A stretch of 64,000 bases of DNA from Candidatus Moraniibacteriota bacterium. GTDB taxonomy: Bacteria > Patescibacteriota > Minisyncoccia > Moranbacterales > UBA1568. Location of the stretch: the NCBI GenBank assembly GCA_028711705.1, contig JAQTRS010000003.1, positions 109,966 to 173,965 of the forward strand. The letters run 5' to 3'. The notes beneath the pieces are model-generated. The model had not been told where the DNA came from and ran no database searches. It saw only the letters and a program-made list of their open reading frames with translations. Within the stretch, counting starts at the first letter, position 1. Each line of letters starts with the position of its first letter. This document shows positions 1-64,000 of the stretch, piece by piece. Position numbers and translations under genes: made by a program.

Positions 1-24
1 ATGAGTATGGGCGGTACGTATGCC

Positions 25-537
25 TTATGGATGCGCTGGTTGCTGTTTTGCTGCAAGGGCGATGGCCTGACGTTCCTCTTCGGTAAGGGGAAACAGTTTG
101 GAATCGCCATGCTCGATCGGTTTGGCGTAGACGCGCGAACCTTCCCGGGTGTGAAGGGAAGAGATGATAGTGCCGGAATTTCTGCTGTCCAAAAGGGCTA
201 TGGCGAAGCTTTGATTGCTTCCGACCTCTTTGAAAGGATTGAATCGCACGACGCCGACCTTATGGATGCTTTTTTGCGCGAGGCGGTGGATACGATTGGA
301 AATCTCGAACAATTCTTGGATCTCCTTGTCCATAAGGGCCATGTCATCGGATTGCTTGAGGATGACATTTTCGAGGCTTTTGGCTCCATTGCCTTGGAAA
401 AGCGTGTTTTGTCGTTTGGCGATGAGTTTGGACTTATGGAAGAGTCGTATGATCAGAAAGCACAAGACGCCTTCGCCGAGGATAAGGCTCAGTATGGCGG
501 CTAGTAAAAAAGAAGGCTGTGTGAGCGAATCCTGCAT
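25..537 (-). CDS. DUF4446-family small protein (hypothetical)
   Basis: 170-aa ORF with a hydrophobic N-terminus and the segment VGVVRFNPFKEVGSNQSFAIALLD...SSLHTREGSRVYAKPI, which I recognise as typical of DUF4446 proteins. The overlapping + strand ORF 1..504 has no recognisable features. Confidence 0.5.
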   Translation of the reverse strand: MQDSLTQPSFLLAAILSLILGEGVLCFLIIRLFHKSKLIAKRQNTLFQGNGAKSLENVILKQSDDMALMDKEIQELFEISNRIHRLAQKSIHKVGVVRFNPFKEVGSNQSFAIALLDSRNSGTIISSLHTREGSRVYAKPIEHGDSKLFPLTEEERQAIALAAKQQPAHP

Positions 538-641
538 AGGTGAGGGGAATAAGGGTCTGTTTAGAATCTTTCTTCCCTTACATTAACACGCTTTTTGCGC
601 GCTGTAAAGGAGATTAGCGGCATGTATGCTATACTGCCCGT

Positions 642-1397
642 ATGGATATCTCCCTTATTATTTCCGCATTTATCGCGGGCCTCCTCACTTTCTTGGCGCC
701 GTGCACCCTGCCTTTGATTCCGGGATACCTGGCATTCGTGAGCGGGGCGTCACTTCGCGATTTCCGTGATACGAAACAATCTTTATCGGCTCAACGGAAG
801 ATATTTTTGAACGGGCTTTTCTTTGTGCTCGGTTTCAGCACTATTTTTATCCTGTTCGGGATAGCGGCCGGAAGCCTGGGTTCTCTGTTTGCCTCGTATA
901 AGTTGCAGTTATCGCGGATAGGAGGGGTGTTCGTGATCTTGTTCGGGTTGTTTATGCTCGAGGTGTTGCATTTGCCCATACTTCATCATACGAAGAGGAT
1001 TTCTGTTCCGCCGATGTTTCGCCGGGGCCGATTGCGGAATTCCTTTCTGCTCGGGGTGGTGTTCGGTTTCGGGTGGACACCGTGCGTCGGTCCGATTTTG
1101 GGATCAGTGCTGTTTTTGGCTTCTTCTACGGCAACCATGGGCCAAGGCGCCTTCTTGCTCGGTGTGTTTTCTTTGGGATTGGCGATCCCGTTCCTGATGC
1201 TCGCACTCGCGATCGGCACGGCGTCTTTGTGGGCGCATCATGTGGCGAGATTCGGTAAGGCACTTACGTTTATCGGTGGTTCCTTCCTTGTTTTTTTGGG
1301 CATTCTGCTCCTTACCGACAGCTTCGGGATCTTTTCGATTGCGATGTATCGCTGGTTTGATTTTCTCCACTACGAGAGCTTGCTGGAATACCTGTAG
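642..1397 (+). CDS. ccdA: cytochrome c-type biogenesis / thiol-disulfide transporter CcdA (DsbD family)
   Basis: Multi-TM protein with the paired conserved Cys motifs CTLPLIPGYL and GWTPCVGPILG characteristic of CcdA/DsbD core. Confidence 0.85.
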   Translation: MDISLIISAFIAGLLTFLAPCTLPLIPGYLAFVSGASLRDFRDTKQSLSAQRKIFLNGLFFVLGFSTIFILFGIAAGSLGSLFASYKLQLSRIGGVFVILFGLFMLEVLHLPILHHTKRISVPPMFRRGRLRNSFLLGVVFGFGWTPCVGPILGSVLFLASSTATMGQGAFLLGVFSLGLAIPFLMLALAIGTASLWAHHVARFGKALTFIGGSFLVFLGILLLTDSFGIFSIAMYRWFDFLHYESLLEYL

Positions 1398-1421
1398 CAG
1401 TCCGTTTGTGCACAGTCAGTG

Positions 1422-1508
1422 CGGAAGGGGGGAGATTCGAACTCCCGATACCGTTTCCGGTATGCCGCTTTTCGAGAGCGGTGCCTTCAACCACTCGGCC
1501 ACCCTTCC
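1422..1508 (-). tRNA. tRNA-Ser (anticodon CGA)
   Basis: The reverse complement folds as a cloverleaf. Acceptor GGAAGGG/CCCTTCC; anticodon stem CCGCT/AGCGG with loop CTCGAAA (anticodon CGA); long variable arm CATACCGGAAACGGTATC; T-arm GGGAG TTCGAATC TCCC; discriminator G. Confidence 0.8.
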
Positions 1509-1626
1509 AGTTGATCACTTGATTGTCCTCGTGCTTCCTGGGTTGCCTGCAGCAACCCGTCAATGCTCGCGCTTGCTCGCATGTGACCCACTCGGCCACC
1601 CTTCCAGTTGATCACTTGATTGTCCT
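1492..1626. repeat. tandem direct duplication (38 bp, two copies 97 bp apart) covering the 5' 17 nt of tRNA-Ser plus upstream flank
   Basis: cactcggccacccttccagttgatcacttgattgtcct occurs at 1492-1529 and again at 1589-1626. A hairpin gggttgcctgcagcaaccc lies between the copies. Confidence 0.8.
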
Positions 1627-1713
1627 TGCACCGTATTTGCATGACCTACTCTCTCTGTTGTACAATAGAATAAAGTCTTTTGCAACTTTTTCCACTAAAA
1701 TAAATTTAATAGT

Positions 1714-2259
1714 ATGAGCGTCCCATTTGCTGTTACCTTTGTTGATCCAGAGAGTCTGATTCGCCAGTTGACCATTTCTTCCGGATCGGTAGTGGCTGAT
1801 TTCGGTTGCGGTTCCGGATATTTCTCGCTCGCGTTCGCGAAGGCGGTCGGCAAAGAAGGCAAAGTCATCGCTTTGGATATACTGCCATCCGCTTTGGATG
1901 CGGTCGCCAGCCGCGCAAGGATGGCTGGATTTACGCAGGTTTCAACCAAGCGTGCCAATCTGGAAAAGGAAAACGGGTCGGGTTTGGCGCCGGAGAGCGT
2001 AGATTGGGTTATCCTCAAGGATATTTTGTTCCAGAACAAGAGCAAGGACATCATCCTTAAGGAAGTGCATCGCGTCGTTCGTCCGGGCGGGCATGTGCTA
2101 TTGATGGAATGGAAGAATACGGATGCATCGGTCGGGCCGGATCTTCATTTGAGGATTTCTCGGGAAGAGCTGACCTCATTGGTTCAATCATCGGGGTTTT
2201 CTGTGCAAAAAGAACTCTCGGTAGGGGATTTCCACTATGCATTTTTGCTGATGAAGTAG
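1714..2259 (+). CDS. class I SAM-dependent methyltransferase
   Basis: Motif I VADFGCGSGYFS, followed by an acidic residue after beta2 (IALDIL) and PGGHVLL motif. 181 aa. Confidence 0.75.
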   Translation: MSVPFAVTFVDPESLIRQLTISSGSVVADFGCGSGYFSLAFAKAVGKEGKVIALDILPSALDAVASRARMAGFTQVSTKRANLEKENGSGLAPESVDWVILKDILFQNKSKDIILKEVHRVVRPGGHVLLMEWKNTDASVGPDLHLRISREELTSLVQSSGFSVQKELSVGDFHYAFLLMK

Positions 2260-2286
2260 TCGTTACTCGATAGTCTTCGAATTATC

Positions 2287-3651
2287 ATGAAAAAAATACA
2301 AAAAATTATAGCTTTGTGTCTGATGTTGACTTCCTCGGTGATGCTTTCGGGCTGCGGGTTCAAGGATAATTCTCAAAAGTACGGCGTCAAGCTTGAAATT
2401 TGGGGGGTGTTTGACGATACGGATGCCTACGGTTCGATACTGAGCGATTACAAGAAACTCAATCCCTATATCACGGAAATCAAGTACAAGAAGCTCAACG
2501 TTGACACCTATAAGCAAGATCTTCTGGATGCGCTCGCCTCGGGAAAGGGCCCCGACATTTTCCTGATCCGCAATTCATGGGTACCGTCTTTTCAGGATAA
2601 GATTGTCGCAGCTCCCGCAACGTTCACCGACGAGCGAGGCTTCCGCGAGGCATTTGTCGATGTTGTGGCTAGCGATTTTATGGATGCCGACAAGAAGATC
2701 TATGGTGTGCCGCTCAGCGTCGATTCGCTCGGCCTTTATTATAATAAGGATATTTTCAATGCTGCCGGTATTCTCACGCCGCCGGCCACCTGGGAGGATT
2801 TCGCGCGTGATGCCGCCCTGCTTACCAAAGTGGATGAATTCGGCAATATCACACAGGCAGGCGCTGCTATCGGAACCGCCTATAATATCAACCGTTCCAC
2901 TGACGTGCTTTCGGCGATGATGCTTCAGGCAGGCGTCCCTTTCCATACGGACAGGAGTACCGGTATTGACTTCAAGAATGGTGAGCCGGCCCTTGAGTTT
3001 TATACGCAGTTCGCCAATACGCAGTCGCCGACCTATACCTGGAATACTCGGCAGCACTATTCAGTCGATGCGTTCTATGAAGGGCAGACTGCTATGATGG
3101 TCAATTATTCGTGGCAGTACGAGACGCTTAAGCACAAAAATGCCAAGCTCAATATCGGTGTAGCGCCACTCCCTCAATTCGCGGAGGGCACCAAAGCGAA
3201 TTATGCCAACTATTGGGGCTATGTGGTCGCTAAGAACAAGGAATTCGGACCGGAAGTGACGGATAAGACATTGCAGGACAAATTGCGCGTGCACGAAGCC
3301 TGGGAATTCTTACGCTATTTGACGATGCCCAACGGCAAGGCCATCACTTTGTATAATGCTATTACCGGTACGGCCAAGGAATTCCCGTTGGCGACCGATC
3401 CGGCTCAGGTGTATCTGTCGCAAACAAAAAAACCGGCCGCCAGGCGCGATTTGATCGAGCTTGCGCGACGCGATCTGGTGCTGGGCCCGTTCGCGGAGGG
3501 GAATATCATTGCGAAGAACTGGACGCAGGCTAACCCAGAGGCGGTGGAAACTATTTTCGCCGAGGTGATCGATTCGATCAATCGCGGCGCCGCGACCGTG
3601 CATGGCGCTTTAGGTGTAGCACAGAATCGCATAGGCTACCTGATAAAGTAG
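2287..3651 (+). CDS. ABC transporter extracellular solute-binding lipoprotein (family 1, sugar-type)
   Basis: Signal peptide with lipobox MLSGC. 454 aa, with overall similarity to sugar/oligosaccharide SBPs (DIFLIRNSW..., YGVPLSVDSLGLYYNKDIF). No permease or ATPase partner lies in the window. Confidence 0.7.
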   Translation: MKKIQKIIALCLMLTSSVMLSGCGFKDNSQKYGVKLEIWGVFDDTDAYGSILSDYKKLNPYITEIKYKKLNVDTYKQDLLDALASGKGPDIFLIRNSWVPSFQDKIVAAPATFTDERGFREAFVDVVASDFMDADKKIYGVPLSVDSLGLYYNKDIFNAAGILTPPATWEDFARDAALLTKVDEFGNITQAGAAIGTAYNINRSTDVLSAMMLQAGVPFHTDRSTGIDFKNGEPALEFYTQFANTQSPTYTWNTRQHYSVDAFYEGQTAMMVNYSWQYETLKHKNAKLNIGVAPLPQFAEGTKANYANYWGYVVAKNKEFGPEVTDKTLQDKLRVHEAWEFLRYLTMPNGKAITLYNAITGTAKEFPLATDPAQVYLSQTKKPAARRDLIELARRDLVLGPFAEGNIIAKNWTQANPEAVETIFAEVIDSINRGAATVHGALGVAQNRIGYLIK

Positions 3652-3674
3652 AGATGTAATGTGTTTGTAAAAAT

Positions 3675-4586
3675 ATGGTTATGATGATACGGAAGTTTTT
3701 TGCTTCTCAAAAAGCGTATAGCGTCGTGTTTGCCAGCTTCGTTTTTTTGAGCTTTCTTTTTATGCCGAACGCGACAGATGCTGCCGGTCTTGTGCCCTGC
3801 GGAACGGACAATAATTCGCCGTGCACCCTCTGCCATTTGGTCGTCGGTATAAAGAGTCTGATCGATTGGGGATTCGGCGTGATGACATTTTTCGCTATTG
3901 CGGTTATCGTGGCGATGGGTATCGTCTATATCGTGTCAGCGGGAAATCCTTCCATGACGACGACGGCGAAGAATGGCATCAAGGCTGCTTTGATCGGATT
4001 CCTTATCATGCTCGGCAGTTGGGTGATCGTGAATTTTTTCATGCTGACGCTCGCCAATAACGGTGTGGGCCGTGCGACCAGCTGGAACACGTTCACCTGC
4101 GATACGGCCACGAAGACACAACAGATCAATCAGACGCCAGCTACGCCGGGCTCTGTGACCGGTGGCACATTGTCGTGCACGACCGGTACCTGCGCCACCA
4201 ATTCGCAAGTTTCGGCAGCGGTGCGCAATAATGCATCCGGCCTGAATCCGAATATCCTGATGTCTATCATTGACGGTGGAGAAGGATGTAATAAAGCGAG
4301 TTCACCAGCGGGGGCTTGCGGGTATTCCCAGGTGATGCCGGCGTATAGGAAAAGCGTCTGCGGTCTGACGGGAACCGATGCGGATACATGCGCGGCGATG
4401 CAGAACGATCTGCAATTGGATATCAATTGCGGGGCGAAGTTTATCGCGACCGACTTCGCGGTGAGGTGCGGACCGAGCATTACCACTATCGCATCGTGCT
4501 ATAACACGGGAAATAGAAATAATTGTGGAGAGGGAAGTCCTCCCTATTGCCAGCGCGTAACGAGTTATTATAATTCATGTCCATAG
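3675..4586 (+). CDS. VirB2/TrbC-like pilin domain fused to SLT-type lytic transglycosylase domain
   Basis: N-terminus: signal peptide plus a two-helix hairpin with YIVSAGNPSMTTTAKNGIKAALIGFLIMLGSWVIV, the same fold and motif as downstream pilin paralogs. C-terminus: EGCNKASSPAGACGYSQVMPAY, which closely matches the SLT catalytic-core motif ES...SPAGAxGLMQLMP. Confidence 0.6.
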   Translation: MVMMIRKFFASQKAYSVVFASFVFLSFLFMPNATDAAGLVPCGTDNNSPCTLCHLVVGIKSLIDWGFGVMTFFAIAVIVAMGIVYIVSAGNPSMTTTAKNGIKAALIGFLIMLGSWVIVNFFMLTLANNGVGRATSWNTFTCDTATKTQQINQTPATPGSVTGGTLSCTTGTCATNSQVSAAVRNNASGLNPNILMSIIDGGEGCNKASSPAGACGYSQVMPAYRKSVCGLTGTDADTCAAMQNDLQLDINCGAKFIATDFAVRCGPSITTIASCYNTGNRNNCGEGSPPYCQRVTSYYNSCP

Positions 4587-4605
4587 CATCCTTGTTATCA
4601 ATCCT

Positions 4606-5295
4606 ATGAAAACATTACTCTTTATCCTCCTTGGCGTATTCTGCTTGAGCGCTCCTGCCCAGGCCGATGTCTTCGAATTACATTTTTCATATGATGCCAA
4701 GCAAAACACCCTCAATTTTACTGACAATCAAGACGCCGTGACGGTGAATAAGGAGAAGGATATCTCGATCGTCGAATTTTCCAAAAGCCCTTCTTCGGGT
4801 GATTTCGAATTCGCATTCATCGATGCGACCGGTTTTGAAATAGAGCGCAAAAATTTCACGCCGAAAGCCGGAAACTTCGTTGTGGAGACGCCGTATTACA
4901 GCATCGCGACCAAACTTATCGTACGTAAAATAGGTGTGGCCGAACCGATCCTTACCCGTGACATCAGCGCCTTGTCTACCTGCAATAACAATAAGATATG
5001 CGAATTCGAGAAAGGCGAGACCATCAACACCTGTCTTCCGGATTGCGGTTCCAGCAATGTGACCTATAGCGCGGAGACCAAAACGAAGCTTGAATCCTCC
5101 AACAATATCGTACGTGATGAGAAGACGGGATCCATCTTGCTGAACAATGTCAAAGTGGCAGCACCGCAACCTGAAGCGCAACTGCAAACCCCGCAGCCGA
5201 CCGCCGGTATGTCCGCAACCATGGTGGCGATTCTGAGTGCCATCGCCTTGCTAGTTTTGGGAGGCATAGGATATTTCGTTTATAAAAAGTGGTAG
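4606..5295 (+). CDS. secreted protein with C-terminal TM anchor (hypothetical)
   Basis: Signal peptide MKTLLFILLGVFCLSAPAQA, a Cys-containing beta-rich body, and a C-terminal TM helix with a KKW tail. It lies within the pilin array. Confidence 0.5.
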   Translation: MKTLLFILLGVFCLSAPAQADVFELHFSYDAKQNTLNFTDNQDAVTVNKEKDISIVEFSKSPSSGDFEFAFIDATGFEIERKNFTPKAGNFVVETPYYSIATKLIVRKIGVAEPILTRDISALSTCNNNKICEFEKGETINTCLPDCGSSNVTYSAETKTKLESSNNIVRDEKTGSILLNNVKVAAPQPEAQLQTPQPTAGMSATMVAILSAIALLVLGGIGYFVYKKW

Positions 5296-5304
5296 CACTA
5301 GGAC

Positions 5305-5583
5305 TTGTTTATGTTCATAGAAAGAGCGCAAGCGGGGGGAGTGATAGATAATGCACCGACATTTTCGGAGGTCTTTCTTAATGCGTTCATTTTTTTGTTG
5401 CAAGTCGCAGGTATCATTGGTATAATCGGAGTAGTTCTTGCCGGTGTGCTGTATCTCTTTGCCAATGGTGATTCCCGGCGCATCCGTGCTGCAAAAAATA
5501 TGCTGATAGCCATCGTGATCGGCTTCGCCATCCTTTTCGGAGCCTGGATAATCGTACAGGCCGTGAGCAGCTTTTTTTCATAG
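5305..5583 (+). CDS. minimal VirB2/TrbC-like pilin
   Basis: 92 aa consisting essentially of two hydrophobic helices separated by the loop LYLFANGDSRRIRAAKNML. This is the same core as the other paralogs (YLxSAGD...K). The start codon is uncertain. Confidence 0.45.
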   Translation: MFMFIERAQAGGVIDNAPTFSEVFLNAFIFLLQVAGIIGIIGVVLAGVLYLFANGDSRRIRAAKNMLIAIVIGFAILFGAWIIVQAVSSFFS

Positions 5584-5701
5584 GACTCACGTGCTTGGCG
5601 CATTTTTTATTGCCTTGACCGCTTGCAAAGACAATCGAAACGGCCCCAAGCACGTGTGTCTTTATAAAAATAAAAAAATAAAAGGAAAGGAGGTGAGTAA
5701 T

Positions 5702-6100
5702 ATGAAAATATCAGTAAAACATATAGCTTCGTTTACATTAGTGCTCGCTATCTTGGTGTTGCCCCAAGTTGTTTTTGGCGCAACTATCGGTCAGCAAGGA
5801 GGATGGACACAGGGTCTGACGAATGGAACAACAGGAGGTGTCTCCCAGCAGACCCCGACTACCATCGTTACCAACATCATCAACTACGCACTGGCTATCA
5901 TCGGTTTCTTGGGCGTCTTAGGATTCATCATCTCGGGTATCATGTATTTGGTATCGGCAGGTGATGAGGCTATGGCCGAGAAAGCGAAAAACAACATGGT
6001 CTACGCCATCATCGGTGTGATCGTCGCACTGTTGGGATATGTCGTTATGGCCGCTATCAGCACATTATTGTCTGCCGGTGGTGCCAACAACGGACTTTAA
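5702..6100 (+). CDS. VirB2/TrbC-like pilin paralog
   Basis: RBS aaaggaaaggagg, then ATG at 5702 (the ORF-track start at 5591 is upstream of the RBS). Signal peptide MKISVKHIASFTLVLAILVLPQVVFG, a Gly/Thr-rich variable segment, and a conserved C-terminal hairpin IISGIMYLVSAGDEAMAEKAKNNMVYAIIGVIV. Confidence 0.65.
   Translation: MKISVKHIASFTLVLAILVLPQVVFGATIGQQGGWTQGLTNGTTGGVSQQTPTTIVTNIINYALAIIGFLGVLGFIISGIMYLVSAGDEAMAEKAKNNMVYAIIGVIVALLGYVVMAAISTLLSAGGANNGL
5870..6096 (+). repeat. 227-bp segment 100% identical to 6375-6601 (3' half of pilin gene)
   Basis: By-eye comparison shows the nucleotide strings from accaacatcatcaactacgc to caacaacggact are identical in the two adjacent genes. Confidence 0.85.
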
Positions 6101-6123
6101 TCCTCAAGACAGATCAAACAAAA

Positions 6124-6154
6124 AACAGTCTCGCTATCCCGAGATTGTTTTTTG
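6124..6154 (+). terminator. rho-independent terminator
   Basis: Hairpin aacagtctcg / ctatcc / cgagattgtt, followed by a T7 run. Confidence 0.65.
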
Positions 6155-6183
6155 TTTACGCTTCCGCATTTTTTTGGTATAGT
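6155..6183 (+). promoter_or_regulatory. sigma70-like promoter (TTTACG - 17 - TGgTATAGT) for the next pilin gene
   Basis: Extended -10 tggtatagt at 6175-6183; -35 tttacg at 6155-6160; 17-bp spacer. The same module recurs at 6659-6687. Confidence 0.45.
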
Positions 6184-6221
6184 GAAAGAGTAAAAAACAA
6201 AAAGGAAAGGAGGTGTGTCTT

Positions 6222-6605
6222 ATGAAAATAACCGTAAAAAACATTGCCTCATCGGTTTTGCTACTCGTCATCATGGCTGTGCCTCAGGTTGCCTTCGGTC
6301 AGTGGGATATGGGTCAAAACCAGTCGGCAGCGACAGCCTTCGGCGTCTCGACCTCGACCCCTACCGATATCCTGACCAACATCATCAACTACGCACTGGC
6401 TATCATCGGTTTCTTGGGCGTCTTAGGATTCATCATCTCGGGTATCATGTATTTGGTATCGGCAGGTGATGAGGCTATGGCCGAGAAAGCGAAAAACAAC
6501 ATGGTCTACGCCATCATCGGTGTGATCGTCGCACTGTTGGGATATGTCGTTATGGCCGCTATCAGCACATTATTGTCTGCCGGTGGTGCCAACAACGGAC
6601 TGTAG
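6222..6605 (+). CDS. VirB2/TrbC-like pilin paralog
   Basis: RBS aaaggaaaggagg, then ATG at 6222. Signal peptide MKITVKNIASSVLLLVIMAVPQVAFG. The variable middle differs from the 5702 gene, but the C-terminal 76 aa are identical to it. Confidence 0.65.
   Translation: MKITVKNIASSVLLLVIMAVPQVAFGQWDMGQNQSAATAFGVSTSTPTDILTNIINYALAIIGFLGVLGFIISGIMYLVSAGDEAMAEKAKNNMVYAIIGVIVALLGYVVMAAISTLLSAGGANNGL
6375..6601 (+). repeat. second copy of 227-bp perfect repeat
   Basis: Identical to 5870-6096. Confidence 0.85.
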
Positions 6606-6630
6606 ACGAAGACGGTTCTCATGCAAAACA

Positions 6631-6660
6631 ACCCTGCTACAGGCCGGGTTGTTTTTTGTT
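6631..6660 (+). terminator. rho-independent terminator
   Basis: Hairpin aacaaccc...gggttgtt, followed by a T-run. Same architecture as the 6124-6154 terminator. Confidence 0.6.
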
Positions 6661-6687
6661 TACGCTTTTACATTTTCTTGGTATAGT
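6659..6687 (+). promoter_or_regulatory. duplicated sigma70-like promoter module (TTTACG - 17 - TGgTATAGT)
   Basis: -35 tttacg at 6659-6664; -10 tatagt at 6682-6687, preceded by TGg. The sequence gtttacgc...ttggtatagtgaaa is nearly identical to 6152-6186. Confidence 0.45.
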
Positions 6688-6736
6688 GAAATAAGTTAAG
6701 CGCACGTGGTAAATTTTAAGCAATGAAAATAAAAAT

Positions 6737-7201
6737 ATGTCCACACACCTGAAGAGCCTGATGTTTCCTTTGGTGATGATCGCGGTATTGTTTGCTCCCT
6801 TCGTCTCTTTTGCGGAGGTCTGCGGTGGCGGCACTATCGGAGGAAGCACCGGCGGAGGTATTTATGCTGGCGGTACCCTGGGGGTGGGCAGCGGCGCTTG
6901 TGGTGCCTTCGGCGGCTTGTCTTTGTGGGGCCCGACGCCGTTCGGTCTTCCTGGCGGAAGCATTTTCGGTATCGTTGCGACGGTGGTTGATTGGCTCTTG
7001 GCGCTTTTCGGCATCCTGGGCATTTTAGGCTTCATCATTTCAGGTATCATGTATCTGCTTTCAGCAGGGGATGAGAAGACGGCCGATAAGGCCAAAGCAG
7101 GACTCAAATACTCTATCATCGGTATTGTCGTCGGTCTGTCCGGTTTCGTCATTATGCAGGCGATTAACGGTCTTTTGAGCGGCATGGCAGGCGCATACTA
7201 G
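6737..7201 (+). CDS. VirB2/TrbC-like pilin paralog (Gly-rich ectodomain)
   Basis: Signal peptide, a Gly-rich variable region (GGGTIGGSTGGGIYAGGTLGVGSG), and a C-terminal hairpin IISGIMYLLSAGDEKTADKAKAGLKYSIIGIVVG. Confidence 0.6.
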   Translation: MSTHLKSLMFPLVMIAVLFAPFVSFAEVCGGGTIGGSTGGGIYAGGTLGVGSGACGAFGGLSLWGPTPFGLPGGSIFGIVATVVDWLLALFGILGILGFIISGIMYLLSAGDEKTADKAKAGLKYSIIGIVVGLSGFVIMQAINGLLSGMAGAY

Positions 7202-7242
7202 TGTCTTGCAGAGTAAATAGGATATAACTTTACACAAAACAT

Positions 7243-7887
7243 ATGTCGGTCACTCGAGAAAAAGCTGCATTCTTCAATCAGAGTCTCAAGGCCCTTCTAT
7301 TCGCTATCGTCGTTGCCGGTATATCGGTGGTATTTGAGCCCGTTTCTGCGGCGCCGGCTTACTGCACCTCGTCCGCAGCGCTCTATCAATGCGTGGCCCC
7401 GGGAACAAATTGCGCTTCCCTTGGATCCACCATGGTGGGTGATTCGGCCTGCGACACTGCCTGCAACGGAGGTTGGAAGTATTGCGGTTCGCAAGCACCG
7501 ACACCGCCGCCAACAGCCGCTCCTGCATCAGCGACGGGTGTCAGTTCGGCTGCAGCAGCAGGAGGGGCGACGTGCGGTGCAGGATTTTCGGCGACGGCAG
7601 GCGTGTGCTTCCCGACCGATACGGGACTTCCGGATCCTGCCGATGGTATCGCGCAGATTTTGGGAAACTTCTTCAGTTGGCTGCTGATTATCTTTGGTTT
7701 CTTGGCTGTTGGAGCCTTCGTTATTTCCGGTATACAGTACCTTGTCTCCGCCGGGGATGAGGATATGGCTAAGACGGCGAAGCGCAATATGAAATGGTCT
7801 ATCATCGGTGTGATTGTCGGGCTTTCGGGCTGGATTATCATGCAGGCCGTCGCCAATGCCCTCACCGCGCAGACGTCGATCTTCTAG
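7243..7887 (+). CDS. VirB2/TrbC-like pilin paralog (Cys-rich ectodomain)
   Basis: Signal/TM segment, an ectodomain with about 9 Cys residues, a Pro/Ala/Thr linker, and a C-terminal hairpin VISGIQYLVSAGDEDMAKTAKRNMKWSIIGVIVG. Confidence 0.6.
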   Translation: MSVTREKAAFFNQSLKALLFAIVVAGISVVFEPVSAAPAYCTSSAALYQCVAPGTNCASLGSTMVGDSACDTACNGGWKYCGSQAPTPPPTAAPASATGVSSAAAAGGATCGAGFSATAGVCFPTDTGLPDPADGIAQILGNFFSWLLIIFGFLAVGAFVISGIQYLVSAGDEDMAKTAKRNMKWSIIGVIVGLSGWIIMQAVANALTAQTSIF

Positions 7888-7923
7888 CGATGCGATATAA
7901 ACATATTTTTTAAAACAGCGACT

Positions 7924-8850
7924 ATGGTAACAAGCACCTGGCAAACATTTCTTCATAAGCGAAGCGCGACATTCTTATTGGCAGTCATGGTTATTGCTAG
8001 CGGATTTGTTGGCAATACGCAAGAAGCGCAGGCTGCGATAACCAAGGCTGCCTGTGAGGCACTCGGCACCGGATACAGCTGTTTGGCGGCGAGTGATCCT
8101 GCTGCTGCCGGACGAGAGAGTGTTGATCAGTGCAATATGAACACCGGGTTTCCTATAGTGACCGGGAACTGCTATAAGCCCTTGCCGCCGCCAAGCAATA
8201 CCGGACCAGGAACAACTACAGGTTCAGGAAGCAACACGGGACCAGGAACGTCTACGGGCCCTGGTAGTAATACTAGTCCGGGAACAACTACGGGAACAAC
8301 AACTGGAACCACCGCGACTGGAACCGGTGTTACCACCATATCCTTTCAGAATCCCTTGCAGTACAATACCGTACAAGATGTGCTAGGAAGCCTACTCACC
8401 ACGCTTCAGGGCATCATCGTGATCCTGTGCATCATCTTCATCATCATCGGCGCCATCCTCTACATCACCTCTGCCGGCGATAGCAAGCGGACGTCCGCCG
8501 GGAAGCTCGCCATCACCGCCGCCCTCATCGGATTGGCCATCGCCATCGCTGCTCCGTCATTCCTCAAGGAAATCTCGAATATCCTCGGATGGAACAATAC
8601 CCCTGCCAATGTGAGCGCTTCGCTTTCGATCTCGGCCATCCTTACCAATGTGCTCAACTTCCTTTTGGGCATCGTGGGTATCATCGCGATCATCATGCTC
8701 GTCATCGGTGCTATCATGTACCTTTCGGCGGCGGGGGATGAAGACCGTATCGATACCGGTAAGAGTATTGTGAAGTATTCCATTATCGGCATTATTATCG
8801 CTTTCTCAGCCTTGCTTCTCGTCAAGCAAGTCGCCACGTTTTTCCTATAA
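7924..8850 (+). CDS. pilin paralog with two tandem VirB2/TrbC-like hairpin domains
   Basis: Cys-containing N-terminal domain, a low-complexity linker (GPGTTTGSGSNTGPGTSTGPGSNTSPGTTTGTTTGTTATGTG), and then two successive pilin cores (ILYITSAGDSKRTSAGKLAI... and IMYLSAAGDEDRIDTGKSIVKYSIIG...). Confidence 0.6.
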   Translation: MVTSTWQTFLHKRSATFLLAVMVIASGFVGNTQEAQAAITKAACEALGTGYSCLAASDPAAAGRESVDQCNMNTGFPIVTGNCYKPLPPPSNTGPGTTTGSGSNTGPGTSTGPGSNTSPGTTTGTTTGTTATGTGVTTISFQNPLQYNTVQDVLGSLLTTLQGIIVILCIIFIIIGAILYITSAGDSKRTSAGKLAITAALIGLAIAIAAPSFLKEISNILGWNNTPANVSASLSISAILTNVLNFLLGIVGIIAIIMLVIGAIMYLSAAGDEDRIDTGKSIVKYSIIGIIIAFSALLLVKQVATFFL

Positions 8851-8879
8851 TCGAAGCAGACTGATGCTTGTGAAAATAA

Positions 8880-8910
8880 AAGACCCAAGAATACATCTTG
8901 GGTCTTTTTA
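8880..8910 (+). terminator. rho-independent terminator ending the pilin array
   Basis: Hairpin aagacccaaga / ataca / tcttgggtctt, followed by a T5 run. Confidence 0.7.
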
Positions 8911-8988
8911 ATATAAAAAAGCGGGCATATATACTATATATGCCCGTGTGTTACGTTGTGCAACGAACTATTGTCGCATTTACATCTT

Positions 8989-9873
8989 TTAACTACATTT
9001 GAACAGAGTTGCTTTCATTGTGCTATCTGTGCTTGTATAGTTGTCCGGATGTTGAAATACATTGATATCAAGATAGAGTTTCGTATCGTCTTGATCGAGT
9101 TTGAATCTATAGTTTGATCCGGCGTATACCATCTTGGCATTCTTTTGGAGCGTTACACCGCCGTAAGGTTTTGATTTGAACATAGCGGCGTCTGTAACCC
9201 ACTGCTTAACCGGTGATTCATCCAGTAGATTGCCGTCTGCGTCCACGGTACGAGAATAACTTACCTTTCCATTTACCAGAAACCATTGTTTTCTGGTCCC
9301 TTTAACTTTCAGGAGATACTCTCCCGGACCTGCTGTTGCCAGCAATGGTTTTTTGATAAATGTTTCAGTGCCTGGCGAAAAGGATAGCGTTGATATTTCC
9401 TCGGTACAAGCGGAAACGTTTTTCTCGGCAGTTTTTTTAGACAATACTGCCTTCCCATCGTTTGCTGCGACTACAATTTTTGATTCCGGTTGTATAGCCG
9501 CATCCATTTGTTTGGCGCTGCTTGCGACCGGTGTCGATGATACGCTTGGTTGCCCGAGTTTTTCATTGACTATATTTAGTCCAGGAACGAACCAATGGTA
9601 GTTGAAATAGAAAAACACGCTTGTTCCTACCAGAATCAATACTGCTCCAAGACTGAGCGCCTTCGGTTTGGTAAAGAAAATGATATAGATCATCAATGCC
9701 GCTACCCCGAAAGGAAAGAGCATCCACCAATTGAATTCTTGTGCAAGCTCAGTGTTTGGGTTTGCGACAGGTGCTTGATTGACGGAATCGCTACCCCCGG
9801 TAATATTTGCGAGAACCGTAACAATTATCAGAAATATAATGATTCCCACCACTACTTTTATCTTTGTGCCCAT
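8989..9873 (-). CDS. membrane protein (3 predicted TM helices + C-terminal beta-rich domain), hypothetical
   Basis: 294 aa with N-terminal hydrophobic helices and no recognised catalytic motif. It is immediately downstream of, and probably co-transcribed with, the SPFH gene. Confidence 0.5.
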   Translation of the reverse strand: MGTKIKVVVGIIIFLIIVTVLANITGGSDSVNQAPVANPNTELAQEFNWWMLFPFGVAALMIYIIFFTKPKALSLGAVLILVGTSVFFYFNYHWFVPGLNIVNEKLGQPSVSSTPVASSAKQMDAAIQPESKIVVAANDGKAVLSKKTAEKNVSACTEEISTLSFSPGTETFIKKPLLATAGPGEYLLKVKGTRKQWFLVNGKVSYSRTVDADGNLLDESPVKQWVTDAAMFKSKPYGGVTLQKNAKMVYAGSNYRFKLDQDDTKLYLDINVFQHPDNYTSTDSTMKATLFKCS

Positions 9874-9881
9874 AATTCCTC

Positions 9882-10850
9882 CTATTTTTCATTGGTGATG
9901 TTGCCAGCAAGCGCGCCGGCTTTTTCAAGCGGACTAGCGTTGCCATCTATGGTGATGGCTTGCCTTTTACCGCGTTCGGCTTGCACGATGGTTGCAATTT
10001 GCGCATCTGAGAGATTTGGAAAACTCTCCTTGTATCGCTTCATCTGCTTTATCACAGTTTCCGTCTCTTTGCTCTCTGCTTCTTGTTGTGCGTATTCTAC
10101 ACGAACGTTTGCGCGAGCTGCCTCCAATTCCACAGGAAGACGTACGGTAGTGATACGCACCCGGTTGAGCTTGATGCCCCACTCGGTCAGTGCGTGATTC
10201 TGAATGCCTTCAACCGCGAATTCTTCAAGCTCTTGCACTTCTTCTGCGCCGGAGGCTGGAACTCCGGGTATGCCTTCGCCAGTAAGTGTCCCGTTAATGA
10301 GAACATGTACAATGCCTACTTTCGAACGCGGAACCACTTCAGAGTTCAATTTTGAAACGATGAGGCGAAGGATTCCATCAACACCTTGTTTATAAAGATC
10401 CTCAGCGCCGGTCGCTCCAAGATATCTTTGCGGATCCACTACCTGCACCTCGGAGGACAAATCAATCTTTATCGGGACATCGTCCTTTGAAAGAATCTCA
10501 GTTACCTCCTGATCAATACTCCTTTTCTTCGCATCAACCTCTTGTATATTTCCAAAAGGTTTTGGCCAATACCAAACCAAACCTTCCGTAAGGACTTTTC
10601 CAGCCACCCTTTTTCCTAAAAATAAGGGTACGGCGGTAAATCCAATCTGTACCGTTCGTAGGCCTTCCCAGCCAAAGTACCATATTGACGCAGCAGCGCC
10701 AACTGATCCGAATACGGAGTATGCCCACCAAGATCCCTGCGGCGTAACCAGTGTCGCTACCCATGCCATGAGCATATAGCTAATGGCTGCTAGAATTACA
10801 TTCCATACGATTCCATGCACCCAATTGTTAGTTGGTCTCATTTTAATCAC
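9882..10850 (-). CDS. SPFH/band-7 (stomatin/HflC-like) domain protein
   Basis: N-terminal TM, then an SPFH-like core (IQEVDAKKRSIDQEVTEILSKDDVPIKIDLSSEVQVVDPQRY...) and a coiled-coil C-terminus rich in E/A/Q. Confidence 0.75.
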   Translation of the reverse strand: MIKMRPTNNWVHGIVWNVILAAISYMLMAWVATLVTPQGSWWAYSVFGSVGAAASIWYFGWEGLRTVQIGFTAVPLFLGKRVAGKVLTEGLVWYWPKPFGNIQEVDAKKRSIDQEVTEILSKDDVPIKIDLSSEVQVVDPQRYLGATGAEDLYKQGVDGILRLIVSKLNSEVVPRSKVGIVHVLINGTLTGEGIPGVPASGAEEVQELEEFAVEGIQNHALTEWGIKLNRVRITTVRLPVELEAARANVRVEYAQQEAESKETETVIKQMKRYKESFPNLSDAQIATIVQAERGKRQAITIDGNASPLEKAGALAGNITNEK

Positions 10851-11091
10851 CTCTTCATTTCAGTATATTTATTTGTCAAGGTACGTCTTTTACGACTACT
10901 CTTAACGGTTCTGTGTCGGTTGTAGAGAGAGTTCTCTAGCCAACACCCAATCCTAGCATAAAAATACGAAAAAGTCAAGTAAAAGAGGCTTGTTTGTAAG
11001 ATTTTTTGGGTAAAACGGCATCCAAAAGAAGTAATTTACTTTATTATCCCTTTCTAGAGGGAAAAACGCCATGTCAAATCAGGGGACCAGC

Positions 11092-11120
11092 TTGACAGAG
11101 TGACTTTTGCTTGCTATACT
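11092..11120 (+). promoter_or_regulatory. consensus sigma70 promoter (TTGACA - 17 - TATACT) upstream of nusA
   Basis: ttgaca at 11092-11097 and tatact at 11115-11120, with an exact 17-bp spacer. About 115 nt of leader follows. Confidence 0.5.
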
Positions 11121-11237
11121 CTAGGCAACGATGGAGATGGATGTTATGGTTCGCGAAAGCGGGCTTTTTTCTTTCTCGGGTTGTAAAAGAGTGCAAGTGG
11201 CATATGTTTTTTATCAGAGGCTTGCGAGGACGACGGG

Positions 11238-12668
11238 ATGAGTACGAGGAATTTTTTAGCAAAAAAATATCCGTACTCTGATAAAAAACATATGTCGATT
11301 GCGCACCACATTAAGCAGTTAAGTAAGAATAATCATATGGCAAAGAAAAAGGTAGAAGAAGTGGAAGAATCAGGGAGCTTCAGTGAGCGATTGGGAGAAT
11401 TCGGGGGTGCTGTGATGCAGCTTGCCGAGGAGAAGGGTATTTCCAAGGACAAAATCCTCGAGATCGTGGGGGCCTCATTGGCTGCTGCGTATAAGAAAGA
11501 CTATGGGAAGCGCGGACAGGTGATTGTCGGTGAATTCGACGAGGTTTCAAAGGAAGCCAAGTATTTCTTGGTGAAGGAAGTGGTGGATGAAACTACCCGT
11601 GAATTCGTGGAGGCGCCCGAAGAGGAGTTGGAAGAGATGGCGGATGCCTCTGTCGAGGGCGATGAGAAGCGCTTGCCTCGCTACAATGAGGAGCGGGATA
11701 TTACACTTGAAGACGCGCAGAAATTGAAGAAGGATGCGGTTTTGGGCGATACGGTCAGGATTGAGCTCGAATCCCATGATGAATTCGGTCGCGTGGCGGC
11801 GCAGACGGCCAAGCAGGTGATCATCCAGCGTATCCGTGAAGCGGAGCGCGAGTCGATGTTCGCAGAATACAAGGAGAAAGAAGGACAGGTCGTGAACGGT
11901 GTCGTGCAGCGTATCGAAGGACGATTGGTGTTTATCGATCTTGGCAAGTCGGTGGGTGTATTGTTCCCGGCCGAGCAGATCGAGGGCGAGAACTACCGCA
12001 TCGGGCAGCGTCTCAAGGTATTCATCCTGAAGGTGGAATCCGACGCCAAGGGGCCCGGCATCACACTGTCCCGCTCGCATGCGGATATCGTGCGCAATCT
12101 GTTCGCTTTGGAGGTGCCGGAAATCTTTTCGGGTACGGTGATTATCAAAGGTATCGCTCGTGAGGCGGGATCCCGCACCAAGATCGCCGTGACGGCGTCC
12201 GATGAGAGCATTGACCCGATCGGTTCATGCGTCGGACAAAAAGGAACCCGCGTTCAGGCAGTGATCGACGAATTGGGCGGCGAGAAGATCGATATCATCT
12301 TGTGGAACGAGGATGATGAAAAATTCATCCGTGCCGCGCTCAGCCCGGCGAAGGTCCTGTCGGTCTCGTTGAATGAGGAGTTGCACGAAGCACGCGTAAC
12401 CGTGCCTGATGATCAGCTTTCATTGGCCATCGGCAAGCGCGGACAAAACGTCCGCTTGGCCGTCAAATTGACAGGCTGGAAATTGGATATCGTATCCGCC
12501 GGTGCCGCTGCTCCAGCAGCGGAGGTGACTCCTGAAGCGGTGGAAAGCGCTTTAGCGGAAGTGACGGAGGTGGCTTTGGCTGCCGAAGAGACGGTGGAGG
12601 AAGTCAAGAAGACCGTCAAAAAGAAGGCTGTCAAGAAAACGAAGAAGGCTGGAAAGACCGAGGAATAA
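11238..12668 (+). CDS. nusA: transcription termination/antitermination factor NusA
   Basis: NusA N-terminal domain (LEIVGASLAAAYKK), an S1 domain (GQVVNGVVQRIEGRLVFIDLG) and two KH domains (LAIGKRGQNVRLAVKLTGWKLDIV). Lys-rich C-terminal tail. The start may be the internal ATG at 11337. Confidence 0.9.
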   Translation: MSTRNFLAKKYPYSDKKHMSIAHHIKQLSKNNHMAKKKVEEVEESGSFSERLGEFGGAVMQLAEEKGISKDKILEIVGASLAAAYKKDYGKRGQVIVGEFDEVSKEAKYFLVKEVVDETTREFVEAPEEELEEMADASVEGDEKRLPRYNEERDITLEDAQKLKKDAVLGDTVRIELESHDEFGRVAAQTAKQVIIQRIREAERESMFAEYKEKEGQVVNGVVQRIEGRLVFIDLGKSVGVLFPAEQIEGENYRIGQRLKVFILKVESDAKGPGITLSRSHADIVRNLFALEVPEIFSGTVIIKGIAREAGSRTKIAVTASDESIDPIGSCVGQKGTRVQAVIDELGGEKIDIILWNEDDEKFIRAALSPAKVLSVSLNEELHEARVTVPDDQLSLAIGKRGQNVRLAVKLTGWKLDIVSAGAAAPAAEVTPEAVESALAEVTEVALAAEETVEEVKKTVKKKAVKKTKKAGKTEE

Positions 12669-12719
12669 AAGGGGTGTCGATACCGAAATAACACTATAAT
12701 CCATCGTAACCATATCCGT

Positions 12720-13322
12720 ATGGCAAATATCAATCATGCGCCAAGCAAATATATGCTCAACCTCTTGCACGCGATTCCCGCGTTCGCGAACGAGGTGGAA
12801 CTCCGACTGAATGTGATTATCGAGCTCAACTCGATGACTATCAATAAGTATGAGGTTATCACGGAAACCGGCCACCTTAAGCTCGATCGCGTGGGATTCT
12901 CTTCCCTTTCGTATCCGTTCGCATACGGCGCCATCCCTCGTACTTGGGACGAGGATGGCGACCCATTGGATGTTGAAATCGTCGGCGTGACGGAGCCTTT
13001 GGTGAACGGATGCCTCGTGGAGGCCCGCATCATCGGTATCATGAAATTTCAGGATGACGGCGAAATCGATGACAAGGTGATCGCGGTGCTCGCTGATGAT
13101 AAGCGTATGGACCATATCACGAGCTTCGATCAGCTCGGCAGCCACTGGATGAAAGAAACCTCCTACTACTGGGAGCACTACAAGCACCTCAAGAAGCCGG
13201 GAACGTGCATGGTCAAAGGATTCTTCGGAGTCGAGGAGGCCGTCAAGATCATTAAGGAATGCGAGGTTCGTTACACGGAGCAGTACCTTCCGAAGTTCGG
13301 GGAGAGCCTTTTGGAAGAATAA
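12720..13322 (+). CDS. ppa: inorganic pyrophosphatase (family I)
   Basis: Family I PPase signature YPFAYGAIPRTWDEDGDPLDVEIV and downstream conserved Asp/Lys residues. 200 aa; the N-terminal extension and start are uncertain. Confidence 0.85.
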   Translation: MANINHAPSKYMLNLLHAIPAFANEVELRLNVIIELNSMTINKYEVITETGHLKLDRVGFSSLSYPFAYGAIPRTWDEDGDPLDVEIVGVTEPLVNGCLVEARIIGIMKFQDDGEIDDKVIAVLADDKRMDHITSFDQLGSHWMKETSYYWEHYKHLKKPGTCMVKGFFGVEEAVKIIKECEVRYTEQYLPKFGESLLEE

Positions 13323-13356
13323 GGAAGACGGATCGAATAGGTTCGGATAGAAAGAT

Positions 13357-13384
13357 AAAAAGTAGCTACACGGCTACTTTTTAT
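13357..13384 (+). terminator. rho-independent terminator
   Basis: Hairpin aaaagtagc / tacacg / gctactttt, followed by a T-run. Confidence 0.65.
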
Positions 13385-13501
13385 TATGGCTGCATGTATG
13401 GGCAAAGGATGGAGGGGTGATTTTTCGGAGGGCGGATGCGTAGGATCACTTGCCAAGGGGGAAGTTTTTGGTTACAATAAAGTATCTAAATTATTTATGT
13501 T

Positions 13502-14800
13502 ATGAAATCTATGCATATCGTTGTCAAGCCGCTTGCGCAGTCAGAAGTGGAGATTACCGTCACGTTGCCGTGGGAAGCGTGGAAAAGGCATGCTGCCAAG
13601 GCTGCGAAGAATATCGCCAAGGATGTGAAGCTTCCTGGGTTTCGTCCCGGAAAGGTTCCTCAGGAGGTAATCGAGAAGAAGTATGGCAAAGAAGCTATCT
13701 TGCTTGAGGCAGCCGATATCGCTATCCAGGAGTCTTATCCGGAGGTATTGCGCCAAGAAAAGCTTGAGACTATCGGACGACCGAAGGCGGAAGTCAAGGA
13801 GGCGACAGAAGGTAAGGATCTGGAGTATGTCGTGACGACGGCCGTGATGCCGAAGGCGACCCTTAAGCCATGGAAGGATGCTGTCAAGAAGATCAATAAG
13901 GAGCAGGCGGCGGAGAAGATCGAGGTATCTGAGGAAGATGTGACGAAGGAGTTGGACCGTCTTGCCAAGACCCGCGCGAAATTTATCACCGTCAACCGCG
14001 CCGCACAGAAGGATGACAATGTTGAGGTTGACTTCCAAGTGTTCCGTAACGGCGTTGTGATCGAGAACGGTACCGGAAAAAAGCACCCATTGGTATTGGG
14101 AAGCAATACGTTCATCCCCGGATTCGAGGAACAGCTTATCGGCATGAAAACGGGGGAGGAAAAGGAATTCGAACTTTCCTTTCCGGCGGAATACCATGCC
14201 AAGGATTTGGCAGGGCAGACGGCGACATTCAAGGTGGAATTGCGATTGATCCAGGAGCGAGAAGTGCCTGTTATCGATGATGCTTTCGCGCAGTCTTTGG
14301 GAAAATTTATGACTATCGATGAGCTGAAGGCGAATATCAAAGAGGGCATGGTTGAGGAGAAGAAGCAGCAAGGGAAAGAAGCGCATCAGGCGAAGATTGT
14401 CGAGGAGTTGATCGGTTTGACCGAAGCGGCGCTGCCGGCCGTCATGGTGGATGAAGAAGTGCACAAGATGATCCATGAATTCGAATCGCAGGTGCAGTCG
14501 ATGGGTATGAATTTGGATGAATACCTGAAGGGTCTTGGTAAGACGCACAAGGATCTACACAAAGATTGGGTCCCGCAAGCAGAGAAGCGATTGAAGGCGG
14601 CTTTGGCTTTGGACGAGGTAGCGAAGGATCAGGAAATCGAAGTCGCAGCCGAAGAGGTTGAAGTGGAAATGAACAAAACCTTGCAGTATTACAAGACGAT
14701 GACCGACGTGGAGAAGAAGATCGATCTTGAGAAGCTATACAGCTACGTGAAGGGGAAGATGCAGAATGAGAAGGTGTTCGAGTACTTATTGAAGCTTTAG
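13502..14800 (+). CDS. tig: trigger factor
   Basis: N-terminal ribosome-binding domain with GFRPGKVP, a central FKBP-like PPIase region and a C-terminal helical arm. 432 aa. Confidence 0.85.
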   Translation: MKSMHIVVKPLAQSEVEITVTLPWEAWKRHAAKAAKNIAKDVKLPGFRPGKVPQEVIEKKYGKEAILLEAADIAIQESYPEVLRQEKLETIGRPKAEVKEATEGKDLEYVVTTAVMPKATLKPWKDAVKKINKEQAAEKIEVSEEDVTKELDRLAKTRAKFITVNRAAQKDDNVEVDFQVFRNGVVIENGTGKKHPLVLGSNTFIPGFEEQLIGMKTGEEKEFELSFPAEYHAKDLAGQTATFKVELRLIQEREVPVIDDAFAQSLGKFMTIDELKANIKEGMVEEKKQQGKEAHQAKIVEELIGLTEAALPAVMVDEEVHKMIHEFESQVQSMGMNLDEYLKGLGKTHKDLHKDWVPQAEKRLKAALALDEVAKDQEIEVAAEEVEVEMNKTLQYYKTMTDVEKKIDLEKLYSYVKGKMQNEKVFEYLLKL

Positions 14801-14842
14801 GGTTTTACGCAGGGTCAAGTTTTTAGCCATTAAAGACTTTTT

Positions 14843-15439
14843 ATGGACAAAAATATCATGAACAATTATCTCATACCGACCGTTATCGAGAAGACGAGCT
14901 ATGGCGAGCGCGCGTATGATATCTATTCGCGTCTGCTTAAGGACCGTATCGTGTTTATCGGGACGCCCATCGATGACGGGGTGGCCAATTCCGTGATCGC
15001 TCAGTTGCTTTTCTTGGCTTCACAGAGCGATAAGGAGGATATCAAGATGTATATCAATTCTCCGGGAGGGGTGGTGACATCCGCTCTGGCCATCTATGAT
15101 ACGATGCAGTATGTGAAACCGCATATTCAGACGATTTGTTTGGGTATGGCCGCCTCGGCCGCTGCGCTTTTGCTGGCCGCCGGAGAGAAGGGGAAGCGTA
15201 TGAGCCTTCCCAATAGCGAGGTGATGATACATCAGGTGCTGGGGGGTGCGTCGGGCCAGGCGACAGATGTCGATATCCATGCCAGGCATATCCTCAAGAC
15301 CAAGGACCGTTTGAACGTCATTATGGCGCAGCACACGGGGCAGTCGTTGAAAAAGGTGACGCAGGACACCGAGCGCGATTACTTCATGAGCGCCGATGAG
15401 GCCCTGGCCTACGGCATCGTCGATAAGGTGATCCGTTAA
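14843..15439 (+). CDS. clpP: ATP-dependent Clp protease proteolytic subunit
   Basis: ClpP catalytic triad context: [11 protein letters not shown] (Ser), MIHQVLGG (His) and an Asp in YFMSADEA. 198 aa. Confidence 0.9.
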
Positions 15440-15560
15440 CGGCTGAAATGGCGGCTTATAAAAGACATACTCGAAGTTTCTGAGCAGACTTTTGGTGTTT
15501 TATGTAAGCAGTCCACCTCATCTGAGAGTATAGGCATGTGCTTATAATGGTATGAAAAAA

Positions 15561-15592
15561 CAGGCCCGAGGGTCTGTTCTTTCGTGAAACAG
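15561..15592 (-). terminator. rho-independent terminator for gpmI (minus strand)
   Basis: On the minus strand: aacagaccctcgggcctgtt, followed by tttttt. Confidence 0.55.
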
Positions 15593-15595
15593 GAT

Positions 15596-17164
15596 TTATT
15601 TCAGGAGACCAAGAAGGCTTTCGCCGTGCATCTCCGGGGGCTTTTGGATGCCCATGATTTCAAGGACGGTCGGGGCGACATCGCTCAGGAGCCCTTCGAT
15701 CTGGTTTTCTTCGCGTACCATCAATTCGGCGGTTTTTTCGCGATGATTGTCGCTCGTGATAAGCCAAAAGGGGATGGGATTGGTGGAGTGTTCCGTATCG
15801 ATTTCCCCGGTGGTGAGGTTTTTGACTTCCTCGACATTGCCGTGATCGGAAGTGACCAAGATGGCGCCACTGACTTTCATAACGGCCGGTATAAGCAAAG
15901 AAAGGCTTTTATCCGTGGCCTCGACGGCCTTGATGGATGCCTGCTCGTTGCCGGTGTGGCCGACCATATCCGGATTGGCGTAGTTGATGAGGATGAAGTC
16001 GTACTTACCCGAATCGATGAGCTCGATGGCTTTTTCGGTGATTTGCGGGGCGCCCATTTCGGGAACGTCGTCGAAGTGGGGGACAGTTTGCGAAGGTATG
16101 AGGAAGCGATCCTCGCCTTCGAAAGCTTGTTCGGTGCCTCCGTTGAAAAAATAGGTGACATGGGCGTATTTTTCTGTTTCCGCGATGCGGGCCTGTTTCT
16201 TTTTGTTCTTGCTGAGGGTTTCCCCGAGGCTGTTATGGATTTCTTCCGGAGGGAAGGCGATACTGACCGGGAGATCCTTTTCGTACTCCGTCATGGTGAC
16301 GAATTCCAGATCGAGCTGCTTTGGTCTGTCGAATTTGTCGAAGCCAGGAAGGGTGAATGCCTTGGTGAGTTCGCGGGCGCGGTCTTCGCGGAAATTGAAG
16401 AAAATCACGGAGTCGCCGTCTTGTATGGTGGCGACAGGCGCGTTTTTTTCCATGATGATGCACGGATCGATATATTCGTCGGTCATGCCTTTGGCATAGC
16501 ATGCCTCAAGATAGGCGCTGGCGCTGGCCGTGTGTTCGCCTTCGCCCTTCGTGAGCACGTCATATGTTTTTTCGATACGCTCCCAGTTGTTGTTGCGGTC
16601 CATGGACCAGTTTCTTCCGGCCAGACTAGCCACCTTGCCGACGCCGATGGTGCGGATGTGTCCTTCAAGATCGCGGATACTCTGGATGCCCGAGGTTGGA
16701 GATGAATCTCGTCCGTCAGTAAAGGCGTGAATAAAGACTTTTTTAAGGTTTTGTTCTTTGGCCATGCGCATGAGCATGTAGAGGTGATCCTTGTGGGCAT
16801 GTACCGATCCCTCGCTCACCAAGCCCATGATATGTAAGGAACTGTTATTTTTCGCGACACGGTTCATGGCCGAAAGCAGGGCTTCATTCTTGAAAAACGT
16901 CCCGTCTTGGATGGCAAGCGTGATGCGGGGCATGTTTTGGTAGATGACGCGTCCGGCACCCATGGTCATGTGACCCACTTCGCTGTTGCCGGGCGTATTC
17001 CAAGGCAATCCGACCGCGATGCCGGATGCCTGGAGGCTTGTCATAGGGTAGTATCGGTTGAGTTTGTCGAAGGTGGGGAGGGTGGCTTCTCGGATAGGGT
17101 TGCCTTGCGTGGTATTGGAAAGACCCCATCCATCGAGTACGACGAGTACGACTGGCTTATACAT
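15596..17164 (-). CDS. gpmI: 2,3-bisphosphoglycerate-independent phosphoglycerate mutase
   Basis: iPGM signatures VLDGWGL, SEVGHMTMGAGR and the C-terminal metal-binding region (DHGN). 522 aa. The antisense ORF 15584-16705 is rejected. Confidence 0.9.
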   Translation of the reverse strand: MYKPVVLVVLDGWGLSNTTQGNPIREATLPTFDKLNRYYPMTSLQASGIAVGLPWNTPGNSEVGHMTMGAGRVIYQNMPRITLAIQDGTFFKNEALLSAMNRVAKNNSSLHIMGLVSEGSVHAHKDHLYMLMRMAKEQNLKKVFIHAFTDGRDSSPTSGIQSIRDLEGHIRTIGVGKVASLAGRNWSMDRNNNWERIEKTYDVLTKGEGEHTASASAYLEACYAKGMTDEYIDPCIIMEKNAPVATIQDGDSVIFFNFREDRARELTKAFTLPGFDKFDRPKQLDLEFVTMTEYEKDLPVSIAFPPEEIHNSLGETLSKNKKKQARIAETEKYAHVTYFFNGGTEQAFEGEDRFLIPSQTVPHFDDVPEMGAPQITEKAIELIDSGKYDFILINYANPDMVGHTGNEQASIKAVEATDKSLSLLIPAVMKVSGAILVTSDHGNVEEVKNLTTGEIDTEHSTNPIPFWLITSDNHREKTAELMVREENQIEGLLSDVAPTVLEIMGIQKPPEMHGESLLGLLK

Positions 17165-17282
17165 AAAATTTCAATCAACAATTAGCAATTAACAATCAGC
17201 AAACTACGATATTTCCAGCCAGATGTTCGCCTGCTGTTAGTCATTGACTGCTTATCGCATAGTATAGCATTTAAGCCTCCTT

Positions 17283-17311
17283 TTGACAAAAGGGACCTGT
17301 TTGATTATGAT
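17283..17311 (+). promoter_or_regulatory. sigma70-like promoter (TTGACA - 17 - TATGAT), candidate rny promoter
   Basis: ttgaca at 17283-17288 and tatgat at 17306-17311, in the divergent gpmI/rny intergenic region. Confidence 0.4.
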
Positions 17312-17564
17312 GAGGGTACTAGACAATCGGTCTACTAAATATTCAAATCTTCGTTTTCGATCGGATAGCTGTAGCAATACACGGTATATACGACTGAACT
17401 GACAAATAAGCGTTTCTACTTATGCCATTTAGCAGACTTTTATTTAAACATATGAGGCGTGTGCATGCACGGACTTATTTACAGCGTATCTAGGCTCTTT
17501 TTTGTGAAAGGGCGACTTGTTTTTGCACGAAAAAACTACCCATCGAATCGAAGCCAACTCACAT

Positions 17565-19094
17565 ATGGAATCCGGTTTAATTTTTGTAGTCATCGCGGTA
17601 GCGGGGGCAATCGGCGCGATTTTTGGGTATCACACCCGGCAAAACATTGCTAAAAAACAGCTGAATACAGCGGAGGGAAAAGCGGCACAGATTTTGGATG
17701 AAGCGGAAAAGCAGTCCAAGGAAATGGTTTTGGATGCCAAGGATAAGGCGGTGGCCATCCTTGAGGATGCTAAAAAGAAGGAACAAGAACGCGAAGAGCA
17801 GATCGCGCGTCAAGAAGGCCGTATTGAAAAGCGTGAAGAGCAGGTTGAAAAGAAGATGGAGGAATTCGAGCACGGTAAGAAATTGCTCGAGCAGAAGGCG
17901 GAAGAAATCCGTGAAATCCGTCGCGAGACAGAAAAAATACGAGCCGAAGAACTTGATCGTCTGCAGAAGATCGCCGGTTTCGATAAGGAAGAGGCGAAAA
18001 ATATCCTGCTGCAGCTGACGGAAGACGAGAGCAAGGAGGCGCTGGTGAAGCGTATGGCCAAGCTTGAGAAGGAAGGGCATGAAGAGTTGGAGCGCAAGGC
18101 ACTTTCGATTATGGGCCAGGTTATTCAGAAGTACTCACGATCGCATGTATCGGAATTCACCACCACGACGGTTTCGTTGCCGTCCGATGAGGTGAAGGGA
18201 AAGATCATCGGTAAGGAGGGGCGCAATATCCGAACGCTTGAGAAATTGACGGGCGTGGAATTGATCGTCGATGATACTCCGGAGTCGGTGCTGATTTCCG
18301 GTTTCGATCCGGTGCGCCGAGAGATCGCGCGTATCGCTTTGGAAAAATTGATCGCCGACGGACGCATCCACCCGGCTCGCATCGAGGAGACCGTGGAAGA
18401 AGCCAAAAAAGAAATCGACGACAAGATTAAGGAGGCGGGTGAGGCGGCGGCCTATGAGGTTGGCGTGGCAGGACTGCATCCGAAGCTTTTGTATATCCTG
18501 GGCCGTCTGCGGTATCGCTACAGCTATAAGCAGAATATCTTGATTCATTCGCTCGAGGTTTCGTATCTTGCGGGAGCTTTGGCAGCCGAACTTGGTGCCA
18601 ATGTATCAGTCGCGAAGAAGGCGGGGCTGTTGCACGATATCGGCAAGGCGGTTGATCATGAGATCGAGGGGACGCATGTGAAAATCGGGATCAGGATTTT
18701 GGAGAAATTCGGTATCGCCAAGGAGGTTATCGAGGCGATGTGGGCGCATCATGATGAGTATCCGCACAATTCGCTTGAGGCTTATATCGTGACCGCTGCC
18801 GACGCCATTTCCGCATCACGTCCCGGCGCCCGCAAGGAGACGGCGGAGAAGTATATCAAGCGCATGGAGGATCTGGAAGCGCTGGTGAACTCTTTCCCTG
18901 AGGTGGAGAAGTCCTATGCCATCCAGGCGGGACGCGAAGTGCGTATTTTTGTGAATCCGGAAAAGACCGACGATCTGGCATCGATGAAATTGGCACGGGA
19001 AGTTGCCCGAAGGGTCGAGGATGAGCTGAAGTATCCTGGCGAGATCAAGGTAATCGTGTTCCGGGAAACGCGTGCGGTGGAGTATGCGAGGTAG
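17565..19094 (+). CDS. rny: ribonuclease Y
   Basis: N-terminal TM helix (LIFVVIAVAGAIGAIFGY), a long coiled coil, a KH domain (GKIIGKEGRNIRTLEKLTGVELIVDD) and an HD domain (LLHDIGKAVDHE). ATG 17565 is preferred over the upstream TTG at 17517. Confidence 0.85.
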   Translation: MESGLIFVVIAVAGAIGAIFGYHTRQNIAKKQLNTAEGKAAQILDEAEKQSKEMVLDAKDKAVAILEDAKKKEQEREEQIARQEGRIEKREEQVEKKMEEFEHGKKLLEQKAEEIREIRRETEKIRAEELDRLQKIAGFDKEEAKNILLQLTEDESKEALVKRMAKLEKEGHEELERKALSIMGQVIQKYSRSHVSEFTTTTVSLPSDEVKGKIIGKEGRNIRTLEKLTGVELIVDDTPESVLISGFDPVRREIARIALEKLIADGRIHPARIEETVEEAKKEIDDKIKEAGEAAAYEVGVAGLHPKLLYILGRLRYRYSYKQNILIHSLEVSYLAGALAAELGANVSVAKKAGLLHDIGKAVDHEIEGTHVKIGIRILEKFGIAKEVIEAMWAHHDEYPHNSLEAYIVTAADAISASRPGARKETAEKYIKRMEDLEALVNSFPEVEKSYAIQAGREVRIFVNPEKTDDLASMKLAREVARRVEDELKYPGEIKVIVFRETRAVEYAR

Positions 19095-19231
19095 GCGTTC
19101 GCCGAGCGTGAAGAAGGGGCCAGTTTGCTTTATTTTGAAGATAACTATACAATGAACAAAGCTACTGGTTAGCGAAACCCTCCCGGCTCATATAACAGGT
19201 TGAGAGGAAACTAGAAAGGCAGGTGGAAATT

Positions 19232-19528
19232 ATGGCAAAAACAACAGTGAAAAACGTTAACAAGGATATGCTGGTATCAGCGATCGTTGCACAGACAGAT
19301 CTGACAAAGAAAGACGTTGAAGCGGTTATTGAGGCTATGGTAGACACAATTACCAAAGAACTCAGTGGCGGCAGCAAAGTGACTTTGACAGGCTTTGGAA
19401 CTTTCAAGGTTTCTCAGCGCGCTGCTCGTGAGGGTATCAATCCTCAGACAAAGGCAAAGATTACTATTCCTGCAATGACCGTTCCTAAATTTACTGCAGG
19501 TAAGAGCTTAAAGGAAGCAGTAAAATAA
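19232..19528 (+). CDS. hup: DNA-binding protein HU
   Basis: RBS aggtgg, then ATG at 19232. HU signature GFGTFKVSQRAAREGINPQT. Confidence 0.9.
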   Translation: MAKTTVKNVNKDMLVSAIVAQTDLTKKDVEAVIEAMVDTITKELSGGSKVTLTGFGTFKVSQRAAREGINPQTKAKITIPAMTVPKFTAGKSLKEAVK

Positions 19529-19575
19529 AGAATCATCGGCTGTTTTGATTGACTTCCAATTTGAAACAAAAGATA

Positions 19576-19612
19576 GGATACTATCCCGCTGTGAAGCGGG
19601 ATAGTATTTTTT
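19576..19612 (+). terminator. rho-independent terminator
   Basis: Hairpin ggatactatcccgc / tgtgaa / gcgggatagtat, followed by a T6 run. Confidence 0.75.
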
Positions 19613-19676
19613 CTACCAGAGGCTCTTTATTTGACTCATTTTGGTTTTTTGGCTATGATGGGTAAGGTAAAGCTTT

Positions 19677-19748
19677 CGGGGTATAGTATAGTGGTAGTAC
19701 GAGTGGTTTGGGACCATTTAGTCTCGGTTCGATTCCGAGTACCCCGAC
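19677..19748 (+). tRNA. tRNA-Pro (anticodon TGG)
   Basis: Acceptor CGGGGTA/TACCCCG; anticodon stem AGTGG/CCATT with loop TTTGGGA (anticodon TGG); T-arm CTCGG TTCGATT CCGAG; discriminator A. CCA is not encoded. Confidence 0.75.
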
Positions 19749-19757
19749 AGGGATGAG

Positions 19758-19788
19758 GACCGCGGCATATGCCGCGGTCTTTTGTTTT
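19758..19788 (+). terminator. rho-independent terminator after tRNA-Pro
   Basis: Perfect hairpin gaccgcggcatatgccgcggtc, followed by ttttgtttt. Confidence 0.7.
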
Positions 19789-19794
19789 ACGGGT

Positions 19795-19890
19795 GGAGCG
19801 AGCGGAGGCGGAGTGCTTTTTCAAGACCGTGGTGTACTCACGGAGGTCATGAAAAAGCACTCCGCCCCCCGCTCTGTATTTTCAGCAGCG
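19795..19890 (+). other. long structured element (about 95 nt extended hairpin with a 17-bp perfect stem), function unknown
   Basis: ggcggagtgctttttca pairs perfectly with tgaaaaagcactccgcc. An outer gagcg/cgctc extension and an apical sub-hairpin gaccgtg...cacggaggtc complete the structure. Confidence 0.3.
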
Positions 19891-19928
19891 CGTCGAATGA
19901 GGTTGGGCACTGGCGGGGACGTTTTTAT

Positions 19929-19957
19929 TTGCCTAATGGAAGAATGTTGCCTATAAT
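19929..19957 (+). promoter_or_regulatory. sigma70 promoter (TTGCCT - 17 - TATAAT) upstream of FNR-like gene
   Basis: ttgcct at 19929-19934 and tataat at 19952-19957, with a 17-bp spacer. Confidence 0.45.
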
Positions 19958-20029
19958 GGTTATAATTACATATTCACGGAGGTGAGGATGTCAAGATGTT
20001 ATAAATAAGGCAGTATCGAACATTTCAGA

Positions 20030-20749
20030 ATGATGCAAACATACACTATCAAACTTATCGGGAAACAAGAGATCGCCGATCAGACCGTGGCGTTCGTGTT
20101 CGAGAAGCCGCAAGATTTCACGTTTCAGGCAGGGCAATATGTCGTCATGACGTTGCCGAAGCTTGCATTTCCCGATAATCGTCGCGGCATACGTTCGCTT
20201 TCTATCGCTTCCGCCCCGTATGAGGATACGCTTATGTTCGCGATGCGCATCACCGATAGCGGTTTCAAACAGACGCTCAATACGATGGAAATCGGCGACG
20301 AAGCGACCATTACCAAGGCCATCGGGCATTTCGTCTTGGATGAAAGCGAACGCCCCGTCGTGTTTTTGATCGGCGGTATCGGTATCACCCCCGCGCGCAG
20401 CATTCTCCGTCAGGCAGTGCGGGATGGATCAAAACGCCGCTTCTGTCTTTTCTATTCCAATAGGCGCCCCCAGGACGCCTCTTTTGCGAGTGAGCTCCAG
20501 GAATTTCCGACGCTAGATTATCACTGTGTCGATACGCTCACCAATCAGGATGCTGCCGATCGATGCGAATGGCAGGAAGAGCGGGGGTATATCTGCGACC
20601 ATATGCTGGAAAAATATCTCGACGATCCCAAAAGCCCGCAGTATTATGTCGTCGGTTCACCTGTTTTCGCCAATGCTATGATAGCGATGCTTACCGGGAT
20701 GGGGGTTGAAAAGGAATCTATCAAACAAGATCCGTTTACCGGCATTTAG
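20030..20749 (+). CDS. FNR-like FAD/NAD(P)-binding oxidoreductase domain protein (stand-alone)
   Basis: FAD-binding RxxS motif (RSLSIAS) and NAD(P)-binding GGIGITP motif of the ferredoxin-NADP reductase family. 239 aa, with no ferredoxin/2Fe-2S partner domain. Confidence 0.7.
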   Translation: MMQTYTIKLIGKQEIADQTVAFVFEKPQDFTFQAGQYVVMTLPKLAFPDNRRGIRSLSIASAPYEDTLMFAMRITDSGFKQTLNTMEIGDEATITKAIGHFVLDESERPVVFLIGGIGITPARSILRQAVRDGSKRRFCLFYSNRRPQDASFASELQEFPTLDYHCVDTLTNQDAADRCEWQEERGYICDHMLEKYLDDPKSPQYYVVGSPVFANAMIAMLTGMGVEKESIKQDPFTGI

Positions 20750-20809
20750 TATGGTGATAGTGCTGCCCCGTCGCACTTTGGGTCGCATGTAAAATAAATA
20801 TACAATCAT

Positions 20810-22351
20810 ATGGGGATACGGAGTAAGTTTTTCGTCGTTATAGGGCCGCTGATGATCGTTGTGGTCCTATTTATCTACAGCGTCATTTCCGGACGTTTCC
20901 TGGACCAGTTTTCGGATATCGAATTGGACCTTGCAAAGCAGAATGTCGATCGGGCGCTTAATGCTATCGACGGGTTGCTCGAGGATGTCAATACGAAGAG
21001 TTCCGATTGGGCGCAGTGGGATGATTCCTATGCGTTCATGCAGGATCATAATCAGGAGTATTGGCAATCCAATCTGAGCAATGATTCTATTTTGGATGGC
21101 ATGAAGCTTTCCGTTATGGTGTTTGTCGACAGATCCGGCCATGTGGTCGCCACCAAAAACGCACTTGATGCGGATAGCGATTCCGACGCAGTGCCCCAAG
21201 ATATCCTCGATGCGCTTCTTGATGGTAGATTCGTCAATTACGATGATGGTGCGGCGTTTCACAAGGGCATTGTGCATATCGGCGACATCGTGCTTCTCGT
21301 AGCTTCGCGGCCCATCATGCGTACGGATGGCACGGGTCCGGCAGCGGGTACGATCATATTCGCGCGCACGGTTGATGATGCTTTGATAAGAGAGATTTCG
21401 GATCGTATCCATTTGCCTTTGAAACTGTATGCTTCTACGGAGGTGTTGCCGCTTGAGGCGTGGCAGAAAGAAGTGCTTGCGGATGAGGGGAGAAAGGAGA
21501 GTGTCGATGTGGCTCATGTCGAGGGTGACATTGTGGCGGCATATGGGGCCGTGCACGATGTGTCTGGCGGGCACACCATCTTTACCCGCATAGAGATACC
21601 GCGGACGATATACCGTCACGGACAGGGTTTTGTGCGTTCCTTCAGTATTTTTTTCGGGGTGGCCTTTGTTATTTTTTCTATCACATTGATGCTTCTTTTG
21701 GAGTGGCTCGTTTTCGCCCCTATCTCCCGATTGAGCGCCGACGTGGACCGTATACGTTCAGGCGACGACGATGCGATGCGTATCAAGGTGACGGGGAATG
21801 ACCAATTCTCCCATTTGAGCGAAACCATCAATCAGATGATTGACGGCCTCTACAGGATGCGCCAGCAGAAAGAGGAGAGTGAGAGTCGCTTCCAGACGGT
21901 AGCCGACCTGGCTCCCGTGATGATTTGGATGTCCGGTGCCGATAAGCAATACTCCTATTTCAATAAGGGATGGCTCGATTTTACCGGAAGATCGGCTGAT
22001 GAAGAGCTCGGTAACGGTTGGGCAAAAGGCGTGCATCCGGATGATATCGATCAGCGTACGGCGGTCTATTCCAAAGCGTTCGATGCGAGGGAATCATTCC
22101 GCATGGAATACCGATTGAGGAATACTTCGGGCGAGTACCGATGGGTTTTGGATAGCGGCATACCGAATTTCGCTCCTGACGGAACCTTTTTGGGCTATCT
22201 TGGATCATGTATCGATATCACGGAACGAAGGATGGCGGAAGAGTCGAATACCAAGCGTATCAAAGAGATGGAAACCCTCAACAAGATGATGGTGAGCCGC
22301 GAATTGAAGATGATAGAGCTCAAAAAGGAATTGCAGCGGCTGAAGCAATAA
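20810..22351 (+). CDS. membrane sensor protein (extracytoplasmic sensing domain - TM - HAMP - PAS), no output domain
   Basis: N-terminal TM, a periplasmic sensing domain of about 250 aa, a second TM, a HAMP-like linker and a PAS domain (MIWMSGADKQYSYFNKGWLDFTGRS...YRWVLDSG), ending in a coiled coil. No kinase or GGDEF domain. Confidence 0.6.
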   Translation: MGIRSKFFVVIGPLMIVVVLFIYSVISGRFLDQFSDIELDLAKQNVDRALNAIDGLLEDVNTKSSDWAQWDDSYAFMQDHNQEYWQSNLSNDSILDGMKLSVMVFVDRSGHVVATKNALDADSDSDAVPQDILDALLDGRFVNYDDGAAFHKGIVHIGDIVLLVASRPIMRTDGTGPAAGTIIFARTVDDALIREISDRIHLPLKLYASTEVLPLEAWQKEVLADEGRKESVDVAHVEGDIVAAYGAVHDVSGGHTIFTRIEIPRTIYRHGQGFVRSFSIFFGVAFVIFSITLMLLLEWLVFAPISRLSADVDRIRSGDDDAMRIKVTGNDQFSHLSETINQMIDGLYRMRQQKEESESRFQTVADLAPVMIWMSGADKQYSYFNKGWLDFTGRSADEELGNGWAKGVHPDDIDQRTAVYSKAFDARESFRMEYRLRNTSGEYRWVLDSGIPNFAPDGTFLGYLGSCIDITERRMAEESNTKRIKEMETLNKMMVSRELKMIELKKELQRLKQ

Positions 22352-22405
22352 TCAAAGAGATGCGGAAGTTTCGACCGTATCTCACGGGCTGATCGTTTTA
22401 AAAAT

Positions 22406-24778
22406 ATGAGCATGGAATCAACCCGACTGCCCATCGTGAGCCGAAGGGAAGTCGCTAACGACGTTTTCGAGGTTTCTTTCGGCCTTTCTAGAGCGGATTT
22501 TCATTTTCAGGCAGGCCAATATATCCGGGTGGTTATCCCGCATCTTTCGTATCCCGATGGGCGGGGGAATTTTCGCGATTTCTTCATCAGTTCATCGCCT
22601 AACAATCACGAGCATATTTCTATAGCCTTCAGAAATACGGGGAGCGGTTTCAAAAAGACGCTGCTTGAATTGCCTCTCGGGTCATCGGTGGTCGTGCGTG
22701 GGGCATATGGTCTGCTCGAGCTGCCTCAAGAGCATCATCAGGGCCTGGTATTCATCGCCTTCGGTATCGGTATTACCCCCTTTCTGAGCATGATTCGCCT
22801 TGCAGCCGAGCGGGGATATGCAGGGTACCTGACGCTTATCTGCGTGCATGATGACATAGATTCGGTGCCCTATCTTGATGAGTTGAAGCAACTTCAGGAA
22901 AAAATACCCCGTTTCATCCTGAGGCAGAAAAGGGCTCCTTTGGACGAGGAATTCTTGCGTATACAAACGACGCATTCCAAAGAGTCTTTGTGGTATATTT
23001 CCGGTCCGCCCGATCTGGCACGTGAGGCTTTCGATATGCTCTGCGGCCTCGGGGTGCCTTTGGGAAATATCGTTTCTGAGGAGATGCTGGGTTATGGCGA
23101 GGGGGTGCCTGTGACATCTTCCGCAGCGGCCCAGCCGTTGCCAACTGTAGGCAGTTCGCCGAATGACCATGCGTTTTTCTTGGATGCCAAGAAATTGCGG
23201 TCCATCATCGAAACCAGCGCCGAGGGCGTGGTTATCACCAATCCCGATGGACTCATCTTGTATGTCAATGCCGAGTGGCAGAACATTACCGGTTGGAAAA
23301 GCGACGATGTCGTGGGCAAGATGACGCCCCGCATCCTCAAATCGGGAAAAACCAGACCGGAGGAATACGAGAAGCTGTGGAAAACCATCAGGCGCGGCGA
23401 GATAGCTCATATCGACATTATCAATAAGCGCAAAAATGGCAATCTGTACTATGCCGAGGATATCATACTGCCCCTCAAGAACGATCAGGGTGAGGTAACG
23501 GAGTTCGTCGGCTTCCAGCGAGACGTTTCGGAGAAGCAGCGCTATATGAAGCAATTCATACTGCACTCCGAAGAGCTGGCTGAGCAGAACAAGTTCCTTG
23601 AGAACACGAAAAAGGCGATGCTCAATCTGCTCGAGGATTCTCAGGAACTGGAAAAAAACCTGGAGCTCGAGAAGGCGGCTATCAAGAAGGAAAAAGAGAA
23701 GTCGGAAGGCATTTTGCAGTTCCTGAAATCCATCGGTGATGGCGTGCTCGCTGTTGATCTGGATTCGAATATTATCTTTATGAACAAGATGGCGGAGAAT
23801 CTGTCTGGATACACGTTCGAGGAGGTACAAGGCAAATACTATACCGACGCCCTGCATTTCATCCTGGAAAAAAACCCCGATGTCTCCTACCCGCGCTTCG
23901 TCGAGCAGGTGATAAAGACGGGCGTGATCAATAAGCTGCCGAGCCACACCTCTTTGGTGAGGCGGGATGGTAGCATCGTTCCCGTGTCGGACAGCGCGGC
24001 GCCGATTCGTGATGCTTCGGGGGTTATTGTCGGTTGCATCATCGTATTCCAAGATGATACCAAGAAGCGCGAATTGGATCAGATGAAGGATGGTTTCATT
24101 TCGGTGGCGGCGCATCAGCTTCGGACGCCGCTGGGGGGTATGCGATGGAATATGGAGCTGCTGCTTTCCGAGGATGTCGGGGAACTTCCTGAGCAGGTGC
24201 GCGTCGAGCTTGAACAGCTCTACGAAAACAGCCAGCGCATGGTGACGCTGGTCAATGATCTTCTCAACACCTCGCGTATCGACAATGAGGTTTCCAGGGT
24301 GAAATACGAATCCGAATCCGCGGATATCATCACCCTGCTTCAGAAAGTGATACACGAGGTTGCCGATGAGGCGAAAAAACGTGCGGTGACCATACGATTC
24401 GCCAATGAAGGAACCTTCGATTCGGTCCGTATCGTTCCGAAAAATATATACGAAGCCTTCCAGAATCTGATCGTCAATGCCGTGAAGTACAGCGATGCGG
24501 GGGACACGGTGACGGTCGGGGTGGAGCAGCACAAAGAGGCTATGCGTGTCACGATCGAGGATACGGGAATCGGTATTCCGAAAGATCAGCAATTGAAGCT
24601 ATTCTCGAAGTTTTTCCGCGCTTCCAATGCTATCCTCAAGGAGACGGACGGCAGCGGCCTAGGGCTGAGCGTCGCGAAGTTTTTTATCGAAGAGAATGGG
24701 GGGCGGATCCTTTTCGAGAGCGAGGAGGGAAAGGGGACGACTTTTTATGTTGATTTGCCCCTGGCGGCGAAAAAGTGA
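22406..24778 (+). CDS. hybrid FNR-like flavoprotein domain - PAS - PAS - histidine kinase
   Basis: N-terminal 230 aa are paralogous to the 20030 protein (FQAGQYIRVV, RDFFISSSP, FGIGITP). These are followed by two PAS domains, a HisKA H-box (VAAHQLRTPLGGMRW) and HATPase_c (GSGLGLSVAKFF). Confidence 0.75.
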   Translation: MSMESTRLPIVSRREVANDVFEVSFGLSRADFHFQAGQYIRVVIPHLSYPDGRGNFRDFFISSSPNNHEHISIAFRNTGSGFKKTLLELPLGSSVVVRGAYGLLELPQEHHQGLVFIAFGIGITPFLSMIRLAAERGYAGYLTLICVHDDIDSVPYLDELKQLQEKIPRFILRQKRAPLDEEFLRIQTTHSKESLWYISGPPDLAREAFDMLCGLGVPLGNIVSEEMLGYGEGVPVTSSAAAQPLPTVGSSPNDHAFFLDAKKLRSIIETSAEGVVITNPDGLILYVNAEWQNITGWKSDDVVGKMTPRILKSGKTRPEEYEKLWKTIRRGEIAHIDIINKRKNGNLYYAEDIILPLKNDQGEVTEFVGFQRDVSEKQRYMKQFILHSEELAEQNKFLENTKKAMLNLLEDSQELEKNLELEKAAIKKEKEKSEGILQFLKSIGDGVLAVDLDSNIIFMNKMAENLSGYTFEEVQGKYYTDALHFILEKNPDVSYPRFVEQVIKTGVINKLPSHTSLVRRDGSIVPVSDSAAPIRDASGVIVGCIIVFQDDTKKRELDQMKDGFISVAAHQLRTPLGGMRWNMELLLSEDVGELPEQVRVELEQLYENSQRMVTLVNDLLNTSRIDNEVSRVKYESESADIITLLQKVIHEVADEAKKRAVTIRFANEGTFDSVRIVPKNIYEAFQNLIVNAVKYSDAGDTVTVGVEQHKEAMRVTIEDTGIGIPKDQQLKLFSKFFRASNAILKETDGSGLGLSVAKFFIEENGGRILFESEEGKGTTFYVDLPLAAKK

Positions 24779-25002
24779 CAAAAAAAGCGCTTTCCTGTAC
24801 ACTTGAGATGAGCTGGCGGCGCCAGATGCCGCATATTCACAAGCATATAAGAAATAGCCTATTTAAAGAATACGGGTATTTTTTATTGTGCGGCGTATCT
24901 GGGCAGTATGTTTGGTCGGAGCATTCTTTTGGATGTGTCGTTCGCGCATATGCCAGCGAGTTCGTTAACAATGTAGTATTTGAAACTTAGGTGGAGATAA
25001 CG

Positions 25003-26280
25003 ATGAGCAATGATAATTTTTATGAGCGTTTCGAGAATTTTCAATCTGATGTGAACCAGAAAAACGCGCTTGGAGGTGTTTTTTCTGTGACGGGATCTTC
25101 GCTTGGAGCGGAGGTTTCCATTAACATCGATGGGAATACGATGCCAGTAACGTCGTATATGAGCTTGGATTATTTGGGAATGGGTCAGGAGCCTGCCGTG
25201 ATAGAGAATTGTATACGTAATATCCGATCATTAGGTACCGGGTTTGCGAGTTCAAGAACGGTGATGGAATCTTCTCAGCATCAGGCTCTGGAGAATGCCC
25301 TTGCCGATTTTAAGCGGATGAAATCTTGCTTGCTTGTCAATACCGGCTATTTGGCGAATGTTATACTCCCGCAACTGATATTCGACGACGTCATAGTGAC
25401 GGGAGGCTATAAGTTGCGTCGACCCCGTAAGAAAACCGTGGTATGTATGGACAGATTGACGCATGCATCTCTTCTTTCTACGTTGGCGACAATGAAAGGA
25501 AAGCGGGTGGTTGATAATGTGAAGAAGTATGATCACTTGGATTATGACTCCCTTCAGTCGATGTTGGATGAATATAAAAGCGATGATGTTCAGAAATTTA
25601 TCTTTACCGACAGCTTGTTTTCTATGGGAGGAGATTTTGCGAATGTGCGCCTATTGCTTGATTTTGCGAAGCATTATGATGCCATATTGGTTATCGATAA
25701 TGCGCATGCGGATGGCGTGTATGGTGCTGAAGGCAGAGGATACCTGGAAGCGCAGGGAATAACGAGTCAGGATGATCTGAAATATATCATCCAGACAGGC
25801 ACCTTAAGCAAGGCCATATGCGCTCTGGGCGGACATATCACATTCCCGTCATCGAGCCCTGTGGATCTGGCAAAGTTTTCCCAGTGGGAATTCATTTTTT
25901 CTGTGGCCATACCGACCTTTCTCGCGGCGACATGCGTTCATTCCATCAGGCTTATTCGTGGGGATATGGGTGATAAGAAGCGAGAACAGCTTCATATTCT
26001 TTCAGCTATCTTGCGATCGCGATTGCAGGAGAGAGGATTTAATATCTTGCGATCGACATCGCATATTATCCCCATTGTGATCGGAACGGCAGATACATGC
26101 CTTGCTGTTCATGATTATTTATTAAGAGAACACCGTATATGGATCGGGCCGATCCGATGGCCGGCCGTATCTGAAAACGGGGCGCTCCTGCGATGCGCTG
26201 TCACTGCGAATCATAGCGAGGAAAATATCGGCGAACTTATCGAGGCATTGGAGAAGGCGAGAAATCAATTCAGTTTTTAG
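25003..26280 (+). CDS. alpha-oxoamine synthase family PLP-dependent acyltransferase (CqsA/LqsA/BioF/KBL/SPT family)
   Basis: RBS aggtgg, then ATG at 25003. AOS-family fold with PLP-lysine motif GTLSKAICALGGH, and DNAHADGVYG and SLFSMGGD motifs. Confidence 0.8.
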   Translation: MSNDNFYERFENFQSDVNQKNALGGVFSVTGSSLGAEVSINIDGNTMPVTSYMSLDYLGMGQEPAVIENCIRNIRSLGTGFASSRTVMESSQHQALENALADFKRMKSCLLVNTGYLANVILPQLIFDDVIVTGGYKLRRPRKKTVVCMDRLTHASLLSTLATMKGKRVVDNVKKYDHLDYDSLQSMLDEYKSDDVQKFIFTDSLFSMGGDFANVRLLLDFAKHYDAILVIDNAHADGVYGAEGRGYLEAQGITSQDDLKYIIQTGTLSKAICALGGHITFPSSSPVDLAKFSQWEFIFSVAIPTFLAATCVHSIRLIRGDMGDKKREQLHILSAILRSRLQERGFNILRSTSHIIPIVIGTADTCLAVHDYLLREHRIWIGPIRWPAVSENGALLRCAVTANHSEENIGELIEALEKARNQFSF

Positions 26281-26339
26281 ATTTCGAAGCATGGTGTTAT
26301 GTGTTACAATTCAATACATAATACCATGCCTTTTTATTT

Positions 26340-27977
26340 ATGATGCAGATTATTTTTGGAGCCGCTGCTTTGAATTTTTTGGTGGGAGTCCTTCTTCTCA
26401 TCCAGAGGCGGCGTACGAAGGAAATAATCGCTTTCGGTGTCTTCTCTTTGATAACCGGCGTTTGGGGTCTATCGAATTTTCTTATTTACTATTACAACAG
26501 CGGCGTGTTTTTGGAGTCGGCCTATGCCTTCGGTGCCCTTACGGCGTCTTCGATGTTGGCCTGGTCATTTTTATATAAGCAAGGGTCGAATCGCACGAAC
26601 GTGGCGATTTTTATATATGCCTTGGGCATACTCATTTTCTGCCTTTCTTACGTCAATGGGTATGCTATTGGTGATATTCGTGGTATCACGGCAAGCGGCG
26701 TCGATGCCGATCCAGGATTATTTTCCGACGAGTATTCACTCTTTGTACTGGTGTCGCTGCTCTGGTCCTTGGCGAACGTGTTTTCGGTGTTCAGGAAATC
26801 TATCGGTTTTGAGCGGAAGCAGGCCCGATTGGTATTGGTTGGTCTGTTCGTATTCGTCGGAGTGACCATTATCGTGAGCGCTATCTTGCCGATTTTCGGT
26901 ATTTTGGGGTATACCAATCTCGACAGCCCGAGTTCTTTGATTTTCGTCATCTTCGTGGCATTCGCTATCGTGCGGTATCACTTCTTGGAGACACGGGTGA
27001 TTCTCGCGCAGGTGTTGGTGGGTGCTTTGGCTACCGTGTCGATCATCCAGCTTCTGAGTTCGACGACCGTGTTTGATGTGGTCATTACGATGATATCGCT
27101 TTGTATCGTCTTGGGTTTGGGGATATTTCTTGTACGGAGCGTGTTTAATGATATCCAGCACAAGAACGAGCTGCAGCGGGTGAATGTGCAGCTCAAGCGG
27201 AGCAAGCAGCGCTTGGGACAGGTAAACGAGCACCTAATGCAGCTCGATCAGGCCAAAACGGACTTTATCAATATCGCTTCCCATCAGCTCCGCACGCCTT
27301 TGGGAAGTATGCGTTGGAGCATGGAGATGATTCTTGCGGATGAGATGGGACCGATATCGGATTCAGCCAAGGATGCGCTCCGGGAGATATATGAGAATAA
27401 TCAGCGTATGGGCGATCTGGTGAATGATTTGTTGAGCGTGGCTCGCATCGAGCAGGGCAAGGTTGTGGAAAAAGCCGTAGCGACGGATATCGCGTCCGTT
27501 ATCAGCGAGGCGGTCAAGATGATGCAGCCCGAGGCGAAGCACAGGCAGATCACATTGCGATTCGATATGCCGACCAAGGATATCCCATCGATCATGGTGG
27601 CGCCGAAACGCTTTTTTGAGGTGATTCAAAACCTTATTTCCAACGCGATTAAGTACAATCGCCCAGAGGGAATGGTGATCGTCGCGATGGAAGTATCGAC
27701 ACGGCATATGCGCATTAGCGTGACGGACACAGGCATCGGTATCCCTCAATCGGAGCATGCTAAGATATTTTCGAAGTTTTTCCGTGCCGGGAACGCCTTA
27801 TCCACGAATACCGAAGGCACGGGACTGGGTCTGTTCGTGGCGAAGTCCTTTGTGGAGGAGAATGGCGGTATCATACGCTTCAAAAGCGAGGAGGGTGTGG
27901 GAACCACGTTCATTATCGAGTTGCCGATAACGGTGCCGACCGCGCAAGAGGATCAGCGCCAGGGCGAAGCGCGGTGA
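26340..27977 (+). CDS. sensor histidine kinase with N-terminal 7-8 TM domain
   Basis: About 250 aa of consecutive TM helices, then a HisKA H-box (IASHQLRTPLGSMRW) and HATPase_c (GTGLGLFVAKSF). There is no periplasmic domain and no receiver. Confidence 0.8.
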   Translation: MMQIIFGAAALNFLVGVLLLIQRRRTKEIIAFGVFSLITGVWGLSNFLIYYYNSGVFLESAYAFGALTASSMLAWSFLYKQGSNRTNVAIFIYALGILIFCLSYVNGYAIGDIRGITASGVDADPGLFSDEYSLFVLVSLLWSLANVFSVFRKSIGFERKQARLVLVGLFVFVGVTIIVSAILPIFGILGYTNLDSPSSLIFVIFVAFAIVRYHFLETRVILAQVLVGALATVSIIQLLSSTTVFDVVITMISLCIVLGLGIFLVRSVFNDIQHKNELQRVNVQLKRSKQRLGQVNEHLMQLDQAKTDFINIASHQLRTPLGSMRWSMEMILADEMGPISDSAKDALREIYENNQRMGDLVNDLLSVARIEQGKVVEKAVATDIASVISEAVKMMQPEAKHRQITLRFDMPTKDIPSIMVAPKRFFEVIQNLISNAIKYNRPEGMVIVAMEVSTRHMRISVTDTGIGIPQSEHAKIFSKFFRAGNALSTNTEGTGLGLFVAKSFVEENGGIIRFKSEEGVGTTFIIELPITVPTAQEDQRQGEAR

Positions 27978-28040
27978 TTTTATGGAGAAATGAGAGACAT
28001 CTGGTATACTTGGAAGAGAGACACATTAATATAAATATGT

Positions 28041-28442
28041 ATGACCGAAATAGTGCAGGGTCAAGATGCGCCAAAGGTTTCTCTTTTGGTGGTCGAAGAC
28101 GACAAGTTCTACGCTAATATCTATCGTGTGAAATTCACCAAGGAAGGATATGATATCCGCTTGGCAGGCGATGGCGATGAGGCGCTCAAGATGGCGCGCG
28201 AGCGCAAGCCCGATCTTATTTTGTTGGATCTGATTATGCCGAAAAAGGACGGGTTCGAGACGCTTCGGGAATTGAAAGCCGATACGAATCTTAAGGATAT
28301 TCGGGTAATCGTTTTTTCCAATCTCAGTCAGGATGAGGACATCAAGCGCGTAAAAGATGCTGGCGCATTCGACTATATCGTCAAGGCTAACATTTCGCTT
28401 CAGGATATGGTGGCCCGTGTGAAGGGGTATGTGGCCCAGTAA
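28041..28442 (+). CDS. single-domain response regulator (CheY-like receiver)
   Basis: 133 aa with acidic pocket LVVEDD, phospho-acceptor D in LILLDLIMPKKDG, and a conserved Lys near the C-terminus. No output domain. Confidence 0.85.
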   Translation: MTEIVQGQDAPKVSLLVVEDDKFYANIYRVKFTKEGYDIRLAGDGDEALKMARERKPDLILLDLIMPKKDGFETLRELKADTNLKDIRVIVFSNLSQDEDIKRVKDAGAFDYIVKANISLQDMVARVKGYVAQ

Positions 28443-28459
28443 TAACATCTGCTTCGAAT

Positions 28460-30175
28460 ATGCCAGAACAACAACCATCGGAAGAACTTATACCGGACGA
28501 GGTACTGTACCAGTTATTGCTTGAGACAGGATCGGTACCGCAGGCATCGCTTGATGTCGCCGCGCAGCGTGCTAAGGAGGAGCATACTTCTTTGTATGAG
28601 GCTATTTTATGGCATGATTTCGTGTCCGATGAGAAACTCTGCCGATTGGCGGCCGATTTTTTGCAGATGCCCTTCGTGCTGCTTGCGGGAATCGCCATCG
28701 AGGAAGATGTCTTGCGAACGATTCCGGAAGTGGTTGCCAAGAAAAACGCCATCATCGTTTTTCGGAAAGATACGGATGGCTTGCATATCGCGACCAAGCA
28801 GCCAGATAATGTTCAGATTATCGATTTTATACGAAGAAAGACAGGGATGTCCGTTACAGTGTATCTTTCGATGTCCCAAGATATAGCGAACGCACTCCTT
28901 TTATACGGAAAAAATATCACCAAAGCATTTGACGATATTATACACGAGAGTCTACTTGATGCGAAAGGGTCGTCGAGCGATCAGAATGCGTTGCCTATCA
29001 TCAAGATAGTAGACAATATCCTCTCGTATGCGTATCAGAACAAGTCCTCTGACGTGCATATCGAACCGCGAGAAGAAGGGTCTTTGGTGCGCTTTCGTAT
29101 CGATGGCATCTTGCATGATATCGTTACGCTTCCGCTTGAGATCCATCCGCAGATCGTGTCGCGCATAAAAGTGCTAGCAAAGCTCCGTACGGATGAACAT
29201 CAGGCGCCTCATGATGGCAAGATCCGTTTTGAATCGGAGGGTGAAGCTTTGGACATCCGTGTGTCGGTGGTGCCGGTAACGGAAGGGGAGAAAATAGTGA
29301 TGCGCCTCCTCTCGGAGCGTTCGCGTCAGTTTTCTTTGTCCAATCTCGGTTTCGGATCGAGCGATTTGGCTAAGGTGAACGAAGCCTATAACAAGCCATA
29401 CGGAACTATCCTGGTTACCGGACCGACCGGTTGTGGAAAGACTACTACGTTGTACTCCATATTGAAGCTTCTTAATAATCGCAAGGTGAATATAATGACC
29501 ATCGAGGATCCGGTGGAATATGATATGGAAGGCGTCAATCAGATTCAGGTGAATACTAAGGCGAATCTTACGTTTGCGACCGGATTGCGGAGTATTCTCC
29601 GTCAGGATCCCAACATCATTTTGGTGGGTGAAATACGTGACAAAGAAACGGCTGGTATCGCGATCAATCTGGCTATGACCGGACACCTCGTACTTTCTAC
29701 GCTGCACACCAATGATTCGGCGACAGCGGTTCCTCGTATGATCGATATGGATATCGAACCATTCCTACTCTCTTCGACTATCAATGTCATTGTCGCCCAG
29801 CGTCTCGTGAGAAAGATTCATGATGCTTGCCGTGTCAGCGAAGAGGTTTCTATTGAAGATCTGAACCAACGCTTGGGAGCTGCGCTCGTACATGAAGTAT
29901 TCGGTGATGCGAGCGAGTCTGGCAAAAGTGTGCGTCTGTACAGAGGAAAAGGATGCGATTTGTGCCATCAGACAGGATATCAGGGGCGCATCGGCGTGTT
30001 TGAGGTTATGACTATTGATGATAAGTTGCGCACCGCTATCACGAATCGCAAGGATGCGGCGACTATTGCCGATATCGCTATCGCTTCCGGGATGACGACG
30101 ATGCTTGAGGATGGTTTGGAGAAGGTAAAGCAAGGGATAACGACTTTGGATGAGGTGTTGAGGGTTATCAAATAG
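28460..30175 (+). CDS. pilB: type IV pilus assembly ATPase PilB (GspE family)
   Basis: N-terminal GspII_E domain, Walker A GPTGCGKTTT, His box, Walker B/Asp box and a tetracysteine-like motif (CDLCHQTG). 571 aa. Confidence 0.9.
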   Translation: MPEQQPSEELIPDEVLYQLLLETGSVPQASLDVAAQRAKEEHTSLYEAILWHDFVSDEKLCRLAADFLQMPFVLLAGIAIEEDVLRTIPEVVAKKNAIIVFRKDTDGLHIATKQPDNVQIIDFIRRKTGMSVTVYLSMSQDIANALLLYGKNITKAFDDIIHESLLDAKGSSSDQNALPIIKIVDNILSYAYQNKSSDVHIEPREEGSLVRFRIDGILHDIVTLPLEIHPQIVSRIKVLAKLRTDEHQAPHDGKIRFESEGEALDIRVSVVPVTEGEKIVMRLLSERSRQFSLSNLGFGSSDLAKVNEAYNKPYGTILVTGPTGCGKTTTLYSILKLLNNRKVNIMTIEDPVEYDMEGVNQIQVNTKANLTFATGLRSILRQDPNIILVGEIRDKETAGIAINLAMTGHLVLSTLHTNDSATAVPRMIDMDIEPFLLSSTINVIVAQRLVRKIHDACRVSEEVSIEDLNQRLGAALVHEVFGDASESGKSVRLYRGKGCDLCHQTGYQGRIGVFEVMTIDDKLRTAITNRKDAATIADIAIASGMTTMLEDGLEKVKQGITTLDEVLRVIK

Positions 30176-30286
30176 CAGCCGAAATGTTTAGCTTTCGATC
30201 GACGGGCGATCGAGTCCGTTTGTGGATTGTGTGATATGATGCATCGGACCGGTATTGAGAGGAGTTTCATTTTTTAACGCATATGT

Positions 30287-31345
30287 ATGACTCTTTTTTC
30301 GCGGGCGAGTTTTTTGGATATCTTGTTGTTTACAAAACACCTTTCGGTGATGGTAAAGAGCGGCATTACAGTAGCCGAGTCAGTCAAATCCCTCAAGCAT
30401 CAGGCGAAAACAGGCGCTTTCAAAAGGATTCTCGATCAAGTATCGGCCGACATCGAAAACGGCGATCCTCTCGCGAAGGCACTTGCGAAGTATCCTCAGG
30501 CTTTCAGTCATTTCTATATCAATCTTATCGCTATCGGTGAAGAGTCGGGAGTGCTTCAGGAGAATTTGGATTTCCTGTCCAAGCAGTTGAGCAAGGAATA
30601 CGCGCTTCGAAAGAAAGTACAGGGCGTGCTCCTGTATCCGGCGATCGTGCTGACGGCCGCCTTTGTGATCAGCGCCCTGGTGAGCATCTTCGTTTTGCCG
30701 AAACTTGTGAATCTTTTTGAGTCTTTCGATGTCGTTTTGCCGTTATCGACGCGTATCCTCCTATCCATCGCTCATGTCATGCAATCGCATGGAGTGATCA
30801 TATTCGTAACGATTCTTGCGGCGAGCATTTTTTTTCGGGTTTTGGCTTTCGTGCCACAGATCAGAAAATGGTATCACTGGTTATTTTTGAGTATGCCGAT
30901 TATCGGGCCATTCCTGCGAAATGTATACATTTCTTCCTCGTGTCGTGATTTGGGAATGATGCTTCAGGCGGGATTATCGATCACTCGTGCGCTGCGAGTG
31001 GAGTATGACACGATAAACAATCTCGTATTCAAGGAATATGTGAAGAGTTTGCAACTTTCTATAGCAAGGGGCGGGACTTTGTCGGGCGAATTATTGACGG
31101 GGAATTTTTCGAAGATACCGCCTTTGGTTTCGAAAATGATTGAGGTCGGAGAAGGGACCGGAAAACTCGAAGAATCGCTTCTATATCTGGGGGATTTCTT
31201 CGAAGAGGAGATTGATAATACATCGAAGAATTTTTCCACTGTTTTGGAACCGATCTTGCTTTTATGTATCGGATTGGTGGTCGCATTTGTCGCGTTGGCG
31301 ATCATATCGCCGATTTATTCATTGACGGGATCTGTCCATAGGTAA
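30287..31345 (+). CDS. pilC: type IV pilus inner-membrane platform protein PilC (GspF family)
   Basis: Two GspF-type repeats and three TM segments. 352 aa. Confidence 0.85.
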   Translation: MTLFSRASFLDILLFTKHLSVMVKSGITVAESVKSLKHQAKTGAFKRILDQVSADIENGDPLAKALAKYPQAFSHFYINLIAIGEESGVLQENLDFLSKQLSKEYALRKKVQGVLLYPAIVLTAAFVISALVSIFVLPKLVNLFESFDVVLPLSTRILLSIAHVMQSHGVIIFVTILAASIFFRVLAFVPQIRKWYHWLFLSMPIIGPFLRNVYISSSCRDLGMMLQAGLSITRALRVEYDTINNLVFKEYVKSLQLSIARGGTLSGELLTGNFSKIPPLVSKMIEVGEGTGKLEESLLYLGDFFEEEIDNTSKNFSTVLEPILLLCIGLVVAFVALAIISPIYSLTGSVHR

Positions 31346-31356
31346 ACTGAGTTGCT

Positions 31357-31785
31357 ATGAAAAAAGGATTCACGCTTGTCGAGCTATTATTGGTCATCGC
31401 GCTCATTATGATTGTCGGGATGCTTTCGGCAGCTTTTTATACCCGATTCCTGATGCAGAATAATGTTATCAATACGACTACGCAATTGGTCGGCAGCCTT
31501 CGGAAAGCGCAGATGTATAGTATGATGGGAAAACGGGGCGGTTCCTGGGGTGTGGCGGCTTTTCCTGGATCGATAGTGCTGTTTCAGGGTAATTCATATG
31601 CGTCGCGCGATGAGGCTTTGGATGAAGTGTTTGTCACGAGGCCCGATATTTCTACGGGAGATTTTTCGGAAATAGTCTTTGCGAAGACGACTGGACTTCC
31701 TGATATCGCACCGACTATCGTTATTTCCGAAGGTGGCGAGACGCGTACGTTGACGGTCAGTAATCAGGGTATAGTGAGCCAATAA
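31357..31785 (+). CDS. prepilin-type N-terminal cleavage/methylation domain protein (minor pilin)
   Basis: MKKG-FTLVELLLVIALIMIV: class III signal with Gly at -1 and Glu at +5. Confidence 0.7.
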   Translation: MKKGFTLVELLLVIALIMIVGMLSAAFYTRFLMQNNVINTTTQLVGSLRKAQMYSMMGKRGGSWGVAAFPGSIVLFQGNSYASRDEALDEVFVTRPDISTGDFSEIVFAKTTGLPDIAPTIVISEGGETRTLTVSNQGIVSQ

Positions 31786-31807
31786 CTATATGACAAGGAG
31801 ATTGAAA

Positions 31808-32284
31808 ATGAATACGCGTGAGTGCAAGGGATTCTCCGTTTTGGAGATCATTTTGGCCGTGGGAATTTTCGTGGTTATGGTTTCGGGGATGGTGATCGCC
31901 GTGCTTTCAGGCATGGAGACGAACCGTCTCGGACAAGAGGAAACGGTCGCGACGGAATATACGACGGAGGGGATAGAGGCAGCCCGATCGATACGTAATC
32001 TGAATTTTTCGGCATTGAATGATACTTCCGGAACTGGCATCGATCAAGTTTCCGGCGTGTGGTCTTTTTCTGGAAACGAAAACGTGCTTGATGGGAAATA
32101 TACGAGGGTTATTTCGATCGAGAGCGTGCGGCGGGATGGTTCCGGTAATATCGTTGAGAGCGGCGGCGGTATCGATCCGGATACGAAAAAAGTGACGGTG
32201 ACGACATCATGGGCTATTTCTTCATCGAGATATGACTCGGTGGTACTGATGACATATCTTACCAACTGGAAAGCTCCGATATGA
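31808..32284 (+). CDS. prepilin-type minor pilin
   Basis: RBS aaggag, then ATG at 31808. Class III signal KG-FSVLEIILAVGIFVV. Confidence 0.65.
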   Translation: MNTRECKGFSVLEIILAVGIFVVMVSGMVIAVLSGMETNRLGQEETVATEYTTEGIEAARSIRNLNFSALNDTSGTGIDQVSGVWSFSGNENVLDGKYTRVISIESVRRDGSGNIVESGGGIDPDTKKVTVTTSWAISSSRYDSVVLMTYLTNWKAPI

Positions 32285-32829
32285 TTATGAAACATACACA
32301 GCATACTATGCGGAGAGGATTCACTTTTATCGAGGTGCTTTTGTATATGGGCATCGTTTCATTGATGCTCACAGCGATCGTTTCTTTTGCATGGGTCATT
32401 ATCGATGCGGGAGTGAAGAGCGCTACGCAACAGGAAGTTTACGCCACGACAAGATATGTGAGCGAGCGGCTGATGTATGAAATCAGGAACGCTGCCGGTA
32501 TCGATGTTTCCGATTTCGATGTGAATCTTGCAAGTGATGAGACGAAAAATTGTTCTTTGGCGCAAGAGGGAACAAGTGAGTCGCTCCGTATCTTCGTGTC
32601 GAATAACCAAGTATTTATGAGGCTCCCTTCTTTGGAGATTGTCCCTTTGCAATCGACGGATACGAAAGTGACGAATCTTACCTTTACAGACTATTCTTCC
32701 GGTGATAGCAAGGCAAAATACGTCGGGTTTGTTTTGACGGTAGAGTCGAATTATCCGGGTGCAGCAGGACGGCAGGAATATCAGGAAAGCGTTACGATAC
32801 GATCCGGTGTCGAAGTGAGAAGTCATTAA
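32281..32829 (+). CDS. prepilin-type minor pilin
   Basis: Class III signal RRG-FTFIEVLLYMGIVSLML. The start overlaps the previous stop (ATGA). Confidence 0.65.
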   Translation: MIMKHTQHTMRRGFTFIEVLLYMGIVSLMLTAIVSFAWVIIDAGVKSATQQEVYATTRYVSERLMYEIRNAAGIDVSDFDVNLASDETKNCSLAQEGTSESLRIFVSNNQVFMRLPSLEIVPLQSTDTKVTNLTFTDYSSGDSKAKYVGFVLTVESNYPGAAGRQEYQESVTIRSGVEVRSH

Positions 32830-32879
32830 TCGTGTGCGAAGAGCGGGGTATTTTGTGACTTATTATAACAAACGAAGGT

Positions 32880-33254
32880 ATGAACAAAGGTTTTATTGCC
32901 ATGACAACCGTATTGATCCTTTCTGTGGCGATGGTCGCGATTATGACCACGGTGTCTTTGCTCTCTATCGGGGAATCGCAATCAGGATTCGCTTTGATGA
33001 AAGGGGAGGGCGCTTTACAATTTTCGGAAGGTTGCGCCGAGGATGCGCTGCTGCGTATTCGTGCCGATGAAGCCTATATTGGAGGCACTTTTTCTCATCC
33101 GGAAGGCGAATGCACGGCGGATATCGCTTCGGACGGGAGTATTAAAACAATCACGGTACGATCGAACGCTGTTGATTATAGCCGAAGCATCTCGATCATG
33201 CTTGAGCGGACGGTGACAGGTATTACGCTCATAAGCTGGCACGAGATACCGTAA
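32880..33254 (+). CDS. pilin-like membrane-anchored protein (PilX-like minor pilin candidate)
   Basis: MNKG-FIAMTTVLILSVAMVAIM hydrophobic N-terminus, lacking Glu at +5. Assigned by operon position. Confidence 0.4.
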   Translation: MNKGFIAMTTVLILSVAMVAIMTTVSLLSIGESQSGFALMKGEGALQFSEGCAEDALLRIRADEAYIGGTFSHPEGECTADIASDGSIKTITVRSNAVDYSRSISIMLERTVTGITLISWHEIP

Positions 33255-33337
33255 GCAATTGCCTTAATTTTCATTGTTATGGAAAGCTTGAGTAACACAG
33301 GGTTTATAAATTTCCAGAAAAACGATGAAGATATGGT

Positions 33338-34711
33338 ATGATATCGTATATGGGCATATTTTCAAAACAAAAAAACATCATCTTTATTTCCCATTCACGC
33401 TTGCGTGCAGTGCAGGTGAATCTGGGGCGTGCCAATGCAGGGAAGGTGATCGAGGATATCGTATGGAACAAAGAGACATTGCCATCGATACTTTCGGTTA
33501 TCCGTACAAAAATTGGGAGCGATATCCAGCTCGCACTAAGCGAAGATTTGGTATACGTCGTAAGTTTCGCTTTGAAAAACGCGACGAAATACACCCGTCT
33601 GACGATAAAGCAGGAGGCTTCGAGCTTTATCCCTGAGAATTTAGACGAGGTGCCTTGGGATTTCCGCAGTATCGCTGCTATCGTCGGCGATAAGCGTATC
33701 GGTGTCAGCAAGGGGGTGCAGGTAGCAGCGGTTTCGAAAGTTTTCCTGCACGACATCGCGCCGGCATTCGTATCGGCCGGTTTCGTGGTGGAGGCGATGG
33801 AGGCTGAATCATGCGCTTTAGCAAGACTGATGCATGATCAGGCCAGTCCGATACTTATCGTGCATACGGACCATGATAGAACCCTGCTAGTTATTCTTGA
33901 GCGCGGCGTCGTAATGGCAACACAAAATTTTGCGGAATCCATACATTCGGATGATATCGAGAGGTTCATAAGTTCGGCGCAGAAACATTTTTCATTGCGT
34001 ATCGCATCGGTTATTTTTTCCGAAGAATCGACGAAATCGCTCGGCGATGTGAGGGATTCGCTTCAGAGCAAGGGCTTTTCGGTGCAAGAGGCTTCTTTTG
34101 ACCCTATTCTCGGTCTTGCTTTGAAAAAAGATATCAGAGGAAATGATGCAGACGTATTGAATGTCAATCTGCTACCTCAAGAGAAACGAAACTTTTTGAG
34201 CCTCATACGGAGCCCTCGTGAAAAGCGATTACTGATCATTTTTTTTATTGTTTTTATCCTCGGATCGGTTGCAGTATCTGGGATGTTTATGTTTAATCGT
34301 TCAGTAAAGGCACCGATAAAGCAGGAGTCTGTCATAGCGGATATTCCTATTGAGGTTGCGAAACCCTCTGTGCCGCAAGATAATGCAGACGGTCTTGTGC
34401 CTCCATCCGGATCTGGTGCTGTCGCTGATTATGCGATCAGCATTCTTAATGGAAGTGGCATCCGGGGTGAGGCAGCCGGAGTAGAGAAGTTGGTTCGTGC
34501 GGAAGGCGCGACAAAGGTCCGTATCGGCAATGCAGATAACAATTCGTATACCAAAACCAAGATACGGGCAAAAAAAACCGTGCCTCCTTCGATGTCTCAA
34601 TCGATTGTGAAGGTATTGTCTTCGCGTTACGTTGTGGAAGATGTCGAAATATTGGATGATGGTGCGGAAGATGATATTATGGTAATAGTTGGCAGTCAAA
34701 AAAACGAATAA
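33338..34711 (+). CDS. PilM-PilN fusion protein with C-terminal LytR_C-like domain
   Basis: About 280 aa of cytoplasmic PilM-like region, then the PilN hallmark LNVNLLPQEKR immediately before a TM helix (LLIIFFIVFILGSVAVSGMF). The C-terminal segment (ADYAISILNGSGIRGEAAGVEKLV...VKVLSSRY) resembles the LytR_C domain. Confidence 0.55.
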   Translation: MISYMGIFSKQKNIIFISHSRLRAVQVNLGRANAGKVIEDIVWNKETLPSILSVIRTKIGSDIQLALSEDLVYVVSFALKNATKYTRLTIKQEASSFIPENLDEVPWDFRSIAAIVGDKRIGVSKGVQVAAVSKVFLHDIAPAFVSAGFVVEAMEAESCALARLMHDQASPILIVHTDHDRTLLVILERGVVMATQNFAESIHSDDIERFISSAQKHFSLRIASVIFSEESTKSLGDVRDSLQSKGFSVQEASFDPILGLALKKDIRGNDADVLNVNLLPQEKRNFLSLIRSPREKRLLIIFFIVFILGSVAVSGMFMFNRSVKAPIKQESVIADIPIEVAKPSVPQDNADGLVPPSGSGAVADYAISILNGSGIRGEAAGVEKLVRAEGATKVRIGNADNNSYTKTKIRAKKTVPPSMSQSIVKVLSSRYVVEDVEILDDGAEDDIMVIVGSQKNE

Positions 34712-34724
34712 AAGGATATATTTT

Positions 34725-35201
34725 ATGAAGCAGTCTGGTTTTCGGACAGAAAAAGGATTCACTCTTATCGAACTTCTTTTGGTGATAGGGATTATTTCAG
34801 TTTTGGCAGTCGTTGTGTTCGTTGCGCTTGATCCCGCGAAACGATTTGCGGATGCGCGTGATGCGAGGCGAAATTCCGATGTCCAAAATATCCTCAGCGC
34901 TATCCATCAATATATTATCGACAACAAAGGCGCTTTGCCTTCCGGACTCGGTACGACTGAAAATCAGATCGGCACGGCTACTTCCGGATGCGGCCTCGTG
35001 GCGGGCGAGTGCAATGTTGGTGCCACCGCCTGTCTCGATATGTCCGCTAATTTGGCGAAGTATCTCAAGTCGATACCGACCGATCCGCAGAACGGTACGG
35101 CTGGTACGACGCATTATTCCGTTCAAACAGATGTTAATGGCATCGTGACCGTACGCGCATGTGATACGGAAGGAACGACTGCTATCTCGATTTCGCGCTG
35201 A
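34725..35201 (+). CDS. type IV pilin (major pilin candidate)
   Basis: Class III signal KG-FTLIELLLVIGIISVLAVVVFVALDPAKRF. C-terminal Cys pair (CGLVAGECNVGATAC) for a disulfide loop. Paralog of the 48002 gene. Confidence 0.75.
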   Translation: MKQSGFRTEKGFTLIELLLVIGIISVLAVVVFVALDPAKRFADARDARRNSDVQNILSAIHQYIIDNKGALPSGLGTTENQIGTATSGCGLVAGECNVGATACLDMSANLAKYLKSIPTDPQNGTAGTTHYSVQTDVNGIVTVRACDTEGTTAISISR

Positions 35202-35291
35202 TCACAGGTACAAACTTTTAATGTCACCTCTGGCTGTGTGTTTTGGCGAGGGAGAGTCTTGTGCGCCGATTGCTAAATTCTCGATCGATAC

Positions 35292-36365
35292 ATGACCATG
35301 CATCAATCCATACGAACCTCTATTCAGAAACTCTTTTCCTTGCAGGTCGGTTTTTTTCTTATTCTCGCTTTGCCTGCGAGTACGAATTATAAGTTGAAGG
35401 ATTTCGGTATCGGAAGCGGCGGTTCCTCGACAGCTGCTTCCGCGAATTATAAGGCGGATGTAATAAGCGGCGAAACGGATAATGGCAACCTTACCGGAAC
35501 GACGTATAATTTAGGAACCGGACTTGCGTTTACCAATCAGGCCGATGTTCCGGCGGCGCCGACATTCACCAACCCGAGTAACTATTACAATAAGCTCAAG
35601 ATCGTTCTTGACGCGTCGAGCAATGCGACGGATACGAAATTCGCGATCGCTATCAGCCCCGATGATTTCGTGACGACGTACTATGTGCAAAGCGACGCCG
35701 CTATCGGTATGACATTGGGATCCGAGGACTATCAAACCTCTACCGGCTGGGGGAGTGCATCCGGGACGATCATCATCGGTTTGACGCCGAATACGACCTA
35801 TAAAGCGAAAGTAAAGGCGATGCAGGGGGATTTCACGGAAACGGGCTATGGGCCGATCGCCACCGCATCCACGATCAATCCGACTATGACCTTCGATATC
35901 GACGTATCGGCAACGGATACGGATACCAGTCCGCCATTCACGATCAATCTCGGTGACTTAATAGCCAGCACTATCACGGACGGGCCCCAGAAAATATGGG
36001 TTGATTTCTCGACCAACGGGGAGCTTGGCGGACGGGTGTATGTGGTCGCGCAAAATGCGGGGTTGCAAAGTGTTGCGGCGAGCTACAAAATCAATGCGGT
36101 TACAGGAAATCTCTCTGCCTTACCGCAAGGATTCGGTGCGCAGGGATCCTCGGTGGCTAATGGATTATCGATTGCTACGCTGTATGATCTTTCGGGGGAT
36201 AATGTCGGTGTGACAGATACCAACATCCGTGAAATATTTTCTTCAACGTCTCCGACGACAGGAGGACGAGGGTCATTTCTTCTCAAGGCGAAGTCGGCAG
36301 CCACTACGCCATCAGCGAGCGATTATGCGGAAACACTTACTGTTATCGCATCCGCAAGTTTCTGA
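35292..36365 (+). CDS. secreted Thr/Ser-rich surface protein (paralog A1)
   Basis: Signal peptide and a beta-rich T/S/G/N-rich body. C-terminal motif SDYAETLTVIASASF, shared with the 36469 protein (TDYTDTLTVVAAGRF). Confidence 0.55.
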   Translation: MTMHQSIRTSIQKLFSLQVGFFLILALPASTNYKLKDFGIGSGGSSTAASANYKADVISGETDNGNLTGTTYNLGTGLAFTNQADVPAAPTFTNPSNYYNKLKIVLDASSNATDTKFAIAISPDDFVTTYYVQSDAAIGMTLGSEDYQTSTGWGSASGTIIIGLTPNTTYKAKVKAMQGDFTETGYGPIATASTINPTMTFDIDVSATDTDTSPPFTINLGDLIASTITDGPQKIWVDFSTNGELGGRVYVVAQNAGLQSVAASYKINAVTGNLSALPQGFGAQGSSVANGLSIATLYDLSGDNVGVTDTNIREIFSSTSPTTGGRGSFLLKAKSAATTPSASDYAETLTVIASASF

Positions 36366-36468
36366 TTCATGTTCTTTGACAGTATTTTCGTGCATGTTAT
36401 ACTGTAATAAATTAGGTATAAAAATAAAATAAAACAATATGTACCGTGAGATATCCTTAGGAAATGGC

Positions 36469-37497
36469 ATGCGCAAAATCTCTTTCAGCAGCATAGTTGT
36501 TTTCGTTTTGGTTTTGATTCTACCGATACTTTTTTCCGAAGAAGCTCATGCTGCCGGTTTGCAGCAGGCCTATGTCCGCCTCGATCGTTTGGCGGATGGT
36601 GCTACGACCGGGGGGATGGTGTGCGCCAAGTCCGCTACCGCTTCGGTAGAAACGACCGTCAAAGTTACGTTCCCGTCCGGTTTCGCCACGGTGGATACTC
36701 CGGCCAATTGGACGGTGACTACGACTAATATCCCTGCGGATGCGACAGCGTGGATCGGTATCGGTACCGCTTCGGCGGCTTCTGGTCAGGATGTCACGTT
36801 CCCGAGCGGCGATATGGTAGTGGGCACGCTGTATTGCTTCAACTTTACGGGGACAAGCACGCTGACAAACGCCTCTGCTGCGAATAATCTGGTAGGTACG
36901 ATCACGACGCAACTCGCCGGCCCGACTGCTATCGATAGTTCGAGTTATGCACTGTCTATCGTTACGAATGATCAAATCGTCGTATCTGCATCCGTACCTG
37001 CGACATTCTCTTTCGCTTTGAGTGGAAATACTGATACTATGGGTACGTTGTCCACTACGACCGCTTCTTCTACTGGTAAGACCGTGACCATCGGAACTAA
37101 CGCCGCAAGCGGATGGGTGGCCTGGGTTAAAAGCGCCAACGCCGCATTGAATTCTGCCTCGACCGGTGCAACTATCGCTACGGCCGGAACGGTGAATAAT
37201 GCTCCATCGGATCTGGCTGCGCTTACCGGGTATGTGTTGGACGTTGACGTCACGACCGATAGTGCCACTGGTACGGGTTCTGTAACTCAGGCTTCTGATT
37301 ACGGTGCGGAATATAATGGAACCAATACGACTTCCGGAGGTACGCTTTCGACAACCTTCCAGCCGATCGCCGCTTCGAGCGGAACGACCGATGGGGATGT
37401 GCTGACCCTCATAGAACGTGCGAAGATCAGCGCTGTCCAGGGCGCTGCCACCGACTATACGGATACCTTGACCGTGGTGGCTGCCGGACGCTTTTAG
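36469..37497 (+). CDS. secreted Thr/Ser-rich surface protein (paralog A2)
   Basis: Signal peptide MRKISFSSIVVFVLVLILPILFSEEAHA. Same composition and C-terminal motif as the 35292 protein. Confidence 0.55.
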   Translation: MRKISFSSIVVFVLVLILPILFSEEAHAAGLQQAYVRLDRLADGATTGGMVCAKSATASVETTVKVTFPSGFATVDTPANWTVTTTNIPADATAWIGIGTASAASGQDVTFPSGDMVVGTLYCFNFTGTSTLTNASAANNLVGTITTQLAGPTAIDSSSYALSIVTNDQIVVSASVPATFSFALSGNTDTMGTLSTTTASSTGKTVTIGTNAASGWVAWVKSANAALNSASTGATIATAGTVNNAPSDLAALTGYVLDVDVTTDSATGTGSVTQASDYGAEYNGTNTTSGGTLSTTFQPIAASSGTTDGDVLTLIERAKISAVQGAATDYTDTLTVVAAGRF

Positions 37498-37568
37498 GCT
37501 CAAGATATGGTATATATAAAAGGATTCCGGTTCCGTCGGAATCCTTTTTACTTTGAGAGAATGTTCGG

Positions 37569-38651
37569 TTGTTGTATACTGGTGATATTATGAATCATAT
37601 GCGCTTCCAGAATAACAAAGCACTCTTTTTAGGTCTTGTTTTTGTTTTCATCCTCATCCTTTTTCCGTTACCGTCCTCTGCTGCCGATGGCAGTCTTCAT
37701 CTCGTCACATCGCCGTTGCCTATCAACCTGGTCACGACACCAGGCTCTTCCGTCACGACCCCTATCAAGATCAAAAACGGAGGCACACAAACAGAACAGC
37801 TCAAGATTACCTTGATGAAATTCAAGGCCTATGAATCCAATGGGCAACCGCAATTGATGGATCCGGAACCGACGGACGATTTCCTTACATGGGCTTCTTT
37901 TTCAGAAGATACGTTCACTGCTGCTCCCGATGAATGGAAAACTATCACCGCAACCTTCAATGTCCCGCAGGATGCGGCATTCGGATACTATTATGCTATT
38001 GTTTTTTCGCGTGCTCATGATGAAATTCCGACCGATTCGAAACAGACGGCCGTTGTGGGAGGCACCGCCGTTTTAGTGCTCCTCGAGGCCCGTGTCGATG
38101 ATGCGAAACGCTCCGTCGAGGTGACTGAATTCAGCACGGACAAGCAGATCTATGAATTCCTCCCGGCAACATTTACTGTCAAGCTCAAAAATACCGGCAG
38201 CGTTCATGTCGCGCCAAGAGGCAATATCTTCATCAACAAAGGAGATGAACATGACGTCGCGCTGCTTGAGATCAATGCCAATAAGGGGAATATCTTGCCC
38301 AATTCGACGAGAGATTTTAAGGAACCCTGGAAGGATGCTTTTCCGGTGTATGTGGAAAAAAAGCAGGATGGGAAAGTGGTCCTGGATGAAGCCGGCAACC
38401 AGGTGATGGAGCTTGTATGGGACTTCGGACAGGCTTCCAAACTCAGGTGGGGAAAGTATACCGCCAAGATGCTCCTCATTTACGATGATGGTCACCGGGA
38501 TGTCCCGATCGAAGGAGAGGTCTCCTTTTGGGTGGTGCCGTGGAGGTTGATCGGTGTCGGATTGTTCATCCTTGTTTTCGTGTTGATCGGTTTGAAGAAT
38601 ACACTGCAGAATATGTGGAAAAACGTGCACGGCTGGTTTGAGAAAAAGTAG
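37569..38651 (+). CDS. cell-surface protein, signal peptide + C-terminal TM anchor (paralog B1; DUF916/DUF3324-like architecture)
   Basis: Signal peptide, an ectodomain of about 300 aa with HVAPRGNIFI, and a C-terminal TM (LIGVGLFILVFVLIGL) with a short basic tail. Confidence 0.5.
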   Translation: MLYTGDIMNHMRFQNNKALFLGLVFVFILILFPLPSSAADGSLHLVTSPLPINLVTTPGSSVTTPIKIKNGGTQTEQLKITLMKFKAYESNGQPQLMDPEPTDDFLTWASFSEDTFTAAPDEWKTITATFNVPQDAAFGYYYAIVFSRAHDEIPTDSKQTAVVGGTAVLVLLEARVDDAKRSVEVTEFSTDKQIYEFLPATFTVKLKNTGSVHVAPRGNIFINKGDEHDVALLEINANKGNILPNSTRDFKEPWKDAFPVYVEKKQDGKVVLDEAGNQVMELVWDFGQASKLRWGKYTAKMLLIYDDGHRDVPIEGEVSFWVVPWRLIGVGLFILVFVLIGLKNTLQNMWKNVHGWFEKK

Positions 38652-38678
38652 GGTATAACAGTTGTATACTCAAATAGA

Positions 38679-39653
38679 ATGATGCGAATACGAATAATGG
38701 CAGGGAGGATATTTTTTGTGGCAAGCACGCTGTCTTGCTTCTTTGCGAGCCCGTTTTCCGCATGGGCTGATGAGGATCAAAAGGGGATATCGGTGAGCCC
38801 GATGTTTCAGGAAATATCGCTGGGCGAAGGACAATCGAGTCAGACATTTTCTATCGAAGCGTTCAATACGACCGATACCCTGATCACGCTGCGGTTGTCG
38901 GTGCTTGATTTCGGATCATTGGACGAGTCTGGCGGCGTGGCTTTTTTGGGTGCCGAACAGAACTTCGAAAAGCAGTACAGTATCGCTTCCTGGATACGGC
39001 TCGATCGCGACGCTCTGGTGCTCGGACCGGGCGAATCGCAGTCTGTTCAGGTAACCTTTGAAAACCGGGACTCGCTTTCTCCTGGCGGGCATTATGGCGC
39101 CGTCGTATTCAAGGTGGAGAATAGCGGTTCAGATACGGTGGATGAGAATGGCAAATCCAAGATCGCTATCAGCCAATCGTTTTCATCGCTCGTCTTCGCG
39201 AAGAAAGTCGGAGGGGTGCTCTATGATCTCAATATGCGCAGCGTTGAGAGAGAGACGAACTGGTTTCATCTGCCAGCAAGTATCACGACGCGCTTCCAGA
39301 ACAAGGGCAATGTGCACGTGGTACCACGAGGAACAATCGTTGTGACGGATCCTTTGGGAAAGGTTGTACAGAAGGGGGTTATCAATCCGGAGTCGGCCAT
39401 CATTTTGCCCGAAACATTCCGTTCGTACGTGACGCGACCGGTACTTTTAGGAGCCGCCCTTGTTCCGGGATACTATACGCTCACGACACAGTACCGCTAT
39501 GACGGGCGAGATGATGTCATTACGCATAGCTTTCGTTTTACGTATGTGCCGTTTTTTGAAATAGTCCCGATGATCGTGCTGCTCGGAGGTTTCGTGTGGT
39601 GGCGAAAGAAGAAAGTGGGCGCTGAAAAATCGAAAGTGAACCGTAGCGCATAG
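38679..39653 (+). CDS. cell-surface protein paralog B2
   Basis: Same architecture as the 37569 protein: HVVPRGTIVV, C-terminal TM IVPMIVLLGGFVWW and a KKK tail. Confidence 0.5.
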   Translation: MMRIRIMAGRIFFVASTLSCFFASPFSAWADEDQKGISVSPMFQEISLGEGQSSQTFSIEAFNTTDTLITLRLSVLDFGSLDESGGVAFLGAEQNFEKQYSIASWIRLDRDALVLGPGESQSVQVTFENRDSLSPGGHYGAVVFKVENSGSDTVDENGKSKIAISQSFSSLVFAKKVGGVLYDLNMRSVERETNWFHLPASITTRFQNKGNVHVVPRGTIVVTDPLGKVVQKGVINPESAIILPETFRSYVTRPVLLGAALVPGYYTLTTQYRYDGRDDVITHSFRFTYVPFFEIVPMIVLLGGFVWWRKKKVGAEKSKVNRSA

Positions 39654-39656
39654 CCT

Positions 39657-40286
39657 ATGAATGAAGAAGATATTCCTGAAGCAAAGCCGAAAAATATGGT
39701 GAAAAAGTTAGTATTCCTTTTGATGTGCGCGGCCATGTTTGCCGGCGTATGGATGGTGACGCGGATGCAACAACCTTCTCAGGGAGTCATCAGGAAGAGT
39801 CCGACACAAGTGAGTAGCGTGACAGCTCCGCCTCAGGAGAAGATCCGCCTCGAGGGAGAGTATCTTTCATTCGCGCATCTTTCTTCGTATACGCCGGTGG
39901 CGAAGCTTGAAGAATCAGAAGCGAAAGACGGAGAAGTTTCTGTCAAAAAACCGGGAGCATTCTTGCAATCCGATTTCCTTATCGCTTATACGGCCGCATC
40001 GTCCAAAAAAATAGCCGTTTCCGTAGAGTCCTTGCCGAGCAGCAATCTTGAGGATAATGCTTCGTTCAAATTTCGTATTTCGAGCCCAAAACTGTATACT
40101 CAAAGTATGGCTGATATCGGCAAAGAAAAAGTGATTCTCTTTGTGCGGGATGGGGATACGCGCGAGCAGTCGGTGTTTCTGAGACATAATGCTTTGGTGG
40201 TGCCGGTCGTTCTTTCCTCATCAAATACGAGTTTGGAATCTATGCGAGAGGAACTTCTGGCGATTGCCAACAGTGTCGAATGGTAA
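39657..40286 (+). CDS. membrane-anchored hypothetical protein
   Basis: N-terminal TM (LVFLLMCAAMFAGVWMV), then a soluble domain of about 170 aa. No recognised motif. Confidence 0.45.
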   Translation: MNEEDIPEAKPKNMVKKLVFLLMCAAMFAGVWMVTRMQQPSQGVIRKSPTQVSSVTAPPQEKIRLEGEYLSFAHLSSYTPVAKLEESEAKDGEVSVKKPGAFLQSDFLIAYTAASSKKIAVSVESLPSSNLEDNASFKFRISSPKLYTQSMADIGKEKVILFVRDGDTREQSVFLRHNALVVPVVLSSSNTSLESMREELLAIANSVEW

Positions 40287-40314
40287 TAGAGGCATTAAGT
40301 CAGTGTGCGAACGT

Positions 40315-41790
40315 ATGAAAAATAAAAAACAATTACAAAGAGCGAGGAAGTGGATGCGTCTGCACGTCGTTTTGACAGCGATCGCATTCGGGGTGTATTT
40401 TTTGGCGGCTTTTTTGTACAGTCCCCATTTTTTTCTCGTTGATCTGAAGGATAAAATATATGCCTTGGCGGATACAATCGGTGTGACCGCACGGGTTTTG
40501 GATGCGCCGGTTAAGCCGGTTGTGAGCGTTACGACGACATGCGATACCATTAAGGGAGAACTCTCCGTTACGGCAGATTGGGCGGATGATGAGAATTCAT
40601 ATACGTATGATATGTTTCGCGGTGGGAGTTTGCTTATGACCAACCTTACAAACTCATCATACAAGGATACCAATGTCACTGTTGGGACGAATTATGAGTA
40701 TTTCGTGGTAGCGAATGGGCCGATGGGTCCGGGAACGGCCACGTCCGATACCGTATCCATCACGACGCCTGCGGAGTGTATAAGGGTATTACCGAGTCCT
40801 TTGGTAGCGGCGACATCTATCGGTACTATGGATATCGCCGGACAATCCGGTGGGGCGCAGACGCTTGATCAGACCCCGTTGTTCTCCGGTACGACCAATA
40901 TTCCATTTGCTATTATCGATATCGTGGTTCATAGTAATGAAACTGTAGTGTTGCAGACAATCGCAAATGCTAATGGGTATTGGGAAATAGAGTCCCCTGT
41001 ACAGCTATCTTTCGGAGAACATACGATATATATCACTGCGACCGATCCTTCCGATAGTACGCGCACAGCAACGTATAATATCGTATTTTATGTGAATCAG
41101 GTGACAGCAGTGTCTGATAGCGATAGCGGGAATACGAGTAGTCATAGGAAGGCATCGCGATCACGGACGGTTTCGACCGCGTCTTCTTTATCTACGAAAC
41201 AATCATCGATACATACGATACCGACTTCGCCGGTCACGCCAGTTCTCATTCCTTTCGATTTCATTCTGCGTACTGAGGGCGACAATAGAACTTTTTTTCA
41301 GGGAAAAACGATCAGTGCGGAAGTAGCCATTACTCGGGTTGATGCGAATAATGCTTCTGCAGGAGGAACGATTCGTTATGCGCTTACGGATGGGGATGGC
41401 AATGCGGTCATATCTGTCGAAAAATCGATAGAAGGCTTGAGGGCAGGCAAAGTGATACGGGAAAGCATTCCGCTTCCTGCTGACTTGAAACAGGGTGAGT
41501 ATGTGTTGCTTGTTGAGTTTTCGAGTGGGAAATTCACTATCGTGAGGACGATGGATATTTCCGTTATGGAGCTGCCTTTGTCTGATCTTGGTGGCGGAGT
41601 TGTCATTACGTATCCGCAATTCGTGCGCAACATCGGATGGATCGCCTTCCTTTCACTCACATTATTGCTAGGATGGTTTTTGCTTTGGATCCGCGAATAT
41701 TGGTTGTACGCGCATGCAGCGCAGCATGTTGCTGAGAGGAATTTGGCTGGAAAAGGCCTTATAACGAAGAGAAAGGGGGTGTCTTCATAA
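40315..41790 (+). CDS. membrane protein with FN3/Ig-like extracellular domains
   Basis: N-terminal TM. FN3-like segment (YTYDMFRGGSLLMTNLTNSSYKDTNVTVGTNYEYFVVANG). C-terminal TM IGWIAFLSLTLLLGWFLLWI. ATG 40315 is preferred over the overlapping upstream start. Confidence 0.5.
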   Translation: MKNKKQLQRARKWMRLHVVLTAIAFGVYFLAAFLYSPHFFLVDLKDKIYALADTIGVTARVLDAPVKPVVSVTTTCDTIKGELSVTADWADDENSYTYDMFRGGSLLMTNLTNSSYKDTNVTVGTNYEYFVVANGPMGPGTATSDTVSITTPAECIRVLPSPLVAATSIGTMDIAGQSGGAQTLDQTPLFSGTTNIPFAIIDIVVHSNETVVLQTIANANGYWEIESPVQLSFGEHTIYITATDPSDSTRTATYNIVFYVNQVTAVSDSDSGNTSSHRKASRSRTVSTASSLSTKQSSIHTIPTSPVTPVLIPFDFILRTEGDNRTFFQGKTISAEVAITRVDANNASAGGTIRYALTDGDGNAVISVEKSIEGLRAGKVIRESIPLPADLKQGEYVLLVEFSSGKFTIVRTMDISVMELPLSDLGGGVVITYPQFVRNIGWIAFLSLTLLLGWFLLWIREYWLYAHAAQHVAERNLAGKGLITKRKGVSS

Positions 41791-41791
41791 T

Positions 41792-42109
41792 ATGGAAACT
41801 TTTTTAGTGGTAGCCGAGGCGATGACGATATTGGCGGCGATGATGTCGATAGTGTATACGGTTGGTATCGTATGGCGGGTGGAAAAAGAACTTGATGTGT
41901 CATATAAATTTTTCGCATTCGCTATCGTGTTTTTTTTGATTGCCGAACTTCTGAACGTGTATTATGTTGGACATGGTGTAAGCTTTGCTGTGGCTGAAAA
42001 ATTGAGCAAGGTCGTGTTTTCTGCATTGTTTTTGGTCGGGACCCTCTATATGCGCGATATTATCCGAAAACTCGACGGTGAAAAGCGGAAACAAAAGGGT
42101 AGGAAATAG
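41792..42109 (+). CDS. small membrane protein (hypothetical)
   Basis: 105 aa with three hydrophobic segments and a basic tail. No motif recognised. Confidence 0.35.
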   Translation: METFLVVAEAMTILAAMMSIVYTVGIVWRVEKELDVSYKFFAFAIVFFLIAELLNVYYVGHGVSFAVAEKLSKVVFSALFLVGTLYMRDIIRKLDGEKRKQKGRK

Positions 42110-42195
42110 CCACAAAAAGTACGTGTATCAAAAATCCGGCAATCGACCGGATTTTTTCATTTTTTATTTGTTGCGCCGATGTATTTTATGGTATT

Positions 42196-45100
42196 ATGAA
42201 GGAGGAAAATCATACAAAAATGAAGAACACATATCGATTCCGGTTTCTGGCATTTCTCGCTATCTTTTTAGTGGTTGGTTTTTTTGTTTCTACTCAGGAG
42301 TATTCGTTTGCGGCGACCGGTACGAACAAGAAAATAAATTTTCAAGGAAAGGTGGTCAATAGCAACGGAACTAATGTTGCTAACGGATCATACGGCTTTA
42401 TTTTCAGCATTTATACCGTTTCAAGCGGTGGCGCGAATGTGTGGACGGAAAGCAAATCCCTGACCGTGACCGACGGTATTTTCCAGACTGACTTAGGGGA
42501 TGTTACTACGCTTCCAGGATCTATCGACTTCAATACGGACAACATTTACCTTGGTATCAATTTCAACGGTGATGGCGAGATGTCGCCACGTGTGCAATTC
42601 GATGCCGTTCCTCAGGCATTCAACGCTCAGAAAGTAGCAGGACTTACAGTAACCGACACGACGGGCACACTGACGATTCCGAATGGTAAAACCATTTCTT
42701 TCGCGGATACTTTTTCAACTTCCGGTGCTTTCGCAACGACGCTTACTGCAACCGGAACAACCACTGTGACGCTTCCGACCACCGGGACACTTGCGACGTT
42801 ATCAGGCAGTGAGATTTTGAACAACAAAACCATCGGAAGCGCAGGCCTTATTTTTTCGGGAGCGGCTACGGATATCACGACTACTTCTGGAGAATCATTG
42901 GTGATTGTTGCGGCCGGTGCAGGAACGGTAGATATTCAGGACGCCACTACCGTTGACTCGCTTACCGCGGATACGGGGGGTATTTCTATTGCCGCCGGTC
43001 AATCGTATACGGGTTCGGGCGCGGTGACGCTTTCATCAGGAGGTGCTGCCGGTCTGACGATCGATTCTGCATCAGATGTGCTTACAGTGGCCACGGGAGA
43101 CTATCTTGCACTGAGTCATTCCGGCGTTGCGAGCGCCGCGGCAGGATATATCTGGTATGATTCGGGGGATAATAAATTCAAGATCAACGAAAACGGTACG
43201 ACCAAGACGTTATGTAATCTTACAGACGGTGGCTGCGGATCGGGTGGCGCGAGCGATCTGCAGACAACGTATGGTAATGATGCTGATGGATCGAATGCTA
43301 CGATTTCACTGACGGCTGCCGATGATGGTTTGGTCTTCACTAATCCGACCTCCGGTGGTACGGATGCGAGCTCTTTCCTTGCTTATTTCAACCAGCAGAA
43401 TACGACGGCCGCTGTATCGGCAGTCGATATTACTCAGGCTTCCAATGCTTCCAATGCGGTCAATATTACAGCCAATGCTATCGATGGCGAGATAGGACTT
43501 GATATCACGGCTAACGGTCTGACGTCGGGTAAGGGTATAGATGTCTCGTCATCATCGACTGCATTTACAGGCAATCTTTCCAATATATCTTTGACAGGAT
43601 CCAGTGCTGCTAATACCGGTAATGTGCTTGCGGTGTCAAATACTGGTACGGCGAATGCTAACACCTCGTTTTTTATCAATCATCAGGCAACTGGAACTGG
43701 CAATCTCGCTATGCGCGTGGATGATCAATCAAGTGATGCGACGCCGTTCGTTATCGATGGCAATGGCAATGTCGGCATCCAAACGAGTGCGCCTACAGAT
43801 GCTCTTCAGGTGGGAAGTGCGACGAATCGTGCCAATATGACAGCTTATGGTGATATTACGGCGGAAGGATATGATGTCCAACGCAGTCTGGCCGGCATCA
43901 TTGATATCTTTGTGTATGATACGACGCGTGATGCGGATGGCGGGGAATGGCGCAACTCGATCATTTCACAGCAGATGTCTTGGGCGACGGAAACCAAAGA
44001 TGATGGTATCGGCGATGCTTGCGATATCGCAGCTGATGATCGCTGCGGCAAGTCGATTTTTCCTCGTAAGGCGATTATAGCTACTACAGCGAGCGGCCTG
44101 TATATTTTTGATGGTGCGGACAATTCGCTATGGATGAAGTTTACCCAAGCAGGTACGTATGCTTTGGGTGCAGATACGAATAATAACCCGACAGGAGTGG
44201 GTGCGCAGAATGGTGTCATAGTAGTCGGAACCAATGGCACATCGGCTACCGGTATGTACGCTTTCGATTTTAAGCAGGATGCGATGTATCGTTATGATGC
44301 AACGAATCGCGTGCAGGGTGATAAAAATATCGGCAATCGAAATTCGACGGTGTCCTACGCGACCAATGCGAATACAAATTTTGCTCTTGTGAACTCGGTT
44401 GTTAATGATGTTTCGATCGCACTCATCACTTCATCGACTGAAGGTATGATCAACACGTTGACGCTACCATTAGATAGCGCAACAAGTCCGATGCGAGGCG
44501 TGACGCTTATTGCTGCAGCGACGGATACGGGGGTTTCCGTCGTCAATACTGCCAATCAAAGAGTGTTTAGTTATTCGGAAACGACAAACGATGACTATAA
44601 TCAGGTTGTCATCACAAGCCGTGGAAGGATGTATGCGACCAATGAGACCCAGCAGCAATTAGAAGAATGGAGAAATATCGATAGGGATGTGGCATCGGAA
44701 CTCAACGGAAACCCGGATCGATTCTATGATCAGACTGTCGGACGATCACCTATTACAACAGGAACGGCACCGACTATTTCCACTTCGCCCGGAACCCTTG
44801 CCGTTATCGAACGAAACTCAGCTGCTCGCGAATCAGCTGCTACAACCCTTCTTGAGACTGGTGATATCGTTTTTGTCGGTACGGATCAGGGTTTGGCCGA
44901 AGTGCATACTTCGGGAGGAAGCCTTGTTGGCGCCGCATGGTCCAAAATAACAACTTCGACGGTAGCGACTCCGTATATGGTCGGCGCTGCACGCTCAGTC
45001 TATCTTTTTGAGGAGGCTGCCGGTTCGACGGTCGCAGCAAGTTCTATCGGTGCGGCCGGTACGACCAATAACCCACTTAGATCAGCAGTGACAGGAACTG

Positions 45101-47970
45101 CCCCGACATTTGGTGGCGACGGTATTCGGGGAGTGAGTGTCAATTTCAATAACAATTCTTATTTATGTTCAGACGCGAACTCGGATGGTACGTGTGATGC
45201 GGATGCTGACTTCAATGCTGGTACGGTGAGTTTCACCGTTTCTTTATGGTTCAAGCATTCGACTACGGCAGCAGCCGATACGTTGTTCGAACGATGTTAT
45301 ACTCCCGTGGCGGCAACAGCGGCCGTCGGGTGTATATATGCCGGAATGCATACGACCGGGCAGATCCGTTTCGCTATCGATAGCCTTACGACGTGGACGT
45401 ATAACACTACCTATGATGACACTATTCTTTCGACTGCAACCTATAATGATAACCAATGGCATCATGCTGTGTTCACTAATACTGACACGGATATCTGTAT
45501 GTATATCGATGGGAAGCAGGCAGTAGCGTGCGACAGCACTATTGCAGCTACCGCGACAATGGATGCTTCGCAGGTATTGACGGTCGGAGGGTCGTGTGCT
45601 GGCGCGAACTGTGTGACGGGTGCGAACTTTTGGGATGGATCGATTGATGAGCTCGTGTGGAGTTCGAACGGTGGTACGACAAATGATGGATTAGCAGCGC
45701 AAAGCGCCAACAAACTTTATTTGGATGGTCGGGCCCACATGATACGGCCTTCTGATACGGTGGTTGATGCCACAACTTTTTCATCGACTACTATAGGGGA
45801 TTCCGCAGAAAATTATGTTCCAGGGTCGTTCGTGGGACTGGTTGTGGAGTTGAACGGTGGAACCGGCGCCGGACAAACGAGAACGATTATTTCTAACGAT
45901 GCGACTACCTTTACTGTGTATCCGGCATTCACGACTGTGCCCGATGCTACGACTGACTATCAGGTAAGTCCCGCGAAGCTGTATGGAGTGAACGGGGTTA
46001 CGGCTATTTCAGCGGATATGCCGACCAATCTCAACAAGATCCGCAAGGTCTATGTGGGAACGAGTAATGGATCGGATGGCGGAGGCATCAGTGTCTTTAC
46101 CAATGCCGGCGCTGGTTCAATTAAGACGGATGTGATTCATTCGGATGCCGGTTATCCAGCGGATGATTTCGGTTCGACGTGGTCAGGAACAGATGCTGAC
46201 GATATTAGCGCTATCGCTTCCTATTCCGATACGGTAGCCTTCGGTTCTGGTGCATTTTTGCGAGCGAAACGAAATGAAGTCAGTTTGAAGCAGCTTCAGT
46301 TAGATACTATAGGAGGGCTTGAAGATATTCGTCAAGAATTGGTCTCCAAACAGCTCTTCGGATCGACTCAGGACGTACTTGGTTTGGGTCAGGGAGCCGA
46401 CCTTGCAGAGCGTTATTATTCTGATGAATCTCTGATGGCGGGCACTATCATTTCTATAGATCCATCGCTTGATAATGGCGTTAAAAAGTCGACAGGGGCG
46501 TATCAGAAAGATATGCTCGGCGTTGTTGCTACCAAGCCAGGAATCACTTTGGGATCGGTACAAGATAACGCTTATCCTGTGGCTCTTGTTGGACGAGTGC
46601 CTGTTCTTGTGACGAATGAATCGGGGCAGATCTATGCAGGGGATAGGATAACTTCTTCTTCGGTTCCAGGCTATGGTATGCTTGCTATCAAAGCGGGGAG
46701 AGTGGCCGGAACCGTACTCGAGGATGCTTCGGGTTGGGATACCTGTCCTGCCGGAGTGATCACCGATGGACGAAATATCAAGTGCACAAGCGTGATGGTT
46801 TTTGTCAATCTTACGGATTATAACGGTCGATCGATCGATGTCGCGATGAAAGAGCACGCTCAGCAGCAAGCTCTTACCGGTGGCAATATCGATGGTTTGC
46901 AAGTGGACGGGTCAGTGGATACCGCGGTTCTTCCTGGCGACGAGGCTAATACCAATGGCGTCATCACTATTCTCAATACAGCTAGCAATGATCAGGATTT
47001 TTCGAGGCAGCAGCAAATACTATCCTTTTTGAATGATCTTAAAGAGGAACAAGCGAAATTTTCGCAGCAATCATCGGAGATATTTACCGATCAATTGTAT
47101 GCTGCGGACGGCGTCGTTACCCCGCAGTTGGTTGCAGATCTTATCATCGCCAAGCATATCAAGGCGGATTCGATAGAAGGTTTGGAGGTGTTTACGGATA
47201 AAATCGGCAGTCTTTCCGATCGCATCACGAATCAGGACAAGGACGTGACGACGCAGCAGCTTACGGCCGGAGATGCTGAAATCGGTTCATTGGCACTCGA
47301 AAGCGCGAAGGTGTCGATGAATATGGATGTCGCCGGCAAGCTTAAGGTGGGAGGCTTGATTGTCAGTGACAGTGCCACATTCAAGAATGATACTTTGTTC
47401 AATAAACTCGTTTCATTTATCGGAAAGGTTGTCTTCAAGAGCGATGTCGCTTTTGAAAAAACACCGACCTTTGGTAAGGATACGGCCGGATTCGCCAAGA
47501 TTGCCAAGGGTGCCGATCGGGTGGAAATCGTGTTTGGAACCGTGTATGAGAGGACGCCGATCGTGCAGGCGATGATGGTTTTCGATGATGAAAAGGCACT
47601 CGATACCGATGCGTCCGATGCGAATTCGGGCAATGATTCCGCGCCAGCCGTTTCCGGAGCGTCTTCTTCCAAAGAAAAAGATACGATCCAAAGACAATTG
47701 CTTGCCAAAAACTATTCGTACTTCGTGGTCAATCGAACTAAAAAGGGCTTCACCATCATTCTCAATAAACCGGCCGATGAAGACCTTGATTTTTCTTGGG
47801 TAGCTATCGCCGTGGCTGACGCGCAGACATTTGAAAGCAAAAAACCTGAACCTGTCGCAGACCCATCGGTTTCGATTCCTGCGATCACTCCTACGGTTTC
47901 GGAAAAAACTAGTATTCCTTTGATCACAGCGCCTACGACATCTCCTACGCCTATCGCGCCGACTTTGTAA
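42196..47970 (+). CDS. giant secreted protein (1924 aa) with LamG/concanavalin-A-like lectin domain and Thr/Gly-rich beta-repeat regions
   Basis: Signal peptide (FLAFLAIFLVVGFFVSTQEYSFAATG). Long T/G/A/S-rich repeats. LamG-like block (VSLWFKHSTT...NQWHHAVFT...DGSIDELVWSS). The likely start is ATG 42220 (MKNTYRF) after the AGGAGG. Confidence 0.75.
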   Translation: MKEENHTKMKNTYRFRFLAFLAIFLVVGFFVSTQEYSFAATGTNKKINFQGKVVNSNGTNVANGSYGFIFSIYTVSSGGANVWTESKSLTVTDGIFQTDLGDVTTLPGSIDFNTDNIYLGINFNGDGEMSPRVQFDAVPQAFNAQKVAGLTVTDTTGTLTIPNGKTISFADTFSTSGAFATTLTATGTTTVTLPTTGTLATLSGSEILNNKTIGSAGLIFSGAATDITTTSGESLVIVAAGAGTVDIQDATTVDSLTADTGGISIAAGQSYTGSGAVTLSSGGAAGLTIDSASDVLTVATGDYLALSHSGVASAAAGYIWYDSGDNKFKINENGTTKTLCNLTDGGCGSGGASDLQTTYGNDADGSNATISLTAADDGLVFTNPTSGGTDASSFLAYFNQQNTTAAVSAVDITQASNASNAVNITANAIDGEIGLDITANGLTSGKGIDVSSSSTAFTGNLSNISLTGSSAANTGNVLAVSNTGTANANTSFFINHQATGTGNLAMRVDDQSSDATPFVIDGNGNVGIQTSAPTDALQVGSATNRANMTAYGDITAEGYDVQRSLAGIIDIFVYDTTRDADGGEWRNSIISQQMSWATETKDDGIGDACDIAADDRCGKSIFPRKAIIATTASGLYIFDGADNSLWMKFTQAGTYALGADTNNNPTGVGAQNGVIVVGTNGTSATGMYAFDFKQDAMYRYDATNRVQGDKNIGNRNSTVSYATNANTNFALVNSVVNDVSIALITSSTEGMINTLTLPLDSATSPMRGVTLIAAATDTGVSVVNTANQRVFSYSETTNDDYNQVVITSRGRMYATNETQQQLEEWRNIDRDVASELNGNPDRFYDQTVGRSPITTGTAPTISTSPGTLAVIERNSAARESAATTLLETGDIVFVGTDQGLAEVHTSGGSLVGAAWSKITTSTVATPYMVGAARSVYLFEEAAGSTVAASSIGAAGTTNNPLRSAVTGTAPTFGGDGIRGVSVNFNNNSYLCSDANSDGTCDADADFNAGTVSFTVSLWFKHSTTAAADTLFERCYTPVAATAAVGCIYAGMHTTGQIRFAIDSLTTWTYNTTYDDTILSTATYNDNQWHHAVFTNTDTDICMYIDGKQAVACDSTIAATATMDASQVLTVGGSCAGANCVTGANFWDGSIDELVWSSNGGTTNDGLAAQSANKLYLDGRAHMIRPSDTVVDATTFSSTTIGDSAENYVPGSFVGLVVELNGGTGAGQTRTIISNDATTFTVYPAFTTVPDATTDYQVSPAKLYGVNGVTAISADMPTNLNKIRKVYVGTSNGSDGGGISVFTNAGAGSIKTDVIHSDAGYPADDFGSTWSGTDADDISAIASYSDTVAFGSGAFLRAKRNEVSLKQLQLDTIGGLEDIRQELVSKQLFGSTQDVLGLGQGADLAERYYSDESLMAGTIISIDPSLDNGVKKSTGAYQKDMLGVVATKPGITLGSVQDNAYPVALVGRVPVLVTNESGQIYAGDRITSSSVPGYGMLAIKAGRVAGTVLEDASGWDTCPAGVITDGRNIKCTSVMVFVNLTDYNGRSIDVAMKEHAQQQALTGGNIDGLQVDGSVDTAVLPGDEANTNGVITILNTASNDQDFSRQQQILSFLNDLKEEQAKFSQQSSEIFTDQLYAADGVVTPQLVADLIIAKHIKADSIEGLEVFTDKIGSLSDRITNQDKDVTTQQLTAGDAEIGSLALESAKVSMNMDVAGKLKVGGLIVSDSATFKNDTLFNKLVSFIGKVVFKSDVAFEKTPTFGKDTAGFAKIAKGADRVEIVFGTVYERTPIVQAMMVFDDEKALDTDASDANSGNDSAPAVSGASSSKEKDTIQRQLLAKNYSYFVVNRTKKGFTIILNKPADEDLDFSWVAIAVADAQTFESKKPEPVADPSVSIPAITPTVSEKTSIPLITAPTTSPTPIAPTL

Positions 47971-48001
47971 ATAAAATGTTTTGGAGGTATACTATAGACA
48001 T

Positions 48002-48478
48002 ATGAATAAACGTTTGCGTCATACATCACACGGATTCACACTGATTGAACTTTTACTTGTTATTGGAATTATCGCCGTACTTGCGGTAGTGGTTTTCGTG
48101 GCGCTTGATCCTGCGAAACGATTTGTGGATGCTCGAAATTCGAGACGGGTTTCCGATGCGCAGTTCATTCTCACCGCGGTACGCCAGTACGTGATCGACA
48201 ATGGTAGTACACTACCGACTGGTCTTGATACAATCGAGAAACAGCTCGGAACAGGCGTCTCAGGGTGTAGTCTTACGTACGGAGTCTGCAGCGCCAATAC
48301 GAATTATTGCCTTGATATGTCAAGCGATTTGGCGAAATATCTCAAGTCTTTGCCATTCGATCCGAAAGAGGGAACGTCCGTGAAAACTCACTATACGATT
48401 CAAGTCGATAGCAACAATATTATCACGGTACGCGCCTGCGATGCTGAAAACAATGAGGAAATAGTCGTTTCAGGTTAA
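48002..48478 (+). CDS. type IV pilin paralog
   Basis: HG-FTLIELLLVIGIIAVLAVVVFVALDPAKRFVDARNSRR is nearly identical to the N-terminus of the 34725 pilin. Conserved Cys pair. RBS ggagg upstream. Confidence 0.75.
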   Translation: MNKRLRHTSHGFTLIELLLVIGIIAVLAVVVFVALDPAKRFVDARNSRRVSDAQFILTAVRQYVIDNGSTLPTGLDTIEKQLGTGVSGCSLTYGVCSANTNYCLDMSSDLAKYLKSLPFDPKEGTSVKTHYTIQVDSNNIITVRACDAENNEEIVVSG

Positions 48479-48583
48479 AGGGTTTTTCTGTTGTCTGTAA
48501 AAAATAAGGCTCATAAACGAGTTTTTCAAAAAATTCTTTTTGGTAGCGAGATTGTTAATGAATGTGAGAGAATCCACAGTTGT

Positions 48584-49576
48584 ATGAGTTTCCGAGTTTT
48601 TTCTTTCAGCATTGCGGTTTTTACAACAGGAGTCGTGTGCGGTGTTTTTGGATATCGGTTTGTACGAGAGGGCACCTTTGTGGATATTCCCGAGGATACT
48701 TCTCGGCAGATTCGGCAAAATAGCCAGTATGTGTACACCAATCCCTTACTTGAATGCGAAGTAGCGCAGGGTGTTATTGATGTTCAAAAAGAAAATTTTC
48801 AGAAGGATCTGGAGAGTTTTGTTTATGATTTGAAGCAGCGGCGCACATTGACGAATGAGTCGATATATTTTCGTGATCTCAATAACGGACCGGCGTTCGG
48901 TGTCGATGCGAGAGAGGAATTTTTTCCTGCGTCATTGCTTAAGGTTCCGGTTATGATGGCTTATTATCGCTGGGCGGAGTCGGAACCCGGCCTTTTGGGT
49001 ACGGAGATTCTGTATGAGGCGCCGAAGGATTTCGGTATGACGCCGACTATTATCCCTCGTGAGCAGCTGACGGTAGGGCAGAGCTATACCGTGGAGGAAC
49101 TTATCCGTAGGATGATCGTTTATTCGGATAATCAAGCATTAAGACTTCTTTCAAGCCGGTTACCTTTGGAAAAGCTTAGAGACTTGTTTAAGATAGTCGG
49201 AGCTAAAGATGAAGTACTGGTTGATGTGAATGCTCAATTGACCGTCAAAGAATATGCTGGATTTTTCCGTATCCTTTTCAATAGTTCGTATCTTTCGCAT
49301 GATAACTCTGAGAAAGCGTTGAGGCTGCTTGCCATGACGGATTATGATGTTGCCCTTAAAGCAGGTGTCCCCCGTGAGGTGATGGTTTCGCATAAATTCG
49401 GAGAGGCAGGGACAGGTGATACGGAACGGCAATTGCACGATTGCGGTATCGTGTATTTCCCAGGGCATCCGTATCTCGCTTGTATTATGACGCGTGGCAA
49501 GGATATGGATGCTTTACGTCAGGCTATCGAGGACACATCACGTTTTATCTATGATAAAATCGATGGGCCATATTGA
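48584..49576 (+). CDS. serine hydrolase, class A beta-lactamase-like fold
   Basis: N-terminal TM. SxxK (ASLLK), SDN (YSDNQA) and a KxG-like (HKFGEAG) motif. The start is uncertain (ORF track gives a TTG at 48491). Confidence 0.6.
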   Translation: MSFRVFSFSIAVFTTGVVCGVFGYRFVREGTFVDIPEDTSRQIRQNSQYVYTNPLLECEVAQGVIDVQKENFQKDLESFVYDLKQRRTLTNESIYFRDLNNGPAFGVDAREEFFPASLLKVPVMMAYYRWAESEPGLLGTEILYEAPKDFGMTPTIIPREQLTVGQSYTVEELIRRMIVYSDNQALRLLSSRLPLEKLRDLFKIVGAKDEVLVDVNAQLTVKEYAGFFRILFNSSYLSHDNSEKALRLLAMTDYDVALKAGVPREVMVSHKFGEAGTGDTERQLHDCGIVYFPGHPYLACIMTRGKDMDALRQAIEDTSRFIYDKIDGPY

Positions 49577-49657
49577 TATCACCTTGTATTATGTGCACAT
49601 ATTTTGTATACTACAGATGATTTACCGGGTTAAAAAAACAAACGTAATTTTACGATT

Positions 49658-50458
49658 ATGGCGAGAATAAAAGAGGTGCCGCATACCACTATTACCGAAA
49701 TGCGTAAAGCGAAAAGCGTGTCCTCTCCGGCCTCAGAGGCCCCAGCTACGAAACGTTTCGGAATGAAAATATTTGGCAAGTTGTTTCTTATTCTGATCTT
49801 TATCGGCGCGGTCGGTGCTGCCGGGTATTTTTATTATCAGTACCGGAAAGTGACCAAAAACGATCAGTCGGCCGAGACGGCTGCATTGGTCAAGGAGTTG
49901 GGAAGTGTGATGGAGCTGCCGACGGATGAGACGCCGACGCTTGCGACCGTGACTGACAAGGAGAAACTTTCGGAGCAACCGTTTTTCAAGAAGGCAGAAA
50001 ATAATGATAAAGTTCTGATCTACGTGAAGGCAGGCAGAGCTATTCTGTATCGTCCCGCAGTGCACAAGATAGTTGACGTATCAACAATTAATGTAACAAA
50101 TGATCAACAGTCTGGATCCGCTTCCGAGAATGCGAACAAAACATCGTCCCAAGCCGTTCCGGCTTCAAGCGACGTTCATCCGACGCTTGCGTTGTACAAC
50201 GGCGCTAAGACCTTGGGCTTGACGTACAAAGTGGAAGAGCAGATCAAGGCGAGTTTTTCGAATGTCGACGTAGCAAAAAAAGAACCGGCTGCTCAAACGA
50301 ACTATGTGAAAACGGTTGTCGTGGATGTTTCTGGAAAATATAATTCGGTGGCGAATGACATTGCGAAGAATCTTTCTGCCGAAGTGAAATCGCTTCCGGA
50401 TGGCGAATCGAAGCCGGATACCGACATACTTGTTATCATAGGAGAAGACAAGTCGTAG
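49658..50458 (+). CDS. membrane-anchored LytR_C-domain protein
   Basis: TM LFLILIFIGAVGAAGYFYY. C-terminal LytR_C-like domain (LALYNGAKTLGLTYKVEEQIKASF...). Confidence 0.6.
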   Translation: MARIKEVPHTTITEMRKAKSVSSPASEAPATKRFGMKIFGKLFLILIFIGAVGAAGYFYYQYRKVTKNDQSAETAALVKELGSVMELPTDETPTLATVTDKEKLSEQPFFKKAENNDKVLIYVKAGRAILYRPAVHKIVDVSTINVTNDQQSGSASENANKTSSQAVPASSDVHPTLALYNGAKTLGLTYKVEEQIKASFSNVDVAKKEPAAQTNYVKTVVVDVSGKYNSVANDIAKNLSAEVKSLPDGESKPDTDILVIIGEDKS

Positions 50459-50511
50459 TGTGAATTTGACAGACGCATTTTTTTCTGCTATACTGTGTCT
50501 ATAAGAGTTTG

Positions 50512-50556
50512 AAACGGGTGACCTCTCCATGGAGGATTCATCCGTTTTATTTTCTC
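50512..50556 (+). terminator. rho-independent terminator
   Basis: Hairpin aaacgggtgacctctccatggaggattcatccgttt, followed by tattttctc. Confidence 0.6.
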
Positions 50557-50694
50557 TTATATGCCGATGAAGCGAGATCTGTTTGGAACATTTCTATAGT
50601 GTAAATTCTAGAGTTACACCTTGTGAAATGTCTCAGTCGGAAGTATCTTCGGCGGCAGCAAAAACAAAAATAAATAATACGTAAATATAAATAT

Positions 50695-50892
50695 ATGAAC
50701 GACGAAATCAAGGATATTACCACTGGTGAATCCTGTACATGCGAAGGCGATACGTGCCCGCACCAAGAGGAAACACAGGAAACCGGCTTCATGACGAAGT
50801 ATCGTGGTAGTGAGGAGATCGCATTAGCATTCTTGCTTGCATTGACCCCACTCGTAGTCCTTACATTTTTTGGACAAGTAGGACTTATATAA
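50695..50892 (+). CDS. small hypothetical protein (65 aa) with CxCx5C motif and C-terminal TM
   Basis: ESCTCEGDTCPHQEE, then the hydrophobic LAFLLALTPLVVLTFF. It is bracketed by two terminators. No RBS is evident. Confidence 0.25.
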   Translation: MNDEIKDITTGESCTCEGDTCPHQEETQETGFMTKYRGSEEIALAFLLALTPLVVLTFFGQVGLI

Positions 50893-50935
50893 TATAAACG
50901 AAGCTGTCTGTTTTCAGAATCAAAATTGAATACTA

Positions 50936-50963
50936 AAAACCTACCCTTTCGGGTAGGTTTTTT
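50936..50963. terminator. bidirectional rho-independent terminator (for + strand small ORF and minus-strand tRNA-Gly)
   Basis: aaaacctaccc / tttc / gggtaggtttttt, with A-tract and T-tract flanks. Confidence 0.6.
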
Positions 50964-50968
50964 ATGTG

Positions 50969-51040
50969 AGCGGGTGACCGGAATCGAACCGGCGTCCTCA
51001 GCTTGGAAGGCTGATATAATAGCCATTATACGACACCCGC
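50969..51040 (-). tRNA. tRNA-Gly (anticodon TCC)
   Basis: The reverse complement has acceptor GCGGGTG/CACCCGC, anticodon stem TCAGC/GCTGA with loop CTTCCAA (anticodon TCC), and T-arm GCCGG TTCGATT CCGGT. 72 nt. Confidence 0.8.
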
Positions 51041-51104
51041 AAAACTTACTTTCCATAGTATAGCGTGAGAGTCGATTTTTGTCCAGATGTGGTACAATGG
51101 GTGT

Positions 51105-52019
51105 ATGGATATCTTTTCTATCATATTGATCGTGGGGGGACTTTTCCTGTTCGAGGTGATGAGCAGTATCGACAATGCCATCATCAATGCGGAGGTGCTT
51201 TCGACCATGGGCGAGAAGGCGAAAAAATGGTTTTTGACGTGGGGGATTTTCTTCGCGGTGTTCGTGGTGCGCGGACTTTTGCCATGGCTGATCGTGTGGC
51301 TGGCAGTGCCGGGGCTTGGGTTTTTCGACGCGTTCACGGCGGCCTTCAGCAGCGACCCGCGGGTCAAGGAGTCGGTGGACACGGCCGCGCCGATACTGCT
51401 TATCGGAGGCGGCATCTTTCTGATTTTCCTGTTCTTTCACTGGTTGTTCGTGGAGCCGAAAAACTATGGTCTGCGAGGGGAGCGCTTCTTCCATCGGCAG
51501 AGCGCCTGGTTTTACGCGGTCGTGTCGCTTATCCTTATGACGGTGGTGTGGATGGCGCTCAAGCAGAGTCCGATGCTGGCGTTCGGCGCCGTGGTCGGAT
51601 CGACGGTCTTTTTCATCACGCACGGATTCAAGCAACAAGCGGAGGAAAGCGAGAAGCGGCTGATGAAGGGAGGGAGCAGCTCGCTGTCGGATCTGAGCAA
51701 GCTTTTTTATTTGGAGGCGATAGATATGACCTTTTCTTTGGACGGCGTGCTCGGAGCCTTCGCGTTCACGCTTTCGGTGCCGCTCATCCTGATCGGGAAT
51801 AGCCTCGGGGCGCTCGTGGTGCGCCAATTGACCTTGGGTAATATTGAGCGTATTCAGAAGTATAGGTACCTGAAGAACGGAGCGATGTATTCGATAGTGT
51901 TTCTGGGCGCCGTCATGCTGGCGGATGCCTTCGGGGTGCATGTGCCCGCATGGGTATCGCCGGCGGTAACGTTTAGTGCGGTGGGATACTTCCTCTGGAA
52001 ATCGTATCGGGAGTTGTAA
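51105..52019 (+). CDS. integral membrane protein, DUF475/TerC-like
   Basis: Multi-TM with the SIDNAIINAEVL motif typical of the TerC/DUF475 family. The start may be 51087. Confidence 0.6.
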   Translation: MDIFSIILIVGGLFLFEVMSSIDNAIINAEVLSTMGEKAKKWFLTWGIFFAVFVVRGLLPWLIVWLAVPGLGFFDAFTAAFSSDPRVKESVDTAAPILLIGGGIFLIFLFFHWLFVEPKNYGLRGERFFHRQSAWFYAVVSLILMTVVWMALKQSPMLAFGAVVGSTVFFITHGFKQQAEESEKRLMKGGSSSLSDLSKLFYLEAIDMTFSLDGVLGAFAFTLSVPLILIGNSLGALVVRQLTLGNIERIQKYRYLKNGAMYSIVFLGAVMLADAFGVHVPAWVSPAVTFSAVGYFLWKSYREL

Positions 52020-52031
52020 AAACAAAAAACT

Positions 52032-54548
52032 ATGCAGTGGAAGGATGCGACCGATAAATCAGCCGATGCGATAGCGAAAGAGATGCAGACATCCCTGGAT
52101 GGTTTGACGGTGGATGAAGTGATGCGCCGTCGCGAGGAATACGGAGCGAATCAGATCGAAGAACACAGCGTCAGATGGTGGCATACGTTGCTGCGCCAGT
52201 TCCAGTCATCATTCATCTACCTGCTCTTGGTGGCGGCGGGACTTTCTTTTCTGCTCGGTGAGCGCACGGAGGCCGAGATGATGCTTCTGTTTTTGCTTAT
52301 CAACACGCTTTTCGGATTTTTTCAGGAGCATCATTCGATCAAAACCTTGGATCTTCTGAAAAAGTATCTGGTGAGCCGGTCGCGGGTTATGCGCGGTAAC
52401 GAGGAAGTATCGATAGAGAGCCGAGATATCGTCCCCGGGGATGTGCTTATGCTTGCTGCGGGCGATAAGATCGCTGCGGACGTATATTTTATCGAGAGTC
52501 ATGATGTGATGGTGGATGAGGAAATCCTGACAGGTGAGTCGGTCGCGGTTGAAAAAATAGGCGGGGCATTGAAGGAACGGACGGAACAGATGTATCAGGC
52601 GAAGAATATCGGATTTGCCGGGACGGTGCTGATGCGCGGACGAGGTGTCGGCGTGGTGATAGCTACCGGAGGCGATACGGCTATGGGTGAAGTGGCGCAT
52701 CTTACGGAAACCACCAATCGCGAGAGCACTTTCGAGAAGGGGATACTCCGCTTCAGCCGCTTTATCATGCGTCTGGTCATCGTGACGCTGACGCTGATCT
52801 TCCTGGTCAACTTGCTGATCAAGGGCGAAGGTGCCAATCCGATGGAGCTTCTGATATTCTCTCTGGTGTTGGTCATTTCGGTGATACCGGAAGCGCTTCC
52901 TTTCGTGATTACCGTTTCGCTTTCGCGGGGGTCGCTGCGTTTGGCGAAGAAAAAAGTCGTGGTGAAAAGATTGTCCGCTATCGAAGATTTGGGGAGCGTG
53001 GAAGTGCTGTGCTCGGATAAGACGGGAACGCTCACGGAAAACAAGTTGACGATGGAAAAGGTGTATGCGGATAGCAAGAAACAATGCCTGTATGCGGCGG
53101 TTTTGGCATCGGATTATGCTGGTTTGGAAAAGGGTGAGGACGTCGATCCTTTCGACGAAGCGCTCTGGAATGCGATAGATGCAAAGGAGCGCGAAGCGCT
53201 TCTGGCATGCACGAAAATCAGCGAAGCCCCTTTCGATCCGGTACGGCGACGCAATAGCGCGGTGATATGGGATCAGGAGGAACGATGGCTGATCGTGCGC
53301 GGCGCCCCGGAGGCCATTATCGAGATTTCCACCCACCTCTCTTTTGAACAGAAGGCGAAGTACCTTAGGTGGATGGCGATGCAGGGCGAGGACGGACGGC
53401 GGGTATTGGCGGTGTCTCATAAGCCCCTTCCTGGCAAAGCGCAATTCTCCTTGGAACGGGACGAGAGCGATCTTGAATTTTTGGGATTGATTTCCTTTGT
53501 CGATCCCATTAAGGAGACGGCGCAGGAAGCGATCAATGAAGCGCGGCGTTTAGGGATAGAAGTGAAGATCATCACCGGGGACAGTAAGGAGGTGTCGGGA
53601 TCGGTCGCGACGCGTATCGGGCTGATCGCCTCCCCTCACGAGGTCATCCTCGGTGAGGAGCTGGAGGCTCTAGCGCATACGAAAAAATTGGAAATGGTGA
53701 GGAAATATTCGGTGTTCGCTCGCGTTTCACCGCAGCAGAAGTATATGATTATCGAGCTGCTGCAAGAGACGAAGGAAGTGGGGTTTTTGGGTGAGGGCAT
53801 CAATGATGCGCCGGCACTCAAGCTCGCGAACGTGGCGCTCGTCGTGCAGAGCGCGTCGGATATCGCGCGTTCCGCGGCGGACGTCGTGCTGCTCGATACG
53901 AGTTTAAAAGTCATCATCGATGGTATCCGGGAGGGGCGGAGTATTTTTGCCAATATCATCAAGTACATCAAGACGACGCTCACGTCCAATTTCGGCAATT
54001 TCTATTCCGTCGCCATCGCTTCCTTGCTGATACCGTTCGTGCCGATGCTTCCTCTGCAGATCCTTTTGATCGATATTCTCTCGGATTTCCCGATGATCGC
54101 TTTGGCGACGGACGCGGTGGATACGGAGGAACTGCAGAAACCGAAAGGGTATAATGTGAGGGATGTGGTGCTCTCGGCGACGATCCTGGGTGTCGTGAGT
54201 AGTATGTTCGATTTCATTCTCTTCGCAACCTTTTATCAGAAAGGTGAGGGTGTGCTTCAGACGAATTGGTTTATGCTGAGCCTGTTTACGGAACTCGTAC
54301 TGATTTTCTCCCTCCGCAGTAGACGTCCTTTCTGGAAAGCGAAGCGTCCTTCGACGATATTGGTGATGCTCTCCCTTGCAATGCTCACCATAGGCGTCAC
54401 GGTGCCGTTTACTCAGTTCGGACAACGGGTATTTCATTTCGCCCAACCGACGCATTCATCCGTAGTATGGATCCTGAGTCTGGTGGGAGTATATTTCTTT
54501 GCCACGGAGGTGGTGAAACGTTTGTACTGCCGCATAACGGAGGGGTGA
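52032..54548 (+). CDS. cation-transporting P-type ATPase (Mg2+/Ca2+ type)
   Basis: Phosphorylation motif CSDKTGTLT, hinge GEGINDAPAL and about 10 TM segments. 838 aa. Confidence 0.9.
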   Translation: MQWKDATDKSADAIAKEMQTSLDGLTVDEVMRRREEYGANQIEEHSVRWWHTLLRQFQSSFIYLLLVAAGLSFLLGERTEAEMMLLFLLINTLFGFFQEHHSIKTLDLLKKYLVSRSRVMRGNEEVSIESRDIVPGDVLMLAAGDKIAADVYFIESHDVMVDEEILTGESVAVEKIGGALKERTEQMYQAKNIGFAGTVLMRGRGVGVVIATGGDTAMGEVAHLTETTNRESTFEKGILRFSRFIMRLVIVTLTLIFLVNLLIKGEGANPMELLIFSLVLVISVIPEALPFVITVSLSRGSLRLAKKKVVVKRLSAIEDLGSVEVLCSDKTGTLTENKLTMEKVYADSKKQCLYAAVLASDYAGLEKGEDVDPFDEALWNAIDAKEREALLACTKISEAPFDPVRRRNSAVIWDQEERWLIVRGAPEAIIEISTHLSFEQKAKYLRWMAMQGEDGRRVLAVSHKPLPGKAQFSLERDESDLEFLGLISFVDPIKETAQEAINEARRLGIEVKIITGDSKEVSGSVATRIGLIASPHEVILGEELEALAHTKKLEMVRKYSVFARVSPQQKYMIIELLQETKEVGFLGEGINDAPALKLANVALVVQSASDIARSAADVVLLDTSLKVIIDGIREGRSIFANIIKYIKTTLTSNFGNFYSVAIASLLIPFVPMLPLQILLIDILSDFPMIALATDAVDTEELQKPKGYNVRDVVLSATILGVVSSMFDFILFATFYQKGEGVLQTNWFMLSLFTELVLIFSLRSRRPFWKAKRPSTILVMLSLAMLTIGVTVPFTQFGQRVFHFAQPTHSSVVWILSLVGVYFFATEVVKRLYCRITEG

Positions 54549-54560
54549 AGGTGAAAGCAT

Positions 54561-55157
54561 ATGAATCCATTTGTACAAAAACTATTCCATACCAGAGAAG
54601 GGAAGAAATTCCTCGCTTTCCTTGTGATCTTTATCGGTTTCTGGTATTCGGTTATCATGGGAGCGAGCCGTGTTTCGTGGCAGGATTTTGTTGACTATGT
54701 GCGAAATGTCACGAATGATTCTTTGCAAAAAACAGTTGATCAATCAAGTGATTTTGTATCGGTGAAGCGGGTGGTGGATGGGGATACCATCGAGCTTGAG
54801 GATGGCCGGAAGGTGCGCTATATTGGGGTCAATACGCCCGAGAGCGTCAAGGTGAATTCGCCGGCGGAGTGTTTCGGCAAAGAGGCAAGCGCGAAGAATA
54901 AGGAATTGGTCGAAGGGAAATCCGTGCGACTTGAAAAGGACGTATCCGAGGCGGACCGGTATGGGAGGTTGCTTCGTTTCGTGTATTTGGAGGATGGGAC
55001 CTTCGTGAATGATGAGCTGGTGCGCGCAGGCTATGCTCGCGTTTCAACCTTTCCTCCCGATGTGAAATTGGCTGAGCAATTCAAGCAAGCCGAACGCGAA
55101 GCGCGGGAAAATAAGCGCGGGATTTGGGCGGATGAGACCTGCGCCGGGAAGAGGTAG
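54561..55157 (+). CDS. membrane-anchored thermonuclease (SNase-like) family nuclease
   Basis: N-terminal TM. SNase core VKRVVDGDTIELEDGRKVRYIGVNTPE...YGRLLRFVY. Confidence 0.8.
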   Translation: MNPFVQKLFHTREGKKFLAFLVIFIGFWYSVIMGASRVSWQDFVDYVRNVTNDSLQKTVDQSSDFVSVKRVVDGDTIELEDGRKVRYIGVNTPESVKVNSPAECFGKEASAKNKELVEGKSVRLEKDVSEADRYGRLLRFVYLEDGTFVNDELVRAGYARVSTFPPDVKLAEQFKQAEREARENKRGIWADETCAGKR

Positions 55158-55256
55158 CAGAAAGTGATACCAAAGAGGACGCATGTATTTTTTCCGACCA
55201 GAGTGAGTACACTAGTGGTCTTGAAAAAATGTCTGCGTCCTTTGTTTAACTTACGA

Positions 55257-57020
55257 TTATCTTTTCTCGAGAATAGTTTTGGCAGTGACTTCCTTTCCGA
55301 GTTTGTCGATGATTTCCTGAAGAGAGAGCGCGCCGATCTTTCCTTGGTCGCGGGATTCGAGGGTGACGGTTTGCGATTCCATTTCTTGGGCACCGATAAC
55401 CAGGGTGTAGGGGATTTTCTGGAGCTTGCTCTCGCGGATTTTCTTGCCGAGAGATTCATTGTCATCGCGCAGCGTGACGCGAAGACCAGCGTTCTGCAGT
55501 TTTTTGAAGACTTTCTTGGCGTAGTCGTGATGCGCTTCGCTAATGGGGATGATGACCATCTGCACCGGCGCGAGCCACAGCGGGAAATTGCCGGCGAAGT
55601 GCTCGATGATGATGCCCATGAAGCGCTCGAGCGATCCGGAGATGGCGCGATGAATGACGACCGGGCGCTCCTTCTCACCTTTTTCATTGATATAGGCAAG
55701 GTCGAAGCGGTTCGGGAGATTGAAGTCGCATTGGATGGTGGCAAGCTGCCACTCCCGACCGATGGCATCGCGGAACATGAAGTCGAGTTTCGGCCCGTAG
55801 AACGCAGCTTCACCTTCGACCCGCTTATAGGGGAGGTTATTTTCTTTAGCGGCGCTCTCGAGCGCTTTTTCAGCAGCTTCCCATACGGAATCATCACCTA
55901 AGAATTTATCTCTGTTTTCTCCGCGAACAGAAAGACTGACCCAATAATCGGACGTGAGATCGAATGTGGTATAGAAGTCCTTGATGATATCGACGATGAC
56001 CCCGACTTCCTGGCCGATCTGATCGATACGGCAGAAGAGGTGTCCGTCGTCTTGGGTGATGGCGCGTACGCGGGTGAGTCCTGCGAGCTGGCCGGATTTC
56101 TCATCACGGTATACGGTGGCCGGTTCGAAGTAGCGCACCGGCATGTCGCGGTAGGAGAATTGATTGTCGTCGAAGATTTGCATGTGATGCGGACAACTCA
56201 TCGGCTTGAGGATGAATTTGTCTTCCTTACCCTGCACCCGGAAGAGTTCATCACCGAATTTCTCGGCGTGTCCGGATGTCTGGTAGAGTGTTTCTTTGGC
56301 GATGTGAGGCGTCCAAACGCGCTGGTAGCCCTTGCCTGCATGCAGGTCCCAGAGGTAGTCCTCGATGGACTTGCGGATAATCATACCGTTGGGCTGCATG
56401 AGCGGAAGACCGGCGCCGATAAGGTCGGAGAGAGTGAAGAGTTTGAGTTCTTTGGCGAGTTTGCGGTGATCACGTTTCTTGGCTTCTTCTTGCTGCCAGA
56501 TGTATTTGTCGAGCGCTTCTTTGGATTCGAAGGCCAGACCTGCAATGCGTAGGAGCTGCTGGTTTTTCTCGTTGGCTTTCCAATAGGCGCCGGCGAGGCG
56601 GAAGAGTTTGAAAGAGTTGGCGGGGATTTCGCTGGTATTGCCCACATGCGGTCCTTCGCAGAGATCGATGAAGTCACCCGTGCGGTATATGGTGATAATC
56701 TCGCCTCGGGACGCGATCTCGTCGATCAGCTCGAGTTTGAAAGATTGATGCGCGAAGAGTTTTTTGGCTGCTTCGATCGAGATTTCTTCTCGAATGAAGT
56801 CGAGTTTTTGGTTGATGAACCCGCGCATCGTCTTTTCCAGGATTTTGAAATCCTTGTCGGAAACGGTGATGCCGTCGGAAAGGAGGATGTCGTAATAGAA
56901 ACCGTTATCCGTGACAGGGCCGGTGCCAAATTGCGCTTTCGGATCGATTTTAAGAATGGCCATCGCAAGAAGATGGGCGAGAGAGTGGCGGTTATTGAAA
57001 AGCTGATCGGAGCTTGGCAT
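55257..57020 (-). CDS. thrS: threonine--tRNA ligase
   Basis: Editing-domain HxxxH (HSLAHLL), class II aaRS catalytic core and a C-terminal anticodon-binding domain. 587 aa; no N-terminal TGS domain. Confidence 0.9.
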   Translation of the reverse strand: MPSSDQLFNNRHSLAHLLAMAILKIDPKAQFGTGPVTDNGFYYDILLSDGITVSDKDFKILEKTMRGFINQKLDFIREEISIEAAKKLFAHQSFKLELIDEIASRGEIITIYRTGDFIDLCEGPHVGNTSEIPANSFKLFRLAGAYWKANEKNQQLLRIAGLAFESKEALDKYIWQQEEAKKRDHRKLAKELKLFTLSDLIGAGLPLMQPNGMIIRKSIEDYLWDLHAGKGYQRVWTPHIAKETLYQTSGHAEKFGDELFRVQGKEDKFILKPMSCPHHMQIFDDNQFSYRDMPVRYFEPATVYRDEKSGQLAGLTRVRAITQDDGHLFCRIDQIGQEVGVIVDIIKDFYTTFDLTSDYWVSLSVRGENRDKFLGDDSVWEAAEKALESAAKENNLPYKRVEGEAAFYGPKLDFMFRDAIGREWQLATIQCDFNLPNRFDLAYINEKGEKERPVVIHRAISGSLERFMGIIIEHFAGNFPLWLAPVQMVIIPISEAHHDYAKKVFKKLQNAGLRVTLRDDNESLGKKIRESKLQKIPYTLVIGAQEMESQTVTLESRDQGKIGALSLQEIIDKLGKEVTAKTILEKR

Positions 57021-57223
57021 AGGGTTTGGATTAGATTAAGAGATGGGTTCAAGACGGGGTTGTTTATACCATTAGCATAGCAATGAAGCCTCTTTTAGGC
57101 AAGGAGAGGCTTTTGGATATGACAAGGAGGTTATTGACGTGAGGTTTTTTGTCTGGTATACAAGGAAGGTCCTCAGTGAAGGGCATCGTAGAAACAGTGT
57201 ATTAACAATCAGTGGGGTGCGGT

Positions 57224-57976
57224 ATGAACAATAAAGATGTAAGGCGCGTCATCTGGGCGCTTGATGGTATGGGCGTCACCGCGGCGCAAGATGTGCTCGA
57301 TAAGGTTTTCGTTGAAAATAGCGATGTCAACCAAATGATCGCTATGATCAAGTTGAATGATATGGCGCTTTTGGGTGAGGATGCCATCATATCGATCATG
57401 AATCATGTTCCATCGGATACAGGGCTTTTTATTGATGGAAAGTGGGCGGATGTTTCGGGAACGATGAGGAATATCGCCAAGCGGTATGCTGGCCTTAGTC
57501 CTTCTATCGTTACGGTTCGAGAGAGTATCCATTGGAAATCTCTTTTAGCCATACGCGATGTATTGCCTCAAGCCACTATCGCGCTTGTTTCCGCATTGAC
57601 CGATATATCCGAAGCGGATTTTTTGCGGGATTATGGCATGGTGCCGCGCGAATACATTGCCAGGCATCTGGAGAAGTTCCAGCGATATCTCGGTGATGAT
57701 AACTCTCTCGGAGCAAGCGTATGCAGTCCGCTTGAGGCGAGTTGGCTTAGCGAGAGATTTCCTCATATCAAGCTGATTACCCCAAGTATCCGTAGTCTAT
57801 GGATGAAGGAGGATCATCAGCAGCGGACTCTTCCAGCTGATGAGGCTATAAAAGCGGGTGCTAAATTCTTGGTGATGGGGTCGCAACTTACCAAGGGAAA
57901 TCCTGAGGAAGGAATTTCCGCCGTGAAAAGTCGTCAGATGACGTTTGATGAAATCGTTTCTGCCGTAAGCGTGTAA
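57224..57976 (+). CDS. pyrF: orotidine 5'-phosphate decarboxylase
   Basis: PyrF motifs VIWALD, IKLND, FIDGKWADVSGTM (DxKxxDI), ASVCS, ITPSIR and the C-terminal GSQLTKGNP. Confidence 0.65.
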   Translation: MNNKDVRRVIWALDGMGVTAAQDVLDKVFVENSDVNQMIAMIKLNDMALLGEDAIISIMNHVPSDTGLFIDGKWADVSGTMRNIAKRYAGLSPSIVTVRESIHWKSLLAIRDVLPQATIALVSALTDISEADFLRDYGMVPREYIARHLEKFQRYLGDDNSLGASVCSPLEASWLSERFPHIKLITPSIRSLWMKEDHQQRTLPADEAIKAGAKFLVMGSQLTKGNPEEGISAVKSRQMTFDEIVSAVSV

Positions 57977-58117
57977 TCGCAACTAGGGGGAGTGGGTAAT
58001 TGAAGTAGTCGCTTTTGGTTTATCCTTAAGCGACCCTTTTTATTTCTACGGACTAGGGATTCCCGCCTCCGCGGAAATGTCAAACACCATTTTATATTTT
58101 CACAAACCACCAAAGTA

Positions 58118-58176
58118 AGCATATGTATTTTTCAGACCTTCTCGAGTACTCCAACGGTCTGAAAAATACATATGCT
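58118..58176. repeat. 21-bp perfect inverted repeat with 17-nt spacer (palindromic hairpin)
   Basis: agcatatgtatttttcagacc (58118-58138) and ggtctgaaaaatacatatgct (58156-58176) are exact reverse complements. Confidence 0.85.
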
Positions 58177-58199
58177 GACGATGATCATGATAGACAATT

Positions 58200-58237
58200 A
58201 AAAAAACCGCATCAGATTGCGATACGGTTTTTTTAGA
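58200..58237. terminator. bidirectional terminator (A-tract / hairpin / T-tract)
   Basis: aaaaaaccgcatcagattgcgatacggttttttt, downstream of the minus-strand DUF4012 gene. Confidence 0.5.
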
Positions 58238-58250
58238 TACTCTTGTAATG

Positions 58251-59666
58251 TTATTTCTTCTCCTCCACTTCCGTAAAATTGAATTTCAGATCCTTGGCAA
58301 GGGTGGCTTCCTGAGTGAATTCGCCCTTGTCGGTCTTGATATGGACAGTGACAGGGATATTGCCGATGCCGGATTGCTTTTGGATGAGAAGTTGGTATCC
58401 GTCGGCCTTGATGGTGTCGGGAAGCTCGTATTTGATGCCGGTGGCAAGGGCTTGGTTCATGACGGCATCCACTTTGTATCCGAAGATAGTCTTGTTGAAA
58501 TCCGTGCTGTCTTGGCTGAGGACACCGCCCGTTTTGACGCGGCTGTTCTCGATATACTTCGAGCCAAGCGGTGCGAGGATGCGGGTATAGGTGTGGTAGT
58601 CGCTGGTGCGCCAGTCGCCGTGGGTGGCGGTGTGGTCGTAGGTGTAGCTCACGGTCGCGACAGGTTTCGGTCCGGCAGTGAAGTCGACCGAGTAGTCAAG
58701 CGAGCGTTTCACCCAGTAGTCCGATTTGAGCGCGCCTAAGTTGGCGTCGACCACCATCACGTAGTCGCTCTCCCAGTCATCGGAAACGGTGCCGTCCCAA
58801 TGGACGCCGCTCACGATAGACTGCAGCGAGGGATCTTTGAACCAGATCATGATATTCTTGTCACGAAGTTCGGTCTGGGCGAAGGTGGCGAGTTTAGGGA
58901 TATTGTTGAGGGTACTGATGCGGCTGATGATTTCCGCGGCGATTTTTTTCATGATGGCTTTGCGATTCTGCTTGAGTTCGGCCGGGACGTCTTCACCCAA
59001 GAAAGGTTTTTCGACATTTTCTTCCAGTTTCATCGAAGCGTCGGCGGAAGCATAGGTGCCGTAGCCAGGCATCTCTATCGGCCCGGTGATGTCGAGGATG
59101 TGATCGAAGACATTGGCATTGACCGCGATGACGCCGTCGAACTGTTCACGGCCTCCGGCGAGACGGTAGAAATACTGCGCCTTGTCGACATTGGTCGGGA
59201 AGTCCGGTGAGAAGTTGGAGTCACGGAATTTCCATTTCTTGAGCTGGATCTGTTTGAACGGATAAGGCGGGGTGATGGTGGCGGTGATGCGCTGGTCGAG
59301 GAGGTTGGCGTCTTCGACGAAGCTTGAGATGATCTCTCCGTTCTTGACCTTGAGGATGGCGTATTGTCCCAAAAAACCACCGCCAGGGCGGAGTTCATAG
59401 TTGTTTTGGAGCATGACCATGAAGGTTCTGGTGATATCGTCTTTCTGGGAGAGTTTGCTTGCTAAGGTATTGACCGCTTCGATCTCCGCTTTGGTATCGG
59501 CTTCGATCGGCAGGAGCTTGGAGACCTTTTCGAAGAGCGAGAGCGAGTTGAGCGCAAGAATCTGCTTATGCGTCCTGCCGAATGAGACGAGGAAGAATCC
59601 TCCGATGGCGAGGGCGACGATACTTGCTGCGATGACGATATTTTTGCGAGTAAGATACTGTTGCAT
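58251..59666 (-). CDS. DUF4012 domain membrane-anchored protein
   Basis: N-terminal TM, then NNYELRPGGGFLGQYAILKV, which is characteristic of DUF4012 proteins. 471 aa. Confidence 0.65.
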   Translation of the reverse strand: MQQYLTRKNIVIAASIVALAIGGFFLVSFGRTHKQILALNSLSLFEKVSKLLPIEADTKAEIEAVNTLASKLSQKDDITRTFMVMLQNNYELRPGGGFLGQYAILKVKNGEIISSFVEDANLLDQRITATITPPYPFKQIQLKKWKFRDSNFSPDFPTNVDKAQYFYRLAGGREQFDGVIAVNANVFDHILDITGPIEMPGYGTYASADASMKLEENVEKPFLGEDVPAELKQNRKAIMKKIAAEIISRISTLNNIPKLATFAQTELRDKNIMIWFKDPSLQSIVSGVHWDGTVSDDWESDYVMVVDANLGALKSDYWVKRSLDYSVDFTAGPKPVATVSYTYDHTATHGDWRTSDYHTYTRILAPLGSKYIENSRVKTGGVLSQDSTDFNKTIFGYKVDAVMNQALATGIKYELPDTIKADGYQLLIQKQSGIGNIPVTVHIKTDKGEFTQEATLAKDLKFNFTEVEEKK

Positions 59667-59809
59667 GGGATTATACGATGAGAATTAAGTCTTTCTGTAT
59701 TGTAGCAGATGCGGTATATATTGAGAAGAAAAATGGGATGCATGTCGCACAGATATGTGGTATACTGCAGTTATGGATGTGTCGATCAAAGACTAACAAC
59801 ATATTTTCT

Positions 59810-60322
59810 ATGAAAGAGGTTTTAAGTACCATTTTCTTTTTAGCGATAGCTGGCAGTGCGCTGTGGGGATGGAATCGTTGGCAACAGACTGCTCGCGATG
59901 CGCGCAATACCCAGCCGTCCATCAATGCTTTGGCAATGGAGTCTTCGGTGTCGACCCCGGAATCGAAGGAGGCGCCTGAAGAGCCTGCCCCGGCGACCGA
60001 AGAGAAAAAACCAGAGGTAGCGAGCAGCGGAACTCCGAAAGAAACGCTCAACGTGAAGGTACTCAATGGCGGCGCGGCGAAGGGAAATGCCGGAAAAGTA
60101 CAGGACTTTTTGAAAAAAAACGGCTATAATAAGGTACAAATTGGCAATACGATCGGGGATTACACCGGCGTTGTCGTCTATTACTTGGATTCTAACGAAG
60201 CGTCTGCTACGGCCATACAGAAACTTCTTGTGAGTGACTTTCCAGAGGCGGAGGTTAGGGCTGCGTCCGCATCGGACAAGGAAGGGGGTAGCGCTCCGGT
60301 GGTGGTCATACTCGGCAAATAG
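59810..60322 (+). CDS. membrane-anchored LytR_C-domain protein
   Basis: TM LSTIFFLAIAGSALWGW, a Pro/Glu-rich linker and LytR_C (LNVKVLNGGAAKGNAGKVQDFLKKNGY...VVVYYLDS). ATG 59810 is preferred over 59678. Confidence 0.6.
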   Translation: MKEVLSTIFFLAIAGSALWGWNRWQQTARDARNTQPSINALAMESSVSTPESKEAPEEPAPATEEKKPEVASSGTPKETLNVKVLNGGAAKGNAGKVQDFLKKNGYNKVQIGNTIGDYTGVVVYYLDSNEASATAIQKLLVSDFPEAEVRAASASDKEGGSAPVVVILGK

Positions 60323-60449
60323 CCACAGCCTCGTTTCAAGCCATAGCGCATCGGTATGGTTTGAAGAATACGCCCAGAACTTTGACATTTCCGTATTTTT
60401 GCTTACAATGAAGTATTGCTTTCGTGTCATTTCTTAGGCTTTTTTGCTC

Positions 60450-62264
60450 ATGAACTCTCCTATCGAAGAAATCAAATCCAAGCTCAGTCTCGTCGATCTT
60501 GTCGGGGCGTATGTCCGTTTGCAGAAAATGGGGTCGCGTTTCAAGGCACCCTGCCCCTTCCACAATGAGAAGACACCGTCGTTCATGGTGGATGAAGAAC
60601 GGCAGATTTGGCACTGCTTCGGCTGCAACAAGGGTGGCGATGCCTTTGCTTTCCTGATGGAGATCGAGGGTATAGATTTTCGCGAAGCCCTGAAGGTTTT
60701 GGCGGATAGGACGGGTGTTGAATTGCCCAAGTATTCTCGGACGCAGGATAGCGGGGTGAAAAATCGCTCGTTCGAGATTCTGGAATTGGCGACGAAGTTT
60801 TATGAGAAGCAGCTTTGGGACGGCGCCGGGAAAAAAGCCTCGCTTCCGTATTTGCGTGACCGGGGACTGAGCGATGAATATATCGGAAACTTTCGCCTGG
60901 GGTTCGCACCGGACGGATGGAGGAATGTTTTGGATTTTTTGGTGGGACGTGGGTATGCGGCGGAGGAGATAGAGAAGACGGGACTTACGATCCGCAAGGA
61001 AGAGGGCAATACGTATTATGATCGTTTCCGTTCCCGCATTATGTTCCCGATCATGGATATTTTGGGGCGCGTCATCGGCTATTCGGCACGCATCGCGCCT
61101 GGCGGGGATGAATCGCAGGCCAAATATATCAATACGCCGGAAACAGGACTCTATCATAAGAGTCACGTGCTCTATGGTATACAGCGCGCCAAGCAGCCGA
61201 TGAAACAAAGCGATTTTGCTCTCATGGTCGAGGGCAATATGGATGTGATCGCGGCGCATCAGGCCGGTATCGGCAATACCGTGGCCGTTTCGGGAACGGC
61301 GCTGACCGGAGAACAACTGAGCATGATCAAACGCTACACGGAGAATCTGAAACTGTTTTTCGATATGGATGGTGCGGGTCAGATCGCTGCCCGTCGCAGC
61401 ACGGAAATCGCTTTGGAGAAAGGGTTTACGGTTTCCATAGTCTCTATCTTGCAAGGCAAGGATGCGGCGGATATCGCCAAGGAGGATCCGGAACTTCTGC
61501 GAACGGCCGTGACCGCATCCGTCCCGGCACCCCAGTATTTCCTGGAGAAAGCGCTGGTAGCTCACGATAAACACTTGCCTGAGGGGAAGCGCAAGATCGC
61601 GCACGAATACCTCAATCTCATCCGTTTCGTCTCGCATGACATCGATCGTGCGTTTTGGATACGCAAGTTGTCCGAGGCTCTGGATGTGGAAGAAATCACG
61701 CTTCTTAGCGTATTAAACAAAGTGGTGGGGGAGCAGAGCTCCTCATCGCCACAATCCGGAGTTTTTTCTGAAAAAAATACGTCTGAAACACGGTCGGCGC
61801 AATCGTTCGAGAAACGATCGGATTTTTTGCGCCGACAGGTTTGCGGCGTGATGATGCTGGAAGCTTCCGTCTGGGAACGATTGGCGACCGATACGCCCGA
61901 GGCACTGACTTCTTTTTTGACGCAAGATCCCCTGTTTCAGATATTGTGTGAAAAAGGAAAACAGGTGAACTTCATATTCGATGCCCTTTTGACGATGCTT
62001 TCGGAGAGTCATTTGCAACAAGAGATTACCCGATTGTACTTTGAGGGAGGGAAGATATTGGAGGGGACGCGGTTTGCGGACGACGAGGAGAAGAAGGTAT
62101 ATATCGGCCGCATTGCTGATCAGTATCTTTCGGAATTGGCCAAGGAATTGCGCAAAGAGGAGATGATCCGATTGGAACGTGCGATGAAAGAGGCTCAGGA
62201 GAGAGGAGATAAGATTGAGTCGCAACGCCTGCGAGCACAGTTCAGTGCGCTTTTGACGAGTTAG
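60450..62264 (+). CDS. dnaG: DNA primase
   Basis: Zinc ribbon [13 protein letters not shown]...[11 protein letters not shown], an RNA polymerase domain and a TOPRIM domain ([17 protein letters not shown]). Confidence 0.9.
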
Positions 62265-62341
62265 TCGTTTTTGACTTTTTCTGTGTTTCATCGTATGCTA
62301 ACTACAGTAAATACAAGGAGGGTGAACAAGTCGCAGCTTGT

Positions 62342-63928
62342 TTGCTTTTTCTCTATCTTTTTCGTATGAAGAATATCAAGAAGCCGGTAAAGAGGGTAGT
62401 GAAGAAGGTCGCGCCTAAGAAAATGGCTGTTTCGAGCCAGAAAAAAGCGACAAAAGGAAAAGTCGCCGCTTCGAAAAAAACCATCGCTCCCAAGAAGGTG
62501 CAAAAAACGAAAGCCGTGAAATCCGTCAAGAAAGTAATGAAAAAACCAGTAAAGAAAACACCTCATCCAAAAGCGAGGGTAGCGAAGCGCGCTTTGGCAA
62601 AAAAGTTTCCTGCGAAAAAGAAGGCCCTGGTTGTCGCTAAAAAGGCGGCACCGAAGAAGAAGGTTACTGTACCCACTCCGGTGAAAAAGGTGGCCAAGGT
62701 GACCAGGCAATTGCCTTTGAGCAAGCAGAAGCCTGAAGAAAAGGCGAAGCCTGCGGCGCATAAGGCTGCCGCACCGAAAGAAGTCAAGCCGAAAAAGGAA
62801 ACCATCCGCGAGCAGAAAGCCAATCAGAAGATGGATGCCATGGAAGAGCTGATGCTGCGAGGCAAGCAGCGCGGTTTCGTGACGGAGGATGAAATTATTC
62901 ACATCCTGCCGGAAGTGGAACAGGATTTGGACAATCTTGAAGACTTGTACGAGAAGCTTGAGGCATCGGGTATCCGCGTTGTCGGATCCGATGAGATGCT
63001 CAAGATCGAGACGGACAAACTTGGCAGCGAGTATGGCGAGAAGAAGCGCACCAAGGGACCGGATATGATGGTGGCGCACAGCAATGAGGAGAGCGACGAG
63101 TCGGCTGATCTGGTGCAGATCTATTTGAAGGAAATCGGACGTGTCGCGCTCTTGAAGGGCGATGAGGAGGTGAAACTCGCGAAGCTTATTGAGAAGGGAG
63201 ATTTGGCCGCCAAGCAGAAGCTGACCGAAGCCAACCTGCGATTGGTGGTGAGTATCGCCAAAAAATATGTGGGACGCTCGCACAACCTTTCGCTCCTCGA
63301 CCTGATTCAGGAGGGCAACATCGGTTTGTTCCGCGCTGTGGAAAAATTCGATTACCGCAAGGGATACAAATTCTCGACCTATGCGACCTGGTGGATCCGT
63401 CAGGCGATCACCCGTGCCTTGGCTGATCAGGCCCGCACTATCCGTATCCCGGTGCATATGGTGGAAACGATCAACAAGTATTCGCAGGTGATGCGTCGCC
63501 TCGTGCAGGATTTGGGGCGCGAGCCGTTGCCGGAGGAGATCGCCGTCGAGATGGACCTGGAAGTCGACAAAGTGCGGCACATCCAGAAAATTTCGCAGGA
63601 AACCGTGTCGCTGGAGACATCCGTGGGCGACAGCGATGACGACAGCGTTTTGGGAGACTTCATCGAGGATACCGAGACGGTGATGCCGCATCAGGCAGCC
63701 GCTCGCAAGCTCTTGAAGGAACACATCGCCGGCGTTTTGAGCGAACTGACCCCGCGCGAGCAGAAGATTCTCAAGATCCGCTTCGGATTGGAGGATGGCG
63801 TGACGCATACCTTGGAAGAGGTGGGACAGGAATTCGGCGTGACCCGCGAGCGTATCCGCCAGATCGAGGCCAAAGCCTTGGACAAGATCCGCGAACACGA
63901 CGTGGTCAAGAAACTGCGCGATTACTAG
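62342..63928 (+). CDS. rpoD: RNA polymerase sigma factor RpoD with Lys/Ala/Pro-rich N-terminal extension
   Basis: Regions 1.2-4.2 are present ([38 protein letters not shown]). The N-terminal ~170 aa are histone-H1-like and K/A/P-rich. Confidence 0.9.
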
Positions 63929-63936
63929 GGATATCA

Positions 63937-63961
63937 AAATCCCCTAAAAAGGGGATTTTTT
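63937..63961 (+). terminator. rho-independent terminator
   Basis: aaatcccc / taaaaa / ggggattt, followed by ttttt. Confidence 0.75.
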
Positions 63962-64000
63962 GTAATATCGAAAATTGAGAATGCTTCAAAGTGTGGTTTT

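Follow-up and report, generated by a model that had tools for sequence, protein, structure and literature searches.

In the window (the whole 64,000-nt stretch analysed here, from a Candidatus Moraniibacteriota bacterium), two genes for type IV major pilins stand on either side of eight genes whose products are secreted or membrane-anchored. The question raised by this locus is whether the eight genes were inserted between pilin copies, serve as accessories of the type IV pilus, or form a system of their own. Surface filaments are thought to be needed by CPR bacteria to find and hold their hosts. Our analysis indicates that the region probably consists of a Pam-type pilus module, belonging to a class of pili so far specific to CPR bacteria, together with a giant fibre adhesin, beside a type IV pilus, and not of inserted cargo. 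The features on which this reading is based are listed in Table 1.

Table 1. Features of the pilin-bracketed region and its surroundings (positions within the window).
Feature	Position	Strand	Evidence or remarks
Histidine kinase	26340-27977		Precedes type IV operon
Response regulator	28041-28442		Precedes type IV operon
Type IV pilus assembly operon	28460-34711	+	Upstream of pilin 1; Pfam matches
PilB-type ATPase	28460-30175	+	Pfam T2SSE, 421 bits
PilC-type platform	30287-31345	+	Pfam T2SSF, 179 bits
Four small pilin-like/minor pilin ORFs	31357-31785, 31790-32284, 32281-32829, 32880-33254	+	N_methyl on two
457-aa membrane protein	33338-34711	+	LytR_C domain
Type IV major pilin 1	34725-35201	+	ATG at 34725; leader MKQSGFRTEK, then GFTLIE; 4 Cys
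A1, secreted 357-aa pilin-like protein	35292-36365	+	FN3-like middle, then linker and C-terminal domain
Promoter-like site in A1-A2 gap	36376-36403	+	TTGACA, 16 nt, TG-TATACT; 11/12; consensus match only
A2, secreted 352-aa pilin-like protein	36439-37497	+	AF2 model and conservation
Weak terminator-like hairpin after A2	37529-37543	+	Consensus match only
C1, membrane-anchored chaperone-like protein	37569-38651	+	Signal peptide, two beta-sandwich domains, C-terminal membrane helix 325-359; C-terminal hydrophobic segment 318-347
C2, paralogous chaperone-like protein	38679-39653	+	C-terminal membrane helix 287-308
X209, N-terminally anchored 209-aa accessory protein	39657-40286	+	tblastn matches in 15 loci
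R533, Ig-like/FN3-like protein, membrane segment at each end	40315-41790	+	Pfam Big_13, 35 bits
tm105, small membrane protein	41792-42109	+	Hydrophobic segments
Strong terminator-like hairpin between tm105 and giant gene	42130-42156	+	10-bp stem, then T run
Giant 1924-aa secreted fibre-like protein	42196-47970	+	Pfam Laminin_G_3, 46 bits, residues 1003-1155
Type IV major pilin 2	48002-48478	+	ATG at 48002; intact prepilin motif; 4 Cys
tRNA-Gly	50968-51040

Flanking pilins and the type IV operon

The two pilins were 60% identical over 163 aa (E 2e-63), and both have a mature length of 148 aa, counting from GFTLIE. Pilin 1 and pilin 2 matched the prepilin N-methylation family PF07963 with 25.9 and 30.1 bits, respectively (curated cut-off 21.2), and both also matched TIGR02532 above its cut-off. 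The leader glycine, phenylalanine at +1, glutamate at +5, a hydrophobic N-terminal helix and the adjacent genes for PilB and PilC identify them as type IV pilins. Their cysteines occupy equivalent positions in the mature proteins (89/96/103/146 and 88/95/102/145, respectively). Residues 1-40 of the mature pilins were 90% identical compared to 54% for the remainder, which bears out an initial reading made from the sequence alone (hereafter the sequence-only reading), in which the pair was described as paralogs with a near-identical N-terminus, the same cysteine pattern and a divergent exposed C-terminal part. A pseudogene in the place of pilin 2 would have counted against that reading; the gene is intact, with the motif and all four cysteines present.

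Only one long DNA repeat was found in the region; it is formed by the 5' halves of the two pilin genes (179 nt, 71% identical, the copies lying 13,277 nt apart). Recent gene conversion was considered as the source of the common N-termini and rejected because the DNA of the two genes differs at many synonymous sites. We propose instead that the N-terminal helices would stay alike within the genome while the globular parts diverge, since both pilins would use one assembly machine and pack in one filament core. One assembly gene set only was seen in the window, where neither PilT nor a prepilin peptidase was found. The type IV operon would have a choice of two major pilins, the first encoded at its end and the second 13 kb downstream. 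For the 457-aa membrane protein of the operon, a "PilM-like" label was dropped, as the LytR_C domain was its sole support.

Multi-pilin type IV loci such as those of Saccharibacteria resemble the window in having paralogous major pilins with a common N-terminal helix and divergent globular domains, with PilB, PilC and minor pilins adjoining the pilins. The window differs in that an unrelated pilus module parts pilin 2 from the operon. Two pilus types have been reported in Saccharibacteria, according to work cited in the Pam preprint (bioRxiv 10.64898/2026.03.03.709456).

The eight interior genes

The eight ORFs between the pilins all lie on the + strand. As the sequence-only reading had proposed, signal peptides or membrane anchors are the rule: an N-terminal hydrophobic segment, signal-like or membrane-spanning, was found in 8/8 of the encoded proteins, and hydrophobic-segment analysis placed a C-terminal membrane helix in three of them. 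No usher, sortase or ATPase is encoded within the module. The claim that the genes include two paralog pairs held in full for C1 and C2 (BLAST E 6e-12; hhalign 99.7%, E 7.5e-27) but only for the C-terminal half in the case of A1 and A2. The C-terminal halves of the latter were similar over 45 aa by BLAST (E 1e-4), and hhalign of A1 against the A2 family extended this to about 160 aa (99%, E 3.5e-18; A1 residues 190-357), such that the linker and the C-terminal domain are common to both proteins.

A2 has an N-terminal beta-sandwich (residues 43-174), a conserved linker strand, DQIVVSASVPATFSF, at 178-192 and a C-terminal beta domain ending in DYTDTLTVVAAGRF. The start annotated by NCBI lies 10 codons downstream (P0121, 342 aa). 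An AF2 monomer model (pLDDT 75) placed strands at 43-174 and 209-350, with a low-confidence, disordered linker at 180-190. Among 54 sequences of the A2 family, invariant residues cluster at 178-204, 220-239 and 328-352, and the conservation windows were highest at the C-terminal strand, at 213-234 and at the linker. Identity to homologs in other species reached 86%. We regard A2 as the candidate major subunit. Homologs of A1 were conserved in 63 loci, and A1 residues 26-83 matched positions 24-82 of the NCBIfam PamT model NF058579 (E 4e-6) with 26 bits, far below the cut-off of 240; a full PamT was not detected in the window. A1 is a candidate for a minor or tip-proximal subunit of the Pam type. 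The promoter-like site between the two genes outscored all others in a 20-kb scan. Taken with the two terminator-like hairpins, it would predict separate transcripts for A2, for C1 through tm105, and for the giant together with pilin 2. The idea that the C-terminal domain of A1 and A2 is a WxL or SCPU domain was dropped because Pfam support was absent in the 54 family members. Sequence searches with A1, A2, the giant protein and the A2- and C1-family profiles, made against a set of PDB chains that lacks the Pam structures 25PZ and 25QA, returned nothing useful.

C1 and C2 are paralogous proteins with a predicted PapD/CsuC/WxLIP fold and a C-terminal membrane helix, and may function as chaperones. 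The AF2 model of C1 (pLDDT 79) was compared with the PDB by Foldseek, and the top matches, spanning E 3e-9 to 1e-7, were to WxLIP (9i25_C, E 2.9e-9, and 9i1y), CfaA (6k73_B and 4ncd) and CsuC (6fqa and 5d6h). The fold of C1 fits WxLIP as well as it fits the chaperones of chaperone-usher systems. Homologs of C1 numbered 1113, with 5563 cluster representatives at E<=1e-3.

X209 travels with the module in both classes, Moranbacteria and Saccharimonadia, and a reciprocal search with L076:5370-6029 gave matches at the X209 position in Moranbacteria loci; X209 matched no named Pam component. The longest ORF of R533 begins at 40189. This protein had been called an FN3 protein; the Pfam Big_13 Ig-like domain is present, and the FN3-like match was weak. 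The placement of the R533/tm105 pair differs between loci. It is possible that the pair is a membrane anchor that stands in for PamR, a membrane-anchored component of the Pam pilus, although R533 was not significantly similar to a PamR-like protein.

The 1924-aa giant was confirmed as a real ORF with a Laminin_G_3 domain. Conservation across both classes is limited to its N-terminal part, the remainder being conserved among nearer relatives only; N-terminal homologs lie directly 3' of C2/X209 in nearly all loci, and giants of 2971 aa (L082) and 4651 aa (L081) occupy the same position. The MAT fibre proteins of Bdellovibrio (PMC10769870) likewise combine a conserved N-terminal part, a variable remainder and a lectin-like domain. 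The giant is, however, much larger, and its match to Bdello_MAT_N was weak and sub-threshold (E 1e-3, 19 bits versus a cut-off of 60). A PHROGs search with the giant, A1, A2, X209 and R533 returned no tail-fibre family and a single match of unknown function (R533). Judged by its sequence, the giant is a candidate host-binding, fibre-like adhesin with a lectin-like domain.

Comparison with the Pam pilus

The Pam pilus has been known only since 2026, from one cultured member of the Saccharimonadia, Ca. Mycosynbacter amalyticus (Troman et al., bioRxiv 10.64898/2026.03.03.709456). Its pilins PamA and PamB have two domains joined by a donated linker strand, with the linker and the C-terminal binding site most conserved; PamC and PamD are PapD/FimC-like chaperones with a C-terminal membrane helix, and the other parts are the pilin PamE, the membrane-anchored, RbmA-like terminator PamR and the tip subunit PamT (Troman et al.). 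The conserved neighbourhood contains a tail-fibre-like gene and ATP synthase genes, Pam-related proteins of Saccharimonadia were seen as filaments by cryo-EM, and the distribution stressed is that in Saccharimonadia and Microgenomatia (Troman et al.).

The window shares most of this plan. In the AF2 model A2 has a beta-sandwich at the N-terminus, followed by a single linker strand and an Ig-like C-terminal domain that is predicted to be incomplete; A1 has the linker and the C-terminal domain in common with it. Within the A2 family, conservation is highest in the linker and the C-terminal strands. Two paralogous proteins of PapD/FimC fold with a C-terminal transmembrane helix are present (C1 from its model and C2 as its paralog), Sec signals occur on all components with no dedicated trans-envelope machine, a giant tail-fibre-like gene is the neighbour, and the host belongs to the CPR. 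The differences concern anchoring, gene order and host. In place of PamR the window has a doubly anchored Ig/FN3 protein, a small membrane protein and a 209-aa anchored protein; a type IV operon and a sensor-kinase cascade adjoin the module; and the host is a member of the Moranbacteria (Parcubacteria group), outside the classes on which the Pam paper focused. The PamR model NF058578 matched no island protein, and tblastn with a PamR-like protein found nothing in the window or the Moranbacteria loci. Even in a Saccharimonadia locus the homologs of the pilins and chaperones had no NCBIfam match, and no ATP synthase genes were seen in a scan that covered all but a few of the window ORFs.

The tie to M. 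amalyticus comes from the Saccharimonadia, where the module directly follows the PamR gene, one copy of which (L068) scored 305.4 bits against the NF058578 cut-off of 300; ten other copies scored 228-297 bits. This layout was repeated on contigs of 1.09 Mb and 0.83 Mb, and the window module was 41-53% identical to the modules adjoining PamR. The tie to PamA and PamB themselves is indirect, as it runs through syntenic homologs beside the PamR gene of L068, and the M. amalyticus proteins were likened by description.

On this comparison, A1 and A2 would be exported by Sec and assemble into a polymer through donor-strand exchange, each subunit consisting of an N-terminal beta-sandwich, a linker strand that is conserved and an Ig-like C-terminal domain that is incomplete. 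C1 and C2, anchored in the cytoplasmic membrane through the C-terminal helix, would cap the subunits and pass them on there without an usher. X209 and R533/tm105 may be membrane-anchored accessory or anchoring factors, and the giant, with its conserved N-terminal part and lectin-like domain, would act as a fibre-like adhesin that binds the host.

Conservation of the module in relatives

A search with the first chaperone gene (C1) yielded 79 loci from Moranbacteria and Saccharimonadia. In 79/79 the module ran in the order A1, A2, C1, C2, X209 and giant, with A2 and C1 each present once or twice and X209 present in only some of the loci; this internal order was the same with or without flanking pilin genes. 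Most loci carry the module without any flanking pilin. A single pilin stands beside it in L004, L007, L013 and L017, and two pilins lie in tandem upstream of it in L046 and L021. The bracketing order was found only in the window and in L043, which has a pilin at the pilin 2 position, and we therefore interpret it as a lineage-specific gene order.

L017 has a response regulator, a type IV operon, one pilin, the module, the giant and a beta-lactamase-like gene, and the second pilin is absent. L080 is the closest relative found (RNase Y and HU both 95% identical). It has none of the 14.4-kb sensor/type IV pilus/pilin 1 block (window 20810-35201) and keeps the module directly after an oxidoreductase gene, and it has the intergenic sequence upstream of the block in common with the window. 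In more distant Moranbacteria (L011, L015, L030, L042, L079, L004, L013, L017 and L046) the sensors, kinase and regulator immediately precede the module, whether or not the type IV operon is present. The eight genes are a conserved module, and it is the type IV genes that vary. The module would be an old unit, kept vertically in Moranbacteria and Saccharimonadia, beside which the type IV/sensor block comes and goes.

Origin of the pilin bracket and relation to other systems

The sequence-only reading had offered two explanations for the eight genes, that they are cargo brought in by recombination between the pilins or that they serve the type IV pilus as tip/adhesin accessories expressed with alternative pilins. 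Its view of paralogous major pilins flanking a surface-filament/adhesin module was upheld, and some observations suit the remainder. The pilin genes are direct repeats, though 179 nt long and 71% identical; pilin 2, which starts 31 nt past the stop codon of the giant gene, may share a transcript with the giant; and the tandem pilins of L046 and L021 imply that a rearrangement parting two pilins happened somewhere. However, the synteny of relatives speaks against an insertion, whether the pilins are single (L017), in tandem (L046, L021) or the whole block is lacking (L080). The module order holds irrespective of pilins, most loci have no flanking pilin and four have one, and L017 shows the very arrangement, contiguous and with a single pilin, that the sequence-only reading had named as evidence against insertion. 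Composition, which it had suggested for inspection, does not shift in GC or GC3 at either pilin gene. Neither an integrase nor a transposase was seen, the island borders bear no mobile-element signature (repeats, tRNA, GC), and the region does not qualify as a genomic island, with repeats just 71% identical, no mobility genes, no compositional step and relatives that keep the module without pilins; the high synonymous divergence of the pilins also counts against recombination cargo. Nor are the interior genes a type IV tip module, because they bring their own pilin-like subunits and PapD-fold chaperones and lack prepilin motifs, which points to a different assembly principle. We consider both explanations largely refuted by L017 and L080 and give them a very slight chance. 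The same slight chance is all we allow a further account, in which the mobile part is the 14.4-kb sensor/kinase/regulator/type IV segment, either deleted in L080 or gained on the upstream side of an ancestral Pam module, and the 28-50 kb supercluster is an exchanged island bounded by tRNA-Gly. Exactly 20810-35201 is missing from L080, and GC3 was 0.43-0.59 over 28.4-50.5 kb compared to 0.60-0.75 in the flanks, a difference masked in bulk GC, with the tRNA-Gly gene close by (50968-51040). Against this, distant Moranbacteria retain the sensors, kinase and regulator upstream of the module, which favours loss in L080; an integrase is absent; and in several other genomes a rough per-ORF count suggested that GC3 tends to be lower in Pam genes than in their housekeeping neighbours, so we read the dip as an effect of gene class. 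Since the type IV/sensor block comes and goes, the pilin bracket is best viewed as a lineage-specific order and not as an insertion scar. A local rearrangement may have moved one pilin copy, or the module.

Two known systems resemble the module in part. In chaperone-usher pili (Pap/Fim, CFA/I, archaic Csu) the chaperone fold matches C1, with CfaA and CsuC among the top hits, the final beta-strand motif resembles the A1/A2 C-terminus, and the principle would be the same donor-strand complementation and exchange. The window differs in having membrane-tethered chaperones and no usher or outer membrane, and its subunits have an extra N-terminal domain, with an internal linker instead of an N-terminal extension as the predicted donor strand. 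No usher-like protein was found in the island, nor any sequence-level similarity to chaperone-usher systems. A rival reading is a surface complex like that of WxL/WxLIP (DUF916-DUF3324) clusters of Firmicutes, in which C1 and C2 would hold non-polymerised A1 and A2 on the wall by beta-strand insertion. WxLIP has two Ig-like domains and a membrane helix, with predicted strand insertion into the partner (PMC10599100); C1 and C2 share this layout, signal peptide included, and the clusters pair a small and a large partner protein with an anchored binder, as the module does. The best fold matches of C1 are to E. faecium WxLIP, and sub-threshold matches to WxLIP_PGBD (PF06030) were found in 32/50 members of the C2 family (best 3e-5; all below the cut-off of 27.3 bits). 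However, A1, A2 and their families have no WxL domain by Pfam, no WxL chain was among the fold matches, the chaperone profile had no sequence-level match to WxLIP in the PDB, and similarity stayed below every curated threshold. WxL proteins are described as peptidoglycan-bound and not filamentous, and to our knowledge WxLIP is not known to build pili. The syntenic homologs beside PamR in Saccharimonadia, where related proteins form filaments by cryo-EM, also favour a pilus, and we judge a non-polymerised wall complex to be a very unlikely account of the module. It may nonetheless be compatible with the Pam reading, should the two systems be related.

Implications

If the region is a Pam-type module, a divergent yet syntenic version of the system is a standard and highly conserved feature of Moranbacteria. 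Its anchoring components are unlike those published, and its immediate neighbours in one subclade are a type IV operon and a sensor cascade. For a lineage without a cultured member, the module supplies candidate genes for the major subunit, the chaperones, the anchor and the fibre adhesin, and it suggests a possible evolutionary tie to the WxL/WxLIP clusters of Firmicutes. A broader proposal would combine two parts, homology of the Pam chaperones to WxLIP and the union of the Pam module and the type IV pilus in one host-capture apparatus; taken jointly, we hold it to be rather unlikely. Were the first part true, the CPR Pam chaperones and the DUF916/DUF3324 proteins of Firmicutes would be homologs, and WxL clusters and Pam would be branches of one strand-complementation system belonging to bacteria without an outer membrane, such that some "WxL-type" clusters build fibres or Pam chaperones double as surface anchors. 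Were the second part true, the Pam module, the giant and a two-pilin type IV pilus would be co-regulated in a Moranbacteria subclade by a cascade of CHASE4/PAS kinase and response regulator. Pilin 2 would then be co-transcribed with the fibre and could provide the retraction or positioning function that the authors of the Pam paper did not find (bioRxiv 10.64898/2026.03.03.709456). For annotation, the locus is a caution that "hypothetical secreted proteins" between pilin genes of CPR genomes may belong to a second pilus system instead of being accessory cargo.

Interior genes between the type IV pilins

Each of the eight co-directional ORFs between the two type IV major pilins encodes a signal-like or membrane segment at its N-terminus, as the sequence-only reading had held, and three of the eight products carry a C-terminal membrane helix. 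The FN3 protein (R533) and the 1924-aa giant named in that reading carry a Big_13 and a Laminin_G_3 domain, respectively (see table). Of its two paralog pairs, the chaperone-like proteins C1 and C2 are paralogs (hhalign 99.7%, E 7.5e-27), whereas the pairing of the secreted pilin-like proteins A1 and A2 holds for the linker and C-terminal domain (hhalign 99%, E 3.5e-18) and not for the N-terminal half, which differs in A1.

In the AlphaFold2 model of C1 (pLDDT 79) a signal helix precedes two beta-sandwich domains, and a membrane helix closes the C-terminus; among PDB structures it is closest to WxLIP of E. faecium and to the chaperones CfaA (CFA/I) and CsuC (Csu) (E 3e-9 to 1e-7). In the predicted model of A2 (pLDDT 75) a disordered linker joins an N-terminal beta-sandwich to a beta domain at the C-terminus, and residues invariant among 54 homologs from two CPR classes are concentrated in the linker and C-terminal domain. 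The linker, DQIVVSASVPATFSF, has hydrophobic residues at every other position, and the invariant residues of the C-terminal domain include those of the final strand, DYTDTLTVVAAGRF. The giant has a weak match to the N-terminal domain found in mosaic adhesive trimer fibres of Bdellovibrio.

Features of the region (window coordinates; promoter and terminator calls are consensus matches only)
Feature	Position	Strand	Content or evidence
T4SS_pilin ORFs	3675-4586, 5591-6100, 7243-7887, 7924-8850	+	Pfam
Block missing in L080	20810-35201		CHASE4-PAS sensor, PAS kinase, aminotransferase, kinase, response regulator, type IV pilus operon, pilin 1
Low-GC3 stretch	28400-50500		type IV, Pam, giant, pilin 2, beta-lactamase-like and LytR-like genes
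Type IV pilus operon	5' of pilin 1		PilB-type ATPase, PilC-type platform protein, four small pilin-like ORFs, LytR_C-domain membrane protein
Pilin 1	34725-35201 (ATG 34725)	+	PF07963, TIGR02532; intact
A1	35292-36365	+	hhalign to A2, partial PamT match
Promoter-like site	36376-36403		just 5' of A2; best in scan
A2	36439-37497	+	predicted model, 54-homolog conservation
Weak hairpin	37529-37543		3' of A2
C1	37569-38651	+	AlphaFold2 model, PDB structure matches
C2	38679-39653	+	paralog of C1 (hhalign)
X209			interior gene; 209 aa, N-terminally anchored
R533	40315-41790	+	Ig/FN3 protein, membrane segment at each end, Big_13 domain
tm105	41792-42109	+	105-aa membrane protein
Strong terminator-like hairpin	42130-42156		between tm105 and giant
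Giant	42196-47970	+	1924 aa, Laminin_G_3 domain
Pilin 2	48002-48478 (ATG 48002)	+	PF07963, TIGR02532; intact
tRNA-Gly	50968-51040		right edge of low-GC3 stretch

The predicted promoter before A2 and the hairpins after A2 and tm105 suggest that the interior genes probably form several transcription units, with A2 probably the highly expressed subunit. Pilin 2 starts 31 nt past the stop codon of the giant gene and may be read together with it.

Probable relation to Pam pili

The NCBIfam model 'CPR-type pilus protein PamT' matches residues 26-83 of A1 at a score well short of its cut-off (E 4e-6), which points to the Pam pili described for Ca. Mycosynbacter amalyticus in a 2026 preprint (bioRxiv 10.64898/2026.03.03.709456). 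In that account two-domain pilins polymerise by swapping a conserved linker strand, and the PapD/FimC-like chaperones PamC and PamD retain a membrane helix at the C-terminus; PamR serves as an RbmA-like anchor, PamT is the tip subunit, there is no trans-envelope machine, and the conserved neighbourhood includes a tail-fibre-like gene (bioRxiv 10.64898/2026.03.03.709456). The window module fits this account feature by feature, the proteins being compared by description only, but unlike in M. amalyticus Pam no PamR and no full PamT were detectable in it; PamR-like genes were absent from all Moranbacteria loci examined. In Saccharimonadia loci the module lies directly 3' of a PamR gene (305.4 bits in L068 against a curated 300; 228-297 bits in ten other loci). 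The link to the M. amalyticus proteins, which runs through the shared gene order and these PamR-adjoining loci, is indirect but consistent. The interior genes are most likely the Moranbacteria counterpart of the CPR Pam-type pilus module, together with a fibre adhesin, beside a type IV locus with two alternative pilins. This kind of system was described only very recently, and the window would add a case from Moranbacteria, which NCBI taxonomy places in the Patescibacteria and Parcubacteria groups. The Moranbacteria genome that holds the window is metagenome-assembled, and two window proteins are 100% identical to the NCBI entries PHT88_03440 and PHT88_03445.

Constant module and variable flanks

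Searching genomes with the C1 family yielded 79 loci that share the order A1, A2 (1-2 copies), C1 (1-2), C2, X209 in some, and the N-terminal part of the giant, at 41-86% identity to the window proteins. This order is kept with or without flanking pilins, and among the loci compared the bracketing arrangement of the window recurs only in L043. The gene directly 5' of A1 differs between loci: in most of those from Moranbacteria it encodes a LytR_C protein, in several a response regulator, and in some the R533/tm105 pair takes this place; about nine have a type IV pilin there.

The sequence-only reading had proposed cargo inserted by recombination between pilin copies, and the two pilin genes do share, in their 5' halves, the sole long DNA repeat across the region (179 nt, 71% identity). 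This proposal is largely refuted by gene order elsewhere. In four loci (L004, L007, L013, L017) the module is preceded by a type IV operon and only one pilin, and in L017, whose sequence reaches furthest, the giant is followed directly by a beta-lactamase-like gene without a second pilin; L046 and L021 have a tandem pilin pair 5' of the module. In the closest relative found, L080, whose RNase Y and HU are 95% identical to those of the window, the module comes immediately after an oxidoreductase gene and runs A1, A2, two C1, C2, X209, R533, tm105 and the giant. Over the stretch compared (L080 1-2300) a 14.4-kb block is missing; A1 occupies the place at which the window's sensor gene begins, and the intergenic DNA corresponds to that of the left junction in the window. 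The varied pilin arrangements and the L080 gap indicate that it is the type IV and sensor block that varies, while the module stays constant.

Base composition fits this picture. Bulk GC stays flat and, owing to the abundance of Thr, Ala and Gly in the surface proteins, conceals a low GC3; GC3 is 0.43-0.59 in every gene of 28.4-50.5 kb and 0.60-0.75 in flanking genes, with no step at either pilin gene. A similar tendency in loci of other genomes, counted from a rough ORF call, means that low GC3 may be an effect of gene class. Neither an integrase nor a transposase was seen, and no tRNA gene was found at the island borders. The interior module most likely belongs to a different type of pilus and was most likely not inserted between the pilins; of the earlier suggestion of a pilus tip/adhesin module, the surface-filament and adhesin part stands, but the pilus would not be of type IV.

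Extra copies of C1 (two in tandem, plus C2) or A2 occur in many loci (L004, L007, L012, L013, L015-L017, L021, L023, L029, L032, L033, L039, L043, L046 and L080, among others) and one of each in the window; module gene copy number is therefore fluid. The R533/tm105 pair, compared between the window (40315-42109), L002, L023, L035, L039, L042 and L043, lies upstream in either orientation, in the interval from A2 to C1, or 3' of X209, and in many loci is absent within 10 kb of the module. Two near-complete Saccharimonadia contigs with the same PamR-module layout have giants of 4651 aa (L081, gene from 17941) and 2971 aa (L082, from 18768) at the module end, their conservation with the window protein being limited to the N-terminal part; L082 has an IS1595-family transposase gene just 5' of PamR. 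Module contigs 55-68% identical to window genes are often titled 'uncultured Bdellovibrionales' (L004, L006-L010, L012-L015, L017, others), and single ones 'Gammaproteobacteria', 'Terrimonas' and 'Limnocylindria'; on such Patescibacteria-like contigs these look like wrong labels.

The two type IV pilins

Pilins 1 and 2 are 60% identical over 163 residues (E 2e-63), and both exceed the curated cut-offs of PF07963 and TIGR02532 (prepilin N-methylation motif); both genes, pilin 2 included, are intact. Each has a mature length of 148 aa from the GFTLIE motif and four Cys at equivalent positions. Consistent with the earlier description of paralogs with a near-identical N-terminus and a divergent remainder, the first 40 mature residues of paralogous pilins of one genome (window, L001, L043) are 90-100% identical, whereas the globular parts are only 46-60% identical, about the between-species distance. 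This is the pattern expected of alternative major pilins. Recent gene conversion of the N-termini was ruled out by differences at many synonymous sites in the pilin DNA, which argue that the common N-terminal helix is kept by selection (shared machine, filament core). In the pairs compared (L043 3763 and 20119; L001 5285 and 14590; window 34755 and 48032), between-genome orthology was not recoverable from the globular part.

WxL lead and neighbouring genes

WxLIP is the best structural match of C1, the WxLIP of Firmicutes have a domain layout identical to the window chaperones (PMC10599100), and 32 of 50 C2-family proteins (window and homologs, L001-L078) gave sub-threshold matches to PF06030 / WxLIP_PGBD (DUF916). 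The Pam-type chaperones thus look related to WxL-interacting proteins, and a deep evolutionary tie of the Pam chaperones of CPR to the WxL clusters of Firmicutes is possible. WxL goes unmentioned in the Pam preprint, and A1 and A2 have no WxL domain, so the relation stays a lead and not a finding.

Upstream of the type IV operon lie a response regulator, histidine kinase, aminotransferase, PAS kinase and CHASE4-PAS sensor. Two anchored proteins are encoded 3' of pilin 2 (48491-50458), one membrane-anchored and of the Beta-lactamase2 family, the other 266 aa long. Homologs of both recur 3' of the giant in several further loci, so the two may be part of this envelope gene neighbourhood. Four plus-strand ORFs within 3675-8850 each encode a T4SS_pilin (TrbC/VirB2-like) domain and therefore make up a third family of pilin-like genes in the window.

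Follow-up and report, generated by a model that had tools for sequence, protein, structure and literature searches.

The locus raises the question of what is built by four consecutive genes (A1, A2, B1 and B2) that lie, all on the same strand, among the type IV pilus genes of a Candidatus Moranbacteria MAG. A preliminary description of the window (the whole stretch of 64,000 nucleotides analysed) had seen in them two tandem pairs of secreted and anchored partners forming a two-component surface complex with variant alleles. The ORF list confirmed all four ORFs on the + strand at the positions of that description, and the module proteins were 100% identical to those carrying the GenBank tags PHT88_03435, 03440 and 03445 (Table 1). 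The annotated start of B1 was 37590 (MNHMRF) and not the TTG at 37569, while that of A2 was 36469, the mechanical ORF opening at 36439. Secreted partner plus anchored partner was a fair description of the module. The four genes probably form the core of a Pam-like, usher-free pilus built by donor-strand exchange, with A2 as major subunit, A1 at the tip, and B1 and B2 as membrane-anchored chaperones or tether.

Table 1. Features of the module and its surroundings, in window positions; B1 residue numbers follow the AF2 model of 354 residues, begun one codon 5' of the ATG (nt 37587)
Feature	Nucleotides	Residues	Strand	Description
PilB	28460-30175		+	type IV pilus cluster around the module
PilC	30287-31345		+	type IV pilus cluster around the module
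Four pseudopilins and PilM-like gene			+	type IV pilus cluster around the module
Pilin	34689-35201		+	upstream of the module
A1	35292..36365		+	357 aa, secreted; proposed tip or minor subunit
A1 NY/GSGG module	35367-35540	26-83	+	~55 aa
A1 FN3-like domain		~88-190	+	
A1 linker and C-terminal domain	35865-36362	192-357	+	
Promoter-like site	36376..36403		+	directly upstream of A2: TTGACA, 16 nt, TG-TATACT
A2	36469..37497		+	342 aa, secreted; proposed major subunit
A2 Ig-like N-terminal domain	36553-36951	29-161	+	single sandwich, Cys52/Cys123
A2 linker NDQIVVSASVPATFSFALSG	36967-37026	167-186	+	highly conserved
A2 C-terminal domain		187-342	+	
Terminator-like hairpin and T-tract	37529..37553		+	just 3' of the A2 stop codon
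B1	37590..38651		+	353 aa, membrane-anchored, PapD-like/WxLIP-like fold; proposed chaperone
B1 Ig-like domain 1		39-168	+	
B1 Ig-like domain 2		177-316	+	~35-aa insertion 254-288, not in B2
B1 TM helix		319-353	+	AF2 model
B2	38679..39653		+	324 aa, B1 paralog; proposed second chaperone or membrane tether
g209	39657..40286		+	209 aa, one N-terminal TM segment
Giant fibre-like protein	42196..47970		+	1924 aa, secreted
Pilin	47981-48478		+	downstream of the module

In both B1 and B2 a signal peptide preceded two Ig-like domains, and the C-terminus was formed by a TM helix with a basic tail. BLASTP with compositional adjustment aligned them at E 6e-12 (22% identity over 199 aa), and hhalign of the two families gave a probability of 99.8% and E 1.9e-30 over 279 columns, including both domains and the TM region; by these alignments, B1 and B2 are full-length paralogs. 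For A1 and A2, BLASTP aligned only the last 45 aa (E 1e-4), while hhalign gave a probability of 93% (E 2.9e-7) with Moranbacteria-only family alignments and 99.3% (E 2.6e-20) with diverse ones. The profile match was limited to A1 192-357 and A2 173-342, the inter-domain linker and C-terminal domain (~165 aa), so the paralogy of A1 and A2 is confined to their C-terminal halves. The N-terminal halves differed, with the NY/GSGG module and FN3-like domain in A1 and one Ig-like sandwich with a Cys pair in A2. The proposal of two tandem paralog pairs thus held for B1/B2 over their full length and for A1/A2 in the linker and C-terminal domain, not in the N-terminal halves.

The proportion of T+S+N+G+A was 50% in A1, 56% in A2 and 30-34% in B1 and B2. 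With such a composition in A1 and A2, and a BLASTP alignment of 45 aa, the four could have been unrelated Thr/Ser-rich surface proteins alike in composition only; the B1/B2 BLASTP result, the profile comparisons of both pairs and the gene order A1-A2-B1-B2, intact in 51 of 55 informative loci from two CPR classes (Moranbacteria and Saccharimonadia), refuted this explanation, which retains practically no probability. In both pairs the similarity thus extends beyond composition.

The A1 protein consisted of a signal peptide (residues ~1-30), the NY/GSGG module, the FN3-like domain (weak fn3 match at residues 125-181), and the linker and C-terminal domain, which ended in ...SDYAETLTVIASASF (also given as ...DYAETLTVIASASF). 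Its linker lacked the DDQIVV part, and its sequence contained no Cys. Residues 26-83 matched the NCBIfam model NF058579 (CPR_pilus_PamT) at E 4e-6, scoring 26 bits where the equivalog cut-off is 240, and the same model was matched by 27 of 41 A1-family members (best E 2e-8). A total of 951 homologs of A1 were obtained at E <= 1e-3, the best 120 of which were 60-78% identical.

The A2 protein was the most conserved of the four, the best 120 of 1808 matches (E <= 1e-3) being 67-86% identical. It consisted of a signal peptide (1-28, ...EEAHA/AG), an Ig-like N-terminal domain, a linker, and a C-terminal domain ending in ...TDYTDTLTVVAAGRF (also given as ...DYTDTLTVVAAGRF). Invariant positions of the family were concentrated in the conserved N-terminal strand (AGLQQAYVRLDRL), the linker, the TNAxxGWxAW motif and the C-terminus, and the final residue was F or Y in 41 of 41 A2-family and 82 of 82 A-family members. 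The C-terminal A1/A2 motif of the preliminary description was present in both sequences. AF2 modelled the A2 N-terminal domain confidently (pLDDT ~80-90) and residues 164-342 at pLDDT <50, which is compatible with, and weakly suggests, a C-terminal fold that needs a partner strand. The promoter-like site before A2 had 11 of 12 consensus matches plus the extended -10 TG and was the top site in 34600-42300; the hairpin behind A2 read GGTTCCGTCGGAATC then CTTTTTACTT, with a longer stem, GGATTCCG/CGGAATCC, visible in the sequence. Both calls are consensus matches only, and the number of sites in the region was not above shuffled expectation, but together the two elements would let A2 expression exceed that of its neighbours, as expected for a major subunit.

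The B proteins carried the common motif previously noted, as HVAPRGNI in B1 and HVVPRGTI in B2, and shared the C-terminal anchoring scheme, with a hydrophobic helix and basic tail in both (...LIGVGLFILVFVLIGLKNTLQNMWKNVHGWFEKK in B1, ...IVPMIVLLGGFVWWRKKKVGAEKSKVNRSA in B2) and a TM helix in the B1 AF2 model. The B2 signal peptide cleavage was ...SAWA/DE and its tail RKKK. A Foldseek search of the PDB with the B1 model returned the E. faecium WxLIP structures 9i25 and 9i1y as top matches, followed by chaperone-usher chaperones; the B proteins share their predicted fold with PapD-like pilus chaperones.

The DUF916/DUF3324 proteins to which the B pair had been likened are now named WxLIP, and comprise PF06030, PF11797 and a TM helix in Lactobacillales and Bacillales (PMC10599100, PMC9772566). 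The likeness was borne out. When compared with eight aligned Firmicute WxLIP proteins, the B2-family profile gave an hhalign probability of 98.2% (E 5e-14, 256 columns) and the B1-family profile 95.9% (E 5e-9). Sub-threshold matches to PF06030 (WxLIP_PGBD) occurred in 35 of 46 B2-family members (E 0.0056 for B2 itself), and the best PDB sequence-profile match of B2 was EfmWxLIP1 (E 0.32). On these profiles B1 and B2 are homologous to WxLIP. They are built like it from end to end, from signal peptide through two Ig-like domains to TM helix and basic tail, within 320-365 aa, and likewise adjoin two or more secreted proteins with a conserved ~170-aa, strictly C-terminal domain. They differ from it in falling below the Pfam gathering thresholds, in carrying TSPLPINL or VSPxFQE in place of the hallmark NQIDKxxxYFDLK, and in the HVxPRG motif, which is not found in WxLIP. 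The CPR clusters contain two or three WxLIP-like genes rather than one, the Moranbacteria cluster has no LPXTG protein or sortase, and the hosts are CPR bacteria here and Firmicutes there.

This homology raises a rival explanation, in which B1 and B2 in the membrane hold A1 and A2 by their C-terminal domains in a non-filamentous, WxL-type adhesion complex whose Ig and FN3 domains, with the giant protein, bind the host. WxLIP has been crystallised with a WxL protein (PDB 9i25, the top Foldseek match), which is predicted to receive a strand from a WxLIP beta-hairpin, and the current model is of a wall-bound adhesion complex or platform, not a filament (PMC10599100). Firmicute clusters also hold two or three WxL proteins beside one WxLIP, and the C-terminal domain of the A proteins resembles a WxL domain in length (~165-175 aa) and in lying strictly at the C-terminus. 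When A and WxL were force-aligned, their motifs were colinear, TNAxxGWxAW facing RGTxxGWxL and DYTDTLTVV facing YxTTLTWxL. However, the A proteins matched the WxL profile with a probability below 1%, a score reached by 4-7 of 60 column shuffles, and no Pfam WxL match was found in A1, A2 or 36 A2-family members, so a WxL identity of the secreted partners is not supported. The A partners lack the two W-x-L motifs, the second tryptophan being missing in A2 and both in A1. The PamT module of A1 and the Pam parts list also favour a filament. The complex therefore appears an unlikely though still appreciable alternative, and the static two-component assembly first suggested is less likely than a filament. 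The two readings are compatible in that WxLIP-WxL binding and chaperone-subunit complementation share the chemistry of strand insertion.

The distribution of the module bears on a further rival, that the four proteins are accessories of the surrounding type IV pilus, as secreted cargo, pilus-associated adhesins or membrane assembly factors. Their position within a same-strand pilus cluster in the window suits this, but type IV pilus genes flanked only 7 of 79 related loci, all Moranbacteria; none lay beside the module among the Saccharimonadia loci, where A1-A2-B1-B2 and the giant gene still stood together. The A and B signal peptides are moreover of Sec type and not prepilin (GFxxxE) leaders, and PapD-like chaperones, whose fold B shows, have no role in type IV pili. 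An accessory role is accordingly improbable. Each of the four genes had its own orthologs, in unchanged order, in both classes, with A2 duplicated in 10 of 51 loci and an extra B1 copy in about half of the genomes. From this distribution, A1/A2 and B1/B2 are old, specialised paralogs with distinct roles; the variant alleles once suggested do not agree with it, nor with the different N-terminal architectures of A1 and A2 and the ~22% identity of B1 and B2.

Two further genes accompany the module. The g209 protein, found 3' of B2 in Moranbacteria and 5' of A1 in Saccharimonadia, had no recognisable domain or significant family match in the Pfam and NCBIfam searches and a column identity of only ~30% in its family; it may serve as a factor in assembly or as an anchor. 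A homolog of the giant fibre-like gene lay downstream in 47 of the 50 loci with enough flank. The giant protein had a Laminin_G_3 match (E 7e-12) and, at its N-terminus, a weak match to Bdello_MAT_N (chimeric fibre protein, E 1e-3), and its ortholog in L049 carries a phage spike-fibre domain. It is probably an adhesin acting together with the filament.

The Pam pilus of Candidatus Mycosynbacter amalyticus (CPR, Saccharimonadia), a filament demonstrated by cryo-EM and mass spectrometry, comprises the pilins PamA/B/E/T, the chaperones PamC/D and the tether PamR, encoded in the order C-B-R-D-E-A-T (bioRxiv 10.64898/2026.03.03.709456). Its pilins, of ~38 kDa, are exported by Sec and have two domains, the C-terminal one open, and a conserved linker that is donated; its chaperones are two PapD-like paralogs (~36-37 kDa), both bearing a TM helix at the C-terminus; and the locus also encodes a tip pilin and a TM tether of two domains, with a tail-fibre-like gene next to it (same preprint). 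The Moranbacteria module was compared with PamA-D at the level of this parts list. Both occur in CPR hosts with no outer membrane and no usher, and every component has a Sec signal peptide. Both have subunits of ~35-39 kDa with an Ig-like N-terminal domain bearing paired Cys, a conserved linker and a C-terminal domain, and two paralogous two-domain PapD-like proteins (~36-40 kDa) with a C-terminal TM helix, one with an extra insertion of beta-hairpin size. In both a giant tail-fibre-like gene adjoins the operon, and the invariant residues of the A family (linker, TNAxxGW, C-terminus) follow the pattern reported for PamA/B. The sole sequence link to a named Pam protein was the ~55-aa PamT N-terminal module in A1; no NCBIfam Pam model matched A2, B1 or B2, although the library may not contain PamA-D models.

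The module differs from Pam in placing the subunits first, in having a PamT-like A1 of 357 aa with an inserted FN3 domain (PamT is 25.6 kDa), and in having no 55-kDa PamA-type pilin or recognisable PamR. It lies inside a type IV pilus cluster, whereas the Pam operon lies beside ATP synthase, and the Moranbacteria are absent from the preprint (bioRxiv 10.64898/2026.03.03.709456). On the best reading, the module gives this monoderm CPR bacterium a system of the Pam-pilus kind.

Chaperone-usher systems offer a second comparison, with no detectable sequence similarity. Domain 1 of B has a long hydrophobic last strand after a flexible loop, resembling the F1-G1 loop and G1 donor strand, the A subunits end in a conserved strand with an invariant aromatic C-terminal residue, and donor-strand complementation and exchange are the proposed mode of assembly here too. 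In contrast, there is no outer membrane or usher gene, the B chaperones are tethered to the cytoplasmic membrane and not soluble in a periplasm, and the A subunits are two-domain proteins whose presumed donor strand is the internal linker rather than an N-terminal extension.

In the proposed pilus, all four proteins would be exported by Sec, as their signal peptides indicate, and B1 and B2, from predicted fold and profile homology, would be held in the cytoplasmic membrane by the C-terminal helix, displaying a two-domain PapD-like/WxLIP-like ectodomain. The B proteins would complete the C-terminal domain of new A subunits by inserting a beta-strand of their own (donor-strand complementation), a step inferred from chaperone-usher chaperones, the WxLIP-WxL complex 9i25 and AlphaFold models of PamC/D. 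This strand would then give way to the one in the conserved linker between the domains of the next A2 (...DDQIVVxAxVPPTFNFxL...), so that A2 would form a thin linear polymer with its subunits joined head to tail. A1, with the same acceptor C-terminal domain, a PamT-like module and FN3 but no DDQIVV, would come first, at the distal end. Either B2 or the additional copy of B1 may be a terminating membrane tether as proposed for PamR, not a second chaperone, and the giant fibre-like protein is the likely host-binding partner. The filament would serve the attachment of the episymbiotic cell to its host or to surfaces, and the module ties the Pam-type filament of CPR bacteria to the WxL surface-protein clusters of Gram-positive bacteria.

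The four genes A1, A2, B1 and B2 were located on the plus strand within a type IV pilus cluster, and the features of the locus are listed in the table below. All genes of the module were annotated as hypothetical, and the GenBank entries PHT88_03435, PHT88_03440 and PHT88_03445 of a 176,858-bp contig in a Candidatus Moranbacteria (CPR/Patescibacteria) MAG, which matched A1, A2 and B1 at 100% identity, were each labelled "hypothetical protein".

Features of the A1-A2-B1-B2 locus, with positions in the window
Feature	Position	Strand	Description
Sensor histidine kinase region	20810-27977		three kinase genes upstream of the pilus region
Type IV pilus gene set	28460-35201, 47981-48478	+	looks complete and encloses the module on the same strand
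PilB	28460-30175	+	type IV pilus cluster
PilC	30287-31345	+	type IV pilus cluster
Four pseudopilins		+	type IV pilus cluster around the module
PilM-like protein	33338-34711	+	fused to a LytR_C domain
Pilin	34689-35201	+	upstream of the module
A1	35292-36365	+	secreted protein
A1 N-terminal module	35367-35540	+	A1 residues 26-83
Sigma-70-like site	36376-36403		just 5' of A2; TTGACA, 16 nt, TG-TATACT
A2	36469-37497	+	secreted protein
Hairpin and T-tract	37529-37553		just 3' of A2
B1	37590-38651	+	anchored paralog
B2	38679-39653	+	anchored paralog
g209	39657-40286		209 aa, one N-terminal TM segment; downstream of the four genes
g533	about 40315-41790		Big_13 membrane protein; downstream of the four genes
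g105			105-aa membrane protein downstream of g533
g533/g105 pair	40315-42109
Giant fibre-like protein	42196-47970		1924 aa, secreted, LamG domain
Second pilin	47981-48478	+	downstream of the module

Among the ORFs scanned between 20.8 and 50.5 kb, the Pfam matches above gathering were type IV pilus, sensor-kinase, aminotransferase, Big_13, LamG, LytR_C and beta-lactamase families only, and no usher gene was among them. CPR cells have no outer membrane. The three kinases showed the architectures CHASE4-HAMP-PAS, PAS-PAS-HisKA-HATPase and HisKA-HATPase, in that order, and may be regulators of surface-appendage genes; an aminotransferase gene separates the last two. The N-terminus of the giant protein weakly matched the "mosaic adhesive trimer" fibre family of Bdellovibrio, and its ortholog in the compared locus L049 (10271-14170) carried a phage spike-fibre domain. 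The sigma-70-like site was the best of the region, where the count of such sites was at or below the shuffled expectation; as read from the sequence, this putative promoter and the hairpin beyond A2 are weak evidence that would fit a major structural subunit.

A scan with the B1 alignment over one genome per GTDB species gave 79 loci from Moranbacteria and Saccharimonadia, with B1 identities of 43-68%, and the window proteins were mapped by BLASTP to all ORFs of these loci. The module was strongly conserved and tightly co-inherited, with A1, A2, B1 and B2 all present in the same order in 51 of the 55 informative loci (those with sufficient flank) and about 1000 or more homologs per protein in Moranbacteria and Saccharimonadia. 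A2 was duplicated in 10 and B1 in 24 of these 51 ordered loci. Two A2 copies were recorded in L007, L011, L016, L026, L038, L058, L059, L063, L068, L072 and L077. A1 and B2 were always single-copy, while A2 and B1 occurred once or twice per genome.

The giant fibre gene was found downstream in 47 of 50 loci. The gene g209 was usually present, before A1 in Saccharimonadia and after B2 in Moranbacteria; it is a poorly conserved module member of about 200 aa (for example L056 4007-4594 and L069 4883-5470). The position and orientation of the g533/g105 pair relative to the module varied between genomes (on the reverse strand upstream in L015, L033 and L047; upstream in L002, L039 and L041), and the pair is loosely associated, not core. 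Type IV pilus genes flanked the module in 7 of the 79 loci, all of them from Moranbacteria, so that this neighbourhood is lineage-specific and an accessory role in the type IV pilus, which the setting of the locus might suggest, is unlikely; synteny was taken to rule it out. The named homologs and loci were nearly all assigned to Moranbacteria, Saccharimonadia or Patescibacteria, the exceptions being a few MAGs that carry the module under other labels. The module was also seen at 55-67% identity in many TPA metagenome assemblies titled "uncultured Bdellovibrionales", "Gammaproteobacteria", "Terrimonas" or "Limnocylindria" (L004, L006-L010, L012, L013, L016, L018, L021-L023 and others), and these organism labels look wrong for contigs that resemble Moranbacteria or Saccharimonadia.

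The preliminary description had proposed two tandem paralog pairs, and the motif quoted for each pair was recovered from the sequence. B1 and B2 were clear paralogs over their full length, with a BLASTP E value of 6e-12 and a match of 279 columns (probability 99.8%, E 1.9e-30) between their family profiles of 45-46 orthologs each; an insertion of about 35 aa in domain 2 of B1 was absent from B2. Both are membrane-anchored and show the WxLIP architecture, in which a signal peptide is followed by a tandem pair of Ig-like domains and, at the C-terminus, a TM helix, in about 320-380 aa, as in the Firmicute proteins that combine DUF916 (PF06030), DUF3324 (PF11797) and a TM helix. The AF2 model of B1 (pLDDT 82.4) contained a signal helix, one beta-sandwich domain at 39-168 and another at 177-316, and a helix at the C-terminus (319-353). 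Foldseek against the PDB placed first 9i25_C, "WxLIP from Enterococcus faecium bound to long WxL" (E 7.8e-10), together with 9i1y, followed by the pilus chaperones CfaA, CsuC and YadV and then RbmA, giving B1 and B2 a predicted fold like that of PapD and WxLIP. No publication describing 9i25 or 9i1y was found in a literature search.

A likeness to DUF916/DUF3324 proteins had also been suggested, and it was confirmed for the anchored pair because hhalign against an alignment of WxLIP proteins from eight annotated WxL clusters on Firmicute plasmids gave the B2 family a probability of 98.2% (E 5e-14) and the B1 family one of 95.9% (E 5e-9). In the Pfam searches, B2 scored 17.1 bits on PF06030 (WxLIP_PGBD, formerly DUF916) against a gathering cut-off of 27.3, and 35 of the 46 B2-family members matched the model at E <= 1 (best E 2.6e-5); B1 gave no PF06030 match, and PF11797 was not among the families listed. 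The top PDB match of the B2 profile was EfmWxLIP1 (E 0.32). The motif NQIDKxxxYFDLK, conserved near the N-terminus of WxLIP domain 1 (PMC10599100), was present in the Firmicute alignment and absent from the CPR proteins, where the aligned position read LVTSPLPINL in B1 and ISVSPMFQEISL in B2. B1 and B2 are a divergent CPR branch and not ordinary WxLIPs.

Directly upstream of B1 and B2 are the two secreted proteins A1 and A2; Sec-type leaders are present on all four proteins, and A1 and A2 have in common a C-terminal domain that is not recognisably WxL. Pairwise BLASTP of A1 and A2 aligned only 45 aa (E 1e-4), and significant homology was seen with family profiles, at E 2.9e-7 for Moranbacteria-only alignments and E 2.6e-20 when Saccharimonadia were included. 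The match was limited to A1 192-357 and A2 173-342, that is, the linker and C-terminal domain up to the last residue, and the N-terminal halves differ, so the proposal of two paralog pairs stands, with the A pair homologous in its C-terminal half only. The N-terminal half of A1 consists of an NY/GSGG module of about 55 aa followed by an FN3-like domain, and that of A2 is a single Ig-like sandwich with a conserved Cys pair.

A2 was the most conserved of the four proteins, with 67-86% identity in the best 120 listed of 1808 homologs. Its invariant residues in a diverse alignment formed four clusters, namely a strand (YVRLDR) immediately following signal-peptide cleavage, the linker between the domains (DDQIVVxAxVPPTFNFxLxGNTD), the motif TNAxxGWxAW, and the C-terminus (DYTDTxTVxxAGxF); each of the 82 A-family sequences examined ended in F or Y. 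AF2 predicted the N-terminal domain of A2 confidently as a beta-sandwich and residues 164-342, the linker region and C-terminal domain, at pLDDT <50. Foldseek with this model gave generic Ig-like matches to the N-terminal domain only, and searches of Pfam, NCBIfam and PDB sequences with A2, as a single sequence or profile, gave nothing meaningful.

The length and placement used to recognise a WxL domain (160-190 aa, strictly C-terminal, in a secreted protein) fit A1 192-357 and A2 173-342. The two W-x-L motifs are lacking: in A2 the first position reads GWVAWV and the second TLTVV, without Trp, and A1 has no Trp at either. The Pfam WxL model (PF13731) gave no match in A1, A2 or 36 A2-family members at E <= 10, hhalign of the A family against 12 annotated small WxL proteins gave a probability below 1%, and hhalign of the trimmed domains gave scores of 13.7-15.2, which were equalled by 4-7 of 60 column shuffles. 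A forced greedy alignment of the trimmed domains was colinear motif by motif. Pfam, full-alignment hhalign and trimmed-domain hhalign with shuffles thus gave no support for placing the C-terminal domain of the A proteins in the WxL family, and a distant relationship may exist. These results bear on the main rival reading, in which the module forms a non-filamentous adhesion complex of WxL type, bound to the wall or membrane; it has the same binding chemistry as a donor-strand filament, and the WxLIP homology of B1 and B2 is of the kind it invokes, and we regard it as unlikely.

The Firmicute plasmid WxL clusters at L080 2161-6708, L087 2113-6666 and L085 2359-5864 showed a pilus-operon-like layout, with a large adhesin, a small LPXTG protein, three WxL proteins and a WxLIP, as well as a class A sortase in L080 and L087 (two of the three clusters). 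Given this layout, the idea of WxL systems as assembled structures, not loose wall binders, fits.

The donor-strand filament reading of the module, which we consider fairly probable, draws on the Pam pilus. In Ca. Mycosynbacter amalyticus, a CPR parasite, PamA (55.3 kDa) and PamB (38.7 kDa) polymerise into thin filaments; the pam operon further encodes PamE, the tip pilin PamT (25.6 kDa), the chaperones PamC and PamD, which are PapD/FimC-like with a C-terminal TM helix each and an extra beta-hairpin in PamD, and the tether PamR, with two FnIII domains and a TM helix, and a tail-fibre-like gene is a conserved neighbour (proteins QHN43268-43274; structures PDB 25PZ and 25QA; 10.64898/2026.03.03.709456). 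In a Pam pilin the N-terminal domain is a beta-sandwich and the C-terminal one a truncated Ig-like fold, into which the neighbour's linker, a single strand, is received, and conservation peaks in the donated linker and its binding site on the C-terminal domain (10.64898/2026.03.03.709456). Supplementary Table 1 of the preprint labels QHN42421.1 (119 kDa, adjoining pilM) as pamC (10.64898/2026.03.03.709456); PamC is a PapD-like chaperone in its text, the unlabelled QHN43268.1 (36.5 kDa) immediately precedes pamB, and the label is probably a slip.

By analogy, and with the Pam side taken from the preprint's description, this parts list appears to map closely onto A2, A1, B1/B2 and the giant gene. 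Both systems have two paralogous PapD/FimC-like proteins with a signal peptide and a C-terminal TM helix, of 36.5-37.4 kDa in Pam and of 353 aa (B1) and 324 aa (B2) here. A2, like PamA and PamB in the preprint, is most conserved in its linker and C-terminal motifs. A giant fibre-like protein lies near the module and is probably the preprint's "tail fibre-like protein" neighbour, and the module is nearly restricted to CPR, to which the Pam pilus is restricted. The composition of the module differs from that of the described pam operon, and the gene order is A1-A2-B1-B2 here in contrast to C-B-R-D-E-A-T in M. amalyticus. No separate PamR-like gene was found at the locus; the PamR architecture is present in B2, or in the second B1 copy of 24 of the 51 loci, and RbmA was among the B1 fold matches. 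Two B1 copies plus B2 would then parallel PamC, PamD and PamR.

A1 carries a PamT-type module. Its residues 26-83 matched NCBIfam NF058579, "CPR-type pilus protein PamT" (E 4e-6, 26.4 bits), over profile positions 24-82 only, as did 27 of 41 A1-family members (best E 2e-8), and the matched stretch was the PamT N-terminal module alone in all three proteins where it was reported. A1 was rejected as a PamT equivalog, since it scored 26.4 bits against an equivalog cut-off of 240 bits and is 357 aa long with an extra FN3 domain. The module lies directly after the signal peptide, shows in A1 and its orthologs the internal repeat (S/T)xNY(x)L...G.GSGG...SxNYA..G..GE...Y..G.G, is the sole part common to A1 and PamT, and could be a receptor-binding tip or cap. 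An HMM of it found A1 orthologs only among 2280 ORFs of the 79 loci. Full-length PamT and other Pam families were not found in L049, a Saccharimonadia locus, or in the ten A-type proteins searched from six further loci of that class, and the A and B profiles gave no PDB match apart from WxLIP.

In the donor-strand filament reading, a strand from a B protein would complete the C-terminal domain of an A protein, which would be incomplete by itself. The candidate donor is the final strand of domain 1 (GGTAVLVLLEA in B1, SSLVFAKK in B2, YVVALLLR in WxLIP). It follows a low-confidence loop, and the two together would resemble the F1-G1 loop and the G1 strand in chaperones of the chaperone-usher class. 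The linker strand of A2 would displace the B strand, and by this replacement A2 would polymerise; A1, whose linker has no DDQIVV part, would cap the distal end. The fibre may be terminated and tethered by B2 or a second B1 copy, and host binding would be supplied by the giant fibre protein.

The Pam pilus, known from a 2026 preprint, and WxL/WxLIP clusters as a kind of system were known already. New here are the unannotated module, its composition and order other than those of the pam operon, and a class outside the preprint's coverage: this second, donor-strand-assembled type of CPR filament was first shown in 2026 in one Saccharimonadia species only, and WxL, DUF916 and Moranbacteria are unmentioned there (10.64898/2026.03.03.709456). 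A wider reading, somewhat unlikely as it stands, would join Firmicute WxL/WxLIP clusters, CPR Pam pili and Gram-negative chaperone-usher pili in a single superfamily of ancient origin, built on chaperone-assisted donor-strand assembly, with the CPR module as the missing link. If it is true, WxLIP and B1/B2 would be membrane-anchored PapD-type chaperones, the WxL and A C-terminal domains would be "pilin" domains of incomplete fold, and the ancestral state would be the usher-free, membrane-tethered form of monoderm bacteria; it would further predict that the WxL proteins of Gram-positives polymerise or are strand-exchanged and are not merely bound to peptidoglycan.

CPR bacteria are tiny episymbionts for which attachment to the host cell is central and is mostly ascribed to type IV pili. 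The results provide a statistically supported sequence bridge, absent from the Pam preprint, that links the membrane-anchored proteins of CPR bacteria with the WxLIP proteins known in enterococci, listeriae and lactobacilli. If this bridge reflects a shared mechanism, it would change the study of WxL virulence and adhesion clusters and would offer a route to the origin of the chaperone-usher pilus.

Follow-up and report, generated by a model that had tools for sequence, protein, structure and literature searches.

A giant secreted protein with a LamG-type lectin domain and phage tail-fibre-like elements, a candidate attachment fibre of a Moranbacteria genome

Little is known of how ultrasmall CPR/Patescibacteria locate their hosts and stay attached to them, and hardly any have been grown in culture. 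The window analysed here, a stretch of 64,000 nucleotides from Candidatus Moraniibacteriota bacterium (contig JAQTRS010000003.1), raises this question through a giant gene in a pilus-rich neighbourhood: what does its product do, and with which surface machinery does it work? The earlier note had regarded it as a candidate host-attachment factor of a reduced-genome bacterium, an idea that stays plausible given a secreted protein with a real LamG/ConA-like domain and phage tail-fibre-like elements. Our main reading, to which a probability of roughly 0.55 is given, is that of a Sec-exported modular surface fibre of tailspike/MAT-like type, probably trimeric, which would bind host glycans in partnership with a Pam-like pilus.

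The gene is a single open frame at 42196-47970 (+), uninterrupted over 1924 aa counting the stop, and it is indeed the largest ORF in the window (5.8 kb), as had been claimed. Its product is 100% identical to the NCBI entry 'MAG: hypothetical protein PHT88_03470 [Candidatus Moranbacteria bacterium]', and the ORF is also present on a separate Logan assembly contig. Frame-breaking stops, named beforehand as the sign of an assembly error, were found neither on these contigs nor in about 70 near-full-length homologues (38-65% identity), and since the latter are all intact, an assembly artefact is unlikely. Relatives of the protein number 349 among GTDB species representatives. The true start may be the ATG at 42220 (MKNTYRF...): many homologues align only from about residue 8-10, and AGGAGG lies upstream of this codon at 42200-42205. 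A hairpin with a T-run just upstream of the gene resembles a terminator, suggesting that the gene has its own promoter. The features of the gene, all on the + strand, are as follows.

42130..42156, + strand: terminator-like hairpin with a T-run, upstream of the giant gene
42196..47970, + strand: giant ORF, 1924 aa, with an alternative start at ATG 42220
42196..42312, + strand: signal peptide, aa 1-39, from sequence and hydropathy
42313..42675, + strand: conserved N-terminal beta-rich domain, aa 40-160, putatively for anchoring or docking
42676..43872, + strand: T/G/S/A-rich stalk, aa 161-559, from composition
43873..45165, + strand: head part 1, beta-propeller-like blades, aa ~560-990, from AF2 and Foldseek
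45202..45660, + strand: LamG / concanavalin-A-like lectin domain inserted in the head, aa 1003-1155, Pfam PF13385
45673..45975, + strand: helix (aa 1168-1183) and small beta domain (aa 1216-1257; GGTGAGQTRTI...PDATTDY), from DSSP of the AF2 model
45988..46347, + strand: head part 2, blade-like strands (aa 1268-1359) and exit helix (aa 1364-1384), from the AF2 model
46390..46875, + strand: phi29-gp12-D4-like autochaperone (tandem beta-tulip) domain, aa 1399-1560, with D1402-L-A-E1405 and the VALVGRVPVLVT motif
46876..47469, + strand: linker with helices (1599-1622, 1670-1682) and low-confidence segments, aa 1561-1758, from the model
47470..47835, + strand: C-terminal H-type-lectin-like beta-sandwich, aa ~1759-1880
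47836..47967, + strand: disordered Pro/Thr-rich tail with no anchor motif

Judged from its sequence, the giant protein is secreted and Sec-exported. The signal peptide first noticed in it has the features of the Sec/SPase I type by sequence and hydropathy: a K/R-rich n-region, one hydrophobic stretch (aa 12-36) and then an SFA|AT cleavage-type site, at which A39/A40 are nearly invariant across 25 homologues. Its 14 Cys form 7 local pairs and its only hydrophobic segment is the N-terminal one, both supporting an extracellular location. The prepilin N-methylation motif is absent from the protein, and the N_methyl model matches its neighbours only. A C-terminal sorting signal, which the earlier note had proposed to look for, was not found: the sole LPXTG-like motif is an internal LPTTG (aa 193), the C-terminus has no hydrophobic segment, and this end carries a gp12-type fold and an H-type-lectin-like domain instead.

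Directly behind the signal peptide lies an N-domain of about 120 aa that is 63-83% identical over 80 loci from many CPR classes. The NCBIfam model Bdello_MAT_N matches query aa 37-110 with E 1e-3 and 18.9-21.1 bits, far below the 60-bit cut-off of the MAT family (NF053851), and matches 8 of the 25 homologues at E<=0.01 (best 1.3e-7). The resulting likeness to the N-domain of Bdellovibrio MAT fibres appears remote, sub-threshold yet reproducible. The stalk that follows bears out the T/G/A/S-rich stretches reported initially, with T+G+S+A making up 48-60% of aa 101-500. The accompanying claim of beta-repeats was not borne out: BLAST reveals no internal repeats in the giant protein, and a beta-helix is only conjectural. 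Paralogues were not found within the window either. A stalk unit is duplicated in some longer homologues only, and both its copy number and the stalk length vary between homologues. At aa 526-537 (nt 43771-43806) the stalk has VGIQTSAPTDAL, which in a motif scan resembles the 'capping loop' motif of MAT/S74 proteins (PMC10769870); the exact MAT consensus is absent from the protein, which has a single copy of a variant longer by one residue.

The lectin-like claim is confirmed by the domain scan. Pfam Laminin_G_3 (PF13385) matches aa 1003-1155 with E 6.9e-12 and 46.2 bits against a cut-off of 27.6, Laminin_G_2 (PF02210) matches 17 of the 25 homologues, and the family profile finds LG/LNS domains in the PDB (neurexin-1-alpha, E 1e-9; laminin alpha LG, E 5e-4), where a sequence search with the single giant protein returned nothing. 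Rather than being embedded in repeats, as was first thought, this domain is inserted in a compact, confidently modelled head (AF2 model md171583479c8; pLDDT 83.8, pTM 0.87), which is predicted to adopt a beta-propeller-like fold. The top PDB matches of the head in Foldseek are trans-sialidases (E 2e-10), GH43 and GH32 proteins, all of them propeller-plus-lectin architectures.

These matches favour a different role, in which the protein would act mainly as an enzyme and not as a pure lectin, its propeller cleaving host surface polysaccharide in the manner of a tailspike-like depolymerase or glycosidase. The order of anchor, stalk, propeller with lectin-like insert and C-terminal chaperone also parallels that of K1F endosialidase (PMC3357383). 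In 62 sequences compared, the propeller region has several invariant Arg, Asp, Glu and Tyr residues. However, the Foldseek TM-scores of 0.2-0.3 indicate a likeness to the architecture and not to a family, and Pfam and NCBIfam give no glycosidase, BNR or sialidase match in the query or the 25 homologues, so that no family model marks the giant protein as a GH33 sialidase or another glycoside hydrolase. The invariant R705 and R715 are 10 residues apart, a spacing that presumably does not fit the GH33 arginine triad. A mainly enzymatic role is therefore considered unlikely, and a glycan-binding head is preferred.

Comparison of the relatives is in line with a modular binding protein. Of the 120 proteins listed, about 107-110 have the N module (aa 1-~300) and about 107-110 the C module (aa 1400-1924), but only about 70 have the central module (aa 537-1400); in Saccharimonadia homologues CBM_4_9 stands in place of LamG. 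As read from these alignments, both ends are retained in the relatives, and other carbohydrate-binding modules take the place of the middle. Such conserved ends with an exchanged middle suggest host-range diversification by module swapping.

With which surface structure is the fibre associated? The gene has the following neighbours.

35292-36365 and 36439-37497, + strand: two genes of the upstream partner operon for pilin-like secreted proteins
37569-38651 and 38679-39653, + strand: two genes of the same operon for paralogues that carry a signal peptide as well as a C-terminal TM helix
35292..42109, + strand: the upstream partner operon as a whole, seven ORFs, of which the remaining three encode membrane or Ig-like proteins
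47981..48478, + strand: type IV pilin paralogue, 10 nt downstream of the giant gene

The earlier note had placed the gene between two pilin paralogues inside a pilus locus. The flanking pilins (34689-35201 and 47981-48478) are indeed paralogues, 59.5% identical, and the upstream one is parted from the giant gene by the seven non-pilin ORFs of 35292-42109. On this arrangement the protein could be an accessory or tip adhesin of the surrounding type IV pilus, deployed by the PilB/PilC machinery together with the two pilins. The gene does lie downstream of PilB, PilC, minor pilins and PilM, and it is probably co-transcribed with the downstream pilin, because the gap is only 10 nt and no terminator intervenes. 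Moreover, one study reports that Saccharibacteria bind their hosts by means of type IV pili (PMC12206443). Against this stand the SPase-I-type signal without an N-methylation motif and, above all, the gene order in relatives. Among 55 related loci with at least 7 kb of upstream sequence, at least two of four operon families (the two secreted pilin-like and the two signal-peptide-plus-C-terminal-TM proteins) lie upstream of the fibre gene in every case, and all four in 48, whereas type IV pilin homologues occur within 10 kb in only 11. In two loci (L003 and L004) the fibre and the four-family operon occur with no called gene matching N_methyl within 10 kb. The loci span Moran-, Berkel-, Andersen-, Levyi-, Woese- and Gottesmanbacteria as well as Saccharimonadia. 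The link to the type IV pilus proposed initially thus gives way to one with the four-family operon, and deployment by the type IV machinery is rated as quite improbable.

By its architecture and a weak PamT match, the upstream operon appears to resemble the recently described Pam pilus of CPR bacteria, whose operon is consistently co-localised with a 'tail fibre-like protein' (Troman et al., 2026, bioRxiv 10.64898/2026.03.03.709456). The NCBIfam model CPR_pilus_PamT scores 22-26 bits against a cut-off of 240, with the match restricted to ~60 aa at the N-terminus of the 357-aa family. The other operon proteins, including those of two Saccharimonadia loci, match no Pam model in NCBIfam, with the window and two other loci searched as well. 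PDB profile searches with three neighbour families gave no significant match (EfmWxLIP1, E 0.6).

The C-module holds phage-related signals. The D1402-L-A-E1405 motif (nt 46399-46410) is invariant in 61 sequences, and in a profile alignment it falls on D692-F-A-E695 of phi29 gp12, the start of the C-terminal gp12 fragment whose fold the region aa 1399-1560 shares. The gp12 protein is reportedly cut at 691|692. Trimerisation depends on its C-domain, which is cleaved off later (PMC3357383, PMC9863714, bioRxiv 10.1101/216911). Over ~95 aa of the C-domain (ADLAERY...GRVPVKV...GDRL), 40% identity is found to the C-terminal end of gp359 from jumbo phage PA5oct, a structural protein of the virion whose gene lies beside T4 gp10-like / long-tail-fibre genes. 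The isolated C-domain matches PHROGs 6427, 19602 and 22593 (family-profile E 1e-23), and the whole giant protein gives no PHROG match. Hence, of the phage tail-fibre-like motifs pointed out earlier, VALVGRVPVLVT does belong to a phage tail-fibre-type domain. Pfam Peptidase_G2 has no match in the query (E<=1) or the 25 homologues (E<=0.01), and for Peptidase S74 there is neither a Pfam match nor an SDxxxK motif. The terminal beta-sandwich is likely H-type-lectin-like, with no match to the Pfam H_lectin model (PF09458) in the query. That the gene is a prophage remnant or cargo, encoding a genuine tail fibre or tailspike of a phage and not a cellular surface protein, is hardly credible and was rejected on genomic context: this C-domain homology to jumbo-phage virion proteins, a PHROG 'tail fiber protein' and phi29 gp12 is outweighed by the absence of phage genes near it, the signal peptide, a chromosomal neighbourhood conserved over many CPR lineages and an N-terminal 500 aa with no phage likeness (tblastn of aa 37-540 against phages gave no match).

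Under the reading as a glycan-binding surface fibre, removal of the signal peptide would leave the ~120-aa N-domain to dock the fibre to a conserved partner on the cell surface, which, to judge from the invariant synteny and the conservation, probably belongs to the adjacent Pam-like chaperone-assembled pilus. The stalk, whose length is seen to vary between homologues, would serve as a spacer, and the modelled propeller-like head with its LamG domain would bind glycans of the host-cell surface. By homology, the gp12-type intramolecular chaperone fold most likely nucleates a homotrimer and may cleave itself at A1401|D1402, within the invariant D-L-A-E motif. The H-type-lectin-like sandwich could be a second glycan-binding or trimerising knob, or might be lost with the chaperone. 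At 525 aa, the C-module is three times as large as gp12 D4, and it would be wasteful to shed a lectin-like domain once folding is complete; cleavage may therefore not take place. We infer trimerisation, self-cleavage and the ligand from these comparisons.

Two observations count against the pilus partnership: the terminator-like hairpin parts the fibre gene from the operon, and the N-domain has no profile similarity to the pilin-like neighbours. The notion that the N-domain is itself a pilin-like domain of those families was rejected at the sequence level (hhalign probability <1%). A bolder proposal, which we consider doubtful, mounts the fibre on the Pam-like pilus via the highly conserved N-domain, giving a hybrid organelle of chaperone-assembled donor-strand pilus and phage-tailspike-type trimeric head, with the middle module as the main host-range determinant of many Patescibacteria. 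If so, the exchangeable middle would set which host a CPR cell can attach to.

With its nearly invariant putative docking end, invariant chaperone motif and exchangeable, presumably glycan-binding middle, the fibre family is a concrete candidate for host attachment. If correct, it would offer a sequence-readable marker of host specificity for metagenomes, D1402 and E1405 as defined mutation targets, and an evolutionary link among phage receptor-binding proteins, predator fibres (MATs) and episymbiont adhesins.

Among known systems, the pam operon has a comparable setting. As there, the upstream operon encodes secreted pilin-like proteins of ~36-37 kDa with a C-terminal domain in common, along with a pair of paralogues that each have a signal peptide and a TM helix at the C-terminus, and a fibre-like gene stands constantly beside a CPR-specific chaperone-type pilus operon. 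The 'tail fibre-like protein' is uncharacterised in that work (Troman et al., 2026), and its likeness to the giant protein lies in genomic position.

Chaperone-usher tip adhesins such as PapG and FimH resemble the giant protein in bearing a lectin. Their gene is the last of a donor-strand-exchange pilus operon. In contrast to them, the giant protein is 5-6 times larger and has tailspike-type assembly elements, with no pilin-like (incomplete Ig) domain detected in it and no relation of its N-domain to the neighbouring pilin-like families by hhalign.

With phi29 gp12 (PDB 3GQH; MEROPS/Pfam Peptidase_G2) the giant protein shares a D-phi-A-E-x-aromatic motif at the N-terminal boundary of D4 and an autochaperone domain C-terminal to the receptor-binding part. 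It differs in having ~360 further residues (helices and the lectin-like sandwich) behind this domain and a propeller/LamG head upstream, where gp12 has a beta-helix with teichoic-acid hydrolase activity; in addition, any cleavage or ATP dependence of it is only putative. In PA5oct gp359 and the proteins of PHROGs 6427, 19602 and 22593 the shared domain is C-terminal too, and it is all that these phage proteins have in common with the giant protein.

The MAT fibres of Bdellovibrio bacteriovorus consist of a signal peptide, a conserved ~130-aa beta domain, a trimeric fibre and a variable tip (Caulton et al., 2024, PMC10769870). Unlike in these, the variable part of the giant protein is central, between two conserved ends, and not at the C-terminal tip; its chaperone is gp12/G2-like and not S74; its gene is linked to a pilus operon, which MATs lack; it comes from a monoderm CPR bacterium; and its trimeric state is a prediction only. 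Both nevertheless have a signal peptide followed directly by a conserved domain, rich in beta structure and ~120-130 aa in length, and a long fibre whose glycan-binding adhesive modules are exchanged mosaically between paralogues or orthologues, one MAT subclass likewise has a conserved C-terminal chaperone, and both belong to bacteria living on other bacteria.

The giant gene, read here as encoding a phage-tailspike-like surface fibre, is one uninterrupted ORF (42196-47970, + strand, 1924 aa) and the longest in the window, as the earlier note had stated. Its product is 100% identical to the NCBI entry 'MAG: hypothetical protein PHT88_03470 [Candidatus Moranbacteria bacterium]', the same ORF was found on a separate Logan assembly contig of run SRR22315508, and some 70 homologues of nearly full length (38-65% identity, 1.7-3.2 thousand aa) are likewise intact; on these comparisons a frameshift or assembly artefact is unlikely. 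The true start may be ATG 42220, with AGGAGG ahead of it at 42200-42205 and with homologue alignments often starting only near residue 8-10. The proposed signal peptide is recognizable as a Sec/SPase I layout (basic residues, hydrophobic aa 12-36, SFA|AT), aa 12-36 being the sole hydrophobic segment of the protein. This layout, the T/G/A/S-rich stretches, which were recovered as 48-60% T+G+S+A over aa 101-500, and 14 cysteines arranged as seven close pairs point to an extracytoplasmic protein. The claimed repeats were not borne out by BLAST, which found neither internal repeats nor a paralogue within the window. The protein has no S74 motif, C-terminal TM segment or C-terminal sorting signal. 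Its sole LPTTG (aa 193-197, window 42772-42786) lies inside a conserved stalk motif, TLPTTGTL, and was rejected as a sortase signal, being internal and without a hydrophobic tail after it.

BLAST of the giant protein against 120 listed relatives delimited its modules.

Modules of the giant protein among the 120 listed relatives
aa 1-~300: N module, in ~110 relatives, 50-76% identity
aa ~256-555: stalk zone, duplicated in some longer homologues
aa ~537-1400: central module, in only ~70 relatives
aa 1400-1924: C module, common to ~107 relatives

By these counts, the fibre family is a mosaic in which both ends are conserved and the middle is exchangeable. The folds described below come from predicted models and, in the case of LamG, of the gp12-like domain and of the N-domain, are backed by sequence as well.

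The head (aa 530-1400) was modelled with AF2 from a 62-sequence alignment (pLDDT 83.8, pTM 0.87), and the model indicates one compact assembly.

Elements of the head in the AF2 model
aa ~625-990 and again ~1268-1359: four-strand blade-like units
aa 1003-1155: LamG, lying with a helix and a small beta domain between the two blade-like stretches
aa 1364-1384: exit helix

The LamG/ConA-like lectin domain of the earlier note was confirmed: Laminin_G_3 is the only Pfam detection in the giant protein (aa 1003-1155, E 6.9e-12, 46.2 bits against a cut-off of 27.6), and a 25-sequence family profile matched neurexin and laminin LG domains, and no others, in the PDB. Foldseek of the head against the PDB gave trypanosomal (trans-)sialidases at the top (E 2e-10), followed by GH43 and GH32 enzymes and botulinum-toxin/NTNH binding domains, at TM-scores of only 0.2-0.3, so that what is matched is an architecture, 'propeller plus ConA-like lectin', and no family. 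A tailspike-like depolymerase, a reading that could draw on the enzymes among these matches, is rather improbable; the glycosidase models of Pfam and NCBIfam matched neither the giant protein nor its homologues.

The C-module (aa 1390-1924, 61 sequences) was modelled as two high-confidence domains, aa ~1399-1560 and ~1759-1880, each with pLDDT >90, between which helices and disordered linkers are predicted, as is a disordered Pro/Thr tail at the end of the protein. The first domain is gp12-like, its modelled fold being that of the C-terminal fragment of the phi29 tailspike gp12, a tandem beta-tulip 'autochaperone' that is needed for tailspike trimerisation and cleaved off after folding (bioRxiv 10.1101/216911; PMC3357383; PMC9863714). 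In the CPR-domain profile, the start 'aDlAEnY' aligned to gp12 S691-D-F-A-E-Y-F, and the D-L-A-E motif is invariant, with D1402, A1404, E1405 and Y1407 conserved in 61/61 sequences. The gp12 cut site was reportedly placed at 691|692 by Xiang et al. in 2009, and self-cleavage of the fibre at A1401|D1402 is possible. This domain also shares 40% identity with the C-terminus of jumbo-phage PA5oct gp359 (profile E 1e-23), a mass-spectrometry-confirmed virion protein whose gene lies beside a T4 gp10-like/long-tail-fibre gene, and it matches PHROGs 6427, 19602 ('tail fiber protein') and 22593. Since the motif VALVGRVPVLVT is located inside it, the first impression of a 'phage tail-fibre-like' protein was right. 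Among the matches of the end domain are the sandwiches at the C-termini of tailspikes and pyocin fibres; Pfam H_lectin matched 5/25 homologues and not the giant protein.

At the N-terminus, the sole NCBIfam match is Bdello_MAT_N (aa 37-110, E 1e-3, 18.9 bits, far under the 60-bit cut-off), the model of the 'mosaic adhesive trimer family chimeric fiber protein' (NCBIfam), which was matched by 8/25 homologues (best 1.3e-7). [quoted passage not shown] The previously noted motif GNVGIQTSAPTDALQV includes VGIQTSAPTDAL (aa 526-537), which resembles but does not match the MAT/S74 'capping loop' V-G-G/N-pi-x-x-P-x-x-x-L, being one residue longer (PMC10769870). Profile comparison detected no relation between the N-domain and the neighbouring pilin-like proteins.

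A type IV pilus locus is present in the window.

Pilus genes and neighbours of the giant gene
28460: PilB
30287: PilC
31357-33254: minor pilins
33338: PilM-LytR_C protein
34689: type IV pilin
35292 and 36439: two secreted ~355-aa proteins, ends ...TLTV(I/V)A..F
37569-38651 and 38679-39653: two paralogous proteins, signal peptide and C-terminal TM helix, weak fn3_5 and WxLIP_PGBD matches
between pilin 34689 and the giant gene: three membrane or Ig-like proteins
47981: type IV pilin paralogue, 59.5% identical to pilin 34689

The giant gene had been placed between two pilin paralogues, and the flanking pilins are indeed related, but seven ORFs, none of them a pilin, separate it from the first. 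The proteins at 35292 and 36439 have a common ~140-aa C-terminal domain (hhalign 98%, E 4e-14). Ahead of the fibre gene lies a terminator-like hairpin (42130-42156), and the second pilin begins 10 nt past that gene with no terminator between the two (window 47981-50458). Next come a class-A beta-lactamase-like gene (48491-49576) and then the gene of a 266-aa membrane protein, which recur downstream of the fibre at 12/42 and 24/42 related loci, respectively. Just upstream of the pilus genes (22406-27977), a PAS-rich and a second histidine kinase lie either side of an aminotransferase gene, and no response regulator was noted among the ORFs scanned.

An N-domain alignment scan of one genome per GTDB species found 349 relatives, of which the best 80 are 63-83% identical over the N-domain and include Moranbacteria, Berkelbacteria, Andersenbacteria, Levyibacteria, Woesebacteria, Gottesmanbacteria and Saccharimonadia, as well as numerous third-party MAGs with doubtful taxonomic labels. 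Many of these MAG records (loci L008, L014, L017, L018, L020, L021 and others), labelled 'uncultured Bdellovibrionales / Pseudomonadales / Gammaproteobacteria', have the same locus of fibre and operon, with 65-80% identity to the Moranbacteria protein; these labels are probably wrong.

Content of related loci
At least two of the four operon families (two secreted pilin-like, two signal-peptide plus C-terminal TM) upstream of the fibre gene: 55/55 loci with at least 7 kb upstream
All four operon families: 48/55 of the same loci
Type IV pilin homologue: 11/55 of the same loci
Propeller/LamG module: 9/42 loci with at least 9 kb downstream
gp12-like domain: 16/42 of the latter loci

Synteny with the operon is invariant. 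That the fibre is a type IV pilus adhesin, as its two flanking pilins might suggest, is quite unlikely given pilin homologues at 11 of 55 loci, and a prophage remnant, for which the phage matches could be cited, is scarcely credible beside such synteny. Two Saccharimonadia fibres (L037 9863-13759, L013 9851-16969) contain CBM_4_9 (E ~1e-10) in place of LamG. One Saccharimonadia fibre gave a sub-threshold match to the NCBIfam 'phage head spike fiber' domain (E 4.7e-7).

The NCBIfam model CPR_pilus_PamT gave weak matches, at 22-26 bits where the cut-off is 240, to the N-terminal ~60 aa in a 357-aa protein of the upstream operon (35292-41790) and in two of its three orthologues tested. The source of this model is a 2026 preprint on the Pam pili of Ca. 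Mycosynbacter amalyticus, in which PamT is the tip subunit, the pilins (PamB, 38.7 kDa) are Sec-exported and two-domain, assembly proceeds by donor-strand exchange with no usher, and PamC and PamD are PapD-like chaperones with a C-terminal TM helix; across CPR lineages it notes, but does not analyse, a 'tail fibre-like protein' consistently beside the pam operon, and a word search of the text found no mention of Moranbacteria (bioRxiv 10.64898/2026.03.03.709456). Compared by description, the upstream operon is similar to Pam in architecture, including the pilin-like pair and the signal-peptide plus TM pair. No other Pam-type model of NCBIfam matched the neighbouring operon proteins, and PDB profile searches of the neighbour families gave no significant matches. 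By this analogy the operon is probably Pam or a sister system (probability roughly 0.7). The chaperone-like proteins at 37569-38651 and 38679-39653 showed weak WxL-interacting-protein matches (Pfam WxLIP_PGBD, E 6e-3; PDB EfmWxLIP1 9i25, E 0.6), which hints that Pam-type chaperones are possibly related to Firmicutes WxL surface-complex loci.

The surface fibre would be a homotrimer, with the C-terminal autochaperone nucleating its assembly, and the N-domain may dock it to a conserved partner, for which the neighbouring pilus system is a plausible candidate. The head, perhaps together with the H-lectin-like knob, would bind host surface glycans, and module exchange would diversify host range. 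With these predicted roles, the fibre makes the question of CPR host recognition experimentally addressable. Its parts are each of a known kind, namely LamG, tailspike autochaperone, lectin knob and MAT-like anchor, whereas their combination is undescribed: conserved ends with an exchangeable middle, an obligate partnership with a CPR-specific pilus operon, and, in a cellular fibre, a chaperone of the gp12 type in contrast to the S74 type known in MATs.
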